Assembly (NCBI GenBank): GCA_008632985.1
Contig: QPGO01000028.1
Coordinates: 1-64,000, forward strand
Length of the DNA stretch: 64,000 nucleotides
Direction of reading: 5' to 3'
From: Psammoneis japonica
Lineage: Eukaryota
The position numbers were made by a program, and so were the translations under genes. The notes below the pieces were generated by a model. The model was not told the origin of the DNA, did not search any database, and was given only the letters and a program-made list of their open reading frames with translations. Shown here one piece after another: positions 1-64,000 of this stretch. How positions within the stretch are numbered: position 1 is the stretch's first letter; the number at the start of each line of letters is the position of its first letter.

Positions 1-1130
1 TCAAGGAGTTGTCCCAACATTTGAAGGCTGTGGCCACAAAGTGCCCAAGATGTTTGATGCCACAATGCTCAGGCGCTGGAGGAGCTGTGCAAACTTTTTC
101 AATGCCACAGGGCAGTTGTGCATGTTGTCAGATGTCAAAGTGATGCAACATCAGATGAGGCAGGTCTGCTTGCACTCATTGCAAAGTCCAGCCAATTGTT
201 TTGTTCTAAGAAAATGATGAAAAAAGGACTTGCAGTTGGCTGGAATTGCAGCTCTGATGTGACTCAAAACATGACACCCCCAGGATTGGAAAATGTTGTG
301 GTTTTGGGGTCAGTTTTGCATTTGTTTGCTTTTTCTTTCCCTTTCAGCTGGGAGCATCCAACATGGCCATTCTGCGAGCCCTGGCTCTTGTTTTGTGTCG
401 CTGGCCACACACGCCACCGTGTGTGTGGCCTGACTCTGTTGCCTTTGGAGGCCCACAGCCAAAAACAAGAATGCCCAACAGAATGGTGCCTGTGTGGCTG
501 TGCCTGGTGATGCAGCAGAGCAAACCCCAGGGGCACTCATTTGAGCCAGAACAGATGTCCCACACAAGCTGCCAAGTGTGTCAATGAGCGGCACACCTCA
601 ACTCTGCGCGCATGCTTCATCTCAGTGGAGTTGCCAGATGCTGTCTCAAGACATCTGTCATGAGAGACATCTTGGGATCACCCCCACCCAAAGCGAGCTG
701 GCAACACCTGTGTGAAGGTGCAAACAAGATCACATCTAACGACTTGAGTCTGGCACGCCTGCGCACATCTCCTCCCCGGCTGCCTGTTGAAAACAGCGTT
801 AAGATCATTGGCACATTTCTTGAGGTGGATTGTTGATCAGAGGGAGATGAGTCATCAAAGCATGCTTTGTTTGGCATTGAGCACATTGGTGTTTCACAAG
901 TACAGCCATCATTTCAGAGTGCATTCAAACATTGCCAATGAACGTCGAAATGAACGTCCATCCACACACCGTGTCATCGTCCGAACACGACGCGCGTTCC
1001 TTCCCAAATCCAATGTTCAGCCACGNNNNNNNNNNNNCTTTGGCAGAGGAATTCCGCTCACTTTTTCCCTCGCACAAAGCGGGGAGAAATGTTTTGGCCA
1101 CAATGGCATCAGATGACGCGTCTCTAAATT
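1..1130. other. TA/CG-depleted hypermutated domain D1 (open at window start)
   Basis: Only 4 TA dinucleotides counted by eye in 1-1080, versus roughly 2-6 per 60-nt line in the adjacent gene. TG/CA-rich. CG is retained in 940-1120. Confidence 0.85.
1026..1037. other. Assembly gap (12 N)
   Basis: Run of n characters. Confidence 1.
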
Positions 1131-1253
1131 GTCCGGTGCCAAAGTCACAGCCCAGAATGAAAAACTGGGAAAACTCCATTCGATGGCTTTGCTTCCAATC
1201 GTAGTCTATTTAGTTTTTGTCGCCCGTACATTTCATCAGGGATAGGGCTGTAT

Positions 1254-2420
1254 TTGCCATCCAGCAATGAAATGTGCGAATCGACAGACTGCCAATCATC
1301 CAGCTCGCCGACAGAACCTGAGTTTCCCTTTACAATGTCGGCATGTCTTATTGTCAAGGAAGATAATCGTATATTACCGGAATGGTTAGCATATCATTAT
1401 GAGGTATTGCCTCTTCGTCACTTGATTATTGCGGACGATCCGTACAGCAAAATTTCTCCAGAACCCATTTTGGAAAAGTTCCGGTCGTTACCAAACATGA
1501 AGATTGAATTGTGGGGCGACCAAGATTATCTAGAAAAGGGACAGTATTACAATCCAACTGCAGACAGAAAAGAACGACTCCATCTTTTTCTGCAACGTCA
1601 AACGGCATTTATGGAAGCCTGCCTCGACTCGTTGAAGAGGCAAAACAGAACATGGACAGTGCTCATTGATCCCGATGAGTATTGGGTCTTTAACGACTAC
1701 GACAAGCATGAGTCCGCAGAGCCCTGCTGCTTTCAAGATATAAACTATACGGAACGGGCTGAATGTCTTATGAAATTCGATGAAGACATTCACAATGGAT
1801 TGCATCCACGAACAAGACTACCGAAAATTGGAGAGGCAACTGTGGCTGACTACCTGGCCAGCGAGCTGAACCGGACTGACAGATATTGGCGTTTCGATAA
1901 ACCATGCATGATTGTACCCCGAGTGTTGTTTGGGAACAATGTAAGCTCGCCCAATGAAACATATTCCCAAGTCCCCGACGGGTTTGATCCCGAACACTTT
2001 TACACGCTCCGATACCGCCATCATCAGGCGCACCAAAACCGCTATCCCGGGAAACCCTTGATGGACGCTTCGCAATACGATGCAAGTAAAATACTATCAC
2101 CTCATCATCTCAATGAGGATCTTTGCGTCCATGGAGCATTCGTTCCCTATGCAGAAGCCATGTTTCGCGTCCATCACTACATTGGCCCGAGGGAAGAATG
2201 TATTGGTAGAAAATCGGACGAGCAATACAAAGCAAGAGAAGCCGAGATTGAAAAGATTGTTGCAACAAATGACAAGATTAGGGGATGGCTGGAATCGTTT
2301 GTTCAGAGGGTCGGCAAGGAAAAGGCACTAGAACTAACCGAGGGACTGAGAACCCGAGCGATTGAAGACATGGCAAATTTGAACAATGAGGCGAGACGAA
2401 AACTTCGATACAGGTTTTGA
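1254..2420 (+). CDS. Putative glycosyltransferase (GT2/GT92-like, diatom-expanded family)
   Basis: SACLIVKEDNRILPEWLAYHY and WTVLIDPDEY (DxD-type) motifs, plus RVHHY. The true start is probably ~1157, with the N-terminal TM segment frameshifted. Confidence 0.7.
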   Translation: MPSSNEMCESTDCQSSSSPTEPEFPFTMSACLIVKEDNRILPEWLAYHYEVLPLRHLIIADDPYSKISPEPILEKFRSLPNMKIELWGDQDYLEKGQYYNPTADRKERLHLFLQRQTAFMEACLDSLKRQNRTWTVLIDPDEYWVFNDYDKHESAEPCCFQDINYTERAECLMKFDEDIHNGLHPRTRLPKIGEATVADYLASELNRTDRYWRFDKPCMIVPRVLFGNNVSSPNETYSQVPDGFDPEHFYTLRYRHHQAHQNRYPGKPLMDASQYDASKILSPHHLNEDLCVHGAFVPYAEAMFRVHHYIGPREECIGRKSDEQYKAREAEIEKIVATNDKIRGWLESFVQRVGKEKALELTEGLRTRAIEDMANLNNEARRKLRYRF

Positions 2421-2772
2421 TTGATAGAGGTCCATCCTAAAAGTGTCGCTTGTTTCACTTTACCGGCGAGTAGAAACAAAGATTCCGACATTGACAACAT
2501 CTTAAGCTACCGAAAGAAAAGCGTTCCGGAGAGAAATCAAAACGAAAAATGTCCTAATGTGGTTCACCCAAAGAATGCAACGATGGACGGACTTGCTCTC
2601 TGCCTCCGCCCAATGAATTACAGTCTGTGATATCTCGCAGATTTCAATCTTTCTTCTTCTGCATAAATTATTCCGGGGCGGGGACGCGTCGCCAGGGACA
2701 GTTAAATTCAAACAGGAGTATTCTATGCGGATGTACAACATTGTGTGAACTTTTACAGATTATGCACTATTT

Positions 2773-5519
2773 TCATGAGTTGTCAGTGAACCCTTCTGCG
2801 GTCACTGAACTATTTACATGCATCGTCAATGAGCTTCGATCGGGTACTGTGGTCTCTGTTGCATGACGCCCCCCATTCATTTCGCACTCTGGCGCCGCTG
2901 TCGGCTGCTGCCCCTCTGCAGCCATTTGGCCTTTTGCTTTGCTGGCAAATAGCGACGAGGCCTTCTTCATTATTTTCTCTCGAAAACCAGTAACCTTCAC
3001 TTCGCCATGCCCGCCCCCTCTTACTCGACTACGATCTGAATTGGTGTCACTGACTGCCTCGCGGTACGCTTTGACCTTTGGGAACATAATCAATATGAGC
3101 TGTGCCATGGCGAAAACCCACAATGTAATTGAAAATGCTGCAGAGGAATAACGCGTAGAGTGAGCGAAAGGTTGTTACGAAAAGTAAACAAGAAGAAGAT
3201 GTCATGCAGACATTTTTCACTCACCGACATATCTCCCGGATGTCGAAATATCATAGAGGATAATCAGAACGGGTGTCGCAATCAGAACCATCTCTAGCTC
3301 CACCACAATAAGAATAAATATTTGGGCCGATTCGGAATACGCATGATCCACGTCATTCGTTTTCCACGCCATGTACAGAGTCAACAGCGACGCGGTCAGC
3401 GCCAGGGCAATCAAGGGTGCTGCAAACGCAGCAATATGCTCGGATTCACATTGGCCAATGCTTTCTCCCGTCTCTTCGTCCTCGACTCGCACCCATTCCA
3501 AGCTATCCACAGCTGTCCAAACAACAAGGACAATCAAACTACAAACAAACATAATGGCAAAGGGCCAAACCACATGATGGTATTCCACCTTTTGTCTCGA
3601 AGCCTGGAGAACACGGTTGACGCGCCACAGTTTACTAAACAACGCACCGTAGGTAATAATGTGGCCCATACAAAGCAACCACGGGACAGCCATGCAAGCA
3701 CGGCCCAACTCATCTTGGGACCAACCATAACTCTCGTCGACGGAAAAGAAAGCAATGGTAATGGCATAGCACACCGATCCGAGTGCCACAAGGTATAAAA
3801 AGTACGGTTGAGCCGCACGCAGCACGGCATGCTTGCGGTGTACAAAGACCCACAACATGACGGCTACCGCCGCCACGAGTGCAATGCTCATGAGTACCAA
3901 ACCAAAGACTCGAAAGCCCTTTTCCAAATAATTCTGATCCGCTTCATCCCTCAAGAGCGGTCCCACCGTATCGCCATTCGCAAAGACAAAGGGAGCGGTT
4001 GAAATCCATTGCTCATCTTGGAGGGTTTCTCGTTCGGAACTGGCCACAAGATACAAATCCGAGTACTGCAGTTTGGCATGTGGTTTGCCGTCTTGAGGCG
4101 GAAGAGCATTAAAGACAATCCATGACATGTGACCCGGTTCTCGTGCGTGCGTGTAGGATTCCAAAATATTGACCCGTCCCGATGCTCCGACAAAGTCGAC
4201 ATTGTGAATCCCCTCCACATGAGCACTACCCGTCTTGTTTTGTGCCATGCACGCACCCATACCAATGGCCATAATGGCATCATACATGAATCCCGTCCCG
4301 TATTCGGGTGTCTCTGTCTGGAAAAAATCCGGTTCGGCAAAGTAATAACCGGGTTGACCTGGTGTTAATGGGTTCATTGTATTCAAGAGATCCACAAAAC
4401 TACTGTCCTTGGAGAACCATTCATCAAAAAAGTAATCACCACGATAAATGCGTTCAAAGGGCAAAACCCACGACGATCCCGTCAAGAGTTTGGTAATATT
4501 GACATTTTTGGGATCCTTGGCTGTTCGTTCACGATGAAACTCACGTTCGTATTCACCAAACCATACCCAAAAGTAATCTCCATTGTTCATGTCCAATTCT
4601 TCCGCTACATTGGCCAACAGTGGCAATTCTTCATAGGGCGATTCCATGGCTACCAATATCGTACGAAATCCATCGCGTTTCATTTTCGCCATGGCCGTAC
4701 GCATCGTACGGGGATCGTCGGGAGTTTCCGGTTCCACCAGATAGGAATAGGAATGAAATCTCATGTTTTTTGCTTCAAAGGCATTCTTGAGAAGTTGTCG
4801 TCGTTGAAAACCACCATCGGCAAAGGGATAAAAAAAATTAATATAATTGGTTCGATTCCGTCGTTCCAAAACTTGCAACAAGACCGACACGGTTCCGCGC
4901 ATATCGGGATAAACAAGTGATGTGTAGGGATTGGTATGGGGCGAGGAGAGTCGACGATTAAAGGCACGATGTGCCACCATGGGAAATTCTGCTGCCGTGG
5001 CCATGGCGGACAATTCCAATGCGGGATCGTCATGAAAGGGACCGGCAATGGCACAGGGTGTTTCTTGTTCTCTATACAAAGCCTGAATGGCATCGTGACC
5101 ATGCGACGTGACACCAAAAAAACGACTCGAGTTGAAATCAAATTGAATGTTGCAATCGACAAAATCGGCAAGCTCCTTGACGAGAGAATCGTTGCGGGCA
5201 TTAAAATCTTGCATGGCCATGAGTGCACCGGCCATGTGAGAAAAAGCCTTATTGTCGCCACTGTGAAATATAGAGTGTGTGTGTGTGAGGTAAGCATGAG
5301 AAATCAGAGTACAAAAAGAAACACGATTCTCAGTGGTCGTATACATGCGGTATATACTTACAGGGTTGAGGGAACAAAGGTAAATACAGAACATCGACCG
5401 TCTTCACTTATGGCTGCATTCACCGACATGACATAACACATCATGATTAGCAACCGAATGGCCGCTCGCATAGACCACATTATGTTCATTGTAGTAGTAG
5501 TAGGAAGTGCCATGTTCAT
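2773..5519 (-). CDS. Class C (GABA-B-like) GPCR: periplasmic-binding/ANF domain plus 7tm_3
   Basis: ORF 3217-5394 has a long extracellular domain then TM helices (RAAQPYFL, LFSKLWRVNRV). The last exon is 2773-~3150 (LILIMFPKV). The first exon (~5361-5519) carries a signal peptide. GT-AG introns are visible; boundaries are approximate. Confidence 0.85.
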
Positions 5520-5802
5520 GGTTGGGAACCAACTAAGTTGTTGGCGCAAGAATAGAGGGTTTTCGATCGTAAGGAAGTGGTCAGCCCAAGATAAGGAAGA
5601 AGATAAGGAAAAATCTTTGTACTAAGATGGAATCTCCTGCGGAAGTGCATGACCTTGTATGCGGTGCATAACTGTTTTTGATCCTCGTGTTTGAAGAGTG
5701 TACATAAAGAAACCAATTATTGTTGTCAGTGCATGCGTGCTGGAGTGTTCGCACCAGCAGCCGCCGCACTCGCCCCTGCAGGGATGGTGAGGGAGTCCAG
5801 CG

Positions 5803-6220
5803 ACAAAGTTTGCACCCCCCAGGAACGCAAGGGAAACAAGTGCGGTAGTGTGTTTCGTATGGTCAGCAGAACCACAGCGATAAAGTTTGCAGTCCCCCAT
5901 GAACCTCGACTGCAGGAAAGCAATCGCGCGGAGGAACCACCGCGAAAAAGTTTGTAGCCCCCAAGGAACCCCCACGAGAAAGTTTGTAGCCCCCCAGGAA
6001 CGCAATCGCGAGAAGTTTCTGTAGCGTCAGGAATAACAATGGAAAACTTTGTAACCCACAGGAACCCCCGCGCTAAATTTGTATCCCCGGGGAACCCCGG
6101 CGAGAAAGTTTGTAGCCCCCCAGGAACGCAACAGCGAGAAGTACAGCGTCACCGGAATCACAATGGAGAACTTTGTATCCCCCCAGGAACCCCGCGAGAA
6201 TATCCCGAATGGGACTCGTG
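5803..6220. repeat. Irregular array of ~25-30 bp direct repeats (AAAGTTTGTAGCCCCCCAGGAAC[G/C]C), possibly transposon subterminal repeats
   Basis: About 8 degenerate copies near 5805, 5882, 5947, 5978, 6044, 6076, 6105 and 6169. Confidence 0.8.
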
Positions 6221-6719
6221 CTAGACCACAGAGGTGAATGTTGCATATGGGATTCAACGGATGTGACGTAAGTATATAAGCATGATATGAAAAAAGTATT
6301 ATAAAATTAAATAACGAGGATCTGAAAAGCTAATATAAAAACGAGAATGACCCTCACCGAATTTTCGACGCGAAAAACGACGACGCCATGGCGATAAAAG
6401 CAGCTTGCGTTGATCCCACACTACTCTATGCTACAAAACCAAGGCATGAATCGGCGCATATTATTACGAAGATATTATATTTGCACAATGTATACGATCG
6501 GTGGTAACCTTGGTACTCAAATCGAAGGCGTACTCTTGACACCAAAAATGACGCCCTGTAGAAACCCATACAAATTCTACGCAAAAATGAAATCTCCAAT
6601 CATCGGCGCCTGCACAAACGGCGACCGGCAACGCTACACAAACAACCTCAGCAATCAACCAACATGTCACGAGGTTTGTTAGACAATGAATGAGACGACC
6701 GTATCAATAAAAGTGCCAT

Positions 6720-9620
6720 ACCACACAAACGGCGACGACAGTGAGCGGGTCATTGTCGATGCAGCGGATTTGTGCGACTCCGATGGCCACGGATTGAGAA
6801 TTTCACGCTGTGGGGTAAAAGCGAAGACACACGGGCAGACGAAAAATGCATGACCTTCGGTCATGCATATGACGTCAGCTGTCCCGCAGCGCGTGCATTT
6901 GGCGCGCGACCATCCAGCGACATGCCATCACAACATGGAACGAACACCACTCGTCGTGACAGCCATTGTCGACTATTGACAATGCGGGTAGCCAGAGAAA
7001 GCTCAAGGAACTCCTTGTTGACAAGTGCAACTGTTCAATGTCTCTTCTCCCAACTTGAGCTTGTTGTGGACTCGATTGGAGACAACATGCTGGAAGAGAG
7101 CATGGGAGCATCTTGTCTCTTTGTCCTCAAGAATGTGGTGCCTAACGGCGTCTACCTCACTCGTTGAATGTAGTGTGTTGAAGTGTGTTGGGCAGCTACA
7201 GGCTCTAGACAAGTCGTCGACCGCTGGCAGCAGATGAAAGGATCATGCCAGTTGTTGCCACGCAGCAAATCACGATGATTGGTTTTTCCTTGTCTGGTTT
7301 CCTTGTCTTTCCTCATCTGAGGAAATTCAGGGTCAAACAAGGAATTCCCTACGATCGAAAACCCCACGCAAGAAGCTTCAGCAGCACTCGTGTGTTTTCT
7401 GTTTTCTCACAAGTGTCATTCTCAACCCTGAACAGTGGCCAGTCACGCATGTTGCGAAACCGGGCTGCCTTGCTGTTGGAGTTGGCATTTCATCCCATGA
7501 CGTCATTTGCTGCACCGCATTTCAAGATGTTTAATTCTGAATGACAACATTGCAATTTTGCCCACGGTCTCCCTGATGGGGGATGCACCCTTCGTCGCGT
7601 CATCTTCCAGAACCACGTCACGTCTCGCCAAAAAGAGTGAGAGATTCCAAAGAGATTCTCCGTCGGGTGACGATTGGTGCATTGCAACTCCTCTTTCTTT
7701 TCACGCACACGACAATGGAAGTTTTAGAAGCCTGGCAGAGAAGAGCAGGTTGAAACATCATTCAGGCAAACAAACATCCCCGATGGCCACAAACAAGAAC
7801 ACACGTTGTCCCAAGAAAACAGACCTTTTGCTTTCCGAAAAAACAAGAAACACACCATGCTGACAGCTGGCACACCAGCTCAAAGTTTTTGCCAGACCTC
7901 AAAAACACTTGCAAGTTTTTCTGAAAAAGGGGTTTCCACCAAGACTGGCCAAAACAAAGTGGAAAGATGGTGACAAGGCTGTTTCAAGCAATGCCATCCT
8001 CAATTTCTTCTGTGAAAACACACAAGGCTCGTGGGCTCTGCCTCTTTTGGCTCTTTCTGTTTGTTGCTGAGAGCAGCCCCCTGGCACAAGGGAAAAAAGT
8101 GGTGCAGCACTCCCATGTTTTTCTCTGTTGCTGAGGAGCTGGTGTTGAAGTTGCTGTTGTTGTTTGGAACAAGCAAATGCAAAGCATGATCTTGCAAAAA
8201 ATCCCTCTGCTTTTTGGTGCGCCGGAAAAACAAAACAGCAGCCAGCCATTTTTGATGTTGAAGAAACACGAAAATGTGGCACACACACACACAGCTTGGC
8301 AAGCAACAAATGGGTTGCCAAAGCACTGCTGTGAAATTGATAAGGCTGGTTTGCTGCTGGAAAAATGGAAATCATGCAAACAAGAAGAGCTGCGCAGGCT
8401 CTCCTGCTCATTTGTGATTTGGGTGGCATCAAAAAGTTGCCCTGCATTTCTCCGATCCTGGGTGATGTGTGATGTTTGCAAACATTTGATCATGGTGTTG
8501 TTCTTGCACACTGTGCCGTGCATGCATTGGGGGACAGTCAATGCATGTGGTGCGCCATTTGCAGATGCTCTGGCGCCCTCTTTTGGAAATGCCAAAGTGG
8601 GTTTGCCCATGCCCTCTGGGCTGGGTGCTTCCCAGACACTGGAGCACAGTGGCGCATGCTGCACAATCTTGTCATGTTGTCCAGTGAACATGCATCATAA
8701 AAAATTGCCTTGATCAGCCTCAACAACAGTGCTGTGGCTGTGCTTTCATCCAGCCAAAGTGGGTGCTGCCCAGCACACACTCAAATGATGGATGCCATCC
8801 ATCTCTGCCCTCAAACTTGAAAGGCAGAAGTGCCAAGCAACACAAGCTGGCCTTCACTGTTGGTGGTGCCGTTGGTTTGCTCCTCACAGCACCACCTTCT
8901 GTTTCTGTTGCTCAGTGTGATTTTGTGATGAAGCCAGCACCAACCATTGTGTTGGGCTCTCTGAAGCTGCTTCAAGAGTCGATGGCAGCCATTGCAGTGC
9001 CCAAAACTCACAACCAAGATGTCCACAAGAGCCCTGGCTGCTGGGTTGTTTCTGGTGCACTGCATGGGAAGCTCAATGAAGCTGGTGGGTTTGGCACAGA
9101 AAGCACTTGCTTGAGAAATGCACAAAAAACATCTCAAAACACACAATGATGGGGACTCACACTGAAGACAAGGCTGCTGCTTGGAAATGTTGTCACGTCT
9201 GGGTTGGTTGATGGCTTGGGAAGGAAGCCACCTGGCAACCAGTTTTGCAGCCACCTCTCAATTGCTTCTTGGAGTGTCATCGGAAGATGGCAAATGCACG
9301 ACTCAACATGTGCAGGCTCTCCAGTGCAATGTGACATGGAATGCAACAGCTCAAACACACAGTTCAAACATGCCCCAATCTTCAAAGTAAAATCCTGATT
9401 CTGGCAACATCTCTTCAGATGCACACAATGTGCTCCACTGCAATCCCAAAAGTGTGGCACAACAAACGCACTGCACAGGTCCATTTTTTGGAACAAAGCA
9501 ACCAAACCATGCATGACAAGCAGCTGGTGGCTTTCAGACTGCACTGCAAACACGAGTCAGTGGTTGTTCCAAATGTGCCACGTGCACCATGGGCATGGAC
9601 AGATCTTAGAAGCACATTCA
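6720..9620. other. TA/CG-depleted hypermutated domain D2
   Basis: About 6 TA counted by eye in 7210-9600. CG persists in 6720-7700 and is scarce in 7850-9600. Many overlapping Cys/His-rich, Tyr-poor ORFs. Confidence 0.85.
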
Positions 9621-9762
9621 AAAACGAGACCGGCCGGCCCCAAAAATTTGCAACTTTGCCTCTACGGGAATCAATGGGATTTTCAGGCGAAGACGAACAG
9701 CGAAAAATAAGCTCAGGGTCTCTCATAACTCTTGAAAGAGAACAGAAAGGTTTTTCTTCACG

Positions 9763-10170
9763 ATGATGGACAGTGACGGCAACATTGAAGCCACCGTCGA
9801 CGTTGGAGGCAGCGATTTGCTATCTTCGATGCGAACAATCTGCTTCAAGTTTCACCACTTTGAGAATCTCCCTCAACAACGTGGAGAGGGAGTCACTTCT
9901 CCAGAATTTGCATTGCGCTCTTCTCAAGGAAGTTGCAGTCCAATTCTTTGTTGCCAACAGTGACAGGGCATTGGAACTAGAGTCTTTCAAGTCGATGGAC
10001 TCGCCAGAGGTACTTCGCGAGCTGACTGAAGCACTCGCGAAACCTAAAGCCTATACCCAGGATGAAGAGAACATTGACAGCATGAGCGTCGGTATCTTGT
10101 GCGAACAGCTCAGTGAGGCGGGGTTCGACGTTGACGGTTCCCGCGAAATGCTTGTTTAGCGTCTCAAGGA
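9763..10170 (+). pseudogene. Internally deleted MATH-BTB-SAP gene remnant
   Basis: The N-terminal MATH start (EATVDVGG...FKFHHFENLPQQRGEGVTSP) is joined at ~9912 to the BTB-end/SAP region (CALLKEVA...GFDVDGSREML). Both parts are homologous to 36385-37593. Confidence 0.8.
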
Positions 10171-10359
10171 GCTTCGTGAAGATATCTCTGAATAGGGCTC
10201 GCTCGCGCCTCGAAGCACTGACTATCCAAGTCTCCGAGAGCATTTCAAGAGGTGAACAGCTCCGTACTATTGGCATTGAGTACGAGCAGTTCTGTATGAG
10301 CCACTCATTTTAGCATACTATGCTGAACGGAATTAGTAACGACATCTAAACCACTTACT

Positions 10360-13161
10360 CTAGCTCTCAATAGCGCCTTCGCGACTAAACACCCGTCCAC
10401 CCTTGAGAAAGCCGGCAAGAGTGTTGGGTGGCGGTTTCAACATATCCGGCATGAACTTGACTTGAAGAGAATTAAACGCAAACAAGGCCTGCCCCACGTT
10501 CTTTTCGCAGACCGGAAGACGCGTTCCATACACACGCATCAGGGTTGCATTCTCAAAGACCCCGTCTTGATTGGCATTTGCGTCCTTTTGCAACAAGAAG
10601 CGACTCACAAACTGCGACTGCTTGTAGGTGACTTGCATGGCGGTACGGTCCTTGCCGCTCTTGCAAAAGACAACGCCCCCGCCACCCAAGCGCTGTGCCA
10701 CAAAGGCAGCCTCGTCGACAATACCGTGAACCATTTTCCCAGCCGACGACATGACCTTGGCATGAAGCGACGTCATGAGGGGATGAATCGTTTGTTGCTG
10801 CTGCTGCTGAGTAGAAGAGATATCCAACAAATTGCCGGACGGCGCCACGGGTGAAATCATGTGCGCATAATTGTTCATTTTGCGACACGCTTCCATATTC
10901 AATTGAATCAAGACATCATTGTCGGGAGTGCCGACATCGTCGTCTTCATCATCAATAATTCCACCACCCGTTGCTTCTTGCCCATCATCTCGTGAATTCA
11001 AATTCTGCTTGGCGTGTGCACCCCACTGACGAATATCGACTCCCACTTGATACAAGAGCGGATACAAGCGCACCGACGCGCCGTTGCGTAGTGGTTCTGG
11101 AATACGCTGCTCCTAATACAAGTGATCCATTCCGATTTCCAATCGATATTGCGTCGAGGAACCCTTGCCGGTATACGAGATTTGTACCCATTGCAAATAG
11201 GGTGAGTGCGGAACCGCTACTCTCGTTCCCGCCGTGCTGGGTTCATTGCCCGACACCAAGACAATTTCCACCATGCTTAGCATGGAAATACCCACACTCG
11301 CGTCTTCAATCATGCCCAATTCCTTCCCGGCCGCACTCAATAGACCCTCAAAGGCTACAAGATAACCGTGTCGTTTCCACAAATCCGGCCATCCCTGTTG
11401 CAACTTTGTCACATCCGACAGACTTGTCAAGTACGAACTCACGGCAATGCCGAGTGCTTGCGAAAAGCAATTGGCACGACGAACCGCACACGTCCAAGTC
11501 AAGGATGCCAAATGTTGCGTAATTTCAAACACTCTCCAACGCTTGGCACTAATATCGGCATGACGTGCCGACACGTGTGTCGTGCCTGGAACCGATGATA
11601 AATACTGTCCAACCGCGGCAATGAGAATCGATTGAGCCTGTTCCAAGGCTCTTGCCAATTCCAATCGTTTCGCTTCAAGTCGTCGTAATCCACCCCGAAT
11701 GGTTCCCACCGCCGTTGTGGCATCTCCTAGATAATTTCCAAAATTCCGTGCATGATCCGCCGGTGCACCGCACGTGACATTGGAAAACATGGCATTCGAA
11801 TGTGGTGCCGCCGATCCTTGTTGCAATACCTGCAGAGATAACGATTGTACGTGTACATTAAAACCAATGCCGGCCAAAGTCTCCTCCATGCGACTCGAAC
11901 TCGGACGAAAGGGTTTGGGTGACATATCTTGCCAACTTTGGACAGACGCGTCGTGCAATTTACCCACCAATCCATTTTGGTACAGATCCAATCGCTTTTG
12001 CAACAATTGCAGGTCTTTGTTTCGTTCTTGTTGAATGTGTGCTTGTAAGTGAGCATGTGTGATAAAATTACCCATGGTTTGCAATTGCGAGATACGCAAT
12101 TGTTTGGCTGCATCAAGGCTTTGTGGTACTGGGGCAGATGGACACGACATGGTATCATAATCCAATACGGGCAAGGTACCCGTCTCTTCCAAGAGTGTAT
12201 CCAATCCCACCAAGGATACCAATCCACCCCGTGCCGAAACAATCGTAGGTGCTGCAGCATTATCATTATCATCCATGCCAATGACCACTTTGAGTTGCAA
12301 ATCACCCATTTTTTGATTGGCTGCGTTATAGACGGGAATGGAAATAACTTGTTGTTGTTGCTGTGAAATACACGACTCGAGACTCAACAAGGCTTGCCAC
12401 GTTTCTTCCAATGGTTGCATGGAACTGTTGTTTGGTCGTCCTGCTCCCGCAGTATTATTGTAGGCAATACGCAATTGAAACCGCAACGTTCCCAATAACA
12501 CGTCATGAGACGAATTACGCAACGATGGCAATACTCCACTCGAGTCCTTTTTCATAATTTTGGCATGAAACGGAACCGATGAGGATTCAACAAATTCTCC
12601 AGATAGAGCTTGTGTATGGACCGCCAGTTTGGTTCCGGGCGGAGCGAGTTCAACTTCAAAAATGGAATCGGGACGTTGCCACGAAAGTGATGTCGTGACA
12701 GTCAAGGTATTGGTTGCTTCTTGTTGTTGCAATACTAGATACCCCATTCCAACATGAACATGTGCATTGCGTCCCTCCATGGAATCGTGACGATTCGCCA
12801 ATAAAGCAAGGGATACACTCTTGGCGTGTTCCAAAGAAATCTGGGAAGCATCTTTTAACAATCCCGCATAGGCGGTTGCCAGAGGCAACACGACGGAACT
12901 TTCAATACACCGTTCCGTGGCCACGAGCCAACTACTCGAAGAAGTAGTAGTAGTAGTATTGACATAACCATACGATGCATCCAGAGGCAAATTGTAAATG
13001 CCATTGTATCCCGATGGATTCGTCAAACTCCATCCCAATCCACACAAGACGGGATGTTTTAAATCCGTCACGATACAACAATGTAATTGTCCACCCACCA
13101 CCACGTGGGATTGTAATTCTACAAAATCAAAACCAAACGTTCCACCCGATTGTGTTAGAGT
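10360..13161 (-). pseudogene. 5'-truncated inverted copy of the inositol polyphosphate 4-phosphatase-like gene
   Basis: Near-identical to 28470-31278 and contains CKSGKDRT. It lacks the first ~210 codons and has an in-frame TAG at 11113-11115 where the other copy has TAT. Confidence 0.85.
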
Positions 13162-13162
13162 A

Positions 13163-13945
13163 TGATCCAAAAAATGGGTTCATCAAGGATGGTGTTCTCA
13201 AAGCACAGGTTCAAATTGACATCCCCACACAGCTCATTTCATGATGTCCCTCCAACACCATCAAAAATGACCTCATTGGTCATTTCAACAACAAGGACTT
13301 GGAGAATTTGTGAGCTTTTATGTGCACCGGTTTCCATGCTTTCTAAAATTGCAGCAGAGTTTTGATCCAGCAAGGACAAAAAGCTTGAAATTGCCAGTTT
13401 TGACCTGACAATTTTTGGATCATTTCTCTGGACTTTGTGTGGTGCAAAGGGCAAAAGTTGAGTGTCAAAACCATCATCGTGGGGCTGCTCAAAGCTGGAG
13501 TTGATCACAGAAGAGAGCCTCACAGAATCTGCCATTCCAGCCAACAAGGCATCCAACGTGTTTTTTCTCTTGCAGGAGGAGTTGTCCTCTCCCCAGGGAG
13601 GTTGCCACATGTGTGCGGGCATTTTTGTTGCCACAACAACCAGCAGGCTGCAAGGAAACCCCATGCACATCATTCCTTGGAGTCACCTCAGTCACCAGAC
13701 AAAATGAGGGCTGCTGCTCTGTGAAGAGAAAGTTTGGTTGGGGGGGGGCTCAATGTGGGCAGCACTCATGAAACATGCTGGTCAACAAGGACCTCAAGGT
13801 GCAGCAGCAGGCACCAACCAGCTCCACAACCATGATGTCACAGCTCTTGTCACAGACACACTGGCTGCAAAGGCCAAACAAAGGATTGTTTGCACCAGTG
13901 CATGTCAGATCTGCCTGGACCGGGTTGGACTTGGGTCAGCAAGTG
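13163..13945 (+). pseudogene. Hypermutated MATH-BTB-SAP relic 1 with 3' flank
   Basis: DPKNGFIKDGVL...PSNTIKNDLIG, KIAAEF...IFGSFL and SLESP...KMRAAAL align to 22228-23435. 13915-13944 matches 23552-23581. Confidence 0.8.
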
Positions 13946-14094
13946 TCGTTGTTTGCAACAACAAGAACAATGAACCAGCGCTGCACATGTGTCCACAGAG
14001 ATGGTGCAGTGGACAGACACATGGCATTGTGCTGCAATGGCATGTGCCTCAAGGCTGCTGCAGGCAGCAAACAGTCAAAAATCTGTCTCTGTGA

Positions 14095-14835
14095 TCATGG
14101 CAACAGGCAGTGATGGCAACATGGAAGTCACAGTCAACATTGGAGGCAGTGATGTGCTGTCTTTGAAGTGAACAATCTGCTTCAAGTTTCACCACTTTGA
14201 AAATCTCCCTCATGCAAGTGGGAAGGGAGTCACTTCTCCAACATTTCTTTGTCATGGATGTTGCTGGGCAGTTGAACTCTTCCCATGTGGAGACCAGCCA
14301 ATTGTCCCGTGTTGTGTGTTGCTGGCTTTGTGGTGTGTTGGCACCCAGGTGAATTGATTGATGCAGAAATCACATTGCAAGCAGGTGGGTGCATGGAAAG
14401 CACTTTTCATTCTTTTGCAGCATCAAGCAAAGTTTGTGGGTTGAGGGATTTACAAAACATGACAATGTGACTCATCCAGACCATGAGTGCCTTGCAAGTG
14501 GTGTGTTTGTCATGAATTGTTTCATTCAGATTTGTCTTCCAAAGCAAAAGATTTGGCATCCTGGTGGCACGTTCAAAGACAACATGGCAGCTCTGCATGG
14601 ATCTGAGAAATTCAAAGACGTCACCTTTTCTGTTGACGGCAAAACAATTCAGGCTCACCAGGCCCTCCTGGCAGCTCGTGCCATGCAGTTCACTGAAATC
14701 TTTGATTGTGGCTTGTTTGCACCTTGAAGCACTGACCGTCCAAGTTCCCAACAGCATTTTGTGTGGTGAGTTGCTCTGCACTGTGATGGTGTTGAGCGCA
14801 AACAGCTCTGTGCGAACCACTCATTTTGGCTTGTT
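14095..14835 (+). pseudogene. Hypermutated MATH-BTB relic 2 with 3' flank
   Basis: 14105-14240 aligns to 9770-9905. CHGCCW...LFPCGD corresponds to CHGYLW...LYPRGD, and KFKDVTFSVDGKTIQAHQALLAARA is the BTB start. 14710-14830 aligns to 10197-10315. Confidence 0.8.
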
Positions 14836-16530
14836 GTGCGGAAGAACAGGATCATCAGTGCCAGTGAAAGACAGCAAAACTGACAGCACACATGTTTTGG
14901 AGTCATGTCTTCCCAACCATTCTGTCATCCAAGCCATTTTTTGAGTCACCTCTGCGCTGTGATGCCATGGTGTGATTTGACACCATGCACTCTCCAGCAA
15001 AGCAGGATCACAAAGAAAGAAAATGACAATGTGTGACTTGACTCTGACCATTCCATGGTTGCCAAGGCTCTAAAAGCCTCACCAAGGCCAAGTGCATGGT
15101 CCAATTGCAGTTGAAGTGCCCTCCTCCATCAAGCATGTGCTCTGCCTGGATGAGCTCAATGGCAGTGCACTTTGGCAAGATGCTGCACACTGCCTCAACC
15201 ATTGGCTGCACCAACTTTGCCATTGCTCTTGAAACACATGCATCCACTGTGTGGCATTCAATGGACCCACACAAAGGACACTTGTCATCTTTGGGCACCT
15301 TGAGAAGTTCCCAAAGTGCCAAGCATTTGTTGATCCATTACACTCCAAGCTGCCAGATGCTGAAGCACTTGACACCACAAACTGCAAAAAGATGTGCATC
15401 CCCCCCCCTCTCCAGGAAAGCCAGCAACCATGAGCTTCCAGTGGCCACACCCACAACAATGTCTCAGCACCCATTGCTTGGTCACTGACACACAGTCATG
15501 TTTGTCAACAACACCTCCATGAAATTGACCTGTGAGCTGTGGTCTGCATGAGGTGAACCCCAGCCAAGCATGATTTCCCAAAGCAAGAGCAAAGAGTCAA
15601 TGACACACCCAAAAAACATTGAGAAACCTGAGTCCAGCTCCTCCAACAATGGATCCACCACCACACATGACCTGACTGCCAAGGAGAAGATTGTTGCTGC
15701 TGTTTTTTCAGAGAGCCCTGACATGTGCTCAATCATGACCAAATTTCAGTGACTGCTGACTGTGTCATCCATGTCATCATGGGGACTGGGGAGAAATTTG
15801 GTGGTCAAACCAGTTGGATGTGCTGACACAATGTGTCACATGCCCCCCAACATTTGTCTTGATGATGTTTGAAGACAATGCGCCAGCACCAAAAATCCAT
15901 GGCCATGTGCCCAGCCAAGATCTCCCCAAGAGAAGATTTGCGGCTGAGATTTCTGGCTTGAAATGGGGAGCAATGTTGCAAGAGATCATGATGGGTTGTC
16001 AGGAGTGCATGCTCCAACACCTTGCTCCAGAGTCTGATGCTTGCAGCACTTGGTGCGCCACAATGCTGCTCATGTTTTTGGAGCAAAGTGTGGCCAGAAG
16101 CTGCCGCGCCTTGTGCTGGAAAATCCTTTGATCTGCTTGTTCACAGCACCCAGCAATTTGACATCACTGGCTTGCATCCTTTTGTTGACTGCCATTCCAA
16201 GCTCTTTGGGCAGCCTGGCTGGTCGAGGAGGGCGAGCCTCTTTCTGCGATGGTTGCCATGCCTCCTCTCACACAAAAAGCTGTGTGCCTCTCATTTTGTG
16301 GTGTGTTGTTCTGTTGCAAAGATTTTGCAGTGACCTTCAGCCCAGTTGTTCATCCAGATCACACTCGAGTCATCTCCAGTGTTTCCCAATGGCTTCCATG
16401 GACAAGGGGGCCGTGACGTTTTCGCACAAATGACACGCGACTGGCCATTTGCGACGCGCTCTCAGCACGCGCCAGCGCATCGCGCACATGCGCGAGTTGA
16501 GTTGACAGCACAGCAGGGCGATCCAGGAAA

Positions 16531-16820
16531 CTTCGAAGACTTCGAAAGATTCCACATTCCATGACATTTCTGTAAATTGTTCTACGTGCAGAGCTCGCAG
16601 GTTGTTGGCACTCAACAAATGAGGGGCAACAGATGAAAGTTCAAACAAATGTGTTGTGTGTTCGAAGCTTTTGAATGTTGTTCGAAGTGTTCGAATTTTT
16701 GTCGAAAACATGTTGCCCTCCAAAGATTTTGATTCATGTCACCTGTTGTTCGAACTTTTCACATTGCCCTTTTGGTCACTTCGAACTTGTTCGAACAAGT
16801 TCGAAGTGTTCGAACAAGTT
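16531..16820. repeat. Left subterminal TTCGAA palindrome array of the Harbinger
   Basis: Many TTCGAA copies, several at 9-10 bp spacing (16780-16815). Confidence 0.85.
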
Positions 16821-17237
16821 GAATGGCAGATCTCGCACTGCCTGCACGCACAACCACTGCACAATGGAATCGCGCTTTTGCTTGCATTGCCCAAAGACAC
16901 AAAGGAAGAAAAAGCATCCACGACACGATGTCCAACCTCCATTTTAATTTTTTCGAACGAGACGACAAGTGATGCCAATTGCTGTCGAGGTGCTGCATCT
17001 TCGGTCGCGTCATAAGTCACCAATCAGATTGCCGAAGGCCATCTGCCTCAAGATGCTGCATGCCGGCAGTGCTGTGCACGTCATCATTTATGTCGCGTTG
17101 CGGCGACGTGGCAAAACGAGAATTCCGGATGTTCGGTGAGTGCAAAAACCCGCACAAAAGCACGGCCACAACAAAATCACGCACAAAAGCAAAGCACCAG
17201 ACTCTTCATTCTTTGTTTGATCACATCGATGAGTGGC

Positions 17238-17448
17238 ATGCGAAAAGACAGTGACGACTGGAATCCAGTCAAAGAGCAGATTGCAAGCGGCCTGTTTGAC
17301 CTTTCGAAACACATCCCACACCGCCAAATTCTCGATTGCAACGTGGAGCAAGGAAATTGGGAAAAAGACAAGCACAAGCTTCCGGCATTTTCAACAAGTT
17401 GCCGAAACCTTGTCAATTCATTACGAACTGAGAGACAGCTTGAATCGG
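17238..17448 (+). CDS. Probable first exon of the Harbinger accessory gene, carrying TA-type mutations
   Basis: MRKDSDDWNPVKEQIASGLFDL...KHKLPAFSTSCRNLVNSLR is followed by a GTAAGT donor at 17449. His/Cys sit where Tyr would be plausible. Confidence 0.45.
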
Positions 17449-18364
17449 GTAAGTGCGTTTTGTCTTCATCCCCGGCTTCTTCGGATTTTCTGGACTCACG
17501 ACCGTTGCGTCTCGCATTGTTGCTCGTGCTCGCCCGCCGCGGATGCCGCACTGTGGAGGTAGACGGAAAGAATACAACCCTGGGTACAACTGCGTAGGGT
17601 CTAGTGCTTCTTCTACAGGGTCACCAGGAAAGCACAGACACCGACTTCCGCTACATCAACCTGCAGCACCCTCCAAGACGCGCAGCTGCGAAGACAACCA
17701 AAAAAGAAAACGATCGCGACAATGGCCTCCCTTGCGTCGCTGACATCTACATCTGTTTTTGCCGTATTTTCCCGTTTCTTTTCGCAGCATTCGGAGCTTT
17801 TATACAAGCAATGTGATGGGCTAGTGGTGCTGGCGTTGAGTTCAATCCGTCGAGGCGGATTTGTCGCTGAAGGTGCAGTGCAGAAATTGTGAGAATGCAG
17901 CATCAACATGACGGATTTTTGTGATGTGCTGTTGTATCTTTGGTGTTGTTTCTCACTTCTTGTCATCATTTTGACGTATGTGCCATAAGGTGTCCACGGG
18001 GCTTGGGTTTTTATGGTGCTGACTTTCTCTTCGGAGCTTATCGTTGAATAATCAAAATTGAGCTGCCACTGGAATTTATGGTAAAGAGTTGGCGGCGGTG
18101 ATGTCTCAACATCCCTTGGGCCGATTTTCGCGATTCTTGTTTCATTGTTGATGGAAATTGTACAAGGAATCCAAGAGGCTTGGTTTTGTTGTGCAAAATT
18201 CCATTCTGTGCAGATGGATTTATTGGATGCCGTGCGCACAGAAATGATGCTTCAATTGGAAGGGGCGCTCCAGCGATGTTGTGGATTGAACAAGGAAGAA
18301 TGAAGCCCTAGACACGCACTGCATGTAACAAGAATGTTAAGTGTGAATGTCAAACATGGCACGG

Positions 18365-18680
18365 GGTTTTTTACGTCAGTTGATCGTGTCGGGTTGCCTT
18401 GATTTGACAGAACATTCCACGGCACCAACCGGTTTGACATGTAGCTGGAAATCGGCTTCCTCCAGTGTTCCAACCAATTTGACCTTGCTTGCATGGGCAA
18501 GCTGTTGTCGCCTGGTTCGGGTGTTCCATACGCCTTTAGACCCATCCACCACGACATCGTTGGGGGTTGTTTGAATGGCCTCTGGTTGGTGAAGTCTTGT
18601 TCACATTGACAAGTCACCCCGCCAAGAAATGACGTGAGTGCTATCAAGGTTGGCTTGTAATACTTTTTAGACGGCATGGT
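18365..18680 (-). mobile_element. Fragment resembling the N-terminus of stramenopile Crypton-type tyrosine-recombinase proteins, nested in the Harbinger
   Basis: WMGLKAYGTPEP...QARSNWLEHWRKPISSYMSNRLVPWNVLSNQGNPTRSTDV resembles, from memory, the AYG..P...RS..L...KKAIS.FM......W.....GNPTRS..VN block of oomycete/diatom CryptonS-like proteins. No catalytic domain is seen. Confidence 0.5.
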
Positions 18681-18867
18681 CTCGGTTGTATTGTTGCATA
18701 AATCTATCAAAAACGCGACGTACCATGCAACAACCCGGTTGTTTCGATACGGGAAAAATTCCCGTGCTTCCTCCACAAGAACACGGAAGATACGGTCGCT
18801 GAAGTGGGGTAACGGTCAGTACAATGTGTAGAATTCAACGGAGAAATACTACGGAATACAACATGGG

Positions 18868-20375
18868 TTGTATTCCCGGGATAATGTACCGGTAGATACT
18901 GACGCCGCGCGGAGAGACGGCGTGGAGGAAATGAAGACACCAGCGAAAACAACGAGGTCAGGAGAGGAGGTCATCACGAATGACGAATCAACGGTGAAGA
19001 ACCCCGTCCACATCATACCTTGGACGGACTCCAATCTTGATAAGAGAATTCTTGTTATCGCCACTCTTCCTTCTGGAGTATTCGGTAACGATGTTGAGGC
19101 ATACATTGACCAGCAACGGACGCTGGTTATCGAGCTCCGAGAACCAAGTTTGTTCAACGATCCGAAGTTGCTCCTTGACGACATTGATCCGAATACCGGG
19201 CTTCCCTTTTGGAACTCAGGTCATGCAGTTATTTCTTCTTTCAAGGAATGTGTCAAGAAAAAGAAAAGGTCGAATGGATCCAATACAGTCCCAAAAAACA
19301 CTGAACGTATCGAGCTTGATGAACCGGTAGAAAATCAGTTCTGCGATTTTGACGTCCCTTACGCCTTTCAATTGAAGACGTATCCAGAGCAACGATTGAT
19401 GGTTGTAATTGCTAGTCTCAGGTAAGTCACAGCTTGTCTACTGCATCAAAATTTTGGCATGGTGCTGAACATTTTTACTTTTTGCTCTATCAATTTTTTT
19501 ACTGGTGCTGCTCGTAGGGTCGTACGAGACAACTACCAACGAACCGCGGTTGTCGAGCGCTTGCACACGCAGCAAGGGACAACGATAGTTCCGTGGGGGT
19601 CTCCCAACATGACACAGAATGTGATAGCTGCCATGATGCAAAATATGGCGATTCAGCAACCCCAACAAGGAATGGGATTTGGAGCATTTGGGGGGCAGCC
19701 GATGCATTATGGAGGTCAGCAGCCTCAGGTAAACCCATGTCAATTCGGTTTTGCTGCTTTTCCTGGTGTCCCTCCAAATCAAGCGGCTTTTGCTGGTGCC
19801 AACGTAGTGCCACCGGCTTATGGTGGTGGTGCCAACGTGGCGCCGCCAAACCCTGCTCAGCCGCCTTTCATGCCCCCCCCCCTGCCCATGTTCAACCACC
19901 GCCCCCGCAGCAGCAGCAGCAGCAGCAGCCAGCAATGCCTCCCAACCAGCAGGCCAATGCAGCCGGCCCCAATCAGAATCCGCCGCCGCCGCCACAGCAG
20001 CAGCCTCCCAATCAGAATCCGCCGCCGCCACAGCAGCAGCCTCCCAATCAGAATCCGCCGCCACCACAGCATGTTGGAGGCAATAATGTTGTGCCGCCGC
20101 AGCAGCAGCAGCAGCCGGCTTTTGGTGGGGGCAACATTTTCATGCCGCCGCCGCAGCCTCCCCAGCAACAGCAGCAGCCTCCGCCTCCTGCTGCTCAAGG
20201 TCGGGCTCAAGCGGCCCGTCCGAATCAGAATGCTGTACCGCCGCAGCAACAGCAGCAGCCCCCGCCTCCTGGTCCTCATTTCGTCGATGGTGCTCAAGGT
20301 CGGGCTCAGCGTCAACGAGTTGATCCTAACGCTACTACTGTCCGCTCTGGCAGGCGTCGCCCGAGAGGGAATTAG
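18868..20375 (+). CDS. Harbinger accessory ORF (3' part) with long Pro/Gln-rich C-terminus
   Basis: ORF 18868-19421, intron 19422-19517 (GTAAGT...CGTAG) joins it in frame to VVRDNYQRT. A frameshift in the C run at ~19873-19882 leads into PPQQQPPNQN repeats that end at 20375. Confidence 0.6.
19968..20070 (+). repeat. Coding tandem repeat, 33-36 bp x3 (CCCAATCAGAATCCGCCGCCGCCACAGCAGCAGCCT)
   Basis: Three consecutive units are visible and encode PNQNPPPPQQQP. Confidence 0.9.
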
Positions 20376-20603
20376 TGGATTGGTGTAGCAGACGGGGGAA
20401 GATATTAGTCACTAGGGAATAATATTGTATAGTGGTAGAAATGCTTGTAGTATTGTCTTATTGACTAAATTAAAAGTAAACTATGGTTCTCGAGAAGTCA
20501 TTAGTGGATTTGTCGCGTGGACAGGAGAAGATACAGTTGCAATACTGAATTTTGGAGCGGTAGAAATGCCACTGTAATAGTCATCTTATAGTTTAAAACA
20601 GAA

Positions 20604-21558
20604 TTAAACTACGGTGCGATATTCCTCCACAGAATATAATGGGTGCTCATTTTCAAGGTCAAGTTGTGTGATGACTGCAACGGCGCTGAAGACATCTTGG
20701 TGCTTTTCGATCCGATGACGAAAAACACGATTCAAAACACCCCACTGCTTAAAGCGTCTGTTCGCGGTTTCGTGTCTCGATCGTACACTGTACTGAATGC
20801 TATTGTCCTCCTGAGGCGTAACAATGTATTTGGGCTCCCCTCTATAGCCCTTATCTGCTTCGACCATCTCACCTTCATCCAGTTCATAAATGAGATTTTG
20901 TTTGAAGATTAAAATGTCGGTGAATCGTCCACAGGGAAATGGGCCGTTTATCCACACAATGTCCCCAGTCATGATATTGATTGCAATCTCATAACGAACG
21001 GCAGGGCCGTTAAACTTGAATGACCACCAGCCGCTCCAAAAGGGTTTCCAATCATAGATACGGTAATCTGTGCAATCAACCGTGACCTTACAGATGTTTC
21101 CGACATCGCCTCGGAAACGATTCGCCCAAAGAATCTGTGTAAGGCAAATCCCACAAGAGGAAGAATGAGAATTTATGAGAAAAAAAAGCGAATCACACAA
21201 GGTCTTTGACGCTTACAACTGAGTATTGCTGTTCGCTAATTGCAACGACAAATAACCAGCACCACTTGCGATACGTCTTTTCATCTACTGCTGCTTCATT
21301 CGTGCTTGCGAGAGTGCAAAGCACGGACTCTGCACAGTAGAGCTTCAAAAACAGAAGGGCCCACAGCAAGTGAACCAAGCGAGCACCAACCGGCATTGAA
21401 TGGAAAGGATCAATCATGATCCAGAGTCGAACGCAATTATACGGACTGGTGCCGAAGTGAGCATGAAATCTTATCTCATCAACAGCGGAACGCACGACAA
21501 GACTTCTTTTCATGAGGCCTTTCCCAATGTCCAAAAACGAGTCTGGTGAGACCGTCAT
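20604..21558 (-). CDS. PIF/Harbinger DDE transposase (DDE_Tnp_4-like), 2 exons, 290 aa
   Basis: Exon 1 is 21558-21217, a phase-0 intron spans 21216-21135 (GTAAGC...ACAG), and exon 2 is 21134-20604. Motifs VTVDCTD, WINGPFPCG..D, EADKGYRG and RSRHETANRRFKQW are present and the frame is intact. Confidence 0.9.
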
Positions 21559-21828
21559 AATGCAACTTTCGTACTGAATCTCTAATACAGTATTTGAGTG
21601 CTGAGAGGAATGGAGCGTTACTTGTCGCTTCGATTGTACGTACCGTATCTCATCATCTCATTGATAGAAGAGAGCACAAAACAACAACGTGAGATATCAT
21701 ACCGTATCGCGCGTGTACTAGTCTACCAGCAGTACAGTACACTACATCATTCGGCTACGGATGTCATCGTGACATCATCATTCGTCTCCCCTGCCGTTAC
21801 TGTACTATTTTTATTTAAGAAAAAAAAC

Positions 21829-22040
21829 TTCGAAAGTGTTCGAAGTACTTCGAAGTGTTCGAAGTATTCGAACACTTCGAACAACTTCGAACACTTCGAA
21901 CTTTCTTTGGGGCAGTATAAAGGGCAATAGAGAAAGAAATTTTACAATGTTCGAAGCTTTTGTCCATCCTACACGAGGTCCACGTAGAGATATATAAATA
22001 GGAATTAGGAATCTCTTAAATATTTTTCGAAACTTCGAAG
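21829..22040. repeat. Right subterminal TTCGAA palindrome array of the Harbinger
   Basis: 8 TTCGAA copies at 9-10 bp period in 21829-21900, plus copies near 21950 and 22026-22039. Confidence 0.9.
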
Positions 22041-22227
22041 TTTCCTGGATCGCCCAGCTCACAATCCAAAGCGTTCTTTTTTTCAAACTGAAACCGCCAT
22101 CAAAACTCAAAACACAACGGCAAAACTGGAAACAAAGCCAACGGCGGACCAAAAAGAAAAGATCAGCAACGGAAAAAGCAAAAGAATAAGAGGCTGCAAA
22201 GCAAAGAAGAGACTTCAATAAGAAAGC

Positions 22228-23435
22228 ATGTTGCATCGCATGGCGCAAGAGATGATTCTCAGCTGGCTGTTGCCTTTCTTGCTCGGGATGGCTCTGACCA
22301 TCAAAGCTCTGACAAGGAACGAAAGCAAGAGGAGAGCCAGCTCTTGTTTTACATTTCGAGACTTTGCAAATCGTCCGCACGATCGTGATGAGATGGAATG
22401 TTCTTTCCCCGTTTTATTCCGTGACAATCTTTGGCGGTTGATTCTCTACCCCGGGGGCAGCAAAACCTCTGATGCAGAGACGGCTCATGTCTCGATTTAT
22501 CTGAAACGCGCGCACGCCGACCATGACCCAGTCAATGTGCAAATCACATTTCGAGTGGGTGGAGGTCGTCTTGTCAGAGAAATCAGTCAGACGATCGGTG
22601 TTGAAACTTGTTGGGGATTCGCGGATTTTGCCACTCGTGCTTACATTCTTGATCCCGCGAACGGATGCATCCAGAACGACGCCCTTGACATAGAGGTTGA
22701 CATTCAGATCAACTCGCCCACACAGCGCATTTGTTGGTTTCCCTCTAACACCATTAAGAAAGACCTCATTGGTCTACGAAATAACGAGGCCTTGGCGGAC
22801 GTAACATTTTTGGTCGGCTTGAAATCATTTCAAGCTCACAAACAAATTCTCGCTGCTCGGGCGCCCGGGCTTTTCGAAATTGCAGCAGAGTTTGAATCCG
22901 GTGCAGACGACAGGCTTAAGATTGTCAATGTCGATCCATCAATCTTTGGGTCTTTCCTGGGCTTCTTATACTCAGACGAGCTCCCAGAGGACATGAACAT
23001 CGAAACGGCCATGGGATTGCTCGAAGTGGCTGACAAGTACAACTGCTCTAACCTGAAGCTCGTCGTCGAGTCAGCGCTCGCAGAATCTCCATTCCAGTTG
23101 ATGAGGTAGTGAACTTTCTTGTTTTTGCAGACAGCAAGAACTGTCCTCTCCTCAAGGAGGTTGCCATGGACCTTTTCGTTGCCAACAACCAGGCCGCAAT
23201 GAAATCCGATGCGTTTCAGTCGTTGGAGTCACCTGAATTGATCCGGGAGTTAATGGCAGCGGTTACAGGCCCACGGACCTATGCCGAAGACGTCCCAGAA
23301 AAGATGAGGGTCGCCACTCTGCGAAGAAAGCTTGACGAGGCGGGGCTCGACGTGGACGGCACTCGTGAAACACTAATTAGGCGTCTCAAGGCACATGCAA
23401 CAACTAGCTCCACCACCGTGGCGCCGCAGCTCTAG
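22228..23435 (+). CDS. MATH-BTB/POZ-SAP domain protein (one frameshift at ~23090)
   Basis: WRLILYPGG (MATH), ADVTFLVG...AHKQILAARAP (BTB) and MRVATLRRKLDEAGLDVDGTRETLIRRL (SAP-like). Confidence 0.85.
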
Positions 23436-23879
23436 CCAGAGATATACTAGTTACTAGGGCTATGATGGGGGCTGTTTGTACCAATATCCGTGCGCTTTTG
23501 TTTTTCGTTGCAAGCTTTTGTATGCTTCAACGCAAGATATGGCGCAGTCATCTGGACCGGGTTGGACTCGGGTCAGTAAGTTCACAACAACGAACCGGCA
23601 CTTGCGTCGGCATTAGTAGAAGACTGCAAATTGATAGTGCATTTATAAGACATCTCTTTCCAATCATTTTCCTCATCTCTCCTCTAGAATTCCTGATACT
23701 GAAGGAATATTCCACGCATACGCACTCTCTAACTCTCTAGCTAGAGTAGACCACAACAGATGAAAATAACAATACGTAAATTCTTTAAAACCTAATATCG
23801 AGAGAGCTGGATGTGCACAATACTAAACTGCAATCCGCAAAAGAAAGCACTACACAAAGACTAGACGACACGACCAACT

Positions 23880-26800
23880 CGCTACAAAAGTCTCTCGTCC
23901 TACAAAAGAGCCACAGATACAAGTGCGACGAGCGCCGTCGTCAACAAGACGCGCCGGTACGCATGGCACTGCTACAATCCAACGATCCCATAAATTCCGA
24001 CTTTTTGGGACACTCTTGGCATGGCTCTTCGTCTTGTTGCCGTCCGAGAGAATTAAAGGTACCCGCCGGACACATGATTCCATTGCACCCGTACGCTTGA
24101 ACGAGTCCATTGTTCCATCCATCCAACTTGCAAAGGGCCGGATCAATGCCAGTCAATTGATTCTCCTTGAGATGAATGGTGAGCTCCTCCATACGAGCCA
24201 AACTGCCCGGCACGGTACCCGTCAAGATGTTATTGCCCAAATCGACAAAAATCTTCTCGTCCGTGTTGACATTGTACAAAAAGTCTTCTGGAATGGTACC
24301 CTTGAGCTTGTTTTCACCCAAATCCAAAAAGCGCATCTGTTCAAATCCACCAAAGTCCAACAGCGGTCCCGTAAACTGGTTGCGTGCCAGCATGAGTCCC
24401 TCCAATCGCGGCAATTGGTTGAGCCAGGCGGGAAGCTTACCGACAAACCTATTGTCGGCCAAAATGAGCGTTTCGAGATTGACCAATCGGGACAATTCTT
24501 CGGGAAGGGCTCCGCCGAGGTTGCAACGGCGGACATTGAGAATCTTGAGGGCACGACCCTTCCCGACGCCTTTTAACGAGGACAACTTGGTGGAATCCAA
24601 GACGATTTCATTCAGATTGCGAGCCTTTTCAATACCGTCAAAGGTAAAGTCCACGTCATTCTTGAAGAGCGACAAGCGATTGAGATTGGGAAGCTCAAAA
24701 ATCTCACTCGGCATGGTTCCCGTCACACCATTGTCACCCAAGACAATCGATACAATCGAACTGGCCTCGTCACACTCGACTCCAAACCAACTGCAAATGG
24801 GTTCATCCGTGTACCAATTTTTCGATTCCTTCCAACTACTACCACCGCAGACATCATAAATGAGCTGCAGTACTTGTTTTTCCGTCGGAGGGAAGGCTTG
24901 TGCACCACAAACGGATTGTCCCAAATAGATCGATGCCGCCGCATCGTTGCATTCTTGGCATTCTTGCGAATCATAGACCCGCCGTCCGGTGGGACTCGTG
25001 GTGAATTGAGGACAAAGCAATGCGTCACAACCAAATTGACGAACATTACCACCCTGCCAATCGTCTCGTGAACACAATCGATCATCGACTTCGGTAAAGA
25101 GGTTGTTTCCCAAATTCAATTGCATCTTGTTGAACCGCGCCAATCCACCGGGAACCGTGCCCGACAATAAATTGTGTGACACATCGACCGTAATCAATTG
25201 ATCGAGAGAAAAGGCACCACCCAACAAATTGGCCGGTAGTGTTCCCTCGAAACGATTCTTACCCAGCATGAGATTGGTTAAATTGCCATGAACTTCAAAC
25301 GCGGGAATCCGTCCCGAAATACCACCACCCTTGGAGGTTTGATCCATGAGCGACAATGCCCTGAGAGAACGTAAATTGACAAGCGAATTAGGCAAAAAAC
25401 CCGTCAATTGATTCTGTGCCAGCGATACAATTTGAAGTGTTCCCATATTTCCCAATTCTTCCGGAATGGTTCCACGCAAATTGTTTCCATACAGATACAA
25501 TTGTTCGAGCGATTCCATTTGGGCAATTTCCGAATCAATCTTGCCCGTCAATTCACACGATGCCATGGATAACGTTGTGAGTGATTTGATTTGAAAGAGA
25601 TTCTTGGGAATGGTCCTTGAATACGCAATCCATCCGCCGCAAGATGTTTGAAGAAATCATTCACTTGTTCAATGCCATCAAAGTTACTCGTGAGCGTATG
25701 ACCCACATTGATATGATGCATGTGTGGAGAATTGGAAATCTGGGAAAGGGCAATTCCACCTTGTTGCGTTGTAACGACAACGTCGTGAGTGTGCTGAGAG
25801 CATAAATGTTTTGTGGCACCGTCCCCACTAAATTGTTCTTGTCGAGATGGATATGCCGGACACGTCCATCCCGTTCATCATTCTTGTTCCAACACGTAAT
25901 GCCATGCCACGTACAAATATCTCCGGAAGCATCCTTCCATCCACGATTGTTGAACCATTGGTCACCACCCGTTTCTTGATACAACAATTGCAAAATACCA
26001 ACATCATCACGATCACTGCATGTCGTTTGTCCCATGTACTCGGCCGATGTGCAGGAACGACAGGGTTCGTCGGGAGTACGGCACCCTTGCGATTGTAGGT
26101 TTGACGGGGACACAAAATGGCATCACAGAAAATTCAGAGGGATTGCCCTCATCCCAAGCGGCATTGTCGCACAAATCGAGACTAATCGAGGTAAACAAGT
26201 TATCCGCCAAATTGAAACGGAGTGGGACATTTTGGAGACTGTCCAGAGTTGCCGGTACTTCTCCCGTCAACTTGTTGCCTGCCAAATTCACCACAATGGG
26301 TTCTTCTGGAGTCGGGCACTTTGGAAGCCGCTAAAAATGTTGCAGGAATTTCACCCTCCAACAAGTTGTTGGAAAAATACACTTGTTTCAAATTGGGTGA
26401 CTTTTCCAGCGACACCAAATTTCCCGTAAATTGATTATCTTCCACATAAAATTCATACAATTTGGTAAATTCATTGAGAAAGGTGGGAATCATTCCGGTA
26501 AATTGATTACGCGACATGTAAAGGATTCCATTTGCGTCAAACCCGCCAATGCACCGGGAATGGGACCGTTCATTTCATTTTGATAAAAATTGAGCATGCG
26601 CAACTTGGGCAAATTGGCAATGCCGTCGGGAATACCACCTTGCAAATTCATTTCCGCCAAAATCAATTCTTCAGATTCACCAAAACAAAGATTTCTTCGG
26701 GAATGACGGAATTGAGTTCCATGCCTGCCACGTGCAAAATCTTGAGCGAAGCGGCCGCATTGGAAATGCCAGTCAAGGTAGAAGTGGCGGTATTGTGCAT

Positions 26801-27247
26801 TTTGAGAGTGTGCAAATTCGTGGCGGTGCCAATTTCATTGAACGAGATATCGAGATTAGCATTGTTGGAAACATGCAAAATCTGCAATTTGGGCAATTTC
26901 CAAAAAACATCCGGAATCCGTCCATTCAAATTGTTATCGCCAATTCGATTCGCATGATTCCACCTTCGAGAGATGTTTCCAAATCGATATCTTCATCGAC
27001 TTCACCCTCGCATTCGACACCCTTGAAATTACACACGGACACTTCATCCAAATTCCATCCCGTACTATCGAGCCACGAATCACCACCCGTGGCTTCAAAA
27101 AAGGCCTTTAAAATGAGGCGTTCATAGCCCGATCGGACGGATGCAATCTTGACAATTGTTCTTCGATGGAAGTATCTCGCCGTCTTGTGCAAAGACTACT
27201 ACTGGTAGTAGCAAACAACAAGACCACAACAAGGATGACAACTTCAT
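23880..27247 (-). CDS. Large secreted/membrane leucine-rich-repeat protein with repeated LRRNT caps (several frameshifts)
   Basis: Signal peptide from ATG at 27247, plant-type LRRs (LxxNxLxGxIP) and three caps (CNFKGVEC, CTWHGITC, CSWFGVEC), spread over ORFs 26926-27192, 26663-26929, 26200-26517, 25661-26113 and 23941-25566. The 3' end is approximate. Confidence 0.85.
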
Positions 27248-27827
27248 GGTAATGTCGTTATGTGTATGTCTAGAATAACAGCAACAACAACACTCTCTGT
27301 CTCAACGCTCTTGCTGTTGCGCTGTTACTTTGAGATTTTGATACGAGCGAGTGAAGTGCTGTTCCATGCCGTGTTTTTTTTTTCGAACGAGGCATTGGTT
27401 GTTTGAAGGATAGTAAACGAATGAGCGTATAAATACTCTTAGGTGCTATTGAATCAAATTTTTAGTCTGCAATGACGTTGAACGCAAGAGAATGTATGTT
27501 AATTATATGTATACTAGGAATATATTACTTGGAGTATAACATTTCCAACGTATGTACTATGGACGTATAACGGTTGTATATGATTTTGGATATATCTATT
27601 CATTTTTGGCGGCGCGGTCCATCCGTTGAGCGGCGAACACGTCACTTTTTTTTGTGCCGAGAGCGAGAACACGAAATCGCACCGACTGCAAACGAACGCT
27701 GGATGAGCGAGGGTCATGTACTATTTCTGGGAGTGCCTACGGTACTGTCTTGAGAGCGCTATTGTTGCAAATCGTTAGGGTCCCTATATCACTCTCTCAT
27801 ACAATAACAACTCTTACAAATTTCATT

Positions 27828-30800
27828 ATGTCTTCTGGATACTCGGGATACAGTCCCATTTCGACATTGGAGAAGCAATATGTCGAACCTGCCAATCGTT
27901 TTTTGGTCTTTGTTCAAGCTCATCAATGTTGTGTCAAGGGTGGAATTGAAACCGTATTGAAAAGTAGTAGTCATGGTAGTAGTAATGGGGTGATTAGCAG
28001 TAGTGGTACTGCTTCGGCTGTTGTTCCAAAGACTACAGAACAAAAACAGCAAGCATCCGATAACAACAATGATCCCTTTTCGTTTCTAACAGAAAGCACG
28101 GCTCCTACTACTGTACAACAACCACCACAAAAACAAAAACTCTCGAAAAAATTAATGTCGGGCCTCAAAAAGACGACGAGCAAAATTGAACGCGGCATGC
28201 AAACCATGGCCATCAAGGCGTCTTCGGGTAAAAGTGATTTTTACGTTGTGGGACTATACACGCCTCAGAATGAACTGCTTTGCATGACGGATTCGGTACA
28301 TCCTTCTCTCGATCAACAGAAATTGAATTTTGTCATTCCACTTGTCGTGCCCAATTCAGTACAAGAATTTGTCATTAAACTCTGGATTCGATCCGGTTTG
28401 AAGAGCATTGCCACCAAGAATTACTTGGTGGCATCTTCCGGCATTATGAATCGAACAAAATTGGAACAAACTCTAACACAATCGGGTGGAACGTTTGGTT
28501 TTGATTTTGTACAATTGCAATCCCACGTGGTGGTGGGTGGACAATTACATTGTTGTATCGTGACGGATTTAAAACATCCCGTCTTGTGTGGATTGGGATG
28601 GAGTTTGACGAATCCATCCGGATACAACAACAATGGTATTTACAATTTGCCTCTGGATGCATCGTATGGTTATGTCAATACTACTACTTCGAGTAGTAGT
28701 AGTTGGCTCGTGGCCACGGAACGGTGTATCGAAAGTTCCGTCGTGTTGCCTCTGGCAACCGCCTATGCGGGCTTGTTAAAGATGCTTCCCAGATTTCTTT
28801 GGACCACGCCAAGAGTGTATCCCTTGCTTTATTGGCGAATCGTCACGATTCCATGGAGGGACGCAATGCCCATGTTCATGTTGGAATGGGATATCTAGTA
28901 TTACAACAACAACAAGAAACAACCTTGACCGTCACGACATCACTTTCGTGGCAACGTCCCGATTCCATTTTTGAAGTGGAACTCGCTCCTCCCGGTACCA
29001 AATTAGCGGTCCATACGCAAGCCCTATCTGGAGAATTTGTCGAATCCTCATCGGTTCCGTTTCATGCCAAAATTATGAAAAAGGAGTCGAGTGGAGTATT
29101 GCCATCGTTGCGTAATTCGTCTCACGACGTGTTATTGGGAACGTTGCGATTTCAATTGCGTATTGCCTACAATAATACTGCGGGAGGAGGACGACCAAAC
29201 AACAGTTCCATGCAACAGCCATTGGAAGAAACGTGGCAAGCCTTGTTGAGTCTCGAGTCGTGTATTTCACAACAACAAGTCATTTCCATTCCCGTCTATA
29301 ACGCAGCCAATCAAAAAATGGGTGATTTGCAACTCAAAGTGGTCATTGGCATGGATAATGATACTGCAGCACCACCTACGATTGTTTCGGCACGGGGTGG
29401 ATTGGTATCCTTGGTGGGATTGGATACACTCTTGGAAGATACGGGTACCTTGCCCGTTTTGGATTATGATACCATGCCGTGTCCATCATCTGCCCCAACA
29501 CCACTACAAAGCCTTGATCAAGCTAAACAATTGCGTATTTCCCAGTTGCAAACCATGGGTAATTTTATCACGCATGCTCATTTACAAGCTCATATTCAAC
29601 AAGAACGAAGCAAAGACGTGCAATTGTTGCAAGAGCGATTGGATCTGTACCAAAATGGATTGGTGGGTAAATTGCACGACGTGTCTGTCCAAAGTTGGCA
29701 AGATATGTCACCCAAACCCTTTCGTCCGAGTTCGAGTCGCATGGAGGAGACTTTGGCGGCATTGGTTTTAATGTACACGTACAATCGTTATCTCTGCAAG
29801 TATTGCAACAAGGATCGGCGGCACCACATTCCAATGCCATGTTTTCCAATGTCACGTGCGGTGCACCGGCGGATCATGCACGGAATTTTGGAAATTATCT
29901 AGGCGAGAATGCCACGACAGCGGTGGGAACCATTCGTGGTGGATTACGACGACTCGAAGCGAAACGATTGGAATTGGCTAGAGCCTTGGAACAGGCTCAA
30001 TCGATTCTCATTGCCGCGGTTGGACAGTATTTATCATCGGTTCCAGGCACGACACACGTTTCGGCGCGTCATGCCGACATTTCAGCCAAGCGTTGGAGAG
30101 TGTTTGAAATTACACAACATTTGGCATCCTTGGCTTGGACGTGTGCGGTTCGTCGTGCCAATTGCTTTTCGCAAGCACTCGGCATTGCCGTGAGTTCGTA
30201 CTTGACAAGTCTGTCGGATGTGACCAAGTTGCAACAGGGATGGCCGGATTTGTGGAAACGACACGGGTATCTTGTAGCCTTTGAGGGTCTGCTGAGTGCG
30301 GCCGGGAAGGAATTGGGCATGATTGAAGACGCGAGTGTGGGTATTTCCATGCTGAGCATGGTGGAAATTGTCTTGGTGTCGGGCAATGAACCCAGCACGG
30401 CGGGAACGAGAGTGGCGGTTCCGCATTCACCCTATTTGCAATGGGTGCAGATCTCGTATACCGGCAAGGGTTCCTCGACGCAGTATCGATTGGAAATCGG
30501 AATGGATCACTTGTATTATGAGCAGCGTATTCCAGAGCCACTACGCAACGGCGCGTCGGTGCGCTTGTATCCGCTCTTGTATCAAGTGGGAGTCGATATT
30601 CGTCAGTGGGGTGCACACGCAAAGCAGAATTTGAATTCACGAGACGATGGGCAAGAAGCAACGGGTGGTGGAATCATTGATGATGAAGATGACGATGTCG
30701 GTACTCCCGACAATGATGTCTTGATTCAATTGAATATGGAAGCGTGTCGCAAAATGAACAATTATGCGCACATGATTTCACCCGTGGCGCCGTCCGGCAA

Positions 30801-31278
30801 TTTGTTGGATATCTCTTCTACTCAGCAGCAGCAGCAGCAACAACAAACGATTCATCCCCTCATGACGTCGCTTCATGCCAAGGTCATGTCGTCGGCTGGG
30901 AAAATGGTTCACGGTATCGTCGACGAGGCTGCCTTTGTGGCACAGCGCTTGGGTGGCGGGGGCGTTGTCTTTTGCAAGAGCGGCAAGGACCGTACCGCCA
31001 TGCAAGTCACCTACAAGCAGTCGCAGTTTGTGAGTCGCTTCTTGTTGCAAAAGGACGCAAATGCCAATCAAGACGGGGTCTTTGAGAATGCAACCCTGAT
31101 GCGTGTATATGGAACGCGTCTTCCGGTCTGTGAAAAGAACGTTGGGCAGGCCTTGTTTGCGTTTAATTCTCTTCAAGTCAAGTTCATGCCGGATATGTTG
31201 AAACCGCCACCCAACACTCTTGCCGGCTTTCTCAAGGGTGGACGCGTGTTTAGCCGCGAAGGCGCTATTGAGAGTTAG
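27828..31278 (+). CDS. Inositol polyphosphate 4-phosphatase (INPP4)-like protein
   Basis: CKSGKDRT Cx5R catalytic motif and FEGLLSAAGKELGMIED. Two 1-nt deletions (~28778, ~29757) relative to the inverted copy break the frame. Confidence 0.85.
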
Positions 31279-31459
31279 AGTAAGTGGTTTAGATGTCGTT
31301 ACTAATTCCGTTCAGCATACTATGCTAAAATGACTGGCTCATACAGAACTGCTCGCACTCAATACCAACATAGTATAGAGCTGTTCACCACTTGATATGC
31401 TGTCGGAGACTTGGATAGTCAGTGCTTCGAGGCGCGAGCGAGCCCTATCCAGAGATATC

Positions 31460-31605
31460 TTCACGAAGCTCCTTGAGACGCTGATCAAGCGTTTCGCGGG
31501 AACCGTCAACGTCGAACCCCGCCTCATTCAATGAGCTGTTCGCACAAAATACCGACGCTCATGCTGTCAATATTCTCTCCATCCTGGTTATAGGCTTTTG
31601 GTTTC
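31460..31605 (-). pseudogene. SAP-domain 3' fragment of a MATH-BTB-SAP gene
   Basis: Reverse-complement copy of ~10039-10185. Confidence 0.7.
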
Positions 31606-31966
31606 TAGGTATTAGGTTTAATGCCTAATTTGCGTATTATTGTTTTCATCTGTTGTCGTCTACTAGCTAGAGAGTGCGAATGCATGGAATATTCCTACTG
31701 TGTGGCTTGGGTATAAATAAAAGTACTACTGAGTATCAATTTTTGCAGTCTTTTCTACTAATGCCGACACAAGTGGCGGTTCGTTGTTATAAACTTACTG
31801 ACCCGAGTCCAACCCGGTCCAGATAGCTGTAAAATATCTTGCATTGAAGCATGCAAAAACTTGCAACGAAAAACAAAAGCGCACGGATGTTGGTACAAAC
31901 AGTCCCCGTCATAGCCCCAGCAGCCAGCATATCTCTAGCTATAGCTGCGGCATCACGGTAATGGAG

Positions 31967-33179
31967 CTAGTTGGTGCTTGTCTTGAGACGCTTGATCAGC
32001 GTTTCACGAGAGCCATCCACGTCGAGCCCCGCCTCGTGAAGCTTTCTTCTCAGAGTGCCAACCCTCATATTTTCTGGAATGTCTTCGGCATACGTCCTTG
32101 GACTTGTGTCTGCCACCAGTAACTCCCAGAGCAATTCAGGTGACTCCAAGGGCTGAAATGCATGAGATTTGATTGCAGCCTGCTTGTTGGAACAAATTGG
32201 TCCATGGCGACCTCCTTGAGGAGAGGACAGTTCTTGCTGTCTGCAAAAACAAGCATGTTGACTACCTTGTCATCAGGAAAGTTGGATGCTGCGAGTTTGG
32301 ACTCCACCTTGAGCTTCAGATTAGAGCTGTTGTACTTGTCAGCCACTTCGAGCAGTCTCATGGAGGTTTCGACATTCATGTCCTGCGGGAGCTCGTCTGA
32401 GTACAAGAAGCCCAAAAGGACCCAAAGATTGACGGATCGACATTGGGAATTTCGATCTTCGTATCGGATGGAAACTCTGCCGCAATTTCGTAAAGTCCGG
32501 GCGCCCGAGCAGCGAGAATCTGCTTGTGAGCTGGAAACGATTCCAAGCCGACCAAAAAAGTCACATCCGCCAAGGACGTGTTGTTTTGTAGACCAATGAG
32601 GTCCTTGTTTGTGGTGTTAGAGGGACACCAAAAAATGTCGAATTCAAAGTCAACATGTACTTTGAAAACGCCGTTCTGGATGCAATTGTTCGCTGGATCA
32701 AGAACAAAATCACGAGTTTCAAAATTCGGGAATCCCTGATCGGTGTCACCGCTGAAGGTGTGACGGAAACTTTCGGTACGATCCCCGGTTCGAAAAGTGA
32801 TTCGTGCATTGACCGGGTCACGGCCGGTGTCGACGCGTACCAAATAAATGCCAACATGTTCCCTGTCCATTTTGGATTTGTTGCCGCCCCGGGGGAAGAC
32901 ACTCAAACGCCAAACACATCCGTGGATTGAAAGGGATGAAGAATGGAGACTCTCACCACGATTGTGTGGACGATTTGCGAAATCTGCAAATTCAAATCCG
33001 ACTTCAAAGGTGCCCATCTCGCTCTCCCTCTTTTTCAACGTCAGCGGCTCAGACGAACTCATGATTGCAATCGTCAGAGAGCAAGCCAGAGCTGTTGTTG
33101 CCAGAGCAGCCACCCAGGACCAGGACAAGGCAGGCCACAGCCAACTGAAAGTCATCTTGTGCACCATGTTATGCATCAT
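31967..33179 (-). CDS. MATH-BTB/POZ-SAP domain protein (frameshifts at ~32415 and ~32190)
   Basis: Inverted paralog of 22228-23435 with the same motifs and homologous 5' and 3' flanks. Confidence 0.85.
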
Positions 33180-33371
33180 GCTTTTGTATCGAAGTCTCTC
33201 TTCTTTGCTTTGTCGTTGTCGTTTGTGACGATTGTGCGGTTTTGGTGGTAACCATACGCTTCACCCGCTTCGCCGTTGGTTTTTTTTGATCCGGCTTTTT
33301 GAGTTTGAAAAAAAAACGTTGGATTTTGAGCTGCTGTGCTGTCGGCTCAACTTGCCTTTTCGTTCGTTAGC

Positions 33372-33379
33372 TGACGTCA
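33372..33379. promoter_or_regulatory. TGACGTCA palindrome (CRE/bZIP-type) upstream of the Cys-rich membrane protein gene
   Basis: The same 10-mer CTGACGTCAC occurs upstream of the paralog (43323-43332, reverse strand). Confidence 0.3.
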
Positions 33380-33634
33380 CCTTTTTGGCGGGAAACCTTT
33401 ATCAATCATGAAAACGCACGATCGCTTCTTTGACATGACACCCGCGAACTGCAACTTGAAGGCAACAAAGTCAAAGTGCTGCAACAAATCTTGGAACAAT
33501 CGTGCAAAATCGAGCAGCAAGAATAAGCAGTTGGATCTCATTCGTCTTCGTCGTTCCTTGTGTAGTAGTACCTCTTTTGTGTTTGAATAGTGTCCAACAG
33601 AGTTTTTTCACAAACAGCAACAACAGATAGCATC

Positions 33635-36014
33635 ATGCCACCCGTTCGAGGAAAGGGCCCTGGTGCCGATGACGATTATGCCGATGACGGACCTCCTCTG
33701 GTACCTTCAAGAGAATCCAGTGCAGCTGCTTTTTCGATGCAGCAAAATGATGAAGCAAAAATCAAAGCCGTAGAGAAAAAGAGAGGAGCAAGACGAGACT
33801 ACAACAAAAAAGGCTCGTCGTCGTCCTCTTCCAAATTGCTGGGCCAATTTGCCTCGTTTGAAGACGACAAGTTAGATCGACAGTCTTCCCATTCTCAACC
33901 GGGCGTTCAGAGGATTTCGGGAGTTGCTGCTGCTGCTTCCGCAAATCGGGAGCCATCGGCAGCCTATGGAGCTGCAACGTATCCAATGGCAAAAGCACCC
34001 ATTGTGCAACAAGAAGAAGAGATGAGGATGAATGATGAAGATATCAAAGCCATGGAGAAACAGAGAGCTCGAGGGGACAACAACATCGACTCTTCTAAAA
34101 AAATCGCATTGGGTCAGTTTGCGGCATACGAGGAGCAGCAACAACAGCAGCAAGAGCTTGTAGACCCTGCTGTTGCTGCTCAACCGGGTGCCGAGAGGAT
34201 TCCGGGTACTGTTGCTGCGGATCGTGGCCACGAGCCTCGGCAAGCGAGCCAAAACGATCTAGTTCATGCATTCTTGGTGGATGAGGACGAGGAAGCCAAT
34301 AATACTGGGCAACGAGGAGCAGATGGTTCAGGAGGAGCACAGCCACAGAGTGACGAGGATCTTCCTCCCCGTGTTGCGGCCAAGGCTGTCGAGTACAAGC
34401 CATGGTACAAACGGAGATCCATTGTACTTACATTGATATGTTTGGTCTTGGCTTTGGTTGGAATTATCGTGGGTGTAGTCATTGGAACCAGGTCCAGCGG
34501 TGATGGCGGTAATCCTGTGGATACAATGTCGCCGACCTCGAGTCCGGCACCTACCGCCTTGAGCTTTGTCACGTTGGTCGTACAGCTCGACACAGCCCCT
34601 CAAGAGACTGGATGGAGGCTAGAATGTGACGGAGTTGAAATCCAGGCTGTTCCAGAAGGTTCTTATGCATTTTTACCAATTGGTGTATTGATTCCAAGCT
34701 TTCGGCTGGAAATCGCCGTCGAGCTTGTTGCGGGAAGTGAATGTGTCTATAATATTACGGATGCCGGCGGGGATGGATTGATTGGCGGCTTTTACGAGAT
34801 TTATTACGGAAATGATGTAGGTATTGCTCAGAACCTTATTGCAAGAGGTGTTCCGCAATCTTCACCAACCCTGATTCCATTTACAGTGGAGCTTCCGTCG
34901 ACTGCATTGATGCCATCAGCTGTACCGGTGCCTGTCACTGCACCCCCGACCCGCTTTGCGTGCACAGTGTGTCCCGACGGCAACTCCGTATCCACGCCAG
35001 ACTTTTTCTTGTCCGAATCTGGTTTGACGTGTGGAGAGCTAGAGACGGCGGCAACGAATGTATTTGATTCTGTTCAGTGCGAACAAGTATATCAAGCCTT
35101 TGCGACAGAATGTGGTTGTGCGAACGCAACTACACCTATCCCGCCTCAGACCCCATGCACTGTGTGCCCCGATGGCAGCCCCGTAACGGCTCCCGACTTT
35201 TTCTTGTCCGAGCCTGGCATGAACTGTGAAGAGTTAGAGTCGGCGGCACTAGCGGTGTTTAATTCCAGTCGATGCGAAGAGGAATTCCAGAAATTTGCGA
35301 CCGATTGCGGCTGTGAAAACTTTTGCGATACTCTCTGCCCGGACGGAAGTTTAATCGACGAGTCCCAGGAGGACACACTTGTGCGTGTGGATAGTGGGTT
35401 TCCGGTGACTTGTGGTGATCTTCAAAATCAAGTCAAGGCCCGAAAGTCGACCCCCAGCGATTGCCTCACAGCCGGCTTTATCGGCGAAGAGATTTGTATG
35501 TGTCCGTCGGAGGGAATGTTTTGTCGTATCTGCGAGCCTGGCGGACCCACTCGTGTACCTGGAAATCTATCGCGGGAGATCATTCCAGGAATTGCGTGCG
35601 AGGATATTTCGGGAATCGCCTTTTCCCTCCTACGGTCCGATCCTCGGTTCAGCCTAATCTGCCCTGCCTGCCTGGGAATCGGAGCGTATTGTGGATGCCC
35701 TCAAGTCGAAAACCCTCGCACCTTTTGCCGGCTGTGTGGCGGTACGAACGATCTTCTTCCCGTACCGGATCGTCTGGTATTTTCTCCGACACTGAATCAG
35801 ACTACGACTTGTTTCCATGTGAGTTCGTTTGCTTCTATTGTTCCTTCATTGTTTCGCGGATGTTTTAACTTGCATCTCTTTCATAAAATGACGCGTGTAG
35901 GTTGAGTTTTTCTCGAACCTTGGGATTGCGCCAAATGGCACCACAAATGTGGATATAATTTCAAGCTGCTCGGTAGTCCAGGAAGAGAGTGCAGCAGAGT
36001 GCTGTACTCCGTGA
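33635..36014 (+). CDS. Single-pass membrane protein with Cys-rich CxxCPDG...TC...C...CGC repeats
   Basis: Low-complexity N-terminus with QPGV/QPGA motifs, a TM helix (IVLTLICLVLALVGIIVGVVIG), a D-G-DG beta domain and about 5 Cys modules. Intron 35819-35900; ends AAECCTP*. Confidence 0.8.
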
Positions 36015-36384
36015 GGATGGATCCCTTGCAGAGATGGAGTTGGGGGAGGAATGTATTTTGTGTGCTGCACAGCAATCCGGTTTTATGTAGTTGTCGTGTT
36101 TTGTTTGTATTGTTCCATCTGATTGAATGAGTGTTCTATCCGTTTAGAGTTTGACATCCCTAAGAAGAAAGTGTTACAGCCACCTGTCTACTCTAGTAAA
36201 GCGCTCGTGTGTCATTATCACTAAGAAGAGTACGAATAAGCATTTCTTCGGATGCCACCGTCACTTTCTTTGGCGTCGACTCACGCTCTACGATATTTGG
36301 TCATTTCACAAAATAATATAGCAGTACTCGTATGCGGGAAAAAGCTGCTTTTATCCTAATTGAGGCTAGCAAACTTGATGACCC

Positions 36385-37593
36385 TTAATCAGACCCGTCT
36401 CCGGCACTCTCGTCAGTCTTACTACTTCGTTTCAGCAGGTTCACCAACGTTTCCCGACTCCCGTCAATTTCGCTCCCAGCATCATGGAGCTTCATGCGCA
36501 ATGTCGCAACACTCATACTTTCAATGTTGTCTTCATCTTGGTCGAAATCTGTAGGTGTGAGAGCAGAAACCATCATCTCCCTGAGCAAGTTGGGTGAATC
36601 AAGCTGCTTGAAAGCCTCCGATTGCATCACGTTCTCGTTGTTGGTCGCAAAGTAGTTCAGGGTGACTTCCTTGAGAAGGGCGCAGTTCTTGCCGTCGGCG
36701 TAGAGAAGAAGGTCTACAACATTGTCGTCCGTAATTGCGGACTCCGCAATCATGGCCTCGACGCGAAGCTTAAGGTTAAGACACTCATACTTGTCAGCAA
36801 GATCAAGTAGCATCTTCATTGCACCCGTTCCCCTATCCATGAAAAGTGCTGGAATGTCATCCGAATAAAGATAGTGAAGGAGCGCTTCGAAAATAGATGG
36901 ATCGATTTCACCCATCTCGACCACCTGCTGAGCTTTATTTCCAAGCACTTCAGAGAGTCCGGGGGCACGAGTAGCAAGAACAATTCTGTGAGCATAAAAG
37001 TGTTTGCCACCGACAGAGAAAGTAATGTCCGAGAAAGACTTGGAGTTGAGGGCGTCTTTCATGTCCTCTTTCAGCGTCCCGGTGGGACACCATATCTTTG
37101 AGGCATCTTGAACAATCTGAATATTGACCTTGACGGTAAGGGTACCGTCATAATCAACAAATTGGTTGGCTTGATCAAGTACCGTGGCGCGCTCTTCAAA
37201 ACTACTCCATCCCAAAGGAACGTTTTTGTCGTTTGCTTTCCATGTATGTTTGGCCTTATAGTTTTTGTTTCCAGCACGTAATGAGAATTCTGTCTTCACA
37301 GATTCACCGTTTGTGTCGACTAGCACCAAGTAAATGGAAACGTGAGTTGTGCCTTCATTAGAGAAGTCGTCGCCTCGCGGGTAAAGGTGCAGTTTCCATA
37401 GATATCCATGGCAAGGAAGCGATGGGCTTTCGACAACCTCACCGCGCTTTTGTTGGAGATTCGCGAAATCTACAAACCTGAAGCGAATGGCATGCTTTGC
37501 AGAGCGGTCTTTCTTTGCTCCCACGTCAACAGAAGCCACAAGTTGTTCGTTGTTCCTAAAGTTGTTCCCAAAGTTGTTTCCAAAGTTGTTCAT
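36385..37593 (-). CDS. MATH-BTB/POZ-SAP domain protein (intact, 402 aa)
   Basis: CHGYLWKLHLYPRG, SDITFSVGGKHFYAHRIVLATRAP and MSVATLRMKLHDAGSEIDGSRETLVNLL. Confidence 0.92.
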   Translation of the reverse strand: MNNFGNNFGNNFRNNEQLVASVDVGAKKDRSAKHAIRFRFVDFANLQQKRGEVVESPSLPCHGYLWKLHLYPRGDDFSNEGTTHVSIYLVLVDTNGESVKTEFSLRAGNKNYKAKHTWKANDKNVPLGWSSFEERATVLDQANQFVDYDGTLTVKVNIQIVQDASKIWCPTGTLKEDMKDALNSKSFSDITFSVGGKHFYAHRIVLATRAPGLSEVLGNKAQQVVEMGEIDPSIFEALLHYLYSDDIPALFMDRGTGAMKMLLDLADKYECLNLKLRVEAMIAESAITDDNVVDLLLYADGKNCALLKEVTLNYFATNNENVMQSEAFKQLDSPNLLREMMVSALTPTDFDQDEDNIESMSVATLRMKLHDAGSEIDGSRETLVNLLKRSSKTDESAGDGSD

Positions 37594-38346
37594 GGTGCTA
37601 CCTTTCTTCGATCAAAGGATTGCAATGAGCTTTGTGTGCTAAACAAACAGTGTGTGTCGGGAGCCTGCAGCGTGGAATCTCCATCATTTTCAGCTATCGA
37701 GTTGTCCGTGAATTGGAAAGAAGACGTTTGTGTTTGGTGACACCTGTGCTGGTATTTGTATTCAATGTTGATGCCTATTGTGCGTTTGAATCGTGCGAGA
37801 TTCAGTCGTGTGTGACAAAAACGTCGCATACGTCGCGAGATTATCTGAAAGAGGTCGCTGATTACCGTAGGTGAGATCATCCAAATTAGAAAAGGATACT
37901 CGAAACGGAGTTTGTCAGTGAGTCTCCGACCATTTCAAGTGCCTGTAGGCTATGTGTGATTATTCGGTCACTTTCGCACTTGGCGTGTTGCGCGAGAACC
38001 AGTGGCCCTACTACTTCGGATGAAACCAAGGCCCGTTCTCTAGTTCAATAAACATTTCAAGCCGATGATTCTGTCCCAGCTACTCAGATACTTTGCAGAT
38101 GGCAGGTACTAGACATCACTTTTGCTTGATCTACGTTGCGAGACGATAACCCAGATGGCGTCAACAAAGACACGACACAAAATCCAATGAACCGAATTCA
38201 ATCGCCTTAATGTTCGTGAATCTTTTTTCCTATTTCTTAGAACGACGAGAAAGAAAGTATGAAATCTTGCTGTGTTTCTTTGACTGTTGTCCTTCGCTAT
38301 TCACCGAAATCGCCTCGCCGTGAGAAGCGTGTGTCAAACAAAACTT

Positions 38347-39327
38347 TCACTGTCTAAGCAACTTCACTCCGTCTTCCAAGTGCCTGGTGAATCGACGTGA
38401 TGCTTTCTTGGGATCCACATGTTCCAATTTCCGAAACAACTCCATTCGTTGATCATCTCTCTCTACACGTCTCGCCTTCAGCCGCACTTTCAACCAAGTT
38501 TCTTTGTCACCAGACGGAATGAGTTCCACATGTTGCTTCATTTCCCACAGTTTGGATGGAATGTACTTTATTGTTTGTTTCAAACGCTTTACGGGATATG
38601 CTGTCATGACACGTGGCTTTCCGAGGAGGTCTTCCGTTGCGGCGAGTTGTTTCTCTGGCGGGAGCGCAAGATCTTCTGGATGTTTTTGACCGAAACCCGA
38701 AACGGTTCTGACTGAAGACAAAAGTTCGGCGGCCGCAATATCTTCACTCGTTAAAAATGATTTCTGAGCATCCACTTCCTTGATGCTACATTGGATTTGC
38801 GGTTTTGATGGTTCCACTGGAGCCACAATAGCCGTCTGTGACTGTTCTCGAGAGGCACTTGCTACTCCTGACGAGCTGTAATTCTTCTCCGTGGTTGCTG
38901 TTCGCAACTCTATTTCAGGCAACAAGACTTTTTGTTTTGCAGGCTCAATCGCCATCGACGGCGACGACAGTTGATTTCGCGCACCTCTATTCCCTTTTGG
39001 CGTTTCTGCTCTTCGGTATACATAATCCCGTAATGCCTGTTTGATTTTCATGAGGGCTCGCTCCGTGCTGATTTCCTTCCATTGAGTTGATTCAGACACT
39101 TCCAAGAACCTCCCCTGCCTTGCACGTATGTCATTCAGAATTCGATGGGCAATGGCATTCTTGACATGCCGTTTTGGTGCCGCCTCATAGGTGGACTTGA
39201 AGCTTCGAACGAGCTGTATGAATTGACGATTCCCGGCATGGTCTCGAAGGGCTCTTCCTCGACCCAATAACACATCATTACTGTTGGGTAGTATCTCTTT
39301 GAATAATAACTGAGTTGGCTTTTGCAT
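38347..39327 (-). CDS. DUF6824-domain protein
   Basis: PNSNDVLLGRG...HAGNRQF...GRFLE...W..I...A..KIKQALRD signature of the diatom DUF6824 family. Confidence 0.8.
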   Translation of the reverse strand: MQKPTQLLFKEILPNSNDVLLGRGRALRDHAGNRQFIQLVRSFKSTYEAAPKRHVKNAIAHRILNDIRARQGRFLEVSESTQWKEISTERALMKIKQALRDYVYRRAETPKGNRGARNQLSSPSMAIEPAKQKVLLPEIELRTATTEKNYSSSGVASASREQSQTAIVAPVEPSKPQIQCSIKEVDAQKSFLTSEDIAAAELLSSVRTVSGFGQKHPEDLALPPEKQLAATEDLLGKPRVMTAYPVKRLKQTIKYIPSKLWEMKQHVELIPSGDKETWLKVRLKARRVERDDQRMELFRKLEHVDPKKASRRFTRHLEDGVKLLRQ

Positions 39328-40002
39328 AGATGATTGATAGCAAATTATGAGACAAGCATGTTTCAAAGAAGAGAGATTGACAAGATTTGTGAGCAAGATT
39401 GTCAACGTCCGCGATTATTTGAGATTAGATTTGGATTGACACGAATGAAGAATGAACACGATAACGGTCTGCGTGTCGCGCGACGTCTATCAACGGACGA
39501 CGACGGACGACGACGGACGAGGGGTCGATAGAGTTTAGTTTCTCATTTCCCCCCCTGCCTTCTTACTTTCTTCTTTGTCATTCGTTTATTGAGCTTCATT
39601 CACATTGGTTAAAATGCCACCCTTTCGTCCACACGCATTACTTAGAAATCTCTTTTTTTCCATTTCCGGGCAATGCCGGAGCATCATGAATTCTGATTTG
39701 AATCTTAGTGCTTGCGTTTTTTGAGCCATCGCTTCAGCTCAGTGTTTGCCGAGGAGGACAGGAGCACGAGTCCACAGCAAATAGAGTAAGCCTGGAATAC
39801 AGCCAGTGGAATCTTTAGTCTCGTTTGCGCTCTTCAGATAGCAAGAGCACGCGGCATTTCCGTTGCCTCTGCCTGATGCACTTTTGTCGCCAAGTAAAAG
39901 CACATCCAATGGCATTAAGGGGAAAGTTCATGTCAACAATGGTTAAAGCTTTTACCATCAACATTTAGCTTTCTTGCCGCAGGAAACAGTGCGGCATTGT
40001 AG

Positions 40003-40485
40003 TCACGGAGAGGTGGTCAGCAAGGAAACACTGGGAACCCAGCGATCATCCACTGGCTGCCAGAGTATGAGATTGGCGATAATCACCAAGAATGGCGCCA
40101 TCCCAAGCCATTTGAATTTCGTCGAGAGATGCCCCCACTCTTGATATGCGACGAACGTCGTCCACACTCCGACACACAACGCCGGAACTGCAAACAGTCC
40201 AAACACGAGCCAGCCCCAAACGAGATAATCCCAGCCACACGCAAAGCCAAGATATGGACAGAAAAAGAGGATCAAGGACCAAGGAGCCACAATAGATGCA
40301 CAGAATAATTGAAAGAAGCGAACCGCCAAGACGTGAATGCGGTATTCGGGTGGTGTCACGACGTCACGTTGTTGTTCTTCGGTGTTGATTGCAATTTCTT
40401 CTCCATCTTCTGATGAGGATATCTCGAGGAACGACGTTGTCAACAAGGGCTCAGAGCCATCATTATGAATGGGATCCACCTCCAT
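40003..40485 (-). CDS. Small multi-pass membrane protein, unknown function
   Basis: 160-aa ORF with an acidic N-terminus and three hydrophobic segments. Confidence 0.5.
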   Translation of the reverse strand: MEVDPIHNDGSEPLLTTSFLEISSSEDGEEIAINTEEQQRDVVTPPEYRIHVLAVRFFQLFCASIVAPWSLILFFCPYLGFACGWDYLVWGWLVFGLFAVPALCVGVWTTFVAYQEWGHLSTKFKWLGMAPFLVIIANLILWQPVDDRWVPSVSLLTTSP

Positions 40486-41001
40486 AACTGCTGTTTGATC
40501 GACCGAATGTGTTCTAAAGCGCCGCTGCAGCTACTTTGCTGAAATACTGTGTATGACAGAGACTGTTCGTAGACTATTTCTGTTCATGTTTCGTGTCTCG
40601 TCCCCGCATTGAGTCGGACTATTCGTTTCAGTGTGACCTCTCATGGCGGGTTTCACTCTACAGTAGATGATTCATTCACGGCGGAGCGAATTCTATCCCA
40701 CTGTGAGCAGGAGTAGAGCTGACATCGTCTAGTCTAGCAGCAGCCTCTCTAGTTGGAAGGTGTTTAGTGTGGTCTCAACAGTTGCTATGAGGCTTGCCAA
40801 TTTAAACAATATCTCCTTTAAATTAAAGTCTCAATCACTGGCAGCACCCCGACACCTCAATCCCCAGCTGCACCCGCGTCAGAATAGAAGTATTAACGAC
40901 AATCGACAATGTGACCTGAGAATATCCCAGAAAATAGGGAACATACAGAGCAAAGTAATGTACAAACAATTTTTTTTTCGAAAGCCCAGTTGTACGAGGG
41001 A

Positions 41002-43115
41002 TCACGGAGTACAACACTCTGCTGCACTCTCTTCCTGAACCACCGAGCAGCTTGAAATTATATCTACATTTGTGGTCCCGTTCGGCGCAATCCCAAGGTT
41101 CGAGAAAAACTCAATCTAACGCATCATTCATGAACGAGACACAAGTTAGAAAAAAGAGCAAAGGACGAATCAACAATGGATGCAAAAATAAACTTACATG
41201 GAAACAAGTCGTAGTCTGATTCAGTGTCGGAGAAAATACCAGACGATCCGGTACGGGAAGAAGATCGTTCGTGCCACCACACAGTCGACAAAAGGTGCGA
41301 GGGTTTTCGACTTGAGGGCATCCACAATATGCACCAATCCCCAAGCAGGCAGGACAGATAAACTAAAGCGAGGATCGGACCGTAGGAGGGAAAAGGCGAT
41401 TCCCGAAATGTCCTCGCACGCAATTCCTGGAATGATCTCCCGCGATAGATTTCCAGGCACACGAGTGGGTCCACCGGGCTCACATATACGACAAAACGTG
41501 CCCTCGGATGGGCACATGCAAATTTCTTCGCCAATAAATCCGGCCGTGAGACAATCGCTAGCCGTGGACTTTCGAACCTTGACTTGCTCTTGAAGATCAC
41601 CGCAAGTTACCGGAAACCACGGTCGACACGAACAAGCGTGTCCTCCTGCGATTCGTCAATGAAACTCCCGTCCGGACAGAGAGTGTCACAAAAGTTTTCA
41701 CAACCGCAATCGGTCGCAAATGCCTGGAATTCCTCTTGGCATTGATCAGAATCAATAGTCACATTGGATGCGGCCAACTCCAACTCGGCACACGTCAAAC
41801 CAGACTCGGACAAGAAAAGGTTGGGCGCAGTTACCGGGCTGCCATCGAGACACACGGTGCATGGCTGAGGGGCCGGTGCAGGAGCATTATTCGAAGCATC
41901 CGGACAACCACAAGATGGTGCGAGAGGTTGAATCCGCTCTTTGCAAATACTGCTGTCAAACGTAGCCTTTGCCACCAATTCCAATACACCACACGTTAAA
42001 TCCAATTCCTCCAAAACAATAAACTTATCCATATCAGGCACAGGGCTGCCATCGGGACAAAGTGTGCACATAAATTCGATTGTAGGGGATGCCGTTGGAG
42101 GCGCAGGGGCAACGGTTGGTGTCAATTCATCCATGGGCGGGAGCTCCACTGTAAAGGGAATCAATGTCGGTGATGACTGCGGAACACCTCTTGCAATACG
42201 GTTTTGCGCCATGCCTACATTATCTCCATAATAAATCTCATAAAAGCCACCAACCAATCCATCACCGCCGGCATCTGTAATGTTATAAACGCAATCACTC
42301 CCGCTACAACTTCGTTGGTGACTTGCATGCGAAAGCTCGGAATCAATACGCCAATGGGCAAAAACGCATACGACCCTTCTGGTACACTCTGAATTTCCTT
42401 CCTTCACATTCTAATTTCCATCCAGTCTCTTGAGGGGCTTTATCGAGCTGTATTACCAAGGTAACTGTTCCGGTTGCAGTGGGTGCCGGACTCGACGTTG
42501 GTGACATTGTATCCACAGGATTATCGCCACCACCGCTGGACCGTGTTCCGATATACACCCACAATAATCCCAATCAAGGCCAAAATGGATAATATCAACA
42601 ACACCATTACGTCTTTTCTCTTGTACCACGGTTTGTATTCCACAGCCTTGGCCGCCATGACCGGAAGATTCTCGTCGTTGTCTTGTGGTCGTCCTCCGTC
42701 TGGGTCTCGCACAACGTGATTGGCTTCCTCATCATCTTGTACTAAAAAGGCTTGTACGACATTGCTTTGACTCAATTGCTCAACGTTGGATCCGGTGGTG
42801 CTCGTCGTGCCTCATCGGCTGCTGCAATACCCGGAACATTCTCGGCACCCGGCAGAGATGGTGTGGAGCGGTCGACAAGCTCGTTATTTTCGGCGTAGGG
42901 AGAAAATTGACCCAAGGACAATTTATATTCATCGTCCTTATTGTCTCCTACTGCTATCGGTTTATTACTTCGGCTTCATCCTTGGTCTCTTCTACTACTT
43001 CCTTGGTGGTGGGCGCTGCCAAAGTAGCTGCTGCGACATTGATTATTGCGGGTGATGAGGTGTCTTCATCTAATTCTTTGGCATCCTCGTCATCAGGCTC
43101 CTTTCCGGGTGGCAT
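41002..43115 (-). CDS. Inverted paralog of the Cys-rich membrane protein (multiple frameshifts)
   Basis: Shares AAKAVEYKPWYKR, DTMSPTSSPAPTA, GVPQSSPTLIPFTVELP, the Cys modules and the final intron position with 33635-36014. Confidence 0.8.
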
Positions 43116-43329
43116 GATGCTTGACTCGATTTTTATTAGGCACAAAACACGAACAACGCCAGAGCTATCATCACACCTGCGCCGATTTCAAGACGAATGA
43201 GACGACTTCTCCATTTCGGTTGGGAGTTGGGGATGGTCAAAAAAGTGATCGTATGAAAAAGTATCAAAACATATAGTCATGTAGATATTGAATTCAGCCA
43301 CTAGCTAGAATTTCCCTCCAAAGTGACGT

Positions 43330-45280
43330 CAGAGAAGCTTTTTTGAAGCGCGCCGTCGCGCGAATCCTCAACAGCTGCACAGCAATGCTCCATGCTGGCG
43401 GTTGCCCTGCTGCTGCTAGCACTCTGCTCCACCCCCAGATAACACGGCAAGCTGACCAAGATCCCTGCATCCATGCAGCAATGACACTAGAGTCTCAACC
43501 CGTTCTGCGTGTTTGGAAATGAAATCCTGAGAAAAGGTGAGGTGTGCTGCAAGAAGAAGAGCAAAAAAGCGGCCACACTTGAAGCCAAGCTGTTCTCGGA
43601 CACATGCCATCATTGTTCTCTTGCAGATGGTGTCAATGCTGCATGCAGACCATTCTCATTCCTTGTTTCCTGGCACATGGTCTGTGCAAGGTGATGGTGT
43701 GGAGAGTCGCTCCGGCTTTGCCTCTTGGTCGTGCCCACGTGCCCATCTGCCCAGTCCTCCCGACGGGGGATCTGCTCCTTTTGCTGTGACGTGGTGTGCC
43801 ATCTGCTCAACACAGAGGATCATTGTCTGTGGGTCCAACATCACACAGATTCCCACCCATGATGTCTGGAGTGCACCATGTTGGCTGTGACCGCAGAATC
43901 TCCGTGAGCATCGCACACAAAATCTGTTCTTTTTTGTCCATGGGAGCAGAGGAGAGCTGCACCCAACATGAGAGAAATGCCGCAAAAGGAGGTCAAGGCA
44001 CCCCCACCACCTTGCAAGCAGCCAGACCACATGCCGTTGCCTGCCAGCTTTTCCACATCTTGAAGTGCTTGTGGACCTTTCTTTTTTTTTTTGACTCACA
44101 TTGCTTCCCCATCTCTTTTTTGTCTCTCTCCTTTGGTCATGGTGTGCCAGGCGCAACAACATGCCCCAGCTGCAAGTGGGGTGCTGCAGCAGGGGACTGT
44201 GGCACATCTTGCAACTTTGGATGAAGTTTTGCACACAATTCTTGGACAATCTGTTCAACAACGTTTTGCATTTTTTTGTTCCTCTGCACTCTCTGGAGAG
44301 AGCACAAACATGAAAAAAAGGACTTTGAAGTCTCTGCATGTGTGTGGAGGCGTGGTGGCATTGCAAACATGGGCTGCAAGCAAGCTGTGTTATCAGCACT
44401 GTTGACAATGCTTTTGTTGTGTCAGACAACACATGATGCTGATCAGCAGACAAGCGAGGCAAGTTTCTGCGTGTGTGCACAAAAAAAGCACCAAAGAACC
44501 AAAAGTGGTCACACAGGTGTTGAGCTCAAAATCCCCCTCCAAAAGTGATGTCAGAGACTGTGAGACATGCTCCTCTGTTGCACAAATCATCAACAGCAAT
44601 GTTGGAGCTGAGCATGCAATTTTGCAGCAGAGGCAGCAGATGCAGCACTCTGTTCCTCATCCATGACAAAGACCACAGCAGCACAAAAAAAGAGAAGAGC
44701 AGCAGCAAACTGTGGCAACAATGTGTGAGTCAGATGTTTTTGGTGCACCAAGGTGATCACAAAGCAGAGTGAAGATTCTTTGCAAGGCTCAAGTGTGCTG
44801 GAGTGTTGTCTTCCTGGCACCAGGCTTGCTGCTGTTGGATGATTTTCCCAGAGAGCTCTGCTTGTGATTTTGGTCATTCCCCACACCCTGTGATGACATG
44901 GGGTCAATGGCAAGAACAAACTCTGCAAATGTAACACCTTGGAAGCTGGTTTGGCAACTCATGGTGACACTCATTGCAGTTTCAAATAGCTGCGGCAGAG
45001 TTGCTGTGTCTGTTGGAAGACATGCTTCTCATGAAGTCAACAGACCAGATTTGGTGGCCAAAAGATGGCAGAATCTTTCAGCTTGACACTTCCATGTCTG
45101 AGTGGAGCCAAGTTGCTTGGGGATCTTTCAAATGGCTAGGCTGAGTGCAAAATGGCTCTGGGCAACCTGTGTTCTTGTCTGTGCAACCTTGCCACAGCTG
45201 CGATCCTCAATTACCGCCACGTACCAGCATGTGGCAGCTTTGACAGACCTGAATTCAGACCTGGAACAAAAAGGATGGTC
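43330..45280. other. TA/CG-depleted hypermutated domain D4
   Basis: About 1 TA counted by eye in 43500-44920. TG/CA-rich. More CG survives at the left edge. Confidence 0.85.
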
Positions 45281-45509
45281 TTAAAATAAAACAATTCATT
45301 TATCACGACCCCTTCCTGTGCTGTGCGTTAAGTGCATGCACTGTGGACGCCGGTATATGTAACTACTACTTCTACCGTATATAATTTGTCTGTAAGGAGT
45401 GCAACTTGTGCTCTTTTTCTTCCAACTAAGCTTCACTTTGACAAGCTTTGTACATCGCATACGCTGTCGCTGGATCTCGAAAACCAAAGCTGTCTCAATA
45501 ATAACATAC

Positions 45510-46818
45510 TTAACCAAACAGAACGACACCGACACTCAAGTTGCGCTGAACATTCTTTTGCGCCTTGGTAGCGTGCCTGCTCACCAAAACACGTCATTCC
45601 CATCATCGGATCCCTTCAAATTTGGCAGCAAACTCATCACTCGTAAGGCCACTGTTGAGGTTTTCACCACCGCAATTGCCATACCGCCACAGAATACGAG
45701 AATTCCAGCGGTGGGATCACTGCCATCCATGGAACCGTACGATTTTGCAGTGTCGAACGCATCACCAAGTGCAGATGCATACCCGGTTTTGGGACCGTCC
45801 CCAGAATCCATACACGAGTTTGGATCCCTCTGGGATTGGAGTGAAGAAGTCTACGTACTTCTCCTCACCACCAAAGGCGGCACAGTGGCATGTGACGTAT
45901 TCAGCACCTCCAACTGCGGAAGAGACTTGTTCACAACTCCAGCAGCTGGTTGTTTGATTCCAATCGGTTTTTGGGCAGTTTGCGGAAGAACCAAGCCACC
46001 ATTTTCGTACTGTTCCCGGACTTCTTCTCCGAGCCAATCAAAAACCCAATCCGCAGCAGGCTTGTCATCAATTTCGAACACTCGACGTCCTTCTGTTTTG
46101 TAGCCGTGGCGTGCTTCCCCGTTGTTTTGTAGGGACCCAACATACTAGCACCGAACTTGACCGATTCTCCAATACCAACCAGGCTGACACCGGTACCGGA
46201 TACACCCTCATTTGACATGACAGCCCACGCACCGGCTAATTCATCATCGGCAGCCGTACCACCAAATACAGGTACGTCGGGGAACTCGGTAGCGAGTGCC
46301 TCAAGGACCCCTTCTTCGGCTCCAGGCGTGGCCGACATGTAAATGGCTTGAGGATTCGCCATTTTCGATTTGAGAGCCTTGGCGGCAGTCGCACCATCCT
46401 CTGGATGATATGCTGTTTGGAAGGAACCTTTTTCCCCCGCAAGGAGCAGGCACCCCACAGCGCCCTCGTTGGCTCCGCTCGTAGTCGTAAGGATGGCACC
46501 CGACGAAGTAATGCCGTGGATCAGTGTCCCCTCGGGCAACTGCTTGACGAATTCGGACCGGACTGACTCGGAATCCCTCTTGACTGTTGAAGAAATAAAA
46601 GCAATCGTCGGGTTTGGGCATTTTTTCAAGGCGTCCTTCGCAGCCTCGCGAACCGCTGGAATCGTGTCCTCGTGGCTAGAAATCCCAAATCCAGCCTGCG
46701 TAAAGAGTGCAGTTGATGGTCGTCTGGTCGAGCCAAGAACATTGGGGTGCTGTATTACCCAAGCATGAGTAGACCACAAACCAAGAAAGACAAGTAGGCT
46801 GCGGAAAGTAGGATGCAT
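45510..46818 (-). CDS. FIST N/C domain protein with signal peptide, probably plastid-targeted (several frameshifts)
   Basis: IHGITSSG, VPVFGGTAADD, EGRRVFEIDDKPA, IFCGGM-like and TCFGEQ...RNLS motifs spread over shifting frames. THA-W bipartite-like cleavage site. Confidence 0.8.
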
Positions 46819-47159
46819 CATTGTTCACATAAAGGAGATGAAGTCAAAATAGTCAAGCGATCAAGCGATCTTCTGATCTTTTTCGTGTTGAACCGGATCT
46901 TGCATGTGTATGCGCGTGCGTGAGAAAAAAATCTGTTGGCAGCACAAGAACCTACAACGTGATAGGCCAGGATACAGCGCGATGGATCCGCGACCACCCA
47001 AGGCCAACACGAGTGAAAAAAGACGAGGATGAAAACCAGATAAATCAGGAGAGAAACGGCACTAGAATCGAGAAGAAGAACGATCCGAACAACATGGACA
47101 TGCCCAATTGTTTGGGACATTGGTCAACACCTTGGCGAAACTGCAGGAAAGTAATTAGA

Positions 47160-50100
47160 TGCCAATCTTTGTCCCACCTCCTCTTCAGACAGCACCCCAT
47201 GATCATTTGACACAACCTCCCCAAGCTGCACCCCCACCAAAATGACCAGGCACATGGACTCTGATTGCTCCATTGCTGGCACTGCATTTCTGCTCACAAG
47301 AGCTGCCACTGTCTGGAAGACTTGGGTAAAACCAATGTGGTGTCTCTGCTCTCCTCCTTGGAAGAAGCTGAGTTGTTGCAGCATCTGACGTCGGCAAGAT
47401 GGCATTGCACCTTTGCTCAATCTTGGATGAAATCTCTGTCCCACAGATGCAGGCTGACCTGACACATGAGGACAACAATGCCTTCCTGGTGATGGCCAAT
47501 GCCAGCTAACCCACTCACCCCACTCAACAAATTGGCACCCAACACTTTGCCCTCCAAGACTGGGTGGAAGCCAGCATTGTGCAATGAGATCAAAACAGGT
47601 GGATGACATCAATGCGATTCATTCATGAATTGAGTTGCAATGTTCTTGTTGCTTGTCCTCTTGTCATTTTTGAACATTTTGACCCACAGTGTTTTTTTTA
47701 AGTTGTGTGTTGATTGTTGCTGTGATTGCCAGTGCAGCTCAACCACCCACACTTCAGTGGCTTTTCTGGCAGGCATGGCCAGTTGCACAGAGTCACATCA
47801 AACCCAAACATGCACGACCAACCAGCCCCACCCCTCTGTCAACTCACAAATTGTTGCCCTTTTTGCATTGAGCTGAGTGGTGTGCATGCATCTTTGCAGT
47901 TGATGTGACCTCATTCTGACAGAGCTGCATGGACAGCACACACAATCAAAACAAAGGGCAACCCCATGCACTGCACACTTGACATGGTCAGTGCCCCCCC
48001 AGAAGGGCTTGTTTCTCATTGCAACAAACAAGTTGCAACACAATGGATGATTTTTGCCAAAATTTTTGATGATTCACACACCATGACTGTTTGAAGGTTA
48101 ACACAAGAGATCATTGTTTGCTGTCAAACAGCCTCCCCTTTCTCCCATCACAGTGCGTGCCTTTTTTTGCTGCAGAAGCTGACAATCAACAGCACTTGCA
48201 TTTTGACATCGCGTGATGATTTTTGCACTTAACATGAACCGTGCATTGGATTTTGTGCCGCACTCCTCAATTGAAAATGAGCCATTGCTTTTGCCATTTC
48301 ACGTGGCCCATCAATGAACACCAAATTGATGCTGTGGTGTCAGCCATTCTTCATTTTCAACAGGCCTGTGCTGCAGCTGCAGCTTGATGTTTGTTGTCAT
48401 TGCCGTCTCACTTCCTTGTCATCCTTGTCATCACTGGAAAGCTCTGTTGTTGCTTGTGTTCTTGTCTCTGACTCTGCTGGTTTTTTCTTGCCCTTCTTGT
48501 CATTTTTCTTCTTCTTGTCCTTGGCTTGTTTTTTTGTCAACACAACTTTGTGGCAAACAACAGACATGTCAGCAGCAGCATTTTCAACCTTGTTGGCAAA
48601 GTTTTGTGCAGGCACTTGCCACTCATTGCATTCTTTGTTGTCATCTGTGTGACAGTGTTTCTTTTTGAGAGTGACAAAACCTCCTGTTGGTGGTTTGATG
48701 CTTGTTCGTGAGCTCATCTGCTCATGTTGCAAGGCTTGGCACCTTTCTGTCATTTGTCAAAAGAAGGAGCCACCCAATGAGACCACACCAGCTTGTCCTG
48801 CTTCTGCCCATCTGGTTGATGCTTCCAACAATGAGTTTGGTTGTCCACACCACAAGAATCCAATGTGGCAAGCGCATGCTGTCAAAGTTGCGGATGACTT
48901 CATGTCCTTTGGTCCAGAGCATGTGGAACAAACTGCACAGTCAGCTCCAACTCTGATGCAATGACTCAAGACACACAAACGTCAGCATCTCAAGAGCTGT
49001 GGCACTCACCGCAACAACCACTGGACACTCCAATGGGCCAAACAAAATCTTCCACTGATGGCGGCCATGATGGTCAGCCGAGGCCATGTCCTTCCTTCCA
49101 AACATTGAGTTTTAGAGTGGCGCTGCCTCTTTGTTTTGCTCCACCCCAAGGCTCAGTCAAAAAAATGCACTGGCAATCATTGCAAGAAGGAAGGTGCTTG
49201 TAGATTGTGTTGCTGTTGCACACCCACTGGGTCAGGAAAGAATTCAGGTCTGACACAATTTGAACAAGAATGACTCGCTCTTGCTCTGTCTCCATCATTT
49301 GAGTGTTGATGGCACCAGGTGGACATGGCAAGCAGAGCTCCAGCCCAGACAACAATTGGCTGCACAAGAAGATCAAACCACCTGCAAAGGTGTGAAAAAG
49401 CACAAATGGCATTTTTGGCAAGCACTCAAATGGCACAAAATGAGAAATGCAGAAAGAGCTTGCCACGGCAATGTTGTTGAATGTTGAGATGTCAGATGCC
49501 ATGGCTGGTTGTTGGCTGGCAACAGCATGTAGAATTTGCATGAATCATGACAGCACACCCTCTTGTTTTTTGGCATTTGGGGAGAGGGTGCACTGTCATG
49601 AAATGTGCAGAAAATTGTGCATGTAAAAATTGTGCCAAAAATGCCGCAAAGGTCGGTGGTGTGCAAGTGGAGGGAAACAGCAAGAAGTGCATGGCAGGTG
49701 TGGGGATGAAGGCAGGGCACTCACATGGGATGTGGTTAAATTGGAAAGACCAAAAGGAAAAGCAAACACATTGTCCACAACATGCAGAAATTTGCAGGTG
49801 TCATCAAATTAATTTTGAAAGGCAAGTTGAAATGAAAAGATTTGTGTGCAACAATCACAATGCAAAAATCATTTCCATTTGTTTGTTGAGTTTCTTTGCA
49901 ATGATTGGTTTTGTGTGTTGAAGAAAAATTGCCATGTTTGCACAAAGAATCAACAAGGAAATGGACAATCACTGTGTTGTGGCCTCTGATGAACATCATG
50001 CTCACTTGGGGCAGGTTGCTTTCTTGATGTTGTCAATGGCAAAGCAGGCATGATTGACAACATTGACAGCTGCAAAGAGGGCAAGCAGCAAGGGGCATCA

Positions 50101-51970
50101 AAAGATTTCAATGCCTGTGGGTCATGTGCTCAACACATGTGTTGAGTGCAAGTGTGTTGGGTGGGTTGCTGCTTCCTCAATGTTGTCAATGACAAAGCAG
50201 GCTTGATTGACAACATTGACAGCCAAAAAGAGGGCAAGTGCAGGAAGGGGCATCAAAAAATGTCAGATGTGATGAGCTGTGCATCAGCAGACTTCAGTGC
50301 CTGTGGGTTGTGCACTCAACACATGTGTTGAGTGCAAGCGCACATTGCTTGCCAAACTTGCCAAACACGTTCACAACTCAGGTGGGTTGCTCCCTCAATG
50401 TTTTCAATGAGATGTCAGATGATGAGTGTGAGAGCAGGAAAAGGTGTTTCTGCCTCATGAGTTGGGTGTCTGATGAGAATGATGACAGGAGAAGTGCACA
50501 GACACAGAGGCCAACAAAGACAAGCTTGTCAGTGGAAGAAAAGGAGTGGGGCAAGAAAGACCAAAAGGGGCAAGGCACCAAACAGCATGGTGGTGGTGAG
50601 TGAGGGAGAATTGCCAGCTCTGCAGCAGGCAAAAATGCCACCACACATGGCGTTGTTGTGACATTTGTGCAGACAATGACCACTGGCCAGCCAGCAGCCA
50701 CTCCGGGTTGGGGGTCAACAACAGCGGGTGCATCACCCTTGTGTTGCATGTGTGCCAAGCAATCAACTGTGGCTGTCTGTTGGATCTGTGCACATGTTTG
50801 ACCCAACGAAGTGTGCAATTTCATGTTGTGTCAAAGACAAATGTTTCATGAAAATTTGAACTCAATGTTTGGTTTTGAAATCATTGGTTGGATTGCCTCA
50901 CACATGCAACATGTCATGGCAAAAAAAAGAAACAGCACCAATCATGGCAAAAAACTGGCATTTTGCAAGTGTTCCCACCAAAAGCCCAACAACACACACA
51001 TGCATTGTGACACCTGCTGCATCTTCTTCCCTCACCACTCTTTTGCAGCCTCCTCTGGTCAAAATGGGGGTGAGGTGTTGCTTGCAACATCATGCTGATG
51101 GCAAGCACCATTGCTCTGGTGGTCATGGTGGGAAGCACAAACATCATCGCAAGGGGTGTGCCAAGTCAAGTGCAGTGACTCTGCCCTCTGGGCACATGTT
51201 CTCTCCATCTGCATTGCTCGACAAGGTCAAGAAAGAGTGGCATTTTCTTGCCGGCATAGCTGGCCACTTTGGCCACTGAAATTCTGCCCTCAGCATTGAG
51301 CTCTCAATGCCAGCCAAGCATGGACAGGGTTGGCAGACCACTTGTCTCCCCTGCATCCCTGCCAGTGGTTTCCATTGGCAACGCTGTTGCCTTGGACCCT
51401 TGCTGCCTCTTTCCCAGTTGTGAAGCCAATGAGGTTGATGAGAACAGCAGCAGCTCCCTGCTTTGCACACCATTTCTCTGACGGCAAACCTGTGCCAGCA
51501 TTGATCAGAGCAGCGGCCCCACTGGGATGTTGCCATTTCCCCTGCCATCGCTGTTGATGGTGTTTCTGCCAATCCAGCCAACGAATGTTTCTCCTTGCAT
51601 TTCCCACCCACTCCAAACAAGATTTCAGATGTTTGCATGTCGGCGCTCCTTGCCATCTTCTCTGCATGAGAGTGCCATTTTCAATCTTGCCTTTTTTGTT
51701 GGGCAGGAAGTTTGAGCTTTCCAAAGAGGAAAAATCCGCTCTTGTTTGCAGAGGCAAGCTTGACATCGACCGCGTGCTCGAGGTGCACCCGAGATCACAC
51801 ACGCAGTGCTCCTGCAGTTGAGCAGGTTGGGGCAAGTCTGTGATGTGGCGCGGCGCACCCACTGTTGACCACTGCCAACTGGGAGGGGAGGCAGCTGCGG
51901 CAGTGGCCACCACTCTCTGCTCTTCTGCACTGCTGCTGCCAGCAGGCCTGCCAACCGGCAAGTGGCAGCT
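47160..51970. other. TA/CG-depleted hypermutated domain D5
   Basis: About 11 TA counted by eye over ~4.8 kb. CG is scarce except at the right edge (51640-51970). Confidence 0.88.
50012..50410. repeat. Degenerate tandem duplication (~150-190 bp unit, 2 copies plus a partial third)
   Basis: TGTTGTCAATG.CAAAGCAGGC.TGATTGACAACATTGACAGC and CTCAACACATGTGTTGAGTGCAAG each occur twice. Confidence 0.8.
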
Positions 51971-54124
51971 CTGTTGTACGTACGTGCAATGTGTTGGTGC
52001 CGGCAGGCACCGGTAGAGAGCCCAGTGGCCACTGACTGAGGGCCCAAATGGTGCATGCTCGCAAAATCTAGCCGTTGACCAAAAAATGTCAATGGCCTTT
52101 ACATAAAACGCAATGCTCAGGTCTTTCAAAAAGGCAACATTCCAACAGGCAATAGAGGAAAAAATGACAGTAACATGCGCAAGACACTTTGTGTATAAAT
52201 AGTCACGTCATTAGTCAACTGAATTGTCTGGTATGGTAGCGACGTGGAACAGATTTTGACTCTTCTGACTTATTATGTTGGGACTATGTCCTCCCTAAGA
52301 AAGCATTTCAAGACATTGTCGTTTTAGGGCACTTATAGGCAAATGTCATCGATCGATTCTCGGCATGATGGGTCACACAATTTCGTCCCTGCGAATGCTG
52401 TTGCGTGGCATTGCTCACCGTGGATACCGGTAGATTCGTTAACTACTCACAACTCGCCATTTGAAGCAGTAAGACAAGTCTTTACATGGTGCACTGGACA
52501 AAGATTCTTCCAGCATCGTTGCTTCTGCTAGGCACGTGTGCCGGCACAGGGCTCCGGAGCGATCGTCGAGTTGAAGAGGACAAAGTCACGTTCTCGATCA
52601 TGATTAGAGCAAACATTCAAACCAGGAAATGTGATCCTGGTGAAAGAGATTAGTCTAGCTTCGAGATGCCCTTTGGGGAATGTTGGAAACACGTATATTT
52701 GAGGAAATGAAGCGTGCGGGAGATAATGTTACTGGTTTTGTTGTAACAAGCTTAGACTTTGGAAACTTTTTGGAAGATCCGAACAGGCGCAGACTTCGGA
52801 GGCGGAGGTGGCCAGTTATTGGAGGTTGGTAAAAGAGAAACTCCCGCAATAACGACTACACCCACAAAAACCTTCATTAACCATTCATGTTTCACCCTCC
52901 TTTCGTTTTAGGCGGTTACCCAGCCTGTGGCAGACGTCATAATCGTTGTGACAGTGATGATAGGAGAAGATTTCTAGGAGCACCCAAGTCTCGATGGTTG
53001 GCGAACGTAGACGAAGAAGAAACCGAGGCGGACAAGAATGTTGGAAGAAATGTTGAGCAAGACCTTCAAGGATTTGTTGGTAAAAAGTCCAACTTTTGCA
53101 TGAAAGGCAAGATCAGATTCATGATACGTATTCGAGGGCTCAACAATGGGAACGGTAAAACCAGGAACAAAGTCAACGGGATTCTCAATGTGTTTCTCCG
53201 CGAACGGAACCGCAAACGGCGCGTGAATCCTAATCCTTCTAAGTAGTAGAATGCGTACAGCGCCTTTTTAAAATGATAAGTAAGGTCATTTTCAATGAAA
53301 GTAACGAACGTCATTTTCGTATTCTGAAGACCTAATTTAAGCGCAATTCGTGTGTTGGGTTTCATATGCAAGCCAGCCCTTTGCGCTTCTGCTGTACCGG
53401 GTCATGAGAGTTTAAACTAGACTTTTGCTCCCTCGTACAAACGTGTTTACGCGTCCTGCATGTGCTATTATTAATCTTGGGGAATGTAGGGGGGTCGTTG
53501 TCACCGTACGTTTATTTCATGGCGAAATGGCTTCTTCAAATGGCTTCTTCCAATGGCGTTAGGCGCTTTCGGCATCATACTTTTTCTAATAGCATTGGGC
53601 GCTTTCTGCATCGTCCTTAGACAGCGCAAACAAAACTTTCCAATGGCATTGAAGGCTTTCTGTATCACACCTCTCTAGAGAGAACGTAGATAATACTAAT
53701 TTTGCTGGATACGAGCGATGGGGCTATTAGTTTAATGATGGGAGAAGGAGGCAGGCTTGATTTTCTCCACAACTTCATTGGAATCGCATTGAAAGCCTTC
53801 GATCTTTTCTAGATGGGCTCTCCAAGCCTAAATCCGATCAAAGGAAGCATCAAGAAAAGCTAGATACTAAATGGTCGAAAGTTGACCCAGTGTTCCTCCA
53901 CCAGAAAATGACACGGTGAGTACCAGCTATGATGGATGCGATACCGGTAGAGCAATGCATATACGGACCAAACCAACAAAGCAACAATGCCGATCGGCGA
54001 AAAAGTGCAGCCAGGTTGGACCAAACGACGGACGCGATGACCACAATACAGTATCAGGAGCCCTAGGTAATTTTGCGGACCGATTGAGGACTGCCCAACC
54101 ACATTCACTGTGGCATATTTTTAC

Positions 54125-55837
54125 TTACATTAGATGATTTGAGAAACGATTGTCTTTTCCACCACTTTTTAACAATGCTCGAACCCGTTCTCGATCTGGA
54201 TCATCAGGTTTGAGCCAAGCCATTAGAGCATGTTCAAATCTTTCATACACCTTGGCAGCGAGATCGACATGCCCAGCAACTAGTAAATCTTGTCCAGCGT
54301 GGAAAGAAAGATGGGCACAGATATCCACAATAGTGTGTGCCATATCATCTTGGTTGTCAGTTCCGCAAAGCTGGTTGACTATCTGGCGGATTTGCTTGAC
54401 ACTTGCACCCGTGGAAGTGACCCTGCTTTTTCGGATGTTTTTGGCGGTATTCTTGGCAGCAGCAGAAGCAACAGCATCTCTCAAATTGATGTGGCCTAAC
54501 ACGACTCTTGCATTTTGACAACCCCAATTAATTTGCTGCAGTTGCGACATTGCTGAAAGTCGCAAGAGGGAGTTCACGTCTGAGGGTGGTGGAATACCAA
54601 TTTGACGGAGCTGCATCATTGTGCTAGCTTCTGAAGCTGCCGCTGTAGCGATTGTGCGAAACCACCTGTACTGTAGCCAATGCAATGGATGGAGCTCGAA
54701 TGTCACTTGTCGCTGTTCTGATAGTAGGGTCGCCAACAATCCAGGTCGCACACCGGTCATGCGCAAGTCGGCTTCTATGCGTTCGTAACGTTGAATCAGT
54801 TCCGTCTCTATCGACAGCTGTTCTGTTGTAGGATTGGATAAGCCACAGCCAATGCACGACCATTCTAGCTGATCCAGGCCCTTGCTAAACATGACGCCTT
54901 GGCGGTCACCGCATACCTGGCACCAGAGAGGACGACACTCGTCATATCCTGTGCATCTGCTACATTGGCAGACAAAGTCTCGATCCTGTCGTAGAGCCCT
55001 TTGTCGTTCTTGACGAGGCTTTACAAAGACTTCACCGAGGTACGAAATCGATAGTCGATCCCCTTTTGATATTGTATTGAGAGCAACGTATTCTAGCTCG
55101 CCTTTGATGCTGTGGTAACGGAGATTTGGGGCACATGAATGCTCAATCTTTGAGCCACGAGCAAAGAGAGCGGAGTGCTCAAAATCGGAACTCGCACCCA
55201 AATTAAGAGAGTCTAGGACGGTAATTCTTCCTTCCTCCGCTTCTGATCCACCTCGAAAAGAATGTGCGTTTGTATTTGCAATCGAGAAAAGCTGCTTTGC
55301 AAGTTCTGCCGTCATTTGTGTCTTTTTCCCGTGACTGCTCCGGATGAACTGCTGGTACAGCGGTTCAGACCTTAGAGCCATTCGTAGTGCTTCTTTGGTC
55401 GGTGATCCGTCCTTCTTCCTTAAAGGTGGGTGATACATGTCTAGAATACAATCCTTGTCCTGTTGAGAAAGCATGGAAAATGACTCGAGTAAATCAATGC
55501 AACTCGATTTGAATACAAGAGTTGGAGGCTCCGCTAGGACGACATCATGGAGAGAAAAGTCTCGAGTAGCAAGAGCCACTCGACCAAGAGGTCCGCCACT
55601 TTCAACTACTTGTACTCCAGAGAGAAAGCTCTCTGAAGGCTCCTTGGTGGTACCAGCAAGGCGTTTGCATTCTAGTTTGTGCCCTCCGGGACTACGCTTC
55701 CAGTCCTCCACCTGACACTCCTTGGAACAGTATGCAACCGAGTGGCATTTTGCGCACCGAAGTAGCCTTCCCGTTGACGTTCCGGGTGCAGTTGTTTGGG
55801 TACAGCCTAGGTTGTGACAAGTCTCCTTGGACGCCAT
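54125..55837 (-). CDS. MYND zinc finger plus SET domain (SMYD-like) lysine methyltransferase
   Basis: CAKCHSVAYCSKECQVEDW...HKLEC (MYND), GRVALATRD, SKIEHSCAPN, LSISYL and FVCQCSRC (post-SET). Confidence 0.9.
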   Translation of the reverse strand: MASKETCHNLGCTQTTAPGTSTGRLLRCAKCHSVAYCSKECQVEDWKRSPGGHKLECKRLAGTTKEPSESFLSGVQVVESGGPLGRVALATRDFSLHDVVLAEPPTLVFKSSCIDLLESFSMLSQQDKDCILDMYHPPLRKKDGSPTKEALRMALRSEPLYQQFIRSSHGKKTQMTAELAKQLFSIANTNAHSFRGGSEAEEGRITVLDSLNLGASSDFEHSALFARGSKIEHSCAPNLRYHSIKGELEYVALNTISKGDRLSISYLGEVFVKPRQERQRALRQDRDFVCQCSRCTGYDECRPLWCQVCGDRQGVMFSKGLDQLEWSCIGCGLSNPTTEQLSIETELIQRYERIEADLRMTGVRPGLLATLLSEQRQVTFELHPLHWLQYRWFRTIATAAASEASTMMQLRQIGIPPPSDVNSLLRLSAMSQLQQINWGCQNARVVLGHINLRDAVASAAAKNTAKNIRKSRVTSTGASVKQIRQIVNQLCGTDNQDDMAHTIVDICAHLSFHAGQDLLVAGHVDLAAKVYERFEHALMAWLKPDDPDRERVRALLKSGGKDNRFSNHLM

Positions 55838-56464
55838 TTTCGGCTGCCTTTTGTGTGATACGGCTTCCGAGTAGGAGGTTCTCTTGAAAACCCGAAAAGC
55901 TATGCTGTAGATCCTCGACCTTGGCCTCTGATTGGTCGCGGCGGCCGTCTAACGACGTGGTTGTACTGAAACGAAAAAATGAAAACAGCTAGCCTAACTC
56001 GCGGTGGCCTTGCCTCTCTCTGTAGCGAGTGCCTCCTTTCGACCAACTTTTGAAGAGGACAGAATGCATTACGTATTTTGATCCTCTACTAGACGCCCTA
56101 GATTGGTAGCTACATGATGTAAGAACACTTCTTTAGTATGAAGAACCCTCTGAGTAGTATTGTTGTCAAGCAGAGCAGATTGTGAGAAGACGACATCAAA
56201 AGGTGATGGTAATGAACAGAGTTAACATATTAAAACGCTTACATTAAGAGTTGTCGCGTAGAGAAGAATGAAACGAATTCGTACAGAGGACGCCCATGGT
56301 GGCCGCCGCAATGAATAAGAAACAAGTAGAAGTATAAAAAGAATATAAAGAGCCGAGCTTCGTGTATAGAGTCGCATTCTCGTGAATTGCTGGGAATGCA
56401 AACCATGCAAGTAGATGCTTTAGTTGCACTCTAACAACGTGAATGCAAACCCATACGGGTACGC

Positions 56465-58132
56465 TTATGCTTTCGTCACTCCAACCTTTGTCTGAAACTT
56501 GGCTGGCACCTTTTGCAAGGCGGGAACCTTGGACAGGCCGGGGATTTTGGACAAAACAAACATGATTCTCCATCTGAGCAATCTCCACATTCCCGCGGTT
56601 CCGGGACGTCCAAAGCCACCAAAGGCTCTCGAATGAAAGTTGAGCAGCGCCCGTTCATATTGCACATTGCGCAATACCGACGTGGCTGCCTCCCATCCCC
56701 ATCGTTCCGCTTCGGCACGTGCCTGAATGCCCATTTCTTTTCGAAAGGCCTTGTTTTGCAGTTTCTGGAGACACTTTACAAAGCCATCCGTATCGCCCGG
56801 CTCCACAAGAAAGCCGTCGGTTTCGTGACGAATCAAATCGGGAATACCCCCCGCCTTGGCTCCCACAACGGGCACACCACTTGCCATGCTTTCCAAACCA
56901 CAAATCCGAGTGTTTCCGAATCACTCGGCATGACAAAGGCATCGGCCGACGCAAAGGCACTGCTCAACTCATCTCCACTCAACTGTCCCGTAAAGACCGT
57001 TTTGGTTCCTTTGAAATAGTCGTGCAACTCTTCTTCTTGTGGTCCCTTGCCTACTATACAGAGCCGCGCATTGGGCATTTTCTGTAGCATGGCCTTTATA
57101 TCCTTTAATCGCTTTTCCGCTCCCAACCGTCCCACGTACACCATTAAAAAGTCGTTGGGGTTTCCGTCTGTCATTTTGATTCGCATGTCGGTGGATTTGA
57201 ATTTCGGTTGAAAACGTTCGGTATCGATTCCCTTGCGCCAAACGTCGACACGAGGAATGCCCTGACCTTCCAACTCGGCCTTCATTTGGGGACTCGTCAC
57301 GAGCGTCAAATCGGCACGGGAATGCACCCAACGGAGGGCCTCCCAACACAAGCGTTCCACGCCAGGAACGAAACTGAGATAATTCTTGCCGTATGTGGGC
57401 AAGTGTGTATGATAACTCATGACTGAGACGAGAAAAAAAGTGAGAAAAATGGAGAGAGTGAGAATTTGCGTTTCTGAAACAAAAGATAACAACACAAGCC
57501 ACGGTATGTAGTCTTACCGAGTGGAATCTTGAGAACTCGAGCATAGAAGAGCGCCGCAAACAAGATGAAACCACTGCAGTACAAAATGGTCACAATATAA
57601 TATGAGTACAGATTCAGCATTGGTGAGAACCACATTCAGAATTCCTACATCACGACTCTTTTCATAATAATCATACTTACGGACTCGTGACATGAATCAA
57701 ATCGGGTCTAAACTTTTCAATAATTTGTGCTCCCTTGAGTTCGGGCAAATCAATGGATAGAGAAATGTGATTGTAGAGTGGAAAGGTAAAGCCCTGCGTG
57801 TGTGTAATGGGATACCCCATGAATGATTTGGGCAGCTCCTTGGTTTGCGTATCGACCGTCAAGACATTGACATCGTCGCCCGCCTTGGACATGAATTTGA
57901 GCATTTCCTTGAATCGATTGGCATAACCGGAAACATGAGTAAAGGGTGTCGGTTCCACCATGAGACAGACACGGCGTGGTGGATTGCGTCGCAGGGGAGG
58001 TGCATCATTGTTGGAATTCCTTTTGCTAAACAGACAGCTTCTGCTTGCGGCGGCTCTTGATGTGGTGGACGGTATAAAGCCATGGCTTTGTACAGCCAAG
58101 AGCGCTGCAAGCACAACGGCAAGCACTCTCAT
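56465..58132 (-). CDS. SQD2: Sulfoquinovosyldiacylglycerol synthase (GT4), plastid-targeted, 3 exons
   Basis: VEPTPFTHVSGYANRF, SYHTHLP, VDVWRKGIDT, YVGRLGAEK and FVMPSDSETLGFVV(L)ESMASG. Introns at ~57574-57680 and ~57425-57517, a frameshift at ~56895, and a signal peptide followed by F. Confidence 0.9.
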
Positions 58133-58806
58133 GTTGCAAATTCAAAAAAATGAGAGAGGATGTGTGTTTGGTGTCTTTGAACTTTTTTCAAAACCAGGAT
58201 ACGAAACGACGAATGCCAATGGGAATCTCATCCGAGCGAGCGAGATTCTTCATTCGTCACATTGGCCTTTCGGTGTTCAACGCATCCATAAACAATGGCG
58301 GTGACGCGCCGATTTTGTGGGAGTACGTGGTGCCTCTGAATAGGACAAGAAAAAGGGCGTTCTTATCGTATGGAATCTAATAGGAAATGACGGAAAACTA
58401 CGTAGTCCTGTCGTATTGTTTACGCTAATGAATTGCTATTTTATGGTCAAGAATTCATGATAGGAACAACACGTACTTGAAGCTGGATTGGCGCGAATCT
58501 TTCTCATTCGAATTGCTCGACTGATTTTTGAAATTTTGAAACGGACAGACGGTCGTAGTCTTTGTGGCGCGCCGCGCAGGTTTCGTCGTGTTCATTATTT
58601 CAGTAACGTCAATATGGAAACGATTCAAAAAATGCATCCGAACGAGCCAAGTTGGTGACCAACAATTTCCAAATAATTCATTTCGGATCCAGCACAGCCG
58701 GCCTCTCCAGTCTTTCTGACAAAGGCAAGGGTGTGTCGGAGCTCGTCGTGTTCAGGAGGACGCCGAGAAAAGTAGATCAAAAGGAAGGACGCAAGGCACA
58801 GCCGCT

Positions 58807-61800
58807 TCATCCTGTGTTCACCAGTTTGGAACGAATATTTCTGATCCTGCGACCTTTTGTATCCAAAACCACTTCAATGCTGGTTGATTTCCGGGAGACA
58901 CGCAACCCGTGGTCTTGCTGTGAAACCGCTTCCATGCTGTCTGATTTCCGGGAGATGCGCCAAGCTTCGTTTTGTGGCAATGCCGCCGTTATTGTGCTGT
59001 TGTTCGGTTCTGGGGATGGAATTTCAATCGTGGTGTTTAGGGAAACAAGCAACGTCTCCTTTCCACCTTGATACGAAATCATGACTTTCAACAAGGAGTG
59101 AACTCCCTTTTTCGCCGCAGCTTTCAGGCTGGGAAAGCTACCCTTCACTCTAGACTTTTGGAACATGCCTGGCATTAGCTGAGTTGTTGTTGTTCGGTAT
59201 ACTGTTTTGCCGGAACGTTTCAACTTTGGCGTGATTGAGGCCAAAACAGGATCTGTCACGTGCACGTACTTGGCGTCTTTACTATCTCGGTTCACATAAC
59301 CAGGGATGGCCAAAAGCTCTTCCCTTTCATAGCTTGAGGCACCGTACCGTTGGTAGTCATTGTTTTTGCAGTAGTTCAGCAGGTAATCCGGGGATGGATT
59401 GAACGCTTGGCAGTAAAGAGGAAACTGCTTCGTCCAGGCCAAGTATGTACAGCAGCTGAAACGAGTGTTTACTGCTCCAACTGGATCGGTTAGTCCATTC
59501 ATGAAAGTGTTACCTGCGACAAAAAGGGCGTTGTTTCCGCACCCAGGAATGCACTCCACCGGCTCGTAGCCCGCTGGTGTATTTTCCGCTCCCATTAAAT
59601 CGGACCACTTTTCACATGAATTTGTCCCGTCGCAATTAGGTTCAAAGTCCTTCCCGCCCCCGGACGCGTATTCGTCGGTTAGATCAAAAAGGGAATGACC
59701 TACAGGATTGGAATCAAAAACGTTAATTGAGATCATGCGCAGCACGATTACTGGAAGTGCTCAGCAAAGAAAAAAGCAATAACGTACCAAGCTCGTGAAC
59801 CAGAACAAGCGGGGAGGCGGGATGGGTCGACGCCGTAGCAATGTTTTGGTCTGTATACCCAGCGCCGCCATATATGCTTGACTTATGAAGGACGACAGTC
59901 TGGAGATTCGAGCTGAGAGGAAAGCATTTGCTGGCCAACGCGTGGGTTCGGGTGACATCGCAGCTAAATCGTAAAAAGAAAACACCAGGTAAGTGACGCA
60001 CTGTAGACACGTTGAAGCCTCCGTCTCGTTTCGAAACAAAAAAGCTTACCACAGAAGCCGATCGATTCCATCGCAACCCAGTTCACAAAACGATAAGTCG
60101 AGCTTCCGAGGGCTCACCATAAAAATGTTGAGGCTGTCGATCTTCTTTGCAAACACTTCATAATTCTCCATAAAACGATAGGTGTTTTGAACCGTCGACC
60201 GCCATTCTTTACGACCGACAGAGTCAAACGCAGATGCAACAAATACAATGTTGATCGCGTTCTTATGAAACGGATTTCCATAATTGTGCTTGATTGGGTA
60301 GCAGTCTGGAGTGGCCATGCAAACGCCGTTTCTACATGTATTCGACTTGCAATCGATAGCACCTGAGCAAGCCTCTCCAACAGCCCCTTGGCCTATTCTC
60401 TGCGCATCCGACACCGCCGTCTCTACTGAAGGTGATTTGCTTGGCAGTAGTGTCGCCTTCTCGGTAGGTGCTTTGTAGGTGACGTGGATTGAAGAAGAGT
60501 TGGAGCCGTCGCGGTGTGAAGCATTGTTGGCGTTTTGCTCGGTTCGTTTGTTTTTGCCTTTGTCGGATTGATAGAAGGGGCTATCGTTGGTTGCGGCGTC
60601 GGTCTCACCGTAGGACTCGTCGTGGGCGTCGGTGACAGAGTTGGTTGCGGACTAGGAGGCGATGACGGTTTATCAGATGGTTTCTGGGATGGCTTGGTTG
60701 TTGGTGCTTTGGTCGGAGTCTCTGTTGGCAAAGGAGAGGGCATTGTAGTTGGGGCTCTAGACAGATCTTTTGTCGGCGACGGAGTGGGTCTTGCAGTTGG
60801 AATGTTTGTTGGGTTTCTCGTAACGACACGTACTGTAGGAGCCGGTGTCGTTGGGGGTAAGGGCTTCCACAGAAAGAGGTGGGGCTGGTTTCGGTTTAGG
60901 GTTTCTCCGGTGTTGTAAGTTAGTATGTAACTCCTACGCCACCTTTTTGAATCCCATAGAAACAATCTAACGGCTTGATCATTGTACTGGGCAGTTAGAG
61001 CAACGTCGTTATTACTGGGAGACGAAGTGAGTGTCAATGAGTTTGGTCCAAATCTGTACTTTGGGATCTTGTATTCATCGGACCACGCGTTTGACCAGAT
61101 TCTGTATCTGATCGTATCACCATGAGCATACGCAGCCATCGCCCTGCCAGAGGTCCCCTCAAATGTCACTGCAGCGCCGTGAAATGTCCTGTCCAACGGT
61201 GTTTCAGGCGCAGCTGTTACGATTGATCCCCATGTAGAAGTACCGTCCCAAATAGCAAGCCAAACACTATTGTATGAGTACGAAGTCACCGCAATAGAAA
61301 GTCGATTACTTGACGGATCAGCGCCCACCCCGACAGTTTTTATTGTTCCGTTCTTGAAACCATCGTCTCTGAAGTCTGCCGGTAGCCCTACAAAGGCCTC
61401 GTCACCCCAACCAACACTGTCCCAGATTCTATATAGCAAAAACGAAGTATTTGCTTCATTAAACACCATCGCTCTGCCACTCTTTTGTTCATATGCAACG
61501 TTTACGCTTCTGGAGGTTCCAAAGGGCGATGTCAATTCGATCCCATTATCCCAGCTAGTGCCATTCCATACATGCAGTAATTGCGAGCGCCTCGCACACC
61601 TCCCACAAGCATGATCTCGTTAGAAATAGGACTTGCCGTGAGGCGCAGCTCCAGGTGTTCGCCTCCTGTTACCGGCGTATCAATTTTTTGTTCTTTGCTC
61701 CAGAACGACCCATTCCATGTTCGGTAGACTGTTCTCTCGCCGTTTCTCCATACCAAGAGAGCATTTCCACTTATAGACTCATAGCATACATCAAAGATGC

Positions 61801-62169
61801 TAAAATATGAAGCCCTGCGTTGTTGTTTAGCGGAGAAAAGGGGAGGTAGTTCCAGGATTTCCCGTTGTACATTTGTCCTGAAACCACATTACCGATGACA
61901 CTTACCCCCACGACAATCGTCTCCTCTCGTATTGGTGAGTAAGCGCCCCGAACAATTCTCCATCTTGATCCAGTGCTCTTCATTCGGTCTGCTGCCGGCA
62001 CTAATCTATTCCCATTCCAAACCGCCGAGCCCGGTGGAGCGTCATCTGCATTTGCCCAAACGACAATTCCATCATCACCAATTGCGTGAGCAACCTTTAC
62101 CAAATCAAACGCCATCACCAGAATCACCAGCATGAACCCTGCATTATTGAAACACCTCGACACATTCAT
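58807..62169 (-). CDS. Secreted multidomain protein: Trp-rich beta-repeat region, Pro/Thr stalk, Cys-rich module, peptidase M64-like metalloprotease
   Basis: WNG/WDG repeats, PTxxP repeats, CSGAIDCKSNTCRNGVC and INIVFV. The motif VHELG|HSLFDLTDEY is reconstituted across an intron (~59701-59787). Several frameshifts and introns. Confidence 0.7.
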
Positions 62170-62569
62170 TTCACATGGCCTGCAGTTGTGTCTTCTTGCT
62201 ATCCAAATAATAGAGACTGCACCGGCATAGATCTAAGCCCCATGTGCTGAATTGAAAAAATGATGAGAGTTCGCGCTTTTCAGCAAGAGAAAGTCACAAG
62301 AGAGTCATTGTTCATTGCCAAAATGTCTTACATAGTGCTGGCGCTTTTCCACGAACCGTCCAGTCCCACTTGGGTAGCGAATTTGAGTCGTTATTCGCGA
62401 ACAAAATTGTCCACCACGAACATGGTACGGAAACCAAGTCCGCAAAGAGCCACACCTAACAACGACAACACATTGCAGAAATGATGAGGATGGACTTGTA
62501 TTTCCGTGATTCATCGTGTGGTGGCTCACCGTGTCGATTTCTCATAATTTTTTATCCGCAACAACAGCC

Positions 62570-63751
62570 ATGCGTATCGTTTCGCTCGGACACGGCACCT
62601 TTCCCGAGGATGGACCAGTAACCTTTTTTCCAAACGACGAGGCTGAGTTATGGAATGACGACGGAAGGCTATCACTTACTTGGTCATCAGATGATTCGTG
62701 GTCGTCATCGTGGTCTTCCAATGCAAGTTCTTCTTCGTCGTCATGCAATCGTACTCAGGAGGAGTCTTTTGTAGGAGGCTTTCAAATGGAAATTCATGAT
62801 ATTGTCGATACGATTGAAGACAAGATTGTGGTATTATCCCCAACGAAAGCCTCTCCTGTGCCCAATAATCTGTACAAGACGTTCTTTATGAGATGCTCTG
62901 ATTTGGATATTGATTTGCCACGTGTTGAAGGTAACTACAAGGTTGCCTCTCAGAATTCAGAACGAGGAATTCATCACGAAGACGAGAATGAACCGTGGGT
63001 AGCACTCAGTACTGGCGATGGTCAGCATTCATCGCTTGGGCCTGTTGCCACTCAAGCCTTGATCAAGACTGGTCTAGATATTGCTATGGATGCATCCATC
63101 TGGAGTCCCGAAAAGAAAACGGAAAAGCTATTGGCGGCTAAAACGTACAAGGCTTTGGGGTTTGGATTCGAAAACATTCCTAATGTAGTCAATACTCATG
63201 ACGACGTCTTGGTGTGGACCGGATCCATATCCAAAGACGATTTGCCAGCCGTACGATCGGTTGGAATTATCAATTCGAATGCAAAAGCCGTCTTGGACTT
63301 GCTCATGGATAGTTCTCGAGTCAAGGAATACAACAAGATGAGCATTGGTCGTCGAGATCTCGTGGTCTTGCAGGATGATGATGATGCCACCACCAAAATT
63401 GTGCAAAGTGACACAAAGCCACCGCTATTGCGAAAGATTCTACGGTTTGAGAGCCTACTGCACGCTCAGAAACTCGACGATAACGCGGGGTACGTGATTG
63501 TCACTCGTGCCGTAAAGACGACGCTAGGTGGAGAATCAGATGACAACGACTCGGATGATGATTCCAACATTTTATACAGCAAAGTGCTGTTGGGAGTCAA
63601 CATGATTCGAAACCTACAAGAAAACCGCTGCATCCTGATCAATGTTCATCACCTACGACCTCCTCCCAAGGTTCCTGCCGTCATGGCAAAAACGTTTGGA
63701 CTTACAGCCGCTGTCAACTTTATTCACGACATTCGCAAAGCCTTGCGCTAG
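62570..63751 (+). CDS. START-like lipid-binding domain protein
   Basis: LPAVRSVGII...LLMDSSRVKEYNKMSIGR...TKIV...GYVIVTRA...LLGVN pattern of stramenopile START-fold proteins. Confidence 0.7.
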   Translation: MRIVSLGHGTFPEDGPVTFFPNDEAELWNDDGRLSLTWSSDDSWSSSWSSNASSSSSSCNRTQEESFVGGFQMEIHDIVDTIEDKIVVLSPTKASPVPNNLYKTFFMRCSDLDIDLPRVEGNYKVASQNSERGIHHEDENEPWVALSTGDGQHSSLGPVATQALIKTGLDIAMDASIWSPEKKTEKLLAAKTYKALGFGFENIPNVVNTHDDVLVWTGSISKDDLPAVRSVGIINSNAKAVLDLLMDSSRVKEYNKMSIGRRDLVVLQDDDDATTKIVQSDTKPPLLRKILRFESLLHAQKLDDNAGYVIVTRAVKTTLGGESDDNDSDDDSNILYSKVLLGVNMIRNLQENRCILINVHHLRPPPKVPAVMAKTFGLTAAVNFIHDIRKALR

Positions 63752-64000
63752 AGAGTCACGAACGTTCGGTAGGTAATAGTGGTTGGTATAATCTATACAT
63801 TCAGTACAGTAGCAGCCCTCTTTCGCTTATTCAATATCTTTTTTAGCATCCAAAAATTCTGTAGTAAAGGGAATCTTTTCTTCAAAATAATGCTTCTTTT
63901 CCTTGGAAAAGGGCGTTTGATAGATGCGATCAAGCACATCAAATGACTCGTTATCCCGGACTCGACCCCAAATCGTGTGCTGCGTTTCCCACCATGTGGC

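What the first reader, a model, noticed from the sequence alone, without database searches (positions are those of the whole stretch)
13163..16515. Regional hypermutation that erases both TpA and CpG into TpG/CpA: a candidate genome-defence process opposite in direction to RIP
Seen: five multi-kb domains (~15 kb in total) have almost no TA and little CG, while neighbouring genes are normal. This is the best-documented domain, with about 5 TA in 3.4 kb. Its identifiable contents are dead gene copies and a transposon end. Established: CG->TG/CA is expected from deamination of 5mC, and diatoms methylate repeats at CG via DNMT5. Fungal RIP makes C->T changes and increases TpA. Neither removes TA. 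Inference: a second activity converts A->G (T->C on the other strand) specifically in TA context, nearly to saturation and only in these domains. Candidates are a TadA/ADAT-like DNA adenine deaminase with 5'-TA preference, or error-prone (Pol eta-like) repair synthesis coupled to T:G mismatch repair. AA/TT runs look preserved, which favours a strictly TA-specific agent. I know of no description of this in diatoms but cannot search. No causal enzyme is visible in the window.
Basis: partly seen in the sequence, partly recalled or inferred. Interest (0 to 1): 0.95.

Follow-up and report, generated by a model that had tools for sequence, protein, structure and literature searches.

The report
TA-erasing hypermutation domains, diatom-like genome
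Five stretches of this diatom-like nuclear DNA have had almost every TA and most CG turned into TG or CA; this is the same TA-specific mutation process recently caught in the act in another alga, here run to completion on dead copies of the host's own genes.

Summary
In 13163-16515 there are 5 TA (O/E 0.02), 41 CG (0.20), and TG/CA at 1.88/1.87. Five such domains cover about 14 kb of the 64 kb. The direction of change was tested. Two relics of MATH-BTB genes inside the domain were compared with intact paralogs in the window. Of 25 ancestral TA, 0 survive and 21 became TG or CA. Of 43 ancestral CG, 2 survive and 30 became TG or CA. Pyrimidine-purine steps stay at 24-25% of dinucleotides and GC content is unchanged, as expected from transitions alone. 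Contigs built from a public run carry the TA-free sequence at about 99% identity, so an assembly artefact is unlikely. TA loss extends up to 1 kb beyond CG loss at four edges, so two processes are at work. A 3.1-kb, 96%-identical duplicate lying between two domains is untouched, so the trigger is not RIP-like. Surviving TAs sit mostly in TTA/TAA, above all TTAA, both here and in an unrelated metagenome contig. TpA-specific hypermutation was shown experimentally in Bigelowiella natans in a 2026 preprint. This is therefore a new member of a known kind, in an ochrophyte. The enzyme is unknown.

The parts
1..1200 (.). Domain D1, cut by the window start. TA-depleted to ~1200, CG-depleted to ~940. 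N gap at 1026-1037.
   Evidence: 1-940 has TA 4 (O/E 0.07), CG 14 (0.24), TG 1.83, CA 1.89.
6720..9605 (.). Domain D2. The TA-depleted zone starts at ~6720-7230. CG depletion starts only at ~7712. The right edges coincide (TA 9600-9607, CG 9619-9625).
   Evidence: core 7712-9605 has TA 4 (0.03) and CG 21 (0.19). The TA-only flank 6720-7711 has TA 11 (0.18) and CG 57 (0.90). Weak protein similarity of 8907-9143 to the C-terminal exon of paralog P1.
13162..17420 (.). Domain D3, which holds the finding. The TA and CG left edges coincide at 13147-13163. CG depletion ends at ~16364; TA depletion ends at ~17420.
   Evidence: 13162-16364 has TA 5 (0.02) and CG 25 (0.13). The TA-only zone 16365-17420 has TA 5 (0.07), CG 67 (1.10), TG 1.42, CA 1.51.
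13164..13944 (+). Relic 1: BTB half and 3' part of a MATH-BTB gene. It is collinear with intact paralogs P1 (22717-23581) and P2 (32637-31793).
   Evidence: Where P1=P2: 14 TA -> 0 kept (9 CA, 2 TG); 25 CG -> 1 kept (9 CA, 7 TG). Other dinucleotides are kept at 47-76%.
14108..14860 (+). Relic 2: MATH domain and start of BTB of a second MATH-BTB copy. It resembles 9771-10327 and 31444-31311.
   Evidence: (Pfam BTB, E 9.8e-5, in ORF 14362-14724), 29, 30: 11 ancestral TA -> 0 kept (7 TG, 3 CA, 1 CG); 18 CG -> 1 kept (8 TG, 6 CA).
16512..16823 (.). TTCGAA-rich short repeats and a palindrome inside the TA-only zone.
   Evidence: Only 32-66-bp matches to 21824-22059, too short to polarise.
43490..45210 (.). 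Domain D4. The TA and CG edges coincide on both sides.
   Evidence: TA 4 (0.04), CG 23 (0.22), TG 1.80, CA 1.83. No Pfam hit.
47158..51976 (.). Domain D5. CG depletion ends at ~51640; TA depletion ends at ~51976.
   Evidence: core 47158-51640 has TA 12 (0.04) and CG 37 (0.15). No Pfam hit.
22222..23432 (+). P1, an intact MATH-BTB(-BACK-SAP) paralog used as the ancestral reference.
   Evidence: (Pfam MATH_2, BTB, BACK, SAP).
32068..33260 (-). P2, an intact MATH-BTB paralog used as the ancestral reference.
   Evidence: P1 vs P2: TA kept 18 of 31, CG kept 32 of 56, others 73%.
10039..13170 (-). Young inverted segmental duplicate of 28461-31605. It lies between D2 and D3, has normal composition, and its right end coincides with the left edge of D3.
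   Evidence: 2999 of 3115 aligned bases are identical. TA<->TG/CA differences are symmetric (9 vs 11). TA count is 122 vs 121.

Best explanation
These are old, silenced stretches of nuclear DNA of an ochrophyte, most likely a diatom. They include dead copies of the host's MATH-BTB genes. Two separable transition processes have rewritten them. (1) A TpA-specific hypermutation turns TA into TG or CA (A:T->G:C). It acts on both strands about equally, prefers TA not flanked by a 5' T or a 3' A (TTAA is the most refractory), and has gone to near saturation. (2) CpG decays to TG/CA, as expected from deamination of 5-methylcytosine in methylated chromatin. Process 1 has the same signature as the TpA hypermutation measured de novo in Bigelowiella natans. 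Shown here: the direction, the dinucleotide specificity, the confinement to domains, the separability of TA loss from CG loss, and independence from sequence duplication. Inferred: the chemistry, which I take to be enzymatic deamination of adenine in 5'-TA-3' DNA (A->inosine->G) by a nuclear deaminase of the ADAT/TadA type or another deaminase. I put about 0.4 on that enzyme class. Also inferred: targeting by chromatin or silencing state rather than by homology. At this locus the process looks historical or episodic, not spreading now.
For: Polarity: pooled over three relic-versus-intact comparisons, 0 of 25 ancestral TA are kept and 21 became TG/CA; 2 of 43 ancestral CG are kept and 30 became TG/CA. 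Other dinucleotides are kept at 47-76%. Between the intact paralogs P1 and P2, TA is kept at 18 of 31 and CG at 32 of 56.

Bookkeeping: pyrimidine-purine steps make up 0.244 of dinucleotides in normal non-ORF DNA, 0.244 in normal ORFs and 0.247 in the domains. GC is 0.485 in domains and in ORFs. This is what transitions within YR steps predict.

Region specificity: (TG+CA)/TA is 3199/38 = 84 in domains and 1994/707 = 2.8 in normal non-ORF DNA. The loss-to-gain ratio for TA is therefore at least ~30-fold higher in domains (inference from an equilibrium argument). TA O/E is bimodal.

Two processes: at four edges TA depletion runs 0.26-1.06 kb past CG depletion. Zone 16365-17420 has TA 0.07 with CG 1.10.

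Not an assembly artefact: contigs of public run X1 cover 7610-8471, 8576-9663 and 14171-14998 with 8, 7 and 9 differing letters.

Context rule: 28 of 33 surviving TAs lie in TTA/TAA, against 39% of normal TAs and 45% expected from back-mutation sources (p ~4e-6). TTAA accounts for 8 of 33 against 4%. The rule is replicated in metagenome contig L010, whose 2.9-kb domain has TA 0.25, CG 0.24, TG 1.68 and CA 1.74. There 39 of 61 surviving TAs lie in TTA/TAA against 199 of 523 elsewhere (p 1.6e-4), and TTAA is 13 of 61 against 16 of 523.

Precedent: in B. natans, 230 of 231 de novo mutations in two hypermutable regions are A->G/T->C, all of them at TpA, at ~1000x the background rate. That genome also has 124 TpA-poor/CpA+TpG-rich clusters and an ADAT2-like candidate (bioRxiv 10.64898/2026.01.13.699255; Results and Discussion read).
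Against: No enzyme was identified: no deaminase domain was found among the window ORFs scanned. No methylation, chromatin or de novo mutation data exist for this organism.

The polarised sample is small (25 TA, 43 CG) and the relics are old (other sites ~29% diverged). The polarised data alone therefore give only a weak lower bound on the rate; the stronger bound rests on an equilibrium assumption.

The targets recognised are host gene relics, not viral or TE DNA as in B. natans. 1 of 125 in-domain ORFs and 0 of 24 read-through frames hit Pfam.

The young duplicate between D2 and D3 shows no leakage (9 vs 11). Current activity at this locus is therefore not shown, and at least the left edge of D3 can be explained as an age boundary.

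Run X1 may come from the same sample as the assembly and its platform is not on record.

The B. natans text read does not mention CpG loss or flanking context, so identity of the two processes is an inference. L010 is 1 of 10 loci, and its depletion is partial.
Confidence: 0.62

Rival explanations
1. Same phenomenon, different chemistry. The thymine of TpA is enzymatically modified (for example oxidised to 5-hydroxymethyluracil or a J-like base by a TET/JBP-type enzyme, or alkylated at O4) and mispairs with G. This gives T->C, which on the palindromic TA looks identical to A->G on the other strand.
For: TA is palindromic and TG is about equal to CA in every domain (1584 vs 1615). There is no strand-coordinated clustering (runs z from -0.3 to -1.9, as in normal DNA). 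The sequence therefore cannot tell A-deamination from T-modification. T and 5mC are both 5-methylpyrimidines in a YpR step, which would link the two losses (inference).
Against: No such enzyme or base is shown for this organism. TA-only zones with normal CG show that the two losses need not go together. The one experimental precedent proposes A-deamination, though without proof.
Confidence: 0.15
2. The trigger is RIP-like. Duplicated sequence is recognised by homology and mutated, but with TA->TG/CA chemistry instead of CpA->TpA.
For: The only identifiable contents of D3 are duplicates of a multi-copy gene family. The left edge of D3 falls exactly where homology to that family ends (13162-13164).
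Against: A 3.1-kb inverted duplicate pair that is 96.3% identical (10039-13170 vs 28461-31605) is unmutated in both copies, with symmetric TA<->TG/CA differences of 9 vs 11. P1 and P2 (78% identical over 1.3 kb) are intact. A DDE_Tnp_4 ORF at 20607-21212 has normal composition. In B. natans the main target is single-copy.
Confidence: 0.1
3. Error-prone repair synthesis (a Pol eta-like WA-motif mutator) recruited by T:G mismatch repair in methylated DNA produces the A->G changes.
For: TA and CG loss coincide at five of nine edges. Pol eta prefers WA motifs (recalled knowledge).
Against: AA is not depleted: O/E is 1.27 in domains against 1.13-1.20 in normal DNA. In relic 1 A>G outside TA is 15 of 96, no higher than G>A outside CG at 13 of 92. 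TA-only zones have normal CG, so the TA process does not need CpG lesions.
Confidence: 0.07
4. There is no targeting at all. Any old, unconstrained DNA in this genome drifts to a TA- and CG-free equilibrium, and the domain edges are only age boundaries created by later insertions.
For: The relics are old (non-TA/CG dinucleotides kept ~51% versus 73% between P1 and P2). The left edge of D3 is the end of a young duplication. TA is under-represented genome-wide (0.51-0.68).
Against: Normal non-ORF DNA keeps TA O/E 0.68 and CG 1.00. Some intergenic windows reach TA ~1.0. The distribution is bimodal with almost nothing between 0.10 and 0.15. The TA loss-to-gain ratio differs ~30-fold between domains and other non-coding DNA.
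Confidence: 0.07
5. It is a sequencing, basecalling or polishing artefact at modified bases, or foreign DNA that arrived with this composition.
For: Modified bases can cause systematic long-read errors (recalled knowledge). The platform of the assembly and of run X1 is unknown.
Against: Read-derived contigs of run X1 reproduce the TA-free sequence at ~99% identity in D2 and D3. The domains contain relics of host genes with polarised changes, so the composition was acquired in place. A second, unrelated assembly (L010) shows the same syndrome.
Confidence: 0.03

Closest known systems
TpA-targeted hypermutation of integrated viral regions in Bigelowiella natans (Mettrop et al., bioRxiv 10.64898/2026.01.13.699255, 2026)
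   Same: The changes are TpA->TpG/CpA only. They are confined to discrete regions. The long-term footprint is TpA-poor, CpA+TpG-rich clusters. GC-ward transitions go against the usual AT bias. The enzyme is unknown, with an ADAT2-like candidate proposed there.
   Different: The organism here is an ochrophyte or diatom, not a chlorarachniophyte. Depletion is near-saturated (O/E 0.02-0.07, against Rho 0.45 for their NCLDV region). It is coupled with CpG decay, which the text I read does not mention. The recognisable targets are host gene relics, not viral or TE genes. A flanking-base rule (TTA/TAA, above all TTAA, refractory) is seen here and not reported there. De novo activity is not shown here.
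Repeat-induced point mutation (RIP) of Neurospora and other fungi
   Same: Region-limited, near-saturating transition hypermutation that kills gene copies and leaves a dinucleotide footprint.
   Different: RIP is C->T (CpA->TpA), raises TpA and lowers GC. Here TpA is destroyed and GC is unchanged. RIP hits both copies of a duplication. Here a 3.1-kb pair at 96% identity is untouched.
CpG decay by 5-methylcytosine deamination in methylated repeats (diatom TE methylation by DNMT5; Hoguin et al. 2023, PMC9998398, seen only as a search listing and the start of its abstract)
   Same: CG->TG/CA is confined to the domains, while the rest of the window has CG O/E 1.0.
   Different: It explains only the CG half of the signature. 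TA loss extends beyond it and is far more complete. Methylation itself was not measured.
ADAR hyper-editing / ADAT-TadA adenine deaminases (5'-U/T preference; recalled knowledge and the Discussion of the preprint)
   Same: A->G with a 5' T. ADAT2 relatives can act on DNA, according to the preprint's references 21-23.
   Different: ADARs act on dsRNA and are metazoan. No strand-coordinated clusters are seen here. No such gene was tied to the domains.

Membership tests
TpA hypermutation as in Bigelowiella natans (2026 preprint) | Substitutions are A:T->G:C transitions at TpA (TpA->TpG or CpA) | tested here: met
   0 of 25 ancestral TA kept; 21 became TG/CA. No general A>G excess outside TA (15 of 96, against G>A outside CG 13 of 92).
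TpA hypermutation as in Bigelowiella natans (2026 preprint) | [quoted passage not shown] | tested here: met
   Domains have TA 0.02-0.07 and TG/CA 1.8-2.0 over 1-4.8 kb.
TpA hypermutation as in Bigelowiella natans (2026 preprint) | Confined to discrete regions; the rest of the genome has an ordinary spectrum | tested here: met
   Tested within the window only: bimodal TA O/E; normal DNA has TA 0.51-0.68 and CG 1.0. Genome-wide testing was not possible.
TpA hypermutation as in Bigelowiella natans (2026 preprint) | Targets are integrated viral or other foreign sequences | tested here: inconclusive
   The only identifiable contents are host MATH-BTB relics. 1 of 125 in-domain ORFs and 0 of 24 read-through frames hit Pfam. 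Heavy degradation may hide the origin.
TpA hypermutation as in Bigelowiella natans (2026 preprint) | De novo rate ~1e-7 to 1e-6 per site per generation in mutation-accumulation lines | not testable with these tools
   No MA or population data. The young duplicate beside the domains shows no asymmetry (9 vs 11).
Fungal RIP | C->T at CpA, raising TpA and lowering GC | tested here: not met
   TpA is erased, CpA is enriched, and GC is unchanged at 0.485.
Fungal RIP | Triggered by duplication; both copies are mutated | tested here: not met
   A 3.1-kb pair with 2999 of 3115 bases identical is unmutated. Intact paralogs P1 and P2 sit beside the mutated relics.
5mC-driven CpG decay | CG->TG/CA polarity and low CG O/E limited to the silenced region | tested here: met
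   2 of 43 ancestral CG kept; 30 became TG/CA. CG O/E is 0.13-0.24 in domain cores against 1.00 outside.
5mC-driven CpG decay | Cytosine methylation present on the domains | not testable with these tools
   No bisulfite or long-read signal data available.
ADAR-type hyper-editing fixed through an RNA intermediate | Strand-coordinated clusters of A->G on one strand; retro-copied target | tested here: not met
   Runs test of TG against CA order gives z from -0.3 to -1.9 in domains, the same range as normal DNA. TG is about equal to CA. No reverse transcriptase domain found.
Pol eta-type WA-motif mutagenesis | AA as well as TA is mutated (WA->WG) | tested here: not met
   AA O/E is 1.27 in domains against 1.13-1.20 outside.

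The most novel reading that the evidence does not exclude
A chromatin-guided DNA editing system that deaminates adenine (or modifies thymine) at VTAB sites is shared by distant SAR lineages, namely Rhizaria (Bigelowiella) and Stramenopila (this diatom-like genome and contig L010). It works beside cytosine methylation to destroy silenced DNA irreversibly, including the host's own redundant gene copies. This would be an ancient eukaryotic genome-defence and pseudogenisation pathway distinct from RIP and from APOBEC-type editing.
Probability: 0.3. Interest if true: 0.85.

Novelty: new member of a known kind. Interest (0 to 1): 0.68.

Why it matters
The B. natans process was described in one chlorarachniophyte in 2026. 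If the process here is the same one, it is not a lineage oddity. It would be a wider eukaryotic way of permanently inactivating silenced DNA. It acts on A:T pairs, runs against the universal GC->AT mutation bias, and can reach saturation. The window adds four things the preprint text I read does not give. First, co-occurrence with CpG decay, but separable from it. Second, host gene duplicates as targets. Third, independence from sequence duplication. Fourth, a flanking-base rule (TTAA refractory) that any candidate enzyme must reproduce. In practice, such domains are invisible to homology-based TE and pseudogene annotation. They distort codon and dinucleotide statistics. They can be found cheaply in any assembly by scanning for TA, CG, TG and CA O/E together.

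Tried and rejected
1. Whole-genome scan: no genome is held for this window, so genome-wide bimodality and TE-family spectra could not be computed.

2. Content of D1, D2, D4, D5 and the right part of D3. Pfam on 125 in-domain ORFs gave one credible hit (BTB) and three weak ones below their cut-offs. Twenty-four frames read through stops as X gave nothing. The long ORFs 43659-44525, 51293-52207 and 7987-8694 are Cys/His/Gln/Trp-rich junk.

3. Strand asymmetry. Sliding O/E values suggested CA-rich and TG-rich blocks, and the relics gave 9:2 against 3:7 (Fisher p 0.03). Raw counts and runs tests show nothing beyond normal DNA, so I dropped this.

4. 'Transposon end'. Only TTCGAA-rich short matches were found. 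No terminal inverted repeats were found in 5000-20500.

5. RNA evidence. No RNA holder is listed for the stretch. Run X2 (same sample) has a contig that skips 3138-3224 like a spliced transcript, and it has no cover on 7410-9933 and 13089-17505.

6. Depth in X1 is much higher at 5517-7409, 16244-16874 and 17506-19398. The tool warns that depth is not copy number, so these are only noted as possible repeats.

7. Earlier scan notes: four look-ups found nothing relevant.

8. Taxon. A DUF6824 protein search gave only 2 unnamed hits. Placement rests on the SET-MYND relatives (Seminavis robusta 32%, Tribonema minus) and on the absence of any B. natans hit.

9. Metagenome survey. Only 10 loci (53 kb) were retrieved, and 9 show no TA-poor window.

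10. Supplements of the bioRxiv preprint (Table S2, which lists the de novo mutations) are closed, so its flanking context could not be checked.
Full report
**Observation**

The stated interval 13163-16515 (3353 bp) has 5 TA (O/E 0.02), 41 CG (0.20), 381 TG (1.88) and 405 CA (1.87). AA and TT are normal at 1.17 and 1.20. Base composition predicts 218 TA, and the window's ordinary O/E predicts 111-149. P(<=5) is about 6e-41.

Sliding windows, TA-gap analysis and change-point fits define five TA-poor domains:
- 1-~1200 (cut by the window start)
- ~6720-9605
- 13162-17420
- 43490-45210
- 47158-51976

Together they cover 14,046 bp with 38 TA (O/E 0.04) and 238 CG (0.29). The other DNA of the window has TA 0.68 and CG 1.00 outside long ORFs, and TA 0.51 and CG 1.00 inside them. 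Within the window TA O/E is bimodal. 48 of 255 half-kb windows are below 0.10, only 3 lie between 0.10 and 0.15, and the main mode is 0.5-0.7.

**Organism**

No genome is held for the window. A SET-MYND gene of the window has its best named relatives in Seminavis robusta (a diatom, 32%) and Tribonema minus. The best unnamed hit is at 41%, and no Bigelowiella protein appears. A DUF6824 gene is present. I treat the source as an ochrophyte, most likely a diatom, and not Bigelowiella natans.

**Direction of change**

D3 holds two relics of MATH-BTB genes, whose intact paralogs lie in the same window:
- P1, 22222-23432 (+)
- P2, 33260-32068 (-)
- P3, 37611-36388 (-)
- a short copy at 9767-10327

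These were found.

Relic 1 (13164-13944) was aligned with P1, P2 and P3. I took columns where P1 = P2 as ancestral. Of 14 TA, none is kept: 9 are CA and 2 are TG. Of 25 CG, 1 is kept: 9 are CA and 7 are TG. All other dinucleotides are kept at 47-76%.

Relic 2 (14108-14860) was aligned with 9740-10350 and 31290-31480. Of 11 ancestral TA, none is kept (7 TG, 3 CA, 1 CG). Of 18 CG, 1 is kept (8 TG, 6 CA).

Pooled: 0 of 25 TA are kept and 21 went to TG/CA. 2 of 43 CG are kept and 30 went to TG/CA.

As a control, between the intact P1 and P2, TA is kept at 18 of 31, CG at 32 of 56, and the others at 73%. Outside TA there is no A>G excess (15 of 96, against G>A outside CG at 13 of 92).

Two bookkeeping checks fit pure transitions within pyrimidine-purine steps. 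The share of YR steps is 0.244 in normal non-ORF DNA, 0.244 in normal ORFs and 0.247 in domains. GC is 0.485 in domains and in ORFs.

**Rate**

At or near equilibrium the ratio of TA loss to TA gain equals (TG+CA)/TA. This is 3199/38 = 84 in domains and 1994/707 = 2.8 in normal non-ORF DNA. The TA-destroying rate is therefore at least about 30-fold higher relative to the reverse transitions. This is an inference, and a lower bound.

**Artefact?**

One public run (X1, coded; platform not on record; possibly the assembly's own sample) holds 67% of the sampled words of 9000-18500. Its read-derived contigs lie on the domains with few differences:
- 7610-8471: 8 other letters
- 8576-9663: 7 other letters
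- 14171-14998: 9 other letters and 7 gaps
- 16795-17579: 0 other letters

The TA-free text is therefore in the reads' own assembly. Restoring normal TA density would need roughly 30-45 changes per kb. A second, unrelated assembly shows the same syndrome (see 'A second example' below). I rate an artefact at 0.03.

**Two processes**

Change-points for TA and for CG coincide within 130 bp at five of nine edges. At the other four, TA depletion runs further:
- 6720 vs 7712
- 17420 vs 16364
- 51976 vs 51640
- 1200 vs 940

Zone 16365-17420 has TA 5 (O/E 0.07) with CG 67 (1.10) and TG/CA of 1.42/1.51. Zone 6720-7711 has TA 0.18 with CG 0.90. TA loss therefore does not need CpG loss. CpG loss is what 5mC deamination in methylated DNA would give. 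That is established knowledge for diatom repeats; of Hoguin et al. 2023 (PMC9998398) I saw only the search listing and the start of the abstract.

**Targeting**

The stretch 10039-13170 lies between D2 and D3. It is an inverted duplicate of 28461-31605, with 2999 of 3115 aligned bases identical. Both copies have normal composition (122 and 121 TA). Differences of the type TA<->TG/CA are symmetric (9 vs 11).

The right end of this duplicate (13170) coincides with the left edge of D3 (13161-13163), and there the TA share of YR steps falls from 0.20 to 0.009.

Three conclusions follow:
- Duplication as such does not trigger the process, unlike RIP.
- The process has not spread into adjacent young DNA.
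- D2 and D3 may be one old domain split by a later insertion (inference).

A DDE_Tnp_4 transposase ORF at 20607-21212 is also unmutated. No TE or viral domain could be recognised in any domain, so the 'defence' label is not shown. What is shown is that silenced or dead host gene copies were hit.

**Symmetry and context**

TG is about equal to CA in every domain (1584 vs 1615 overall). Runs tests show no strand-coordinated clustering beyond normal DNA.

Of the 33 TAs that survive in the domain cores, 28 lie in TTA or TAA and 8 in TTAA. The corresponding shares are 39% and 4% among normal TAs, and 45% and 7% expected if survivors were fresh back-mutations from TG/CA (p ~4e-6 and 0.002). The process therefore prefers TA without a 5' T or a 3' A, and the palindrome TTAA is the most refractory.

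**A second example**

Of 10 metagenome loci that encode relatives of the SET-MYND gene (53 kb in all), one shows the syndrome and the other nine show no TA-poor window. This is L010, 14.7 kb. It has a 2.9-kb domain (4401-7300) with TA 0.25, CG 0.24, TG 1.68, CA 1.74 and YR share 0.240. The rest of the contig is normal (TA 0.50-0.76, CG 0.86-0.88). Its surviving TAs show the same bias: 39 of 61 lie in TTA/TAA against 199 of 523 elsewhere (p 1.6e-4), and TTAA is 13 of 61 against 16 of 523.

**Literature**

Nine full-text searches were run. They found one description of TpA-specific hypermutation: Mettrop et al., bioRxiv 10.64898/2026.01.13.699255. I read the outline, abstract, Results, Discussion and keyword passages. 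Its supplements are closed.

In B. natans mutation-accumulation lines, 231 of 302 nuclear mutations fall in an integrated NCLDV region and a virophage region. All but one of the 231 are A->G or T->C, and all of those lie on TpA. The rate is ~6e-7 per site per generation, about 1000-fold above background. The genome also has 124 TpA-poor, CpA+TpG-rich clusters, and an ADAT2-like protein is proposed as a candidate.

The text I read does not mention CpG, flanking context or diatoms. Searches combining diatom with TpA/TpG, 'TA dinucleotide', 'RIP-like' or RIP plus dinucleotide found nothing relevant.

**Mechanism**

I commit to an enzyme-driven, TpA-specific A:T->G:C transition process that acts on silenced chromatin, with ordinary 5mC decay superimposed. 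Confidence in the phenomenon is about 0.6-0.7.

For the chemistry I favour adenine deamination in 5'-TA-3' DNA (about 0.4). ADAT/TadA enzymes naturally edit an A preceded by U (recalled knowledge). Relatives of ADAT2 edit DNA, according to the preprint's references 21-23.

A modified-thymine route cannot be separated from this by sequence, because TA is palindromic (0.15).

Other rivals:
- A Pol eta-like WA mutator is disfavoured because AA is intact.
- Passive age-related decay is disfavoured by the TA-normal non-coding DNA and the bimodality.
- A RIP-like trigger is disfavoured by the untouched 96% duplicate.

**Verdict**

This is a new member of a known kind, described in 2026 in a different lineage. 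The additions here are saturation, coupling to CpG decay that is nevertheless separable, host-gene targets, independence from duplication, and a flanking-base rule. Interest: 0.68.

Noticed in passing
window 10039-13170 and 28461-31605: A 3.1-kb inverted segmental duplication (2999 of 3115 aligned bases identical). It carries a multi-exon gene with no Pfam family. The copy at 10039-13170 lacks the first ~277 codons of the ORF at 27630-28898 and abuts the hypermutated domain D3.
   Followed up: yes
window 20607-21212 (-): ORF with a DDE_Tnp_4 (PIF/Harbinger-type) transposase domain (E 3e-6) and normal TA and CG content. This is a transposase gene that escaped the hypermutation.
   Followed up: partly
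window 16512-16823 and 21824-22059: Arrays of TTCGAA motifs, including a 32-nt perfect palindrome at 16777-16808. They resemble heat-shock-element arrays or subterminal TE repeats. CG is kept there although TA is gone.
   Followed up: partly
window 5791-6190: Seven degenerate tandem copies of a 37-nt unit spaced 32-77 nt apart (mostly 61-77). Contigs of run X1 show many alternative joints between 5532 and 7367, suggesting a length-variable repeat next to D2.
   Followed up: no
window 17506-19398: Summed contig depth in run X1 is 683-3129 here, against 46-83 on neighbouring single-copy DNA. This may be a high-copy element. TA and CG are normal and its ORFs have no Pfam hit.
   Followed up: partly
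window 13161/13162 and 15668-15723: Contigs of run X1 differ structurally from the window in two places. There is a joint with unknown inserted letters exactly at the left edge of D3, and a 54-bp stretch is replaced by 16 other letters inside D3.
   Followed up: no
window 22001-22750, 32001-33250, 24001-24500: The intact MATH-BTB paralogs P1 and P2 and an LRR gene have TA O/E of only 0.18-0.34 with normal CG. This is lower than other genes (~0.5). It could be codon usage or light, selection-filtered TA hypermutation.
   Followed up: partly
L010 401-1200: A second TA-poor stretch in the metagenome contig (TA 0.07, CG 0.53). It is strongly asymmetric (CA 2.0, TG 1.35) and GC-rich (0.52). It may be a biased coding region rather than a mutated domain.
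   Followed up: no
window 19426-20388: GC-rich (0.59-0.64) block with CAG/CCG-type repeats. It is open in several frames and encodes Gln/Pro-rich low-complexity protein.
   Followed up: no
window 22222-23432: The MATH-BTB paralog P1 continues into a second ORF with BACK and SAP domains. The family therefore has a MATH-BTB-BACK-SAP architecture.
   Followed up: no

Follow-up and report, generated by a model that had tools for sequence, protein, structure and literature searches.

The window analyzed here, 64,000 nucleotides from Psammoneis japonica (contig QPGO01000028.1 of assembly GCA_008632985.1, positions 1 to 64,000, forward strand), carries several genes and gene remnants of the MATH-BTB family. 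Paralog C (36385–37611, minus strand) is one 408-amino acid ORF with MATH, BTB, and BACK_BPM_SPOP domains and served as our outgroup. Paralog A (22222–23590, plus strand), our proxy for the ancestral state, and paralog B (31311–33260, minus strand) are of normal composition and are intact in composition only; relative to paralog C, they have frame breaks near 23088 and near 32418, respectively, which could be real or could be assembly indels. A further paralog piece, D (9767–10327, plus strand), is also of normal composition. Among these lie two relics, both on the plus strand. Relic R1 (13164–13944), recognized by tblastn and alignments, corresponds to the 3′ two-thirds of a MATH-BTB gene, from the BTB domain to the C terminus and on into the 3′ flank, with frame changes and deletions of ∼35 and ∼60 alignment columns. 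Relic R2 (14108–14843), recognized by tblastn, BLAST, and Pfam, consists of pieces of the MATH N-terminal region, the MATH-end/BTB-start junction (with a BTB remnant at 9.8e-05 in Pfam), and the 3′ end; its partner is piece D, with 85% identity over 139 bp. Both relics differ from the paralogs by transversions and indels too. To their left lies an inverted 3.1 kb duplicate (10039–13170, minus strand; partner at 28461–31605) carrying an inositol-4-phosphatase-like gene, and to their right a multi-copy DNA transposon-like element (16512–22059) with 27-nt inverted ends that are 96% complementary and a DDE_Tnp_4 ORF at 20607–21212. This element has TTCGAA-rich subterminal repeats and a normal CG content.

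Segmentation of the window with a two-state dinucleotide HMM returned five sharply bounded blocks poor in both TA and CG, together 12.1 of the 64 kb: block 1 (1–733, truncated by the window edge; 1 TA and 9 CG), block 2 (7733–9600; 3 TA and 21 CG), block 3 (13163–16403, 3242 bp; 5 TA, 26 CG, 374 TG, and 391 CA), which contains both relics, block 4 (43510–45199; 4 TA and 20 CG), whose content is unrecognizable, and block 5 (47160–51722; 12 TA and 39 CG), which contains a tandem pair (50005–50160 and 50158–50345). TA density was 2.1/kb in the blocks versus 37/kb elsewhere in the window, and CG density was ∼9.5/kb versus 57/kb, so that TA depletion (∼5% of the normal density remaining) is stronger than CG depletion (∼17%). 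Per kilobase, the blocks have lost 35 TA and 47 CG and have gained 40 CA and 46 TG, meaning that the gain in TG and CA approximately equals the loss. GC content was 0.48 in the blocks and 0.48 elsewhere, with individual blocks at 0.47 to 0.50, the same range as outside. Within 13790–14835 (1046 bp), we counted 1 TA, 11 CG, 131 TG, and 127 CA; 2000 mononucleotide shuffles gave means of 70, 60, 71, and 60, respectively, and never reached the observed values.

Normal DNA subjected to simulated conversion gave matching levels of TA, CG, TG, and CA. Compared with such converted DNA, the blocks are lower in AT and GA/TC and higher in GC and CC, deviations which the two conversions do not explain. 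TG and CA are finely intermixed along the blocks, with no strong strand clustering (runs test, z −0.6 to −1.6), and the TG:CA ratio is over-dispersed at 100 to 300 bp (4, 27, and 6 of 500 permutations reached the observed values). The few surviving TA sites lie mostly in xTAA or TTAx contexts (20 of 25), and surviving CG sites favor G/C flanks.

The preliminary description of this DNA, based on five hand-aligned examples, had claimed that the relics lost essentially every ancestral TA, with products on both strands. All five examples were recovered in BLAST alignments: 13915–13944 against 23552–23581 and against the reverse complement of 31822–31793, identical at 28 of 30 positions and differing by one CG>TG and one TA>CA; a second within the HSP 13695–13897/23295–23483; two more within 14695–14843 aligned to 10181–10327 and to the reverse complement of 31459–31311; and the last within 14108–14246/9771–9909. 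We then tabulated substitutions by dinucleotide context, counting each relic position once and excluding a weak HSP to 36964–37099; ∼1.1 of the 3.2 kb of block 3 can be aligned to any partner. Against the partners at 22.7–23.6k and 9.77–10.33k (875 dinucleotide steps), TA was kept at 0 of 30 sites (12 CA, 10 TG, 8 other; Fisher p = 1e-12) and CG at 1 of 49 (17 CA, 16 TG, 15 other; Fisher p = 5e-18), compared with 41 to 80% for the other dinucleotides (486 of 796 in total), CA being the best kept (55 of 69). Against the reverse complement of 31.3–32.6k (663 steps), TA was kept at 0 of 29 sites and CG at 1 of 27, and across both partner sets the remaining dinucleotides were kept at 35 to 80%. 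The claim therefore stands in formal alignment: loss is far more frequent at TA than at other dinucleotides, and the near-equal CA and TG products indicate that both strands were hit.

The polarity claimed earlier, with TA as the ancestral state, also held once the outgroup was included. Transversion distances gave the topology ((A,B),relic),C. Where A, B, and C are identical, the relic keeps CG at 0 of 8 sites and TA at 0 of 3; where A and B are identical, it keeps TA at 0 of 14 and CG at 1 of 22, the polarized CG products including 8 CA and 6 TG among the 22. As controls, the A and B lineages keep TA at 3 of 4 and 3 of 3 sites and CG at 9 of 11 and 9 of 14. These comparisons indicate that the dinucleotide loss took place on the relic lineage.

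The changes depended on neighboring bases. A>G occurred at 10 of 24 sites after T, compared with 9 of 63 after A, 10 of 63 after G, and 4 of 58 after C, and TA was lost best from TAC and TAT and worst from TAA. C>T occurred at 15 of 39 sites before G and, before other bases, at between 2 of 57 (before A, the lowest) and 9 of 56; by 5′ base, it reached 12 of 62 after T and 3 of 55 after C. TA products showed a local strand bias, with 11 CA to 3 TG in 13163–13944 versus 1 CA to 7 TG in 14108–14843 (Fisher p = 0.006; the strand-bias tests were selected post hoc with the data already seen), while CG products showed none. Products other than a single transition account for 8 of the 30 lost TA and 15 of the 48 lost CG, about a quarter to a third, and the share of transitions among the losses (55 of 78) is only moderately above the control (65 of 116; p = 0.012).

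DNA neighboring the blocks is unaffected. The 13.5 kb of non-ORF DNA outside them has 43.7 TA/kb and 53.2 CG/kb. The 3.1 kb duplicate is 96% identical to its partner (116 differences in 3115 sites), and its control spectrum is symmetric for differences between TA and TG/CA (9 vs 11); its composition is normal up to the edge of block 3, with TA as near as 2 bp. The breakpoint of this duplicate forms the left edge of block 3, and the right edge lies where the transposon insertion ends. Since the non-ORF DNA, the duplicate, and the transposon are all spared, the pattern reflects neither a genome-wide bias nor repeat-induced point mutation (RIP). Inside block 5, the copies of the tandem pair differ by four TG↔CA double differences, making up 8 of 17 core differences, which indicates that the two copies were converted independently, after duplication in place.

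Outside block 3, the blocks are defined by composition, together with the block 5 tandem pair. By sensitive BLAST within the window, blocks 1, 2, and 4 had no partner and block 5 matched only through its internal tandem pair; recoding to purine/pyrimidine before BLAST gave only short, chance-level matches for these blocks. Homology between blocks 2 and 3 is limited to the D/R2 piece, and block 2 also holds a weak remnant of a MATH-BTB C terminus at 8907–9143 (tblastn E = 4e-4). A Pfam search with all 94 ORFs of the blocks that run from stop to stop over 70 amino acids or more returned one match above its curated cut-off, the BTB remnant, and three further, sub-threshold matches that were taken as chance. 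At some block ends, the TA-poor zone extends 240 to 1000 bp past the CG-poor zone. We first took this for spill-over of the process acting on TA; two of these overhangs (7207–7711 and 16412–17421) are multi-copy repeat sequence and may simply have the repeat element's own composition.

Contigs from a public sequencing run (X1) match the blocks at ∼99% identity, with 7 to 9 differing letters per 835 to 1088 bp, and the blocks have single-copy depth in this run (k-mer depth 50–70); its platform is unrecorded, and its sample may be the one used for the assembly. A second run (X2), which resembles spliced cDNA, gave no cover in the depleted bins of 1–20000, an observation that says nothing on expression. 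Two of 80 metagenome loci, L047 and L054, which are orthologous (90.7%) and belong to a different diatom-like organism, contain a zone depleted in CG and reduced in TA. In a comparison of the two, differences were most frequent at CG (55.6%) and TA (37.8%), and 11 TG↔CA double differences occurred. In all, 13 of the 80 loci have CG-depleted zones, and 10 of these 13, stramenopile or diatom loci, keep TA (rho 0.71–1.51). In our search of the open-access literature, we found no description of TA and CG being erased together in blocks, in a diatom or in any other genome.

Several conclusions follow directly from the observations. The direction of change is established, the loss of TA and CG is near complete, TG and CA products are about equal, and GC content is unchanged. 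The change is confined to blocks, whose edges are sharp to the base pair and coincide with younger insertions, no duplication is needed, conversion being independent of it, and conversion postdates a local tandem duplication. The near-total rewriting of TA and CG into TG and CA points to a context-specific DNA mutation process, which for TA would be new. We consider it probable that the blocks are old, single-copy, noncoding remnants, including broken MATH-BTB copies, that decayed in place on both strands under a block-confined mutation regime removing CG and TA by transitions.

A different possibility is that a duplication-triggered enzymatic burst of hypermutation, like fungal RIP and perhaps involving the diatom enzyme DNMT4 if it is related to RID, hit fresh MATH-BTB duplicates. 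The relics do belong to a clustered gene family, the block edges are sharp, and PMC9998398 describes DNMT4 as perhaps sister to RID. Conversion is also near complete despite low divergence elsewhere: background divergence of the relics at other sites is generally high (10–29%), but 9 of 9 YpR sites were lost in 14108–14246 at 9.9% and 2 of 3 in 13915–13944 at 0 of 24. Against such a burst, the 96%-identical inverted duplicate and the multi-copy transposon were spared, and only one of the five blocks has a partner elsewhere in the window; CpA, the RIP target, mutated less than any other context, TA was lost where RIP would create it, and strand coherence across whole tracts is absent. We regard this explanation as unlikely. 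Still less likely is that selection rather than biased mutation purged TA and CG, for example in avoidance of a nuclease, a TA-targeting transposon, or a binding protein. The non-transition products and the modest transition excess make the product spectrum alone compatible with selection against the dinucleotides, and the survivors follow context rules, but selection would have had to act site by site at hundreds of dinucleotide positions of dead DNA (broken genes and sequence in which a single ORF passed the Pfam cut-off), which is implausible, while adjacent noncoding DNA retained both dinucleotides and the gain in TG and CA nearly equals the loss.

We were also concerned that, in heavily modified regions, modified bases at CG and TA had been read wrongly as TG or CA, by sequencing or in assembly. 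The assembly apparently differs from the X1 contigs by indels (as many as 17 gaps in a single record), and these and the frame breaks in paralogs A and B would fit a long-read assembly. The X1 contigs nonetheless show the same sequence free of TA and CG (with the reservations about platform and sample given above), the relics differ from the paralogs by transversions and indels as well, and a similar, weaker pattern occurs in two contigs of independent metagenomes, leaving an artefact very improbable. We give equally little weight to the blocks being retro-copies, or otherwise reintegrated copies, of RNA hyper-edited from A to I with U at −1. The A>G changes do occur in a T-A context that resembles what RNA adenosine deaminases prefer, and the relics are partial gene copies. 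Yet neighboring sites were changed on both strands, the CG loss would be left unexplained, the relics carry 3′ flank and sit undispersed in tandem with the paralogs, and we noticed no poly(A) tail or target-site duplication in an unsystematic search; the independent conversion of the block 5 tandem pair, after its duplication in place, further argues for a DNA substrate.

If the blocks did decay in place, the mutation regime would target the two self-complementary pyrimidine–purine dinucleotides, turning CG and TA alike into TG or CA on either strand. The CG half would be the familiar deamination of 5-methylcytosine where silent DNA is methylated, and the TA half a separate A:T>G:C process, specific for TpA and stronger than the CG process; the degree of depletion, the contexts of the survivors, and the strand bias confined to TA products suggest that the two losses are separable. 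A rate excess of ∼10- to 15-fold over a long time would suffice, so neither a burst nor a dedicated enzyme is necessary. For the TA half, the chemistry that we propose, with low confidence, is a base change made on DNA in silent chromatin. By analogy with the T-A context of tRNA adenosine deaminases, enzymatic adenine deamination is our leading candidate, though at well below even chances; an oxidized or otherwise modified thymine at TpA mispairing with G is a weaker one, and error-prone repair synthesis coupled to T:G repair, or something else altogether, would each rank slightly lower.

The CG half resembles the CpG decay of vertebrate genomes and methylated transposons, which is likewise region-confined, turns CG into TG and CA on both strands in similar numbers (16 and 17 of 49 here), and leaves an excess of both; in mammals, too, CG with G/C flanks survives better. 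CpG decay, however, hits only CG and lowers GC content, whereas in the blocks TA loss accompanies CG loss and exceeds it, so that GC content stays level; TA is undepleted in 10 of the 13 other CG-depleted stramenopile or diatom loci. RIP in Neurospora and other fungi shares with the blocks near-saturating, context-specific transitions on both strands, wrecked gene copies, and sharp tracts. It differs in that it changes C:G to T:A at CpA/TpG, thereby raising TpA, where here CpA is the most stable dinucleotide and TpA is destroyed; in that it requires duplication, where here a 96%-identical duplicate is unmutated and a multi-copy transposon keeps its CG; and in that its tracts turn AT-rich. APOBEC-type editing, in which C>T is set by a 5′ T or C, does not fit, since C>T here was most frequent before a 3′ G.

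Adenosine deaminases that prefer a 5′ U or T include ADAR acting on dsRNA, fungal and bacterial enzymes of the tRNA-adenosine-deaminase type acting at U-A, and engineered TadA DNA base editors. A>G at T-A and a strong 5′ preference are common to them and to the blocks, where TAC and TAT were changed best and TAA worst. Natural adenosine deaminase editing nevertheless acts on RNA, while the change here is in nuclear DNA, on both strands, and accompanied by CG loss. Hyper-editing leaves strand-coherent clusters; here TG and CA are finely intermixed, TA products are locally biased, and the TG:CA ratio is over-dispersed at 100 to 300 bp. To our knowledge, no natural DNA adenine deaminase of a TpA type has been reported. 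Polymerase eta makes errors at WA motifs during mismatch-driven patch repair, in phase 2 of antibody somatic hypermutation. This also yields A:T>G:C at TA near deaminated cytosines and could tie TA loss to methylated CG, but A>G was no more frequent after A than after G, TA loss exceeds CG loss, and TA loss is missing at most of the other CG-depleted loci sampled.

We think it possible, though doubtful, that this diatom lineage targets silent chromatin with a system of DNA editing or DNA lesions. Working beside CpG methylation and deamination, it would change A:T to G:C specifically at TpA, either through a natural DNA adenine deaminase or through a modified thymine pairing with G. Such a "reverse RIP" would leave neither of the self-complementary YpR dinucleotides, scramble genes that are dead or unwanted, and remove TAA and TAG stops, all at constant GC content. 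PMC9998398 reports that diatom transposons are CG-methylated and that the function of DNMT4 is unknown. Regional A:T>G:C hypermutation at TpA, if true, would be a new nuclear mutational process, opposite in direction to RIP and distinct from CpG decay, and would suggest that diatoms, whose RID-like DNMT4 has no known function, possess a hitherto unknown DNA modification, deaminase, or repair pathway; a natural enzyme editing A in T-A on DNA, if real, would be of interest to makers of base editors. The blocks also matter for annotation. With TA gone, TGA is the only stop, so long open frames arise in all six frames and risk being miscalled as genes, while the same rewriting conceals pseudogenes from nucleotide searches.

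The partners with normal composition of the two broken relics in depleted block 3 are MATH-BTB genes. One uninterrupted 408-aa ORF carrying MATH, BTB, and BACK domains makes up paralog C (36385-37611, minus strand). Related copies lie at 22222-23590 (A) and, on the minus strand, at 31311-33260 (B), and D (9767-10327) is a partial copy. Relic R1 (13164-13944) extends from BTB through the 3' flank, and R2 (14108-14843) combines pieces of MATH, of the start of BTB, and of the 3' end; frame changes and deletions occur in both relics. A (~23088) and B (~32418) each have one reading-frame change relative to the single-ORF C, representing either real frameshifts or single-base assembly indel errors. 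R1 contains a nine-G run (13744-13752) where the paralogs have GGCGGGG, and contigs assembled from the public sequencing run X1 have as many as 17 gaps per record when aligned with the window.

The preliminary description held that ancestral TA had been lost in these relics to both TG and CA, affecting both strands, and its five hand examples were all recovered in BLAST alignments. We tabulated dinucleotides from all HSPs except a 59%-identical HSP to paralog C, counting relic positions once and keeping two partner sets separate; the scope was ~1.1 kb of alignable relic in a single 64 kb window. TA was kept at 0/30 and 0/29 positions and CG at 1/49 and 1/27, versus 35-80% for the other dinucleotides (Fisher against the pooled rest, 486/796 kept: TA p = 1e-12, CG p = 5e-18). 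In the first partner set, TA gave rise to both CA and TG (CA 12, TG 10, other 8), as did CG (CA 17, TG 16, other 15). Per base, A>G changes occurred at 10/24 sites after T versus 4/58 to 10/63 after other bases, and C>T at 15/39 before G versus 2/57 to 9/56 before other bases; these changes saturate because a single hit destroys the site.

To polarize the changes, we used a tree built from transversion distances, which the process does not affect. Its topology was ((A,B),R1),C, with distances of 0.064 for A-B, 0.126 for R1-A, 0.146 for R1-B, and 0.21-0.30 to C. At sites identical in A, B, and C, the relic kept CG at 0/8 and TA at 0/3; at those identical in A and B, it kept TA at 0/14 and CG at 1/22. 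As a control, this test was applied to the lineages of A and B, where TA was kept at 3/4 and 3/3 sites and CG at 9/11 and 9/14. Because the relic loses TA and CG where the paralogs agree while the A and B lineages keep them, the TG/CA state is derived rather than ancestral, and the preferential loss of TA previously described holds.

The relics sit in a wider pattern. The window has a GC content of 0.48 and long ORFs, its best protein matches are with unnamed sequences (58%) and a diatom (51%), and it resembles diatom nuclear DNA. Segmentation by a two-state model of dinucleotide steps separated normal DNA from five sharp-edged blocks totaling 12.1 kb (1-733, 7733-9600, 13163-16403, 43510-45199, and 47160-51722). 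TA falls to 1.4-2.6 per kb in blocks versus 35-41 outside and CG to 8-12 versus 55-62, while TG and CA each rise from ~75 to ~118; loss closely equals gain (-35 TA and -47 CG versus +40 CA and +46 TG per kb), and GC content is equal in blocks and outside. The interval 13790-14835 (1046 bp) contains 1 TA and 11 CG, and 0/2000 shuffles (means 70 and 60) came near these values. Relative to simulated conversion of normal DNA, the blocks are poorer in AT and GA/TC and richer in GC and CC, which may come from a milder general A:T>G:C pressure.

TGA is the only stop in the blocks, which is why many open frames are found there, including in 9000-17500; 94 frames of at least 70 aa occur on both strands of the 12.1 kb, their translations are enriched in Cys, His, Gln, and Trp, and they could be miscalled as genes by gene callers. 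On one side of each block, TA-depleted zones extend 240-1000 bp past the CG-depleted zones (overhangs 7207-7711, 43489-43791, 51737-51976, and 734-1124). At least two of these are multi-copy repeat sequence, and the overhangs may reflect either a spread of the TA process beyond the blocks or the inherent composition of the repeats. A 12-N run just right of block 1 (1026-1037) is an assembly gap.

A genome-wide neutral bias was rejected, as TA and CG stand at 43.7 and 53.2 per kb in the 13.5 kb of non-ORF sequence that lies outside the blocks. CpG decay, repeat-induced point mutation (RIP), and the blocks are alike in showing context-specific, near-saturating, two-strand transitions that wreck silent DNA. 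RIP was nevertheless rejected, the block pattern failing its defining tests: CpA is the context least prone to change, TA is lost rather than gained, GC content stays the same, an inverted duplicate of 3.1 kb (10039-13170 versus 28461-31605) is normal in composition, and a multi-copy transposon-like element beside block 3 keeps CG. CpG decay accounts for only half of the pattern. A sequencing or assembly artefact is probably not the cause. Contigs from X1, whose platform is not on record and which possibly derives from the same sample as the assembly, span the blocks at the same single-copy depth as the flanks (50-70) and differ at 7-9 letters per 835-1088 bp, and transversions and indels also separate the relic from its paralogs.

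We infer from sequence comparison that TA loss and CG loss are two processes, not one. TA is lost more fully (~5% versus 17% of normal density), 20/25 surviving TA lie in xTAA or TTAx contexts (survival 0.126 for TAA versus 0.023-0.028 for TAT and TAC), and surviving CG prefer G/C flanks (CGC 0.27 versus CGA 0.11). We sampled 0.6 Mb in 80 metagenome loci that encode relatives of the neighboring phosphatase gene; 13 loci had CG-depleted zones, and 10 of these were without TA depletion (rho 0.71-1.51). Since most CG-depleted loci keep TA, CG decay alone is common, with the TA process as an additional, lineage-restricted feature. The exceptions were L005 (TA rho 0.46) and L047 and L054, orthologues (90.7% identical) from another diatom-like organism with joint but weaker depletion than in the window. 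The depleted non-coding zone of this pair (L047, 1251-3438) differs at 201/2142 sites (9.4%) versus 11/981 (1.1%) in the phosphatase coding part next to it; the zone's most variable dinucleotides are CG (55.6%) and TA (37.8%), with 11 TG<->CA double differences, and the TA process may still be active in that organism.

For the TA half, adenine deamination on DNA is one candidate, tRNA-type adenosine deaminases having a T-A context. Another is modified or oxidized thymine at TpA pairing with G; dinoflagellates are known to carry hydroxymethyluracil at TpA, and searches of open-access papers and preprints yielded no diatom report of it. A third candidate, polymerase-eta-like errors during T:G mismatch repair, could link both losses, but AA steps are not raised and TA is retained at other CG-depleted loci. 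The boldest possible reading would be a natural system that edits TpA at the DNA level. For the CG half, 5-methylcytosine deamination in methylated silent DNA would suffice, and diatom transposons are described as CG-methylated in PMC9998398. Searches of open-access papers and preprints turned up no account of TA and CG being erased together.

Block 3 edges match insertions, a duplicate breakpoint (13163-13170) and a transposon end (near 16404-16512). Because these insertions are younger, the blocks look like old DNA interrupted by newer, unconverted DNA. The duplicate copies differ at 116/3115 sites, their TA<->TG/CA differences fall symmetrically in the two directions (9 and 11), and TA is retained to within 2 bp of the block edge. 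The duplicate carries an inositol-3,4-bisphosphate-4-phosphatase-like gene with a CKSGKDRT motif; the 10039-13170 copy lacks its first ~830 bp and ends exactly at block 3. The ~5.5 kb transposon-like element (16512-22059) bounding the other side has 27-nt inverted ends (16512-16538 and 22033-22059), a DDE_Tnp_4 ORF (20607-21212), and an X1 word depth of 300-2500. Its subterminal regions carry TTCGAA palindrome arrays (16404-17421 and 21827-22059), and its terminal 1 kb is CG-rich with nearly no TA.

A tandem pair in block 5 (50005-50160 and 50158-50345) has 17 core differences, eight of which form four TG<->CA double differences, a signature of two copies that each converted from a shared TA or CG once the duplication had occurred, in situ and on either strand. 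TG and CA are mixed at fine scale. In post hoc tests at 100-300 bp, TA products were biased (CA 11/TG 3 in R1, CA 1/TG 7 in R2; p = 0.006), no local strand bias was found among CG products between R1 and R2, and the TG:CA ratio was over-dispersed in blocks (4, 27, and 6 of 500 permutations reached the observed value, versus 53, 31, and 78 in normal non-ORF DNA). Relic background divergence is 10-29%; a long-term rate excess of ~10-15-fold or greater at TA and CG would suffice, so a burst is not required.

Elsewhere in the window, a contig from the public run X2 joins 3137 to 3225, omitting 87 nt (3138-3224) at the 3' end of a GPCR-family-3-like gene (ORF 3220-5403, minus strand); the skipped segment is therefore likely an intron and X2 likely cDNA. 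A tandem array at 5791-6197, with units of ~32 and 126 bp (GGAACCCCC...AAAGTTTGTAGCCCCC), lies within a repeat region of high depth (5337-7337, word depth 400-1000).

Follow-up and report, generated by a model that had tools for sequence, protein, structure and literature searches.

Why should a transposon lose almost all TA dinucleotides from one end and keep its CG? The question arises in a 64,000-nucleotide stretch of Psammoneis japonica DNA (hereafter the window), where TA and CG are both almost absent from five domains and where the left end of a putative PIF/Harbinger element adjoins the third of these. Our answer, held with about even confidence, is that a TpA-directed process of the silent domain, separate from CpG decay, erased the domain-facing ~0.9 kb of the transposon in situ.

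TA and CG depletion across the window

The TA and CG tracks were segmented independently with a two-state HMM (Table 1). TA-depleted segments cover ~23% of the window and have 9 visible edges. The domain cores have an o/e of 0.03 for TA, compared with a normal 0.57 in the window, and of 0.14 for CG; TG/CA is about doubled (o/e 1.9), and AA, at 1.28, is not reduced. All contexts of TA are affected, with surviving TA enriched in TAA/TTA. Over the whole 64 kb, no 830-bp window with ≤6 TA lies outside five regions (the domains and their edges), and by the same measure the element's left end is inside one unbroken low-TA run, 13085–17572.

Domain cores are degenerate duplicates. Intact paralogs of domains 1, 4, and 5 were not detectable within the window, and a Pfam search with ten ORFs of the depleted domains returned 0 matches. 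No contig from run X2 lies over the depleted cores or over 16206–17339, which is not evidence of silence; this run is cDNA-like, i.e. its contigs skip two GT..AG introns.

Table 1. Positions of the segments, domains, and element features in the window
Feature	Position	Strand	Description
TA-depleted segments	1–1201, 7207–9977, 13162–17421, 43489–45211, 47157–51976		HMM
CG-depleted segments	1–588, 7711–9552, 13148–16411, 43791–45200, 47087–51736		HMM
Segment B	10052–13193		3.1-kb duplicate between depleted domains 2 and 3; 96.3% identical to the reverse complement of 28457–31592
Domain 3 core	13148–16411		Degenerate paralog of MATH-BTB gene unit (HMM, transition-tolerant alignment)
Host-side fringe directly left of insertion	16412–16511		0 TA and 15 CG in 100 bp
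CAC duplication	16509–16511 and 22060–22062		3-bp direct repeat flanking the TIRs
Left TIR	16512–16538	+	27 nt, 96% complementary to 22033–22059
TA-erased, CG-normal left part	16512–17421		5 TA and 51 CG in 910 bp; HMM boundary 17421
Left subterminal TTCGAA arrays	16532–16814		10 copies; common to high-copy relatives up to ~16824
ORF1 exon 1	17229–17448	+	73 codons, then GTAAGT donor; conserved N-terminal domain
Cys37 codon TGC	17337–17339	+	Aromatic column (F7, Y5, W2, H1); compatible with TAC→TGC
His49 codon CAC	17373–17375	+	Tyr in 12/14 homologs; expected product of TAC→CAC
High-copy repeat in first ORF1 intron	17580–18865		TA normal
ORF1 exons 2 and 3	18928–20388	+	Intron 19422–19517; TA normal, Tyr present, Q/P-rich tail
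Transposase gene	20604–21657	−	Two exons, GT..AG intron 21135–21216; spliced X2 contig
Right subterminal TTCGAA arrays	21829–21955		TA-rich setting
Right TIR	22033–22059	−	27 nt

TA loss is wider than CG loss at most edges

In the HMM segmentation, TA depletion extends past CG depletion at 6 of the 9 visible edges (by 613, 504, 425, 1010, 302, and 240 bp), the two boundaries coincide at 3, and CG depletion never reaches >70 bp beyond TA depletion. The first-pass annotation had described TA erasure as "faster or wider" than CG decay, and these edges favor the second term. Surviving core TA and CG differ between haplotypes in similar proportions (among the 40 listed of 833 differences), so that the fringe means a wider process, not a faster one.

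Three of the TA-poor, CG-rich fringes proposed earlier are recovered, at 940–1120 (0 TA, 16 CG), 43340–43900 (3 TA, 20 CG), and 51640–51970 (0 TA, 14 CG). The fourth, 6720–7700, stands only in part, having 11 TA and an HMM depletion that begins only at 7207. Outside the element, fringe CG o/e is intermediate (0.47–0.83); it is fully normal (1.05) only inside the element, where the TA-erased part supports a spatial separation of the two losses. A 12-N gap lies within the first fringe, at 1026–1037.

Direction of change in domain 3

Under transition-tolerant alignment, domain 3 is collinear with an intact unit, the reverse complement of 28461–33400 (score 548 vs 149–213 in 9 controls). The intact copy has 164 CG, 112 of which face CA/TG in domain 3 and 6 of which face CG; for its 107 TA, the corresponding numbers are 77 and 0. 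Two normal-vs-normal paralog pairs at 80% identity retain 51–65% of CG and 53–58% of TA. The rate of A→G in domain 3 is 0.42 after a 5′ T vs 0.27 after A, 0.23 after C, and 0.26 after G, and the effect is thus TA-specific. The alignment shows that CpG and TpA are both converted to TpG/CpA in silent, kilobase-scale domains, and that TA is lost through mutation in one direction (TA→CA/TG), as had been supposed. Collateral change in polymerase eta-type repair patches (WA→WG) was rejected, since A→G after A resembles that after C or G and AA is unaffected.

Haplotype differences take the same form. Specifically, ~13 events separate contigs from the window in domain 2, and 10 of these exchange TA/CG and CA/TG, in both directions (among the 40 listed of 833 contig-vs-window differences); they include CA→TG doubles at 9469–70 and 9579–80. 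Because differences of this type predominate, the process is probably ongoing, in agreement with the earlier proposal of recent or continuing erasure.

If modified bases had caused errors in base calling or in the assembly, with 5mC read as T and modified A as G, both kinds of transition seen here would be produced. Such an artefact is nevertheless extremely improbable: independent contigs from run X1 match the domains at ~99% identity (with 8 differences over 864 nt, 7 over 1088, and 9 over 835), contig differences go in both directions, and domain 3 also shows 406 transversions and many gaps against its paralogs.

Structure of the element

The ends and coding sequences of the element at 16512–22059 indicate that it is a PIF/Harbinger transposon. 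It has domain 3 on one side and a MATH-BTB promoter on the other; a word-indexed protein search with the MATH-BTB ORF gave 1452 candidates, 0 of them at E ≤ 0.001. Likeness to PIF/Harbinger elements with non-autonomous, Tourist-like relatives extends to a DDE_Tnp_4 transposase (PF13359; E 3e-6, 27.4 bits vs a cutoff of 24.8, on 20604–21212 of the minus strand), to TIRs with a 3-bp duplication beside them, to a second ORF, and to high-copy relatives with only the ends in common. The target-site duplication of this superfamily is usually TWA and its second ORF is Myb/SANT-like and DNA-binding. The present element differs in its CAC duplication, which fits in length but not in sequence (a 3-bp match has a chance of 1 in 64), and in an ORF1 in which Pfam finds no recognizable Myb-like domain.

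ORF1 is a second conserved, multi-exon ORF, with 19 homologs of exon 1 in a representative protein library (best E 2.9e-18) and no Pfam family for the exon 1 domain. Protein P0003 connects exon 1 to exon 2 and matches exons 2/3 in BLASTP (E 5e-12), and one X2 contig skips 19420–19515, at the second intron. A word-indexed protein search with exon 1 found nothing; pattern matches to it in metagenome (162) and viral (23) contigs gave 0 confirmed relatives, and an exact scan of metagenome contigs for the TIR gave 0 matches. The repeat in the first intron is bounded by the 9-bp direct repeat GAATACAAC (17570–17578, 18854–18862).

The contig 16795–17579 has a depth of 36.6, against 28–30 in the rest of the element and ~60 in the flanks. 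Given this half depth, the TA-poor sequence 16795–17579 is part of the insertion and not of the resident domain. Contig depth alone suggests that the insertion is hemizygous; no contig bridging the empty site is among the 15 joints listed of 29. The intron repeat reaches a depth of 1800–2900 vs ~60 for single copy, with unique contigs ending at 17579 and resuming at 18866. The left end of the element, up to ~16824, has a depth of ~650 or more, and one contig turns TA-rich at 16824.

The TA-erased left end

The composition reported for the element by the first-pass annotation is reproduced by our counts. Between 16590 and 17420 there are 3 TA (16945, 17013, and 17089) and 47 CG (o/e 0.05 and 1.04); beyond ~17420 TA is normal, with 190 in the 4638 bp from 17422 to the right TIR (o/e 0.61, on a par with the window's normal 0.57), and the right end, 21590–22030, is TA-rich (36 TA, o/e 0.90). 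Over the whole left part, o/e is 0.08 for TA, 1.05 for CG, 1.45 for TG, and 1.47 for CA; elsewhere in the element the values are 0.61, 0.96, 1.19, and 1.21—i.e. a TA drop of 0.53 is matched by a TG+CA rise of 0.52. Two TA (16573 and 16583) persist within 75 bp of the TIR, at the end nearest the domain.

Could this composition be native? The left 0.9 kb of the family, with its binding-site arrays, 5′ UTR, and exon 1, might always have been TA-poor, with nothing having happened after insertion. Relatives share 16512–16824 with few differences (among the 40 listed of 833), and a TA-poor, CG-normal gene 5′ region exists far from the domains, at 32700–33333. This region and 22063–22640, both natively TA-poor gene 5′ regions (TA o/e 0.15–0.17), have TG/CA of ~1.2, so that the TG/CA excess that equals the TA deficit in the element is absent from them. 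The second, directly right of the element (TA o/e 0.15), was itself considered as a relic fringe and rejected, the equivalent 32700–33333 of a distant paralog being the same (0.17). No other 830-bp window is as poor in TA (≤6) beyond the domain regions. The depletion stops ~27 bp short of the exon 1 donor, an end point that native exon/UTR composition also predicts.

Exon 1 also counts against native composition. It has 1 TA, where 7.3–7.8 are expected from its own amino acids at the synonymous level, judged against the element's other exons (P ~ 0.001), and 11 CG, where 10.6–11.6 are expected. Tyr is missing from the window copy of this region and occurs 1–4 times in each of 15 homologs. These are the sequences in alignment A1, from which P0014, P0016, P0019, and P0020 were left out, as each matches in 4–5 short stretches (E 1e-5 to 7e-4) that are probably low-complexity. 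At position 49, the His of the window copy differs from the Tyr of most homologs by an exact TA→CA. The first-pass annotation had restored Tyr at five His or Cys codons. Of these, His49 is clear and Cys37 plausible; His31 is a native, conserved His (12/15 homologs), and His28 and Cys58 have Tyr in 0/15 and 1/14 homologs.

Given the Tyr column at His49, the TA deficit in exon 1, and the matched TG+CA gain, the TA poverty of the left part is probably at least partly derived, and a wholly native origin is fairly improbable. The earlier annotation had taken a TA-poor left end in other copies as the finding that would speak against it, and for the first ~310 bp (TIR and TTCGAA arrays) this may hold: this stretch may be natively TA-poor, as it is common to high-copy relatives with one supported difference listed. 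That difference, at 16712 (TG in the window copy, TA in all 6 contigs of related copies), is the sole fully supported one there among the 40 listed of 833. An alignment of the left with the right end of the element is weak beyond the TIR (score 108); 10 of 15 right-end TA face CA/TG, under a scoring that favors transitions, and we do not count it.

An intact duplicate between two domains

Segment B, with depleted domains on both sides, has normal TA and CG, as has its copy B′. The two differ by 116 mismatches in 3106 aligned positions (3.7%), which exceeds the ~1% between contigs and the window. Changes of TA are symmetric (9 vs 11), CG losses are 12 vs 5, and the edges of the segment are sharp and uneroded (TA 24 vs 27 and 26 vs 25). 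Spread in cis, as put forward earlier, does not survive as a plain distance effect, given that segment B shows no net TA loss. A process able to erode a hemizygous insertion over 0.9 kb should have marked segment B, unless B is protected; something halts the TpA process there.

Segment B also bears on when and where the end was erased. An ancestor copy beside or inside another domain could have lost its TA earlier, with adjacency to domain 3 due to coincidence or insertion preference. This reading would account for an insertion that looks hemizygous, hence young, and yet has lost ~87% of its left-end TA, for the lack of TA erosion in segment B over 3.7% divergence next to domains, and for the intact TIR and TTCGAA arrays, which are needed for mobility. 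Nevertheless, the erased end faces domain 3, whose TA-free zone runs on into it, and we roughly estimate from the HMM segments that a correctly oriented insertion would by chance land within ~100 bp of the edge of a CG core in ~1–2% of cases. We consider earlier erasure unlikely. That erasure post-dates insertion, as the annotation held, is favored by contiguity and polarity, which fall short of proof.

Erasure could instead be aimed at the transposon itself, through silencing from the ORF1 promoter or from its multi-copy end, with the domains being older silenced duplicates. The multi-copy left end, the degenerate duplicates in the domain cores, and the untouched segment B beside them are all in keeping with this. 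However, the right end is equally multi-copy yet TA-rich, and the erased tract adjoins domain 3 without a gap, which makes transposon-directed erasure very doubtful.

Proposed mechanism and known systems

In the reading that we prefer, CpG and TpA, both of them self-complementary pyrimidine-purine steps, are turned into TpG/CpA by two context-specific transition processes. CpG loss would most simply reflect deamination of 5-methylcytosine in a methylated core. TpA loss would be a second, separate process, with a footprint that at most edges reaches 0.2–1 kb past the core of CpG depletion. One haplotype would have gained a PIF/Harbinger element, placed between domain 3 and the MATH-BTB promoter, after which the TpA process would have acted on the element's subterminal region, the region upstream of ORF1, and exon 1, as contiguity, polarity, and composition suggest, turning ~87% of TA in the left ~0.9 kb into CA/TG and sparing every CG. 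As the adjoining intact duplicate B is untouched, the process would track chromatin state and not distance. Tentatively, and at rather less than even confidence, we propose a chromatin-targeted TpA→TpG/CpA mutator that is independent of CpG decay, still active, and fast enough to remove ~87% of TA from a hemizygous insertion.

The genome is probably that of a diatom. CG methylation of diatom transposons, and DNMT4 enzymes related to RID encoded by diatoms, are described in PMC9998398. Methylation-driven CpG decay resembles the present case in the CG→TG/CA change of silent domains with a rise in TG/CA (112 of 164 CG sites of domain 3). In contrast, it cannot touch TpA, and here TA is lost more fully than CG (0.03 vs 0.14), also where CG is intact. 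Hypermutation of silenced DNA by context is known for cytosine, in CpG decay and in RIP. The latter, a fungal process of the RID/DNMT4 type, likewise places context-specific transitions in duplicated silent DNA, with C→T mainly at CpA, so that TpA rises in repeats. The sign here is opposite—A:T→G:C at TpA, with a core TA o/e of 0.03 and 0 of 107 TA retained—and, while RIP mutates both copies of a long, near-identical pair, B and B′ (3.1 kb, 96.3%) are both normal in TA and CG. In Escherichia coli, very-short-patch repair, which is tied to CCWGG methylation, depletes CTAG; this repair bias similarly turns TA words into CA/TG words, but it is bacterial and limited to one tetranucleotide, whereas every TA context is lost here.

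We know of no chemistry for a TpA-specific transition. Our best guess, a speculative one, would be that an enzyme alters A or T where they form TpA and that this activity is linked to silent chromatin; the leading candidate might be adenine deamination with a 5′-T preference, A→I being read as G. ADAR (in RNA hyper-editing) and TadA-type adenosine deaminases have a 5′-U/T preference, with RNA or tRNA as substrates; to our knowledge, no such activity acts on chromosomal DNA domains. With a 5′ T as neighbor, A→G would turn TA into TG and, from the other strand, into CA, as fits the rate of 0.42 after T vs 0.23–0.27 elsewhere.

A full-text literature search found no description of joint TA and CG erasure or of TpA→TpG/CpA hypermutation of DNA domains. 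Domain-restricted TpA erasure would be a new mutational mechanism on A:T pairs and would imply an enzyme or DNA modification not yet known. If true, it would amount to a second, A:T-directed arm of genome defense, with a mutator under which TAA/TAG stops, Tyr codons, and TATA-like signals would disappear, as would the TA-containing sites that cut-and-paste transposons target. Its site, rate, and limits relative to CpG methylation could then be followed in a natural time series, made up of the fringe that has lost TA only and the young transposon whose erasure is partial.

Depleted domains also affect annotation. With TAA/TAG stops gone, all frames look open and gene finders are misled, and paralogs are concealed from BLAST—e.g. 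end-to-end alignment of domain 3 needed transition-tolerant scoring. The domains are, in addition, without the TA-containing target sites of several transposon superfamilies.

TA and CG depletion in the window

In 500-bp bins, the window separates into two classes by TA/CG content. Normal sequence has observed/expected (o/e) ratios of 0.57 for TA and 1.01 for CG, while the pooled cores of the depleted domains (9.5 kb) show 0.03 and 0.14, with CA at 1.91 and TG at 1.94 and a base composition equal to that of normal sequence. The only stops left in the depleted domains are TGA and, as such, all six frames look open.

Features of the window
Feature	Coordinates	Strand	Remarks
TA-depleted domains	1-1201, 7207-9977, 13162-17421, 43489-45211, 47157-51976		~23% of the window; TG/CA doubled
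Terminal inverted repeats (TIRs)	16512-16538, 22033-22059		27 nt, 96%
CAC direct repeat			flanks both TIRs
TTCGAA arrays			inside both element ends
DDE_Tnp_4 transposase		minus	domain match
Transposase intron	21135-21216		GT..AG, 82 nt; skipped in an X2 contig
ORF1 exon 1	17229-17448	+	19 homologs, best E 2.9e-18 (1.84-billion-protein library)
Intact MATH-BTB genes (Pfam MATH_2 and BTB)	22222-23800, 31604-33260, 36388-37611		local cluster, three copies
Degenerate MATH-BTB copies	8906-10033, 13163-14365		at least two relics, TA/CG-erased

The direction of change can be read from the third domain (domain 3), which, under transition-tolerant scoring, is collinear from 13147 to 16480 with an intact MATH-BTB unit (reverse complement of 28461-33400), with a score of 548 compared with 149-213 for shuffles and unrelated sequence. 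A purine/pyrimidine-recoded self-comparison recovers the same domain relations, at 82-95%. Among aligned sites, 112 of the 164 CG in the intact copy are CA or TG in domain 3 and 6 stay CG, while 77 of 107 TA are CA or TG and none stays TA. By comparison, 51-65% of CG and 53-58% of TA are kept in two pairs of normal paralogs that are 80% identical; an inverted pair of paralogs with normal TA and CG (34240-36014 and 41002-42779, 78% identical) served only as a control. CA/TG is flipped to TG/CA at 64 of 441 aligned sites, the outcome predicted if newly formed TA or CG soon undergo conversion again. A word-indexed protein search with one intact MATH-BTB copy found no relatives.

Directional transitions, TpA-specific and CpG-specific, are confined to the domains, and the TA footprint is at least as wide as that of CG. 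Specifically, separate two-state HMMs for TA and CG place the limit of TA depletion 240-1010 bp past that of CG at 6 of 9 edges and at the same point in the other 3, while CG depletion never exceeds TA depletion by more than 70 bp. A 12-N assembly gap (1026-1037) lies within the TA-only fringe of the first domain. Between the depleted core of domain 3 and the transposon, at the insertion site, is a 100-bp patch (16412-16511) with 15 CG and no TA, resembling a CpG island and perhaps representing a former boundary on the promoter side of the MATH-BTB gene at 22222.

The process appears to be recent or ongoing, given that 10 of ~13 events listed between domain 2 (the second domain) and contigs of sequencing run X1 are exchanges between TA/CG and CA/TG, in both directions. 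Two CA->TG doubles are among these listed differences (9469-9470 and 9578-9580); such double substitutions fit rapid re-conversion of new TA/CG, although a one-step event is also possible. It is very improbable that base-calling errors created the apparent loss, because these differences are mostly of the TA/CG to CA/TG type and run both ways, and because 406 transversions separate domain 3 from its paralog.

The left part of the Harbinger element has probably lost TA

The segment 16590-17420, within the PIF/Harbinger element (16512-22059) that adjoins domain 3, has 3 TA and 47 CG (o/e 0.05 and 1.04), whereas TA o/e is 0.61 in the remainder and 0.90 at the right end. Across the 64 kb, all 830-bp windows with at most 6 TA fall within the five domain regions; as such, the TA-poor, CG-rich stretch described in the first-pass annotation is real and beyond chance.

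We find that this poverty is probably derived, at least for 16825-17421, where four lines of sequence evidence agree. First, TA o/e in the left part is 0.53 lower than in the remainder of the element and TG+CA 0.52 higher, with CG unchanged (1.05 vs 0.96), while natively TA-poor gene 5' regions (22063-22640 and 32700-33333) have normal TG/CA. Second, exon 1 of ORF1 has 1 TA, where 7.3-7.8 would be expected if its own amino acids were encoded with codons used as in the element's remaining exons or in host genes (P = 0.0013 and 0.00095), and 11 CG with 10.6-11.6 expected. Third, Tyr is absent from this region in the window copy, while each of the 15 aligned homologs has 1-4 (mean 2.5). At the position of His49 (CAC), 12 of 14 homologs carry Tyr, and Cys37 (TGC) falls in an aromatic column (F7, Y5, W2, H1). 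Fourth, position 16712 is G (TG) in the element but A (TA) in all 6 contigs, the sole fully supported difference in the shared left part among the 40 of 833 listed. That the left part was always TA-poor is thus unlikely, since the TG/CA gain matches the TA deficit and His49 replaces a conserved Tyr, though the shared left end (16512 to ~16824) may be natively TA-poor. Five His or Cys residues had earlier been proposed as lost Tyr; His49 is clear and Cys37 plausible, while His31 is itself the conserved, native residue (12 of 15), His28 lies in a variable column with Tyr in 0 of 15, and Cys58 aligns with V/L/I/F and Tyr in 1 of 14.

The erased segment belongs to the insertion. X1 contigs of flanks and domains have depths of ~57-62 and ~1% differences from the window, while the element's unique contigs have depths of 36.6 (16795-17579), 28.3, and 29.8 with no differences. 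This half depth, which extends to the TA-poor segment, suggests that the insertion is hemizygous. The element's ends (16512 to ~16824 and ~21700 to 22059) reach ~650 or more, and one X1 contig departs at 16824 into TA-rich DNA, so high-copy relatives share only the ends.

A wider TA footprint and its possible spread

TA and CG loss are separable, as had been claimed, given that the left part lost ~87% of its TA and no CG. The same claim held TA loss to be "faster or wider"; of these, wider stands. In the domain 2 core, among the differences listed (a small sample), 2 of 11 window TA and 3-4 of 19 window CG differ, and such similar rates cannot yield 87% TA loss with no CG loss. The fringe therefore reflects a wider TA footprint, not a higher rate.

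Erasure in situ, spreading from the domain after insertion, is in our view an even call. The erased tract lies on the domain-facing side, runs without a break into the domain's TA-free zone, and has a fringe-like size, while the opposite end of the element is equally repetitive yet TA-rich. Element-directed erasure, unrelated to the neighboring domain, is improbable. A simple distance rule does not hold, because a 3.1-kb segment between domains 2 and 3 (segment B, 10052-13193, or 10030-13170 as first paired with its copy) is un-eroded. Its inverted copy B' (about 28461-31613) is 95-96% identical, with 116 of 3,106 positions differing and symmetric TA<->CA/TG changes (9 vs 11). TA counts are 24 in B and 27 in B' over the first 500 bp, and 26 and 25 over the last, while CG loss leans nonsignificantly to B (12 vs 5). 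Its borders are razor-sharp (last TA 13161, next TA 13319), and with no TA or CG erosion it resembles a natural control or boundary element. Segment B also favors acquisition of the erased end elsewhere, before transposition, a possible but rather doubtful reading. For spread in cis, as the first-pass annotation proposed, contiguity, orientation, and fringe size stand, and the eraser would have to respect some boundary, most simply chromatin state.

Candidate mechanisms and known systems

Deamination of methylated cytosine would account for CpG loss, and TA loss would be tied to silent chromatin. Speculatively, the latter could arise from adenine deamination preferring 5'-T, which fits the neighbor preference, or from thymine oxidation, or adenine modification followed by mutagenic processing. 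In domain 3, A->G reaches 0.42 after T vs 0.23-0.27 after other bases, an excess specific to 5' T and so without a WA-type signature; a polymerase-eta-like repair-patch effect is disfavored for this reason. Of the 42 TA surviving in depleted segments, 24 have A as the next base (57% vs 23% in normal DNA) and 16 have T just before them (vs 20% in normal DNA). The process acts poorly on TAA/TTA, or else the survivors newly arose from A/T runs.

Diatoms have DNMT4 enzymes, of function not known, related to the RIP enzyme RID, according to PMC9998398. However, RIP changes TA in the opposite sign. Searches of the full-text literature, itself incompletely covered, led only to papers on fungal RIP, viral dinucleotide bias, and methylation in general, and to no description of domains in which TA and CG are erased together. 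If real, the TpA process would be categorically new, an assessment made on this window and its single full copy of the element.

Genes of the element

In contigs of sequencing run X2, two introns of the element's genes, both canonical GT..AG, are missing (at 19420-19515 and in the transposase); X2 thus behaves like cDNA, though guessed to be DNA, and both genes seem to give spliced transcripts. ORF1 exon 1 and the downstream ORF form one gene, since homolog P0003 runs on into a region matching 18928-19419 (E = 5e-12). Though without a Pfam model, the N-terminal domain of ORF1 defines a conserved family (P0002-P0013, P0015, P0017, P0018; consensus IPHRxILDYN ... NW ... Y.Y.AF..SVRxLV), most database members of which look like gene calls reading through the following intron. 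The first intron contains a high-copy repeat (~17580-18865; contig depth 1800-2900), bounded by the 9-bp direct repeat GAATACAAC (17570-17578, 18854-18862). No Pfam match was obtained for the two ORFs, of 212 and 187 aa, on the minus strand of the high-copy repeat. The third exon (19800-20390) is a long, low-complexity tract rich in Q/P/A, and several of its frames, on both strands, are open; part of it was left out of the contig comparison as repeat. As a lead pointing to a diatom, a neighboring gene carries DUF6824, and its nearest Atlas clusters are from Bacillariophyta.
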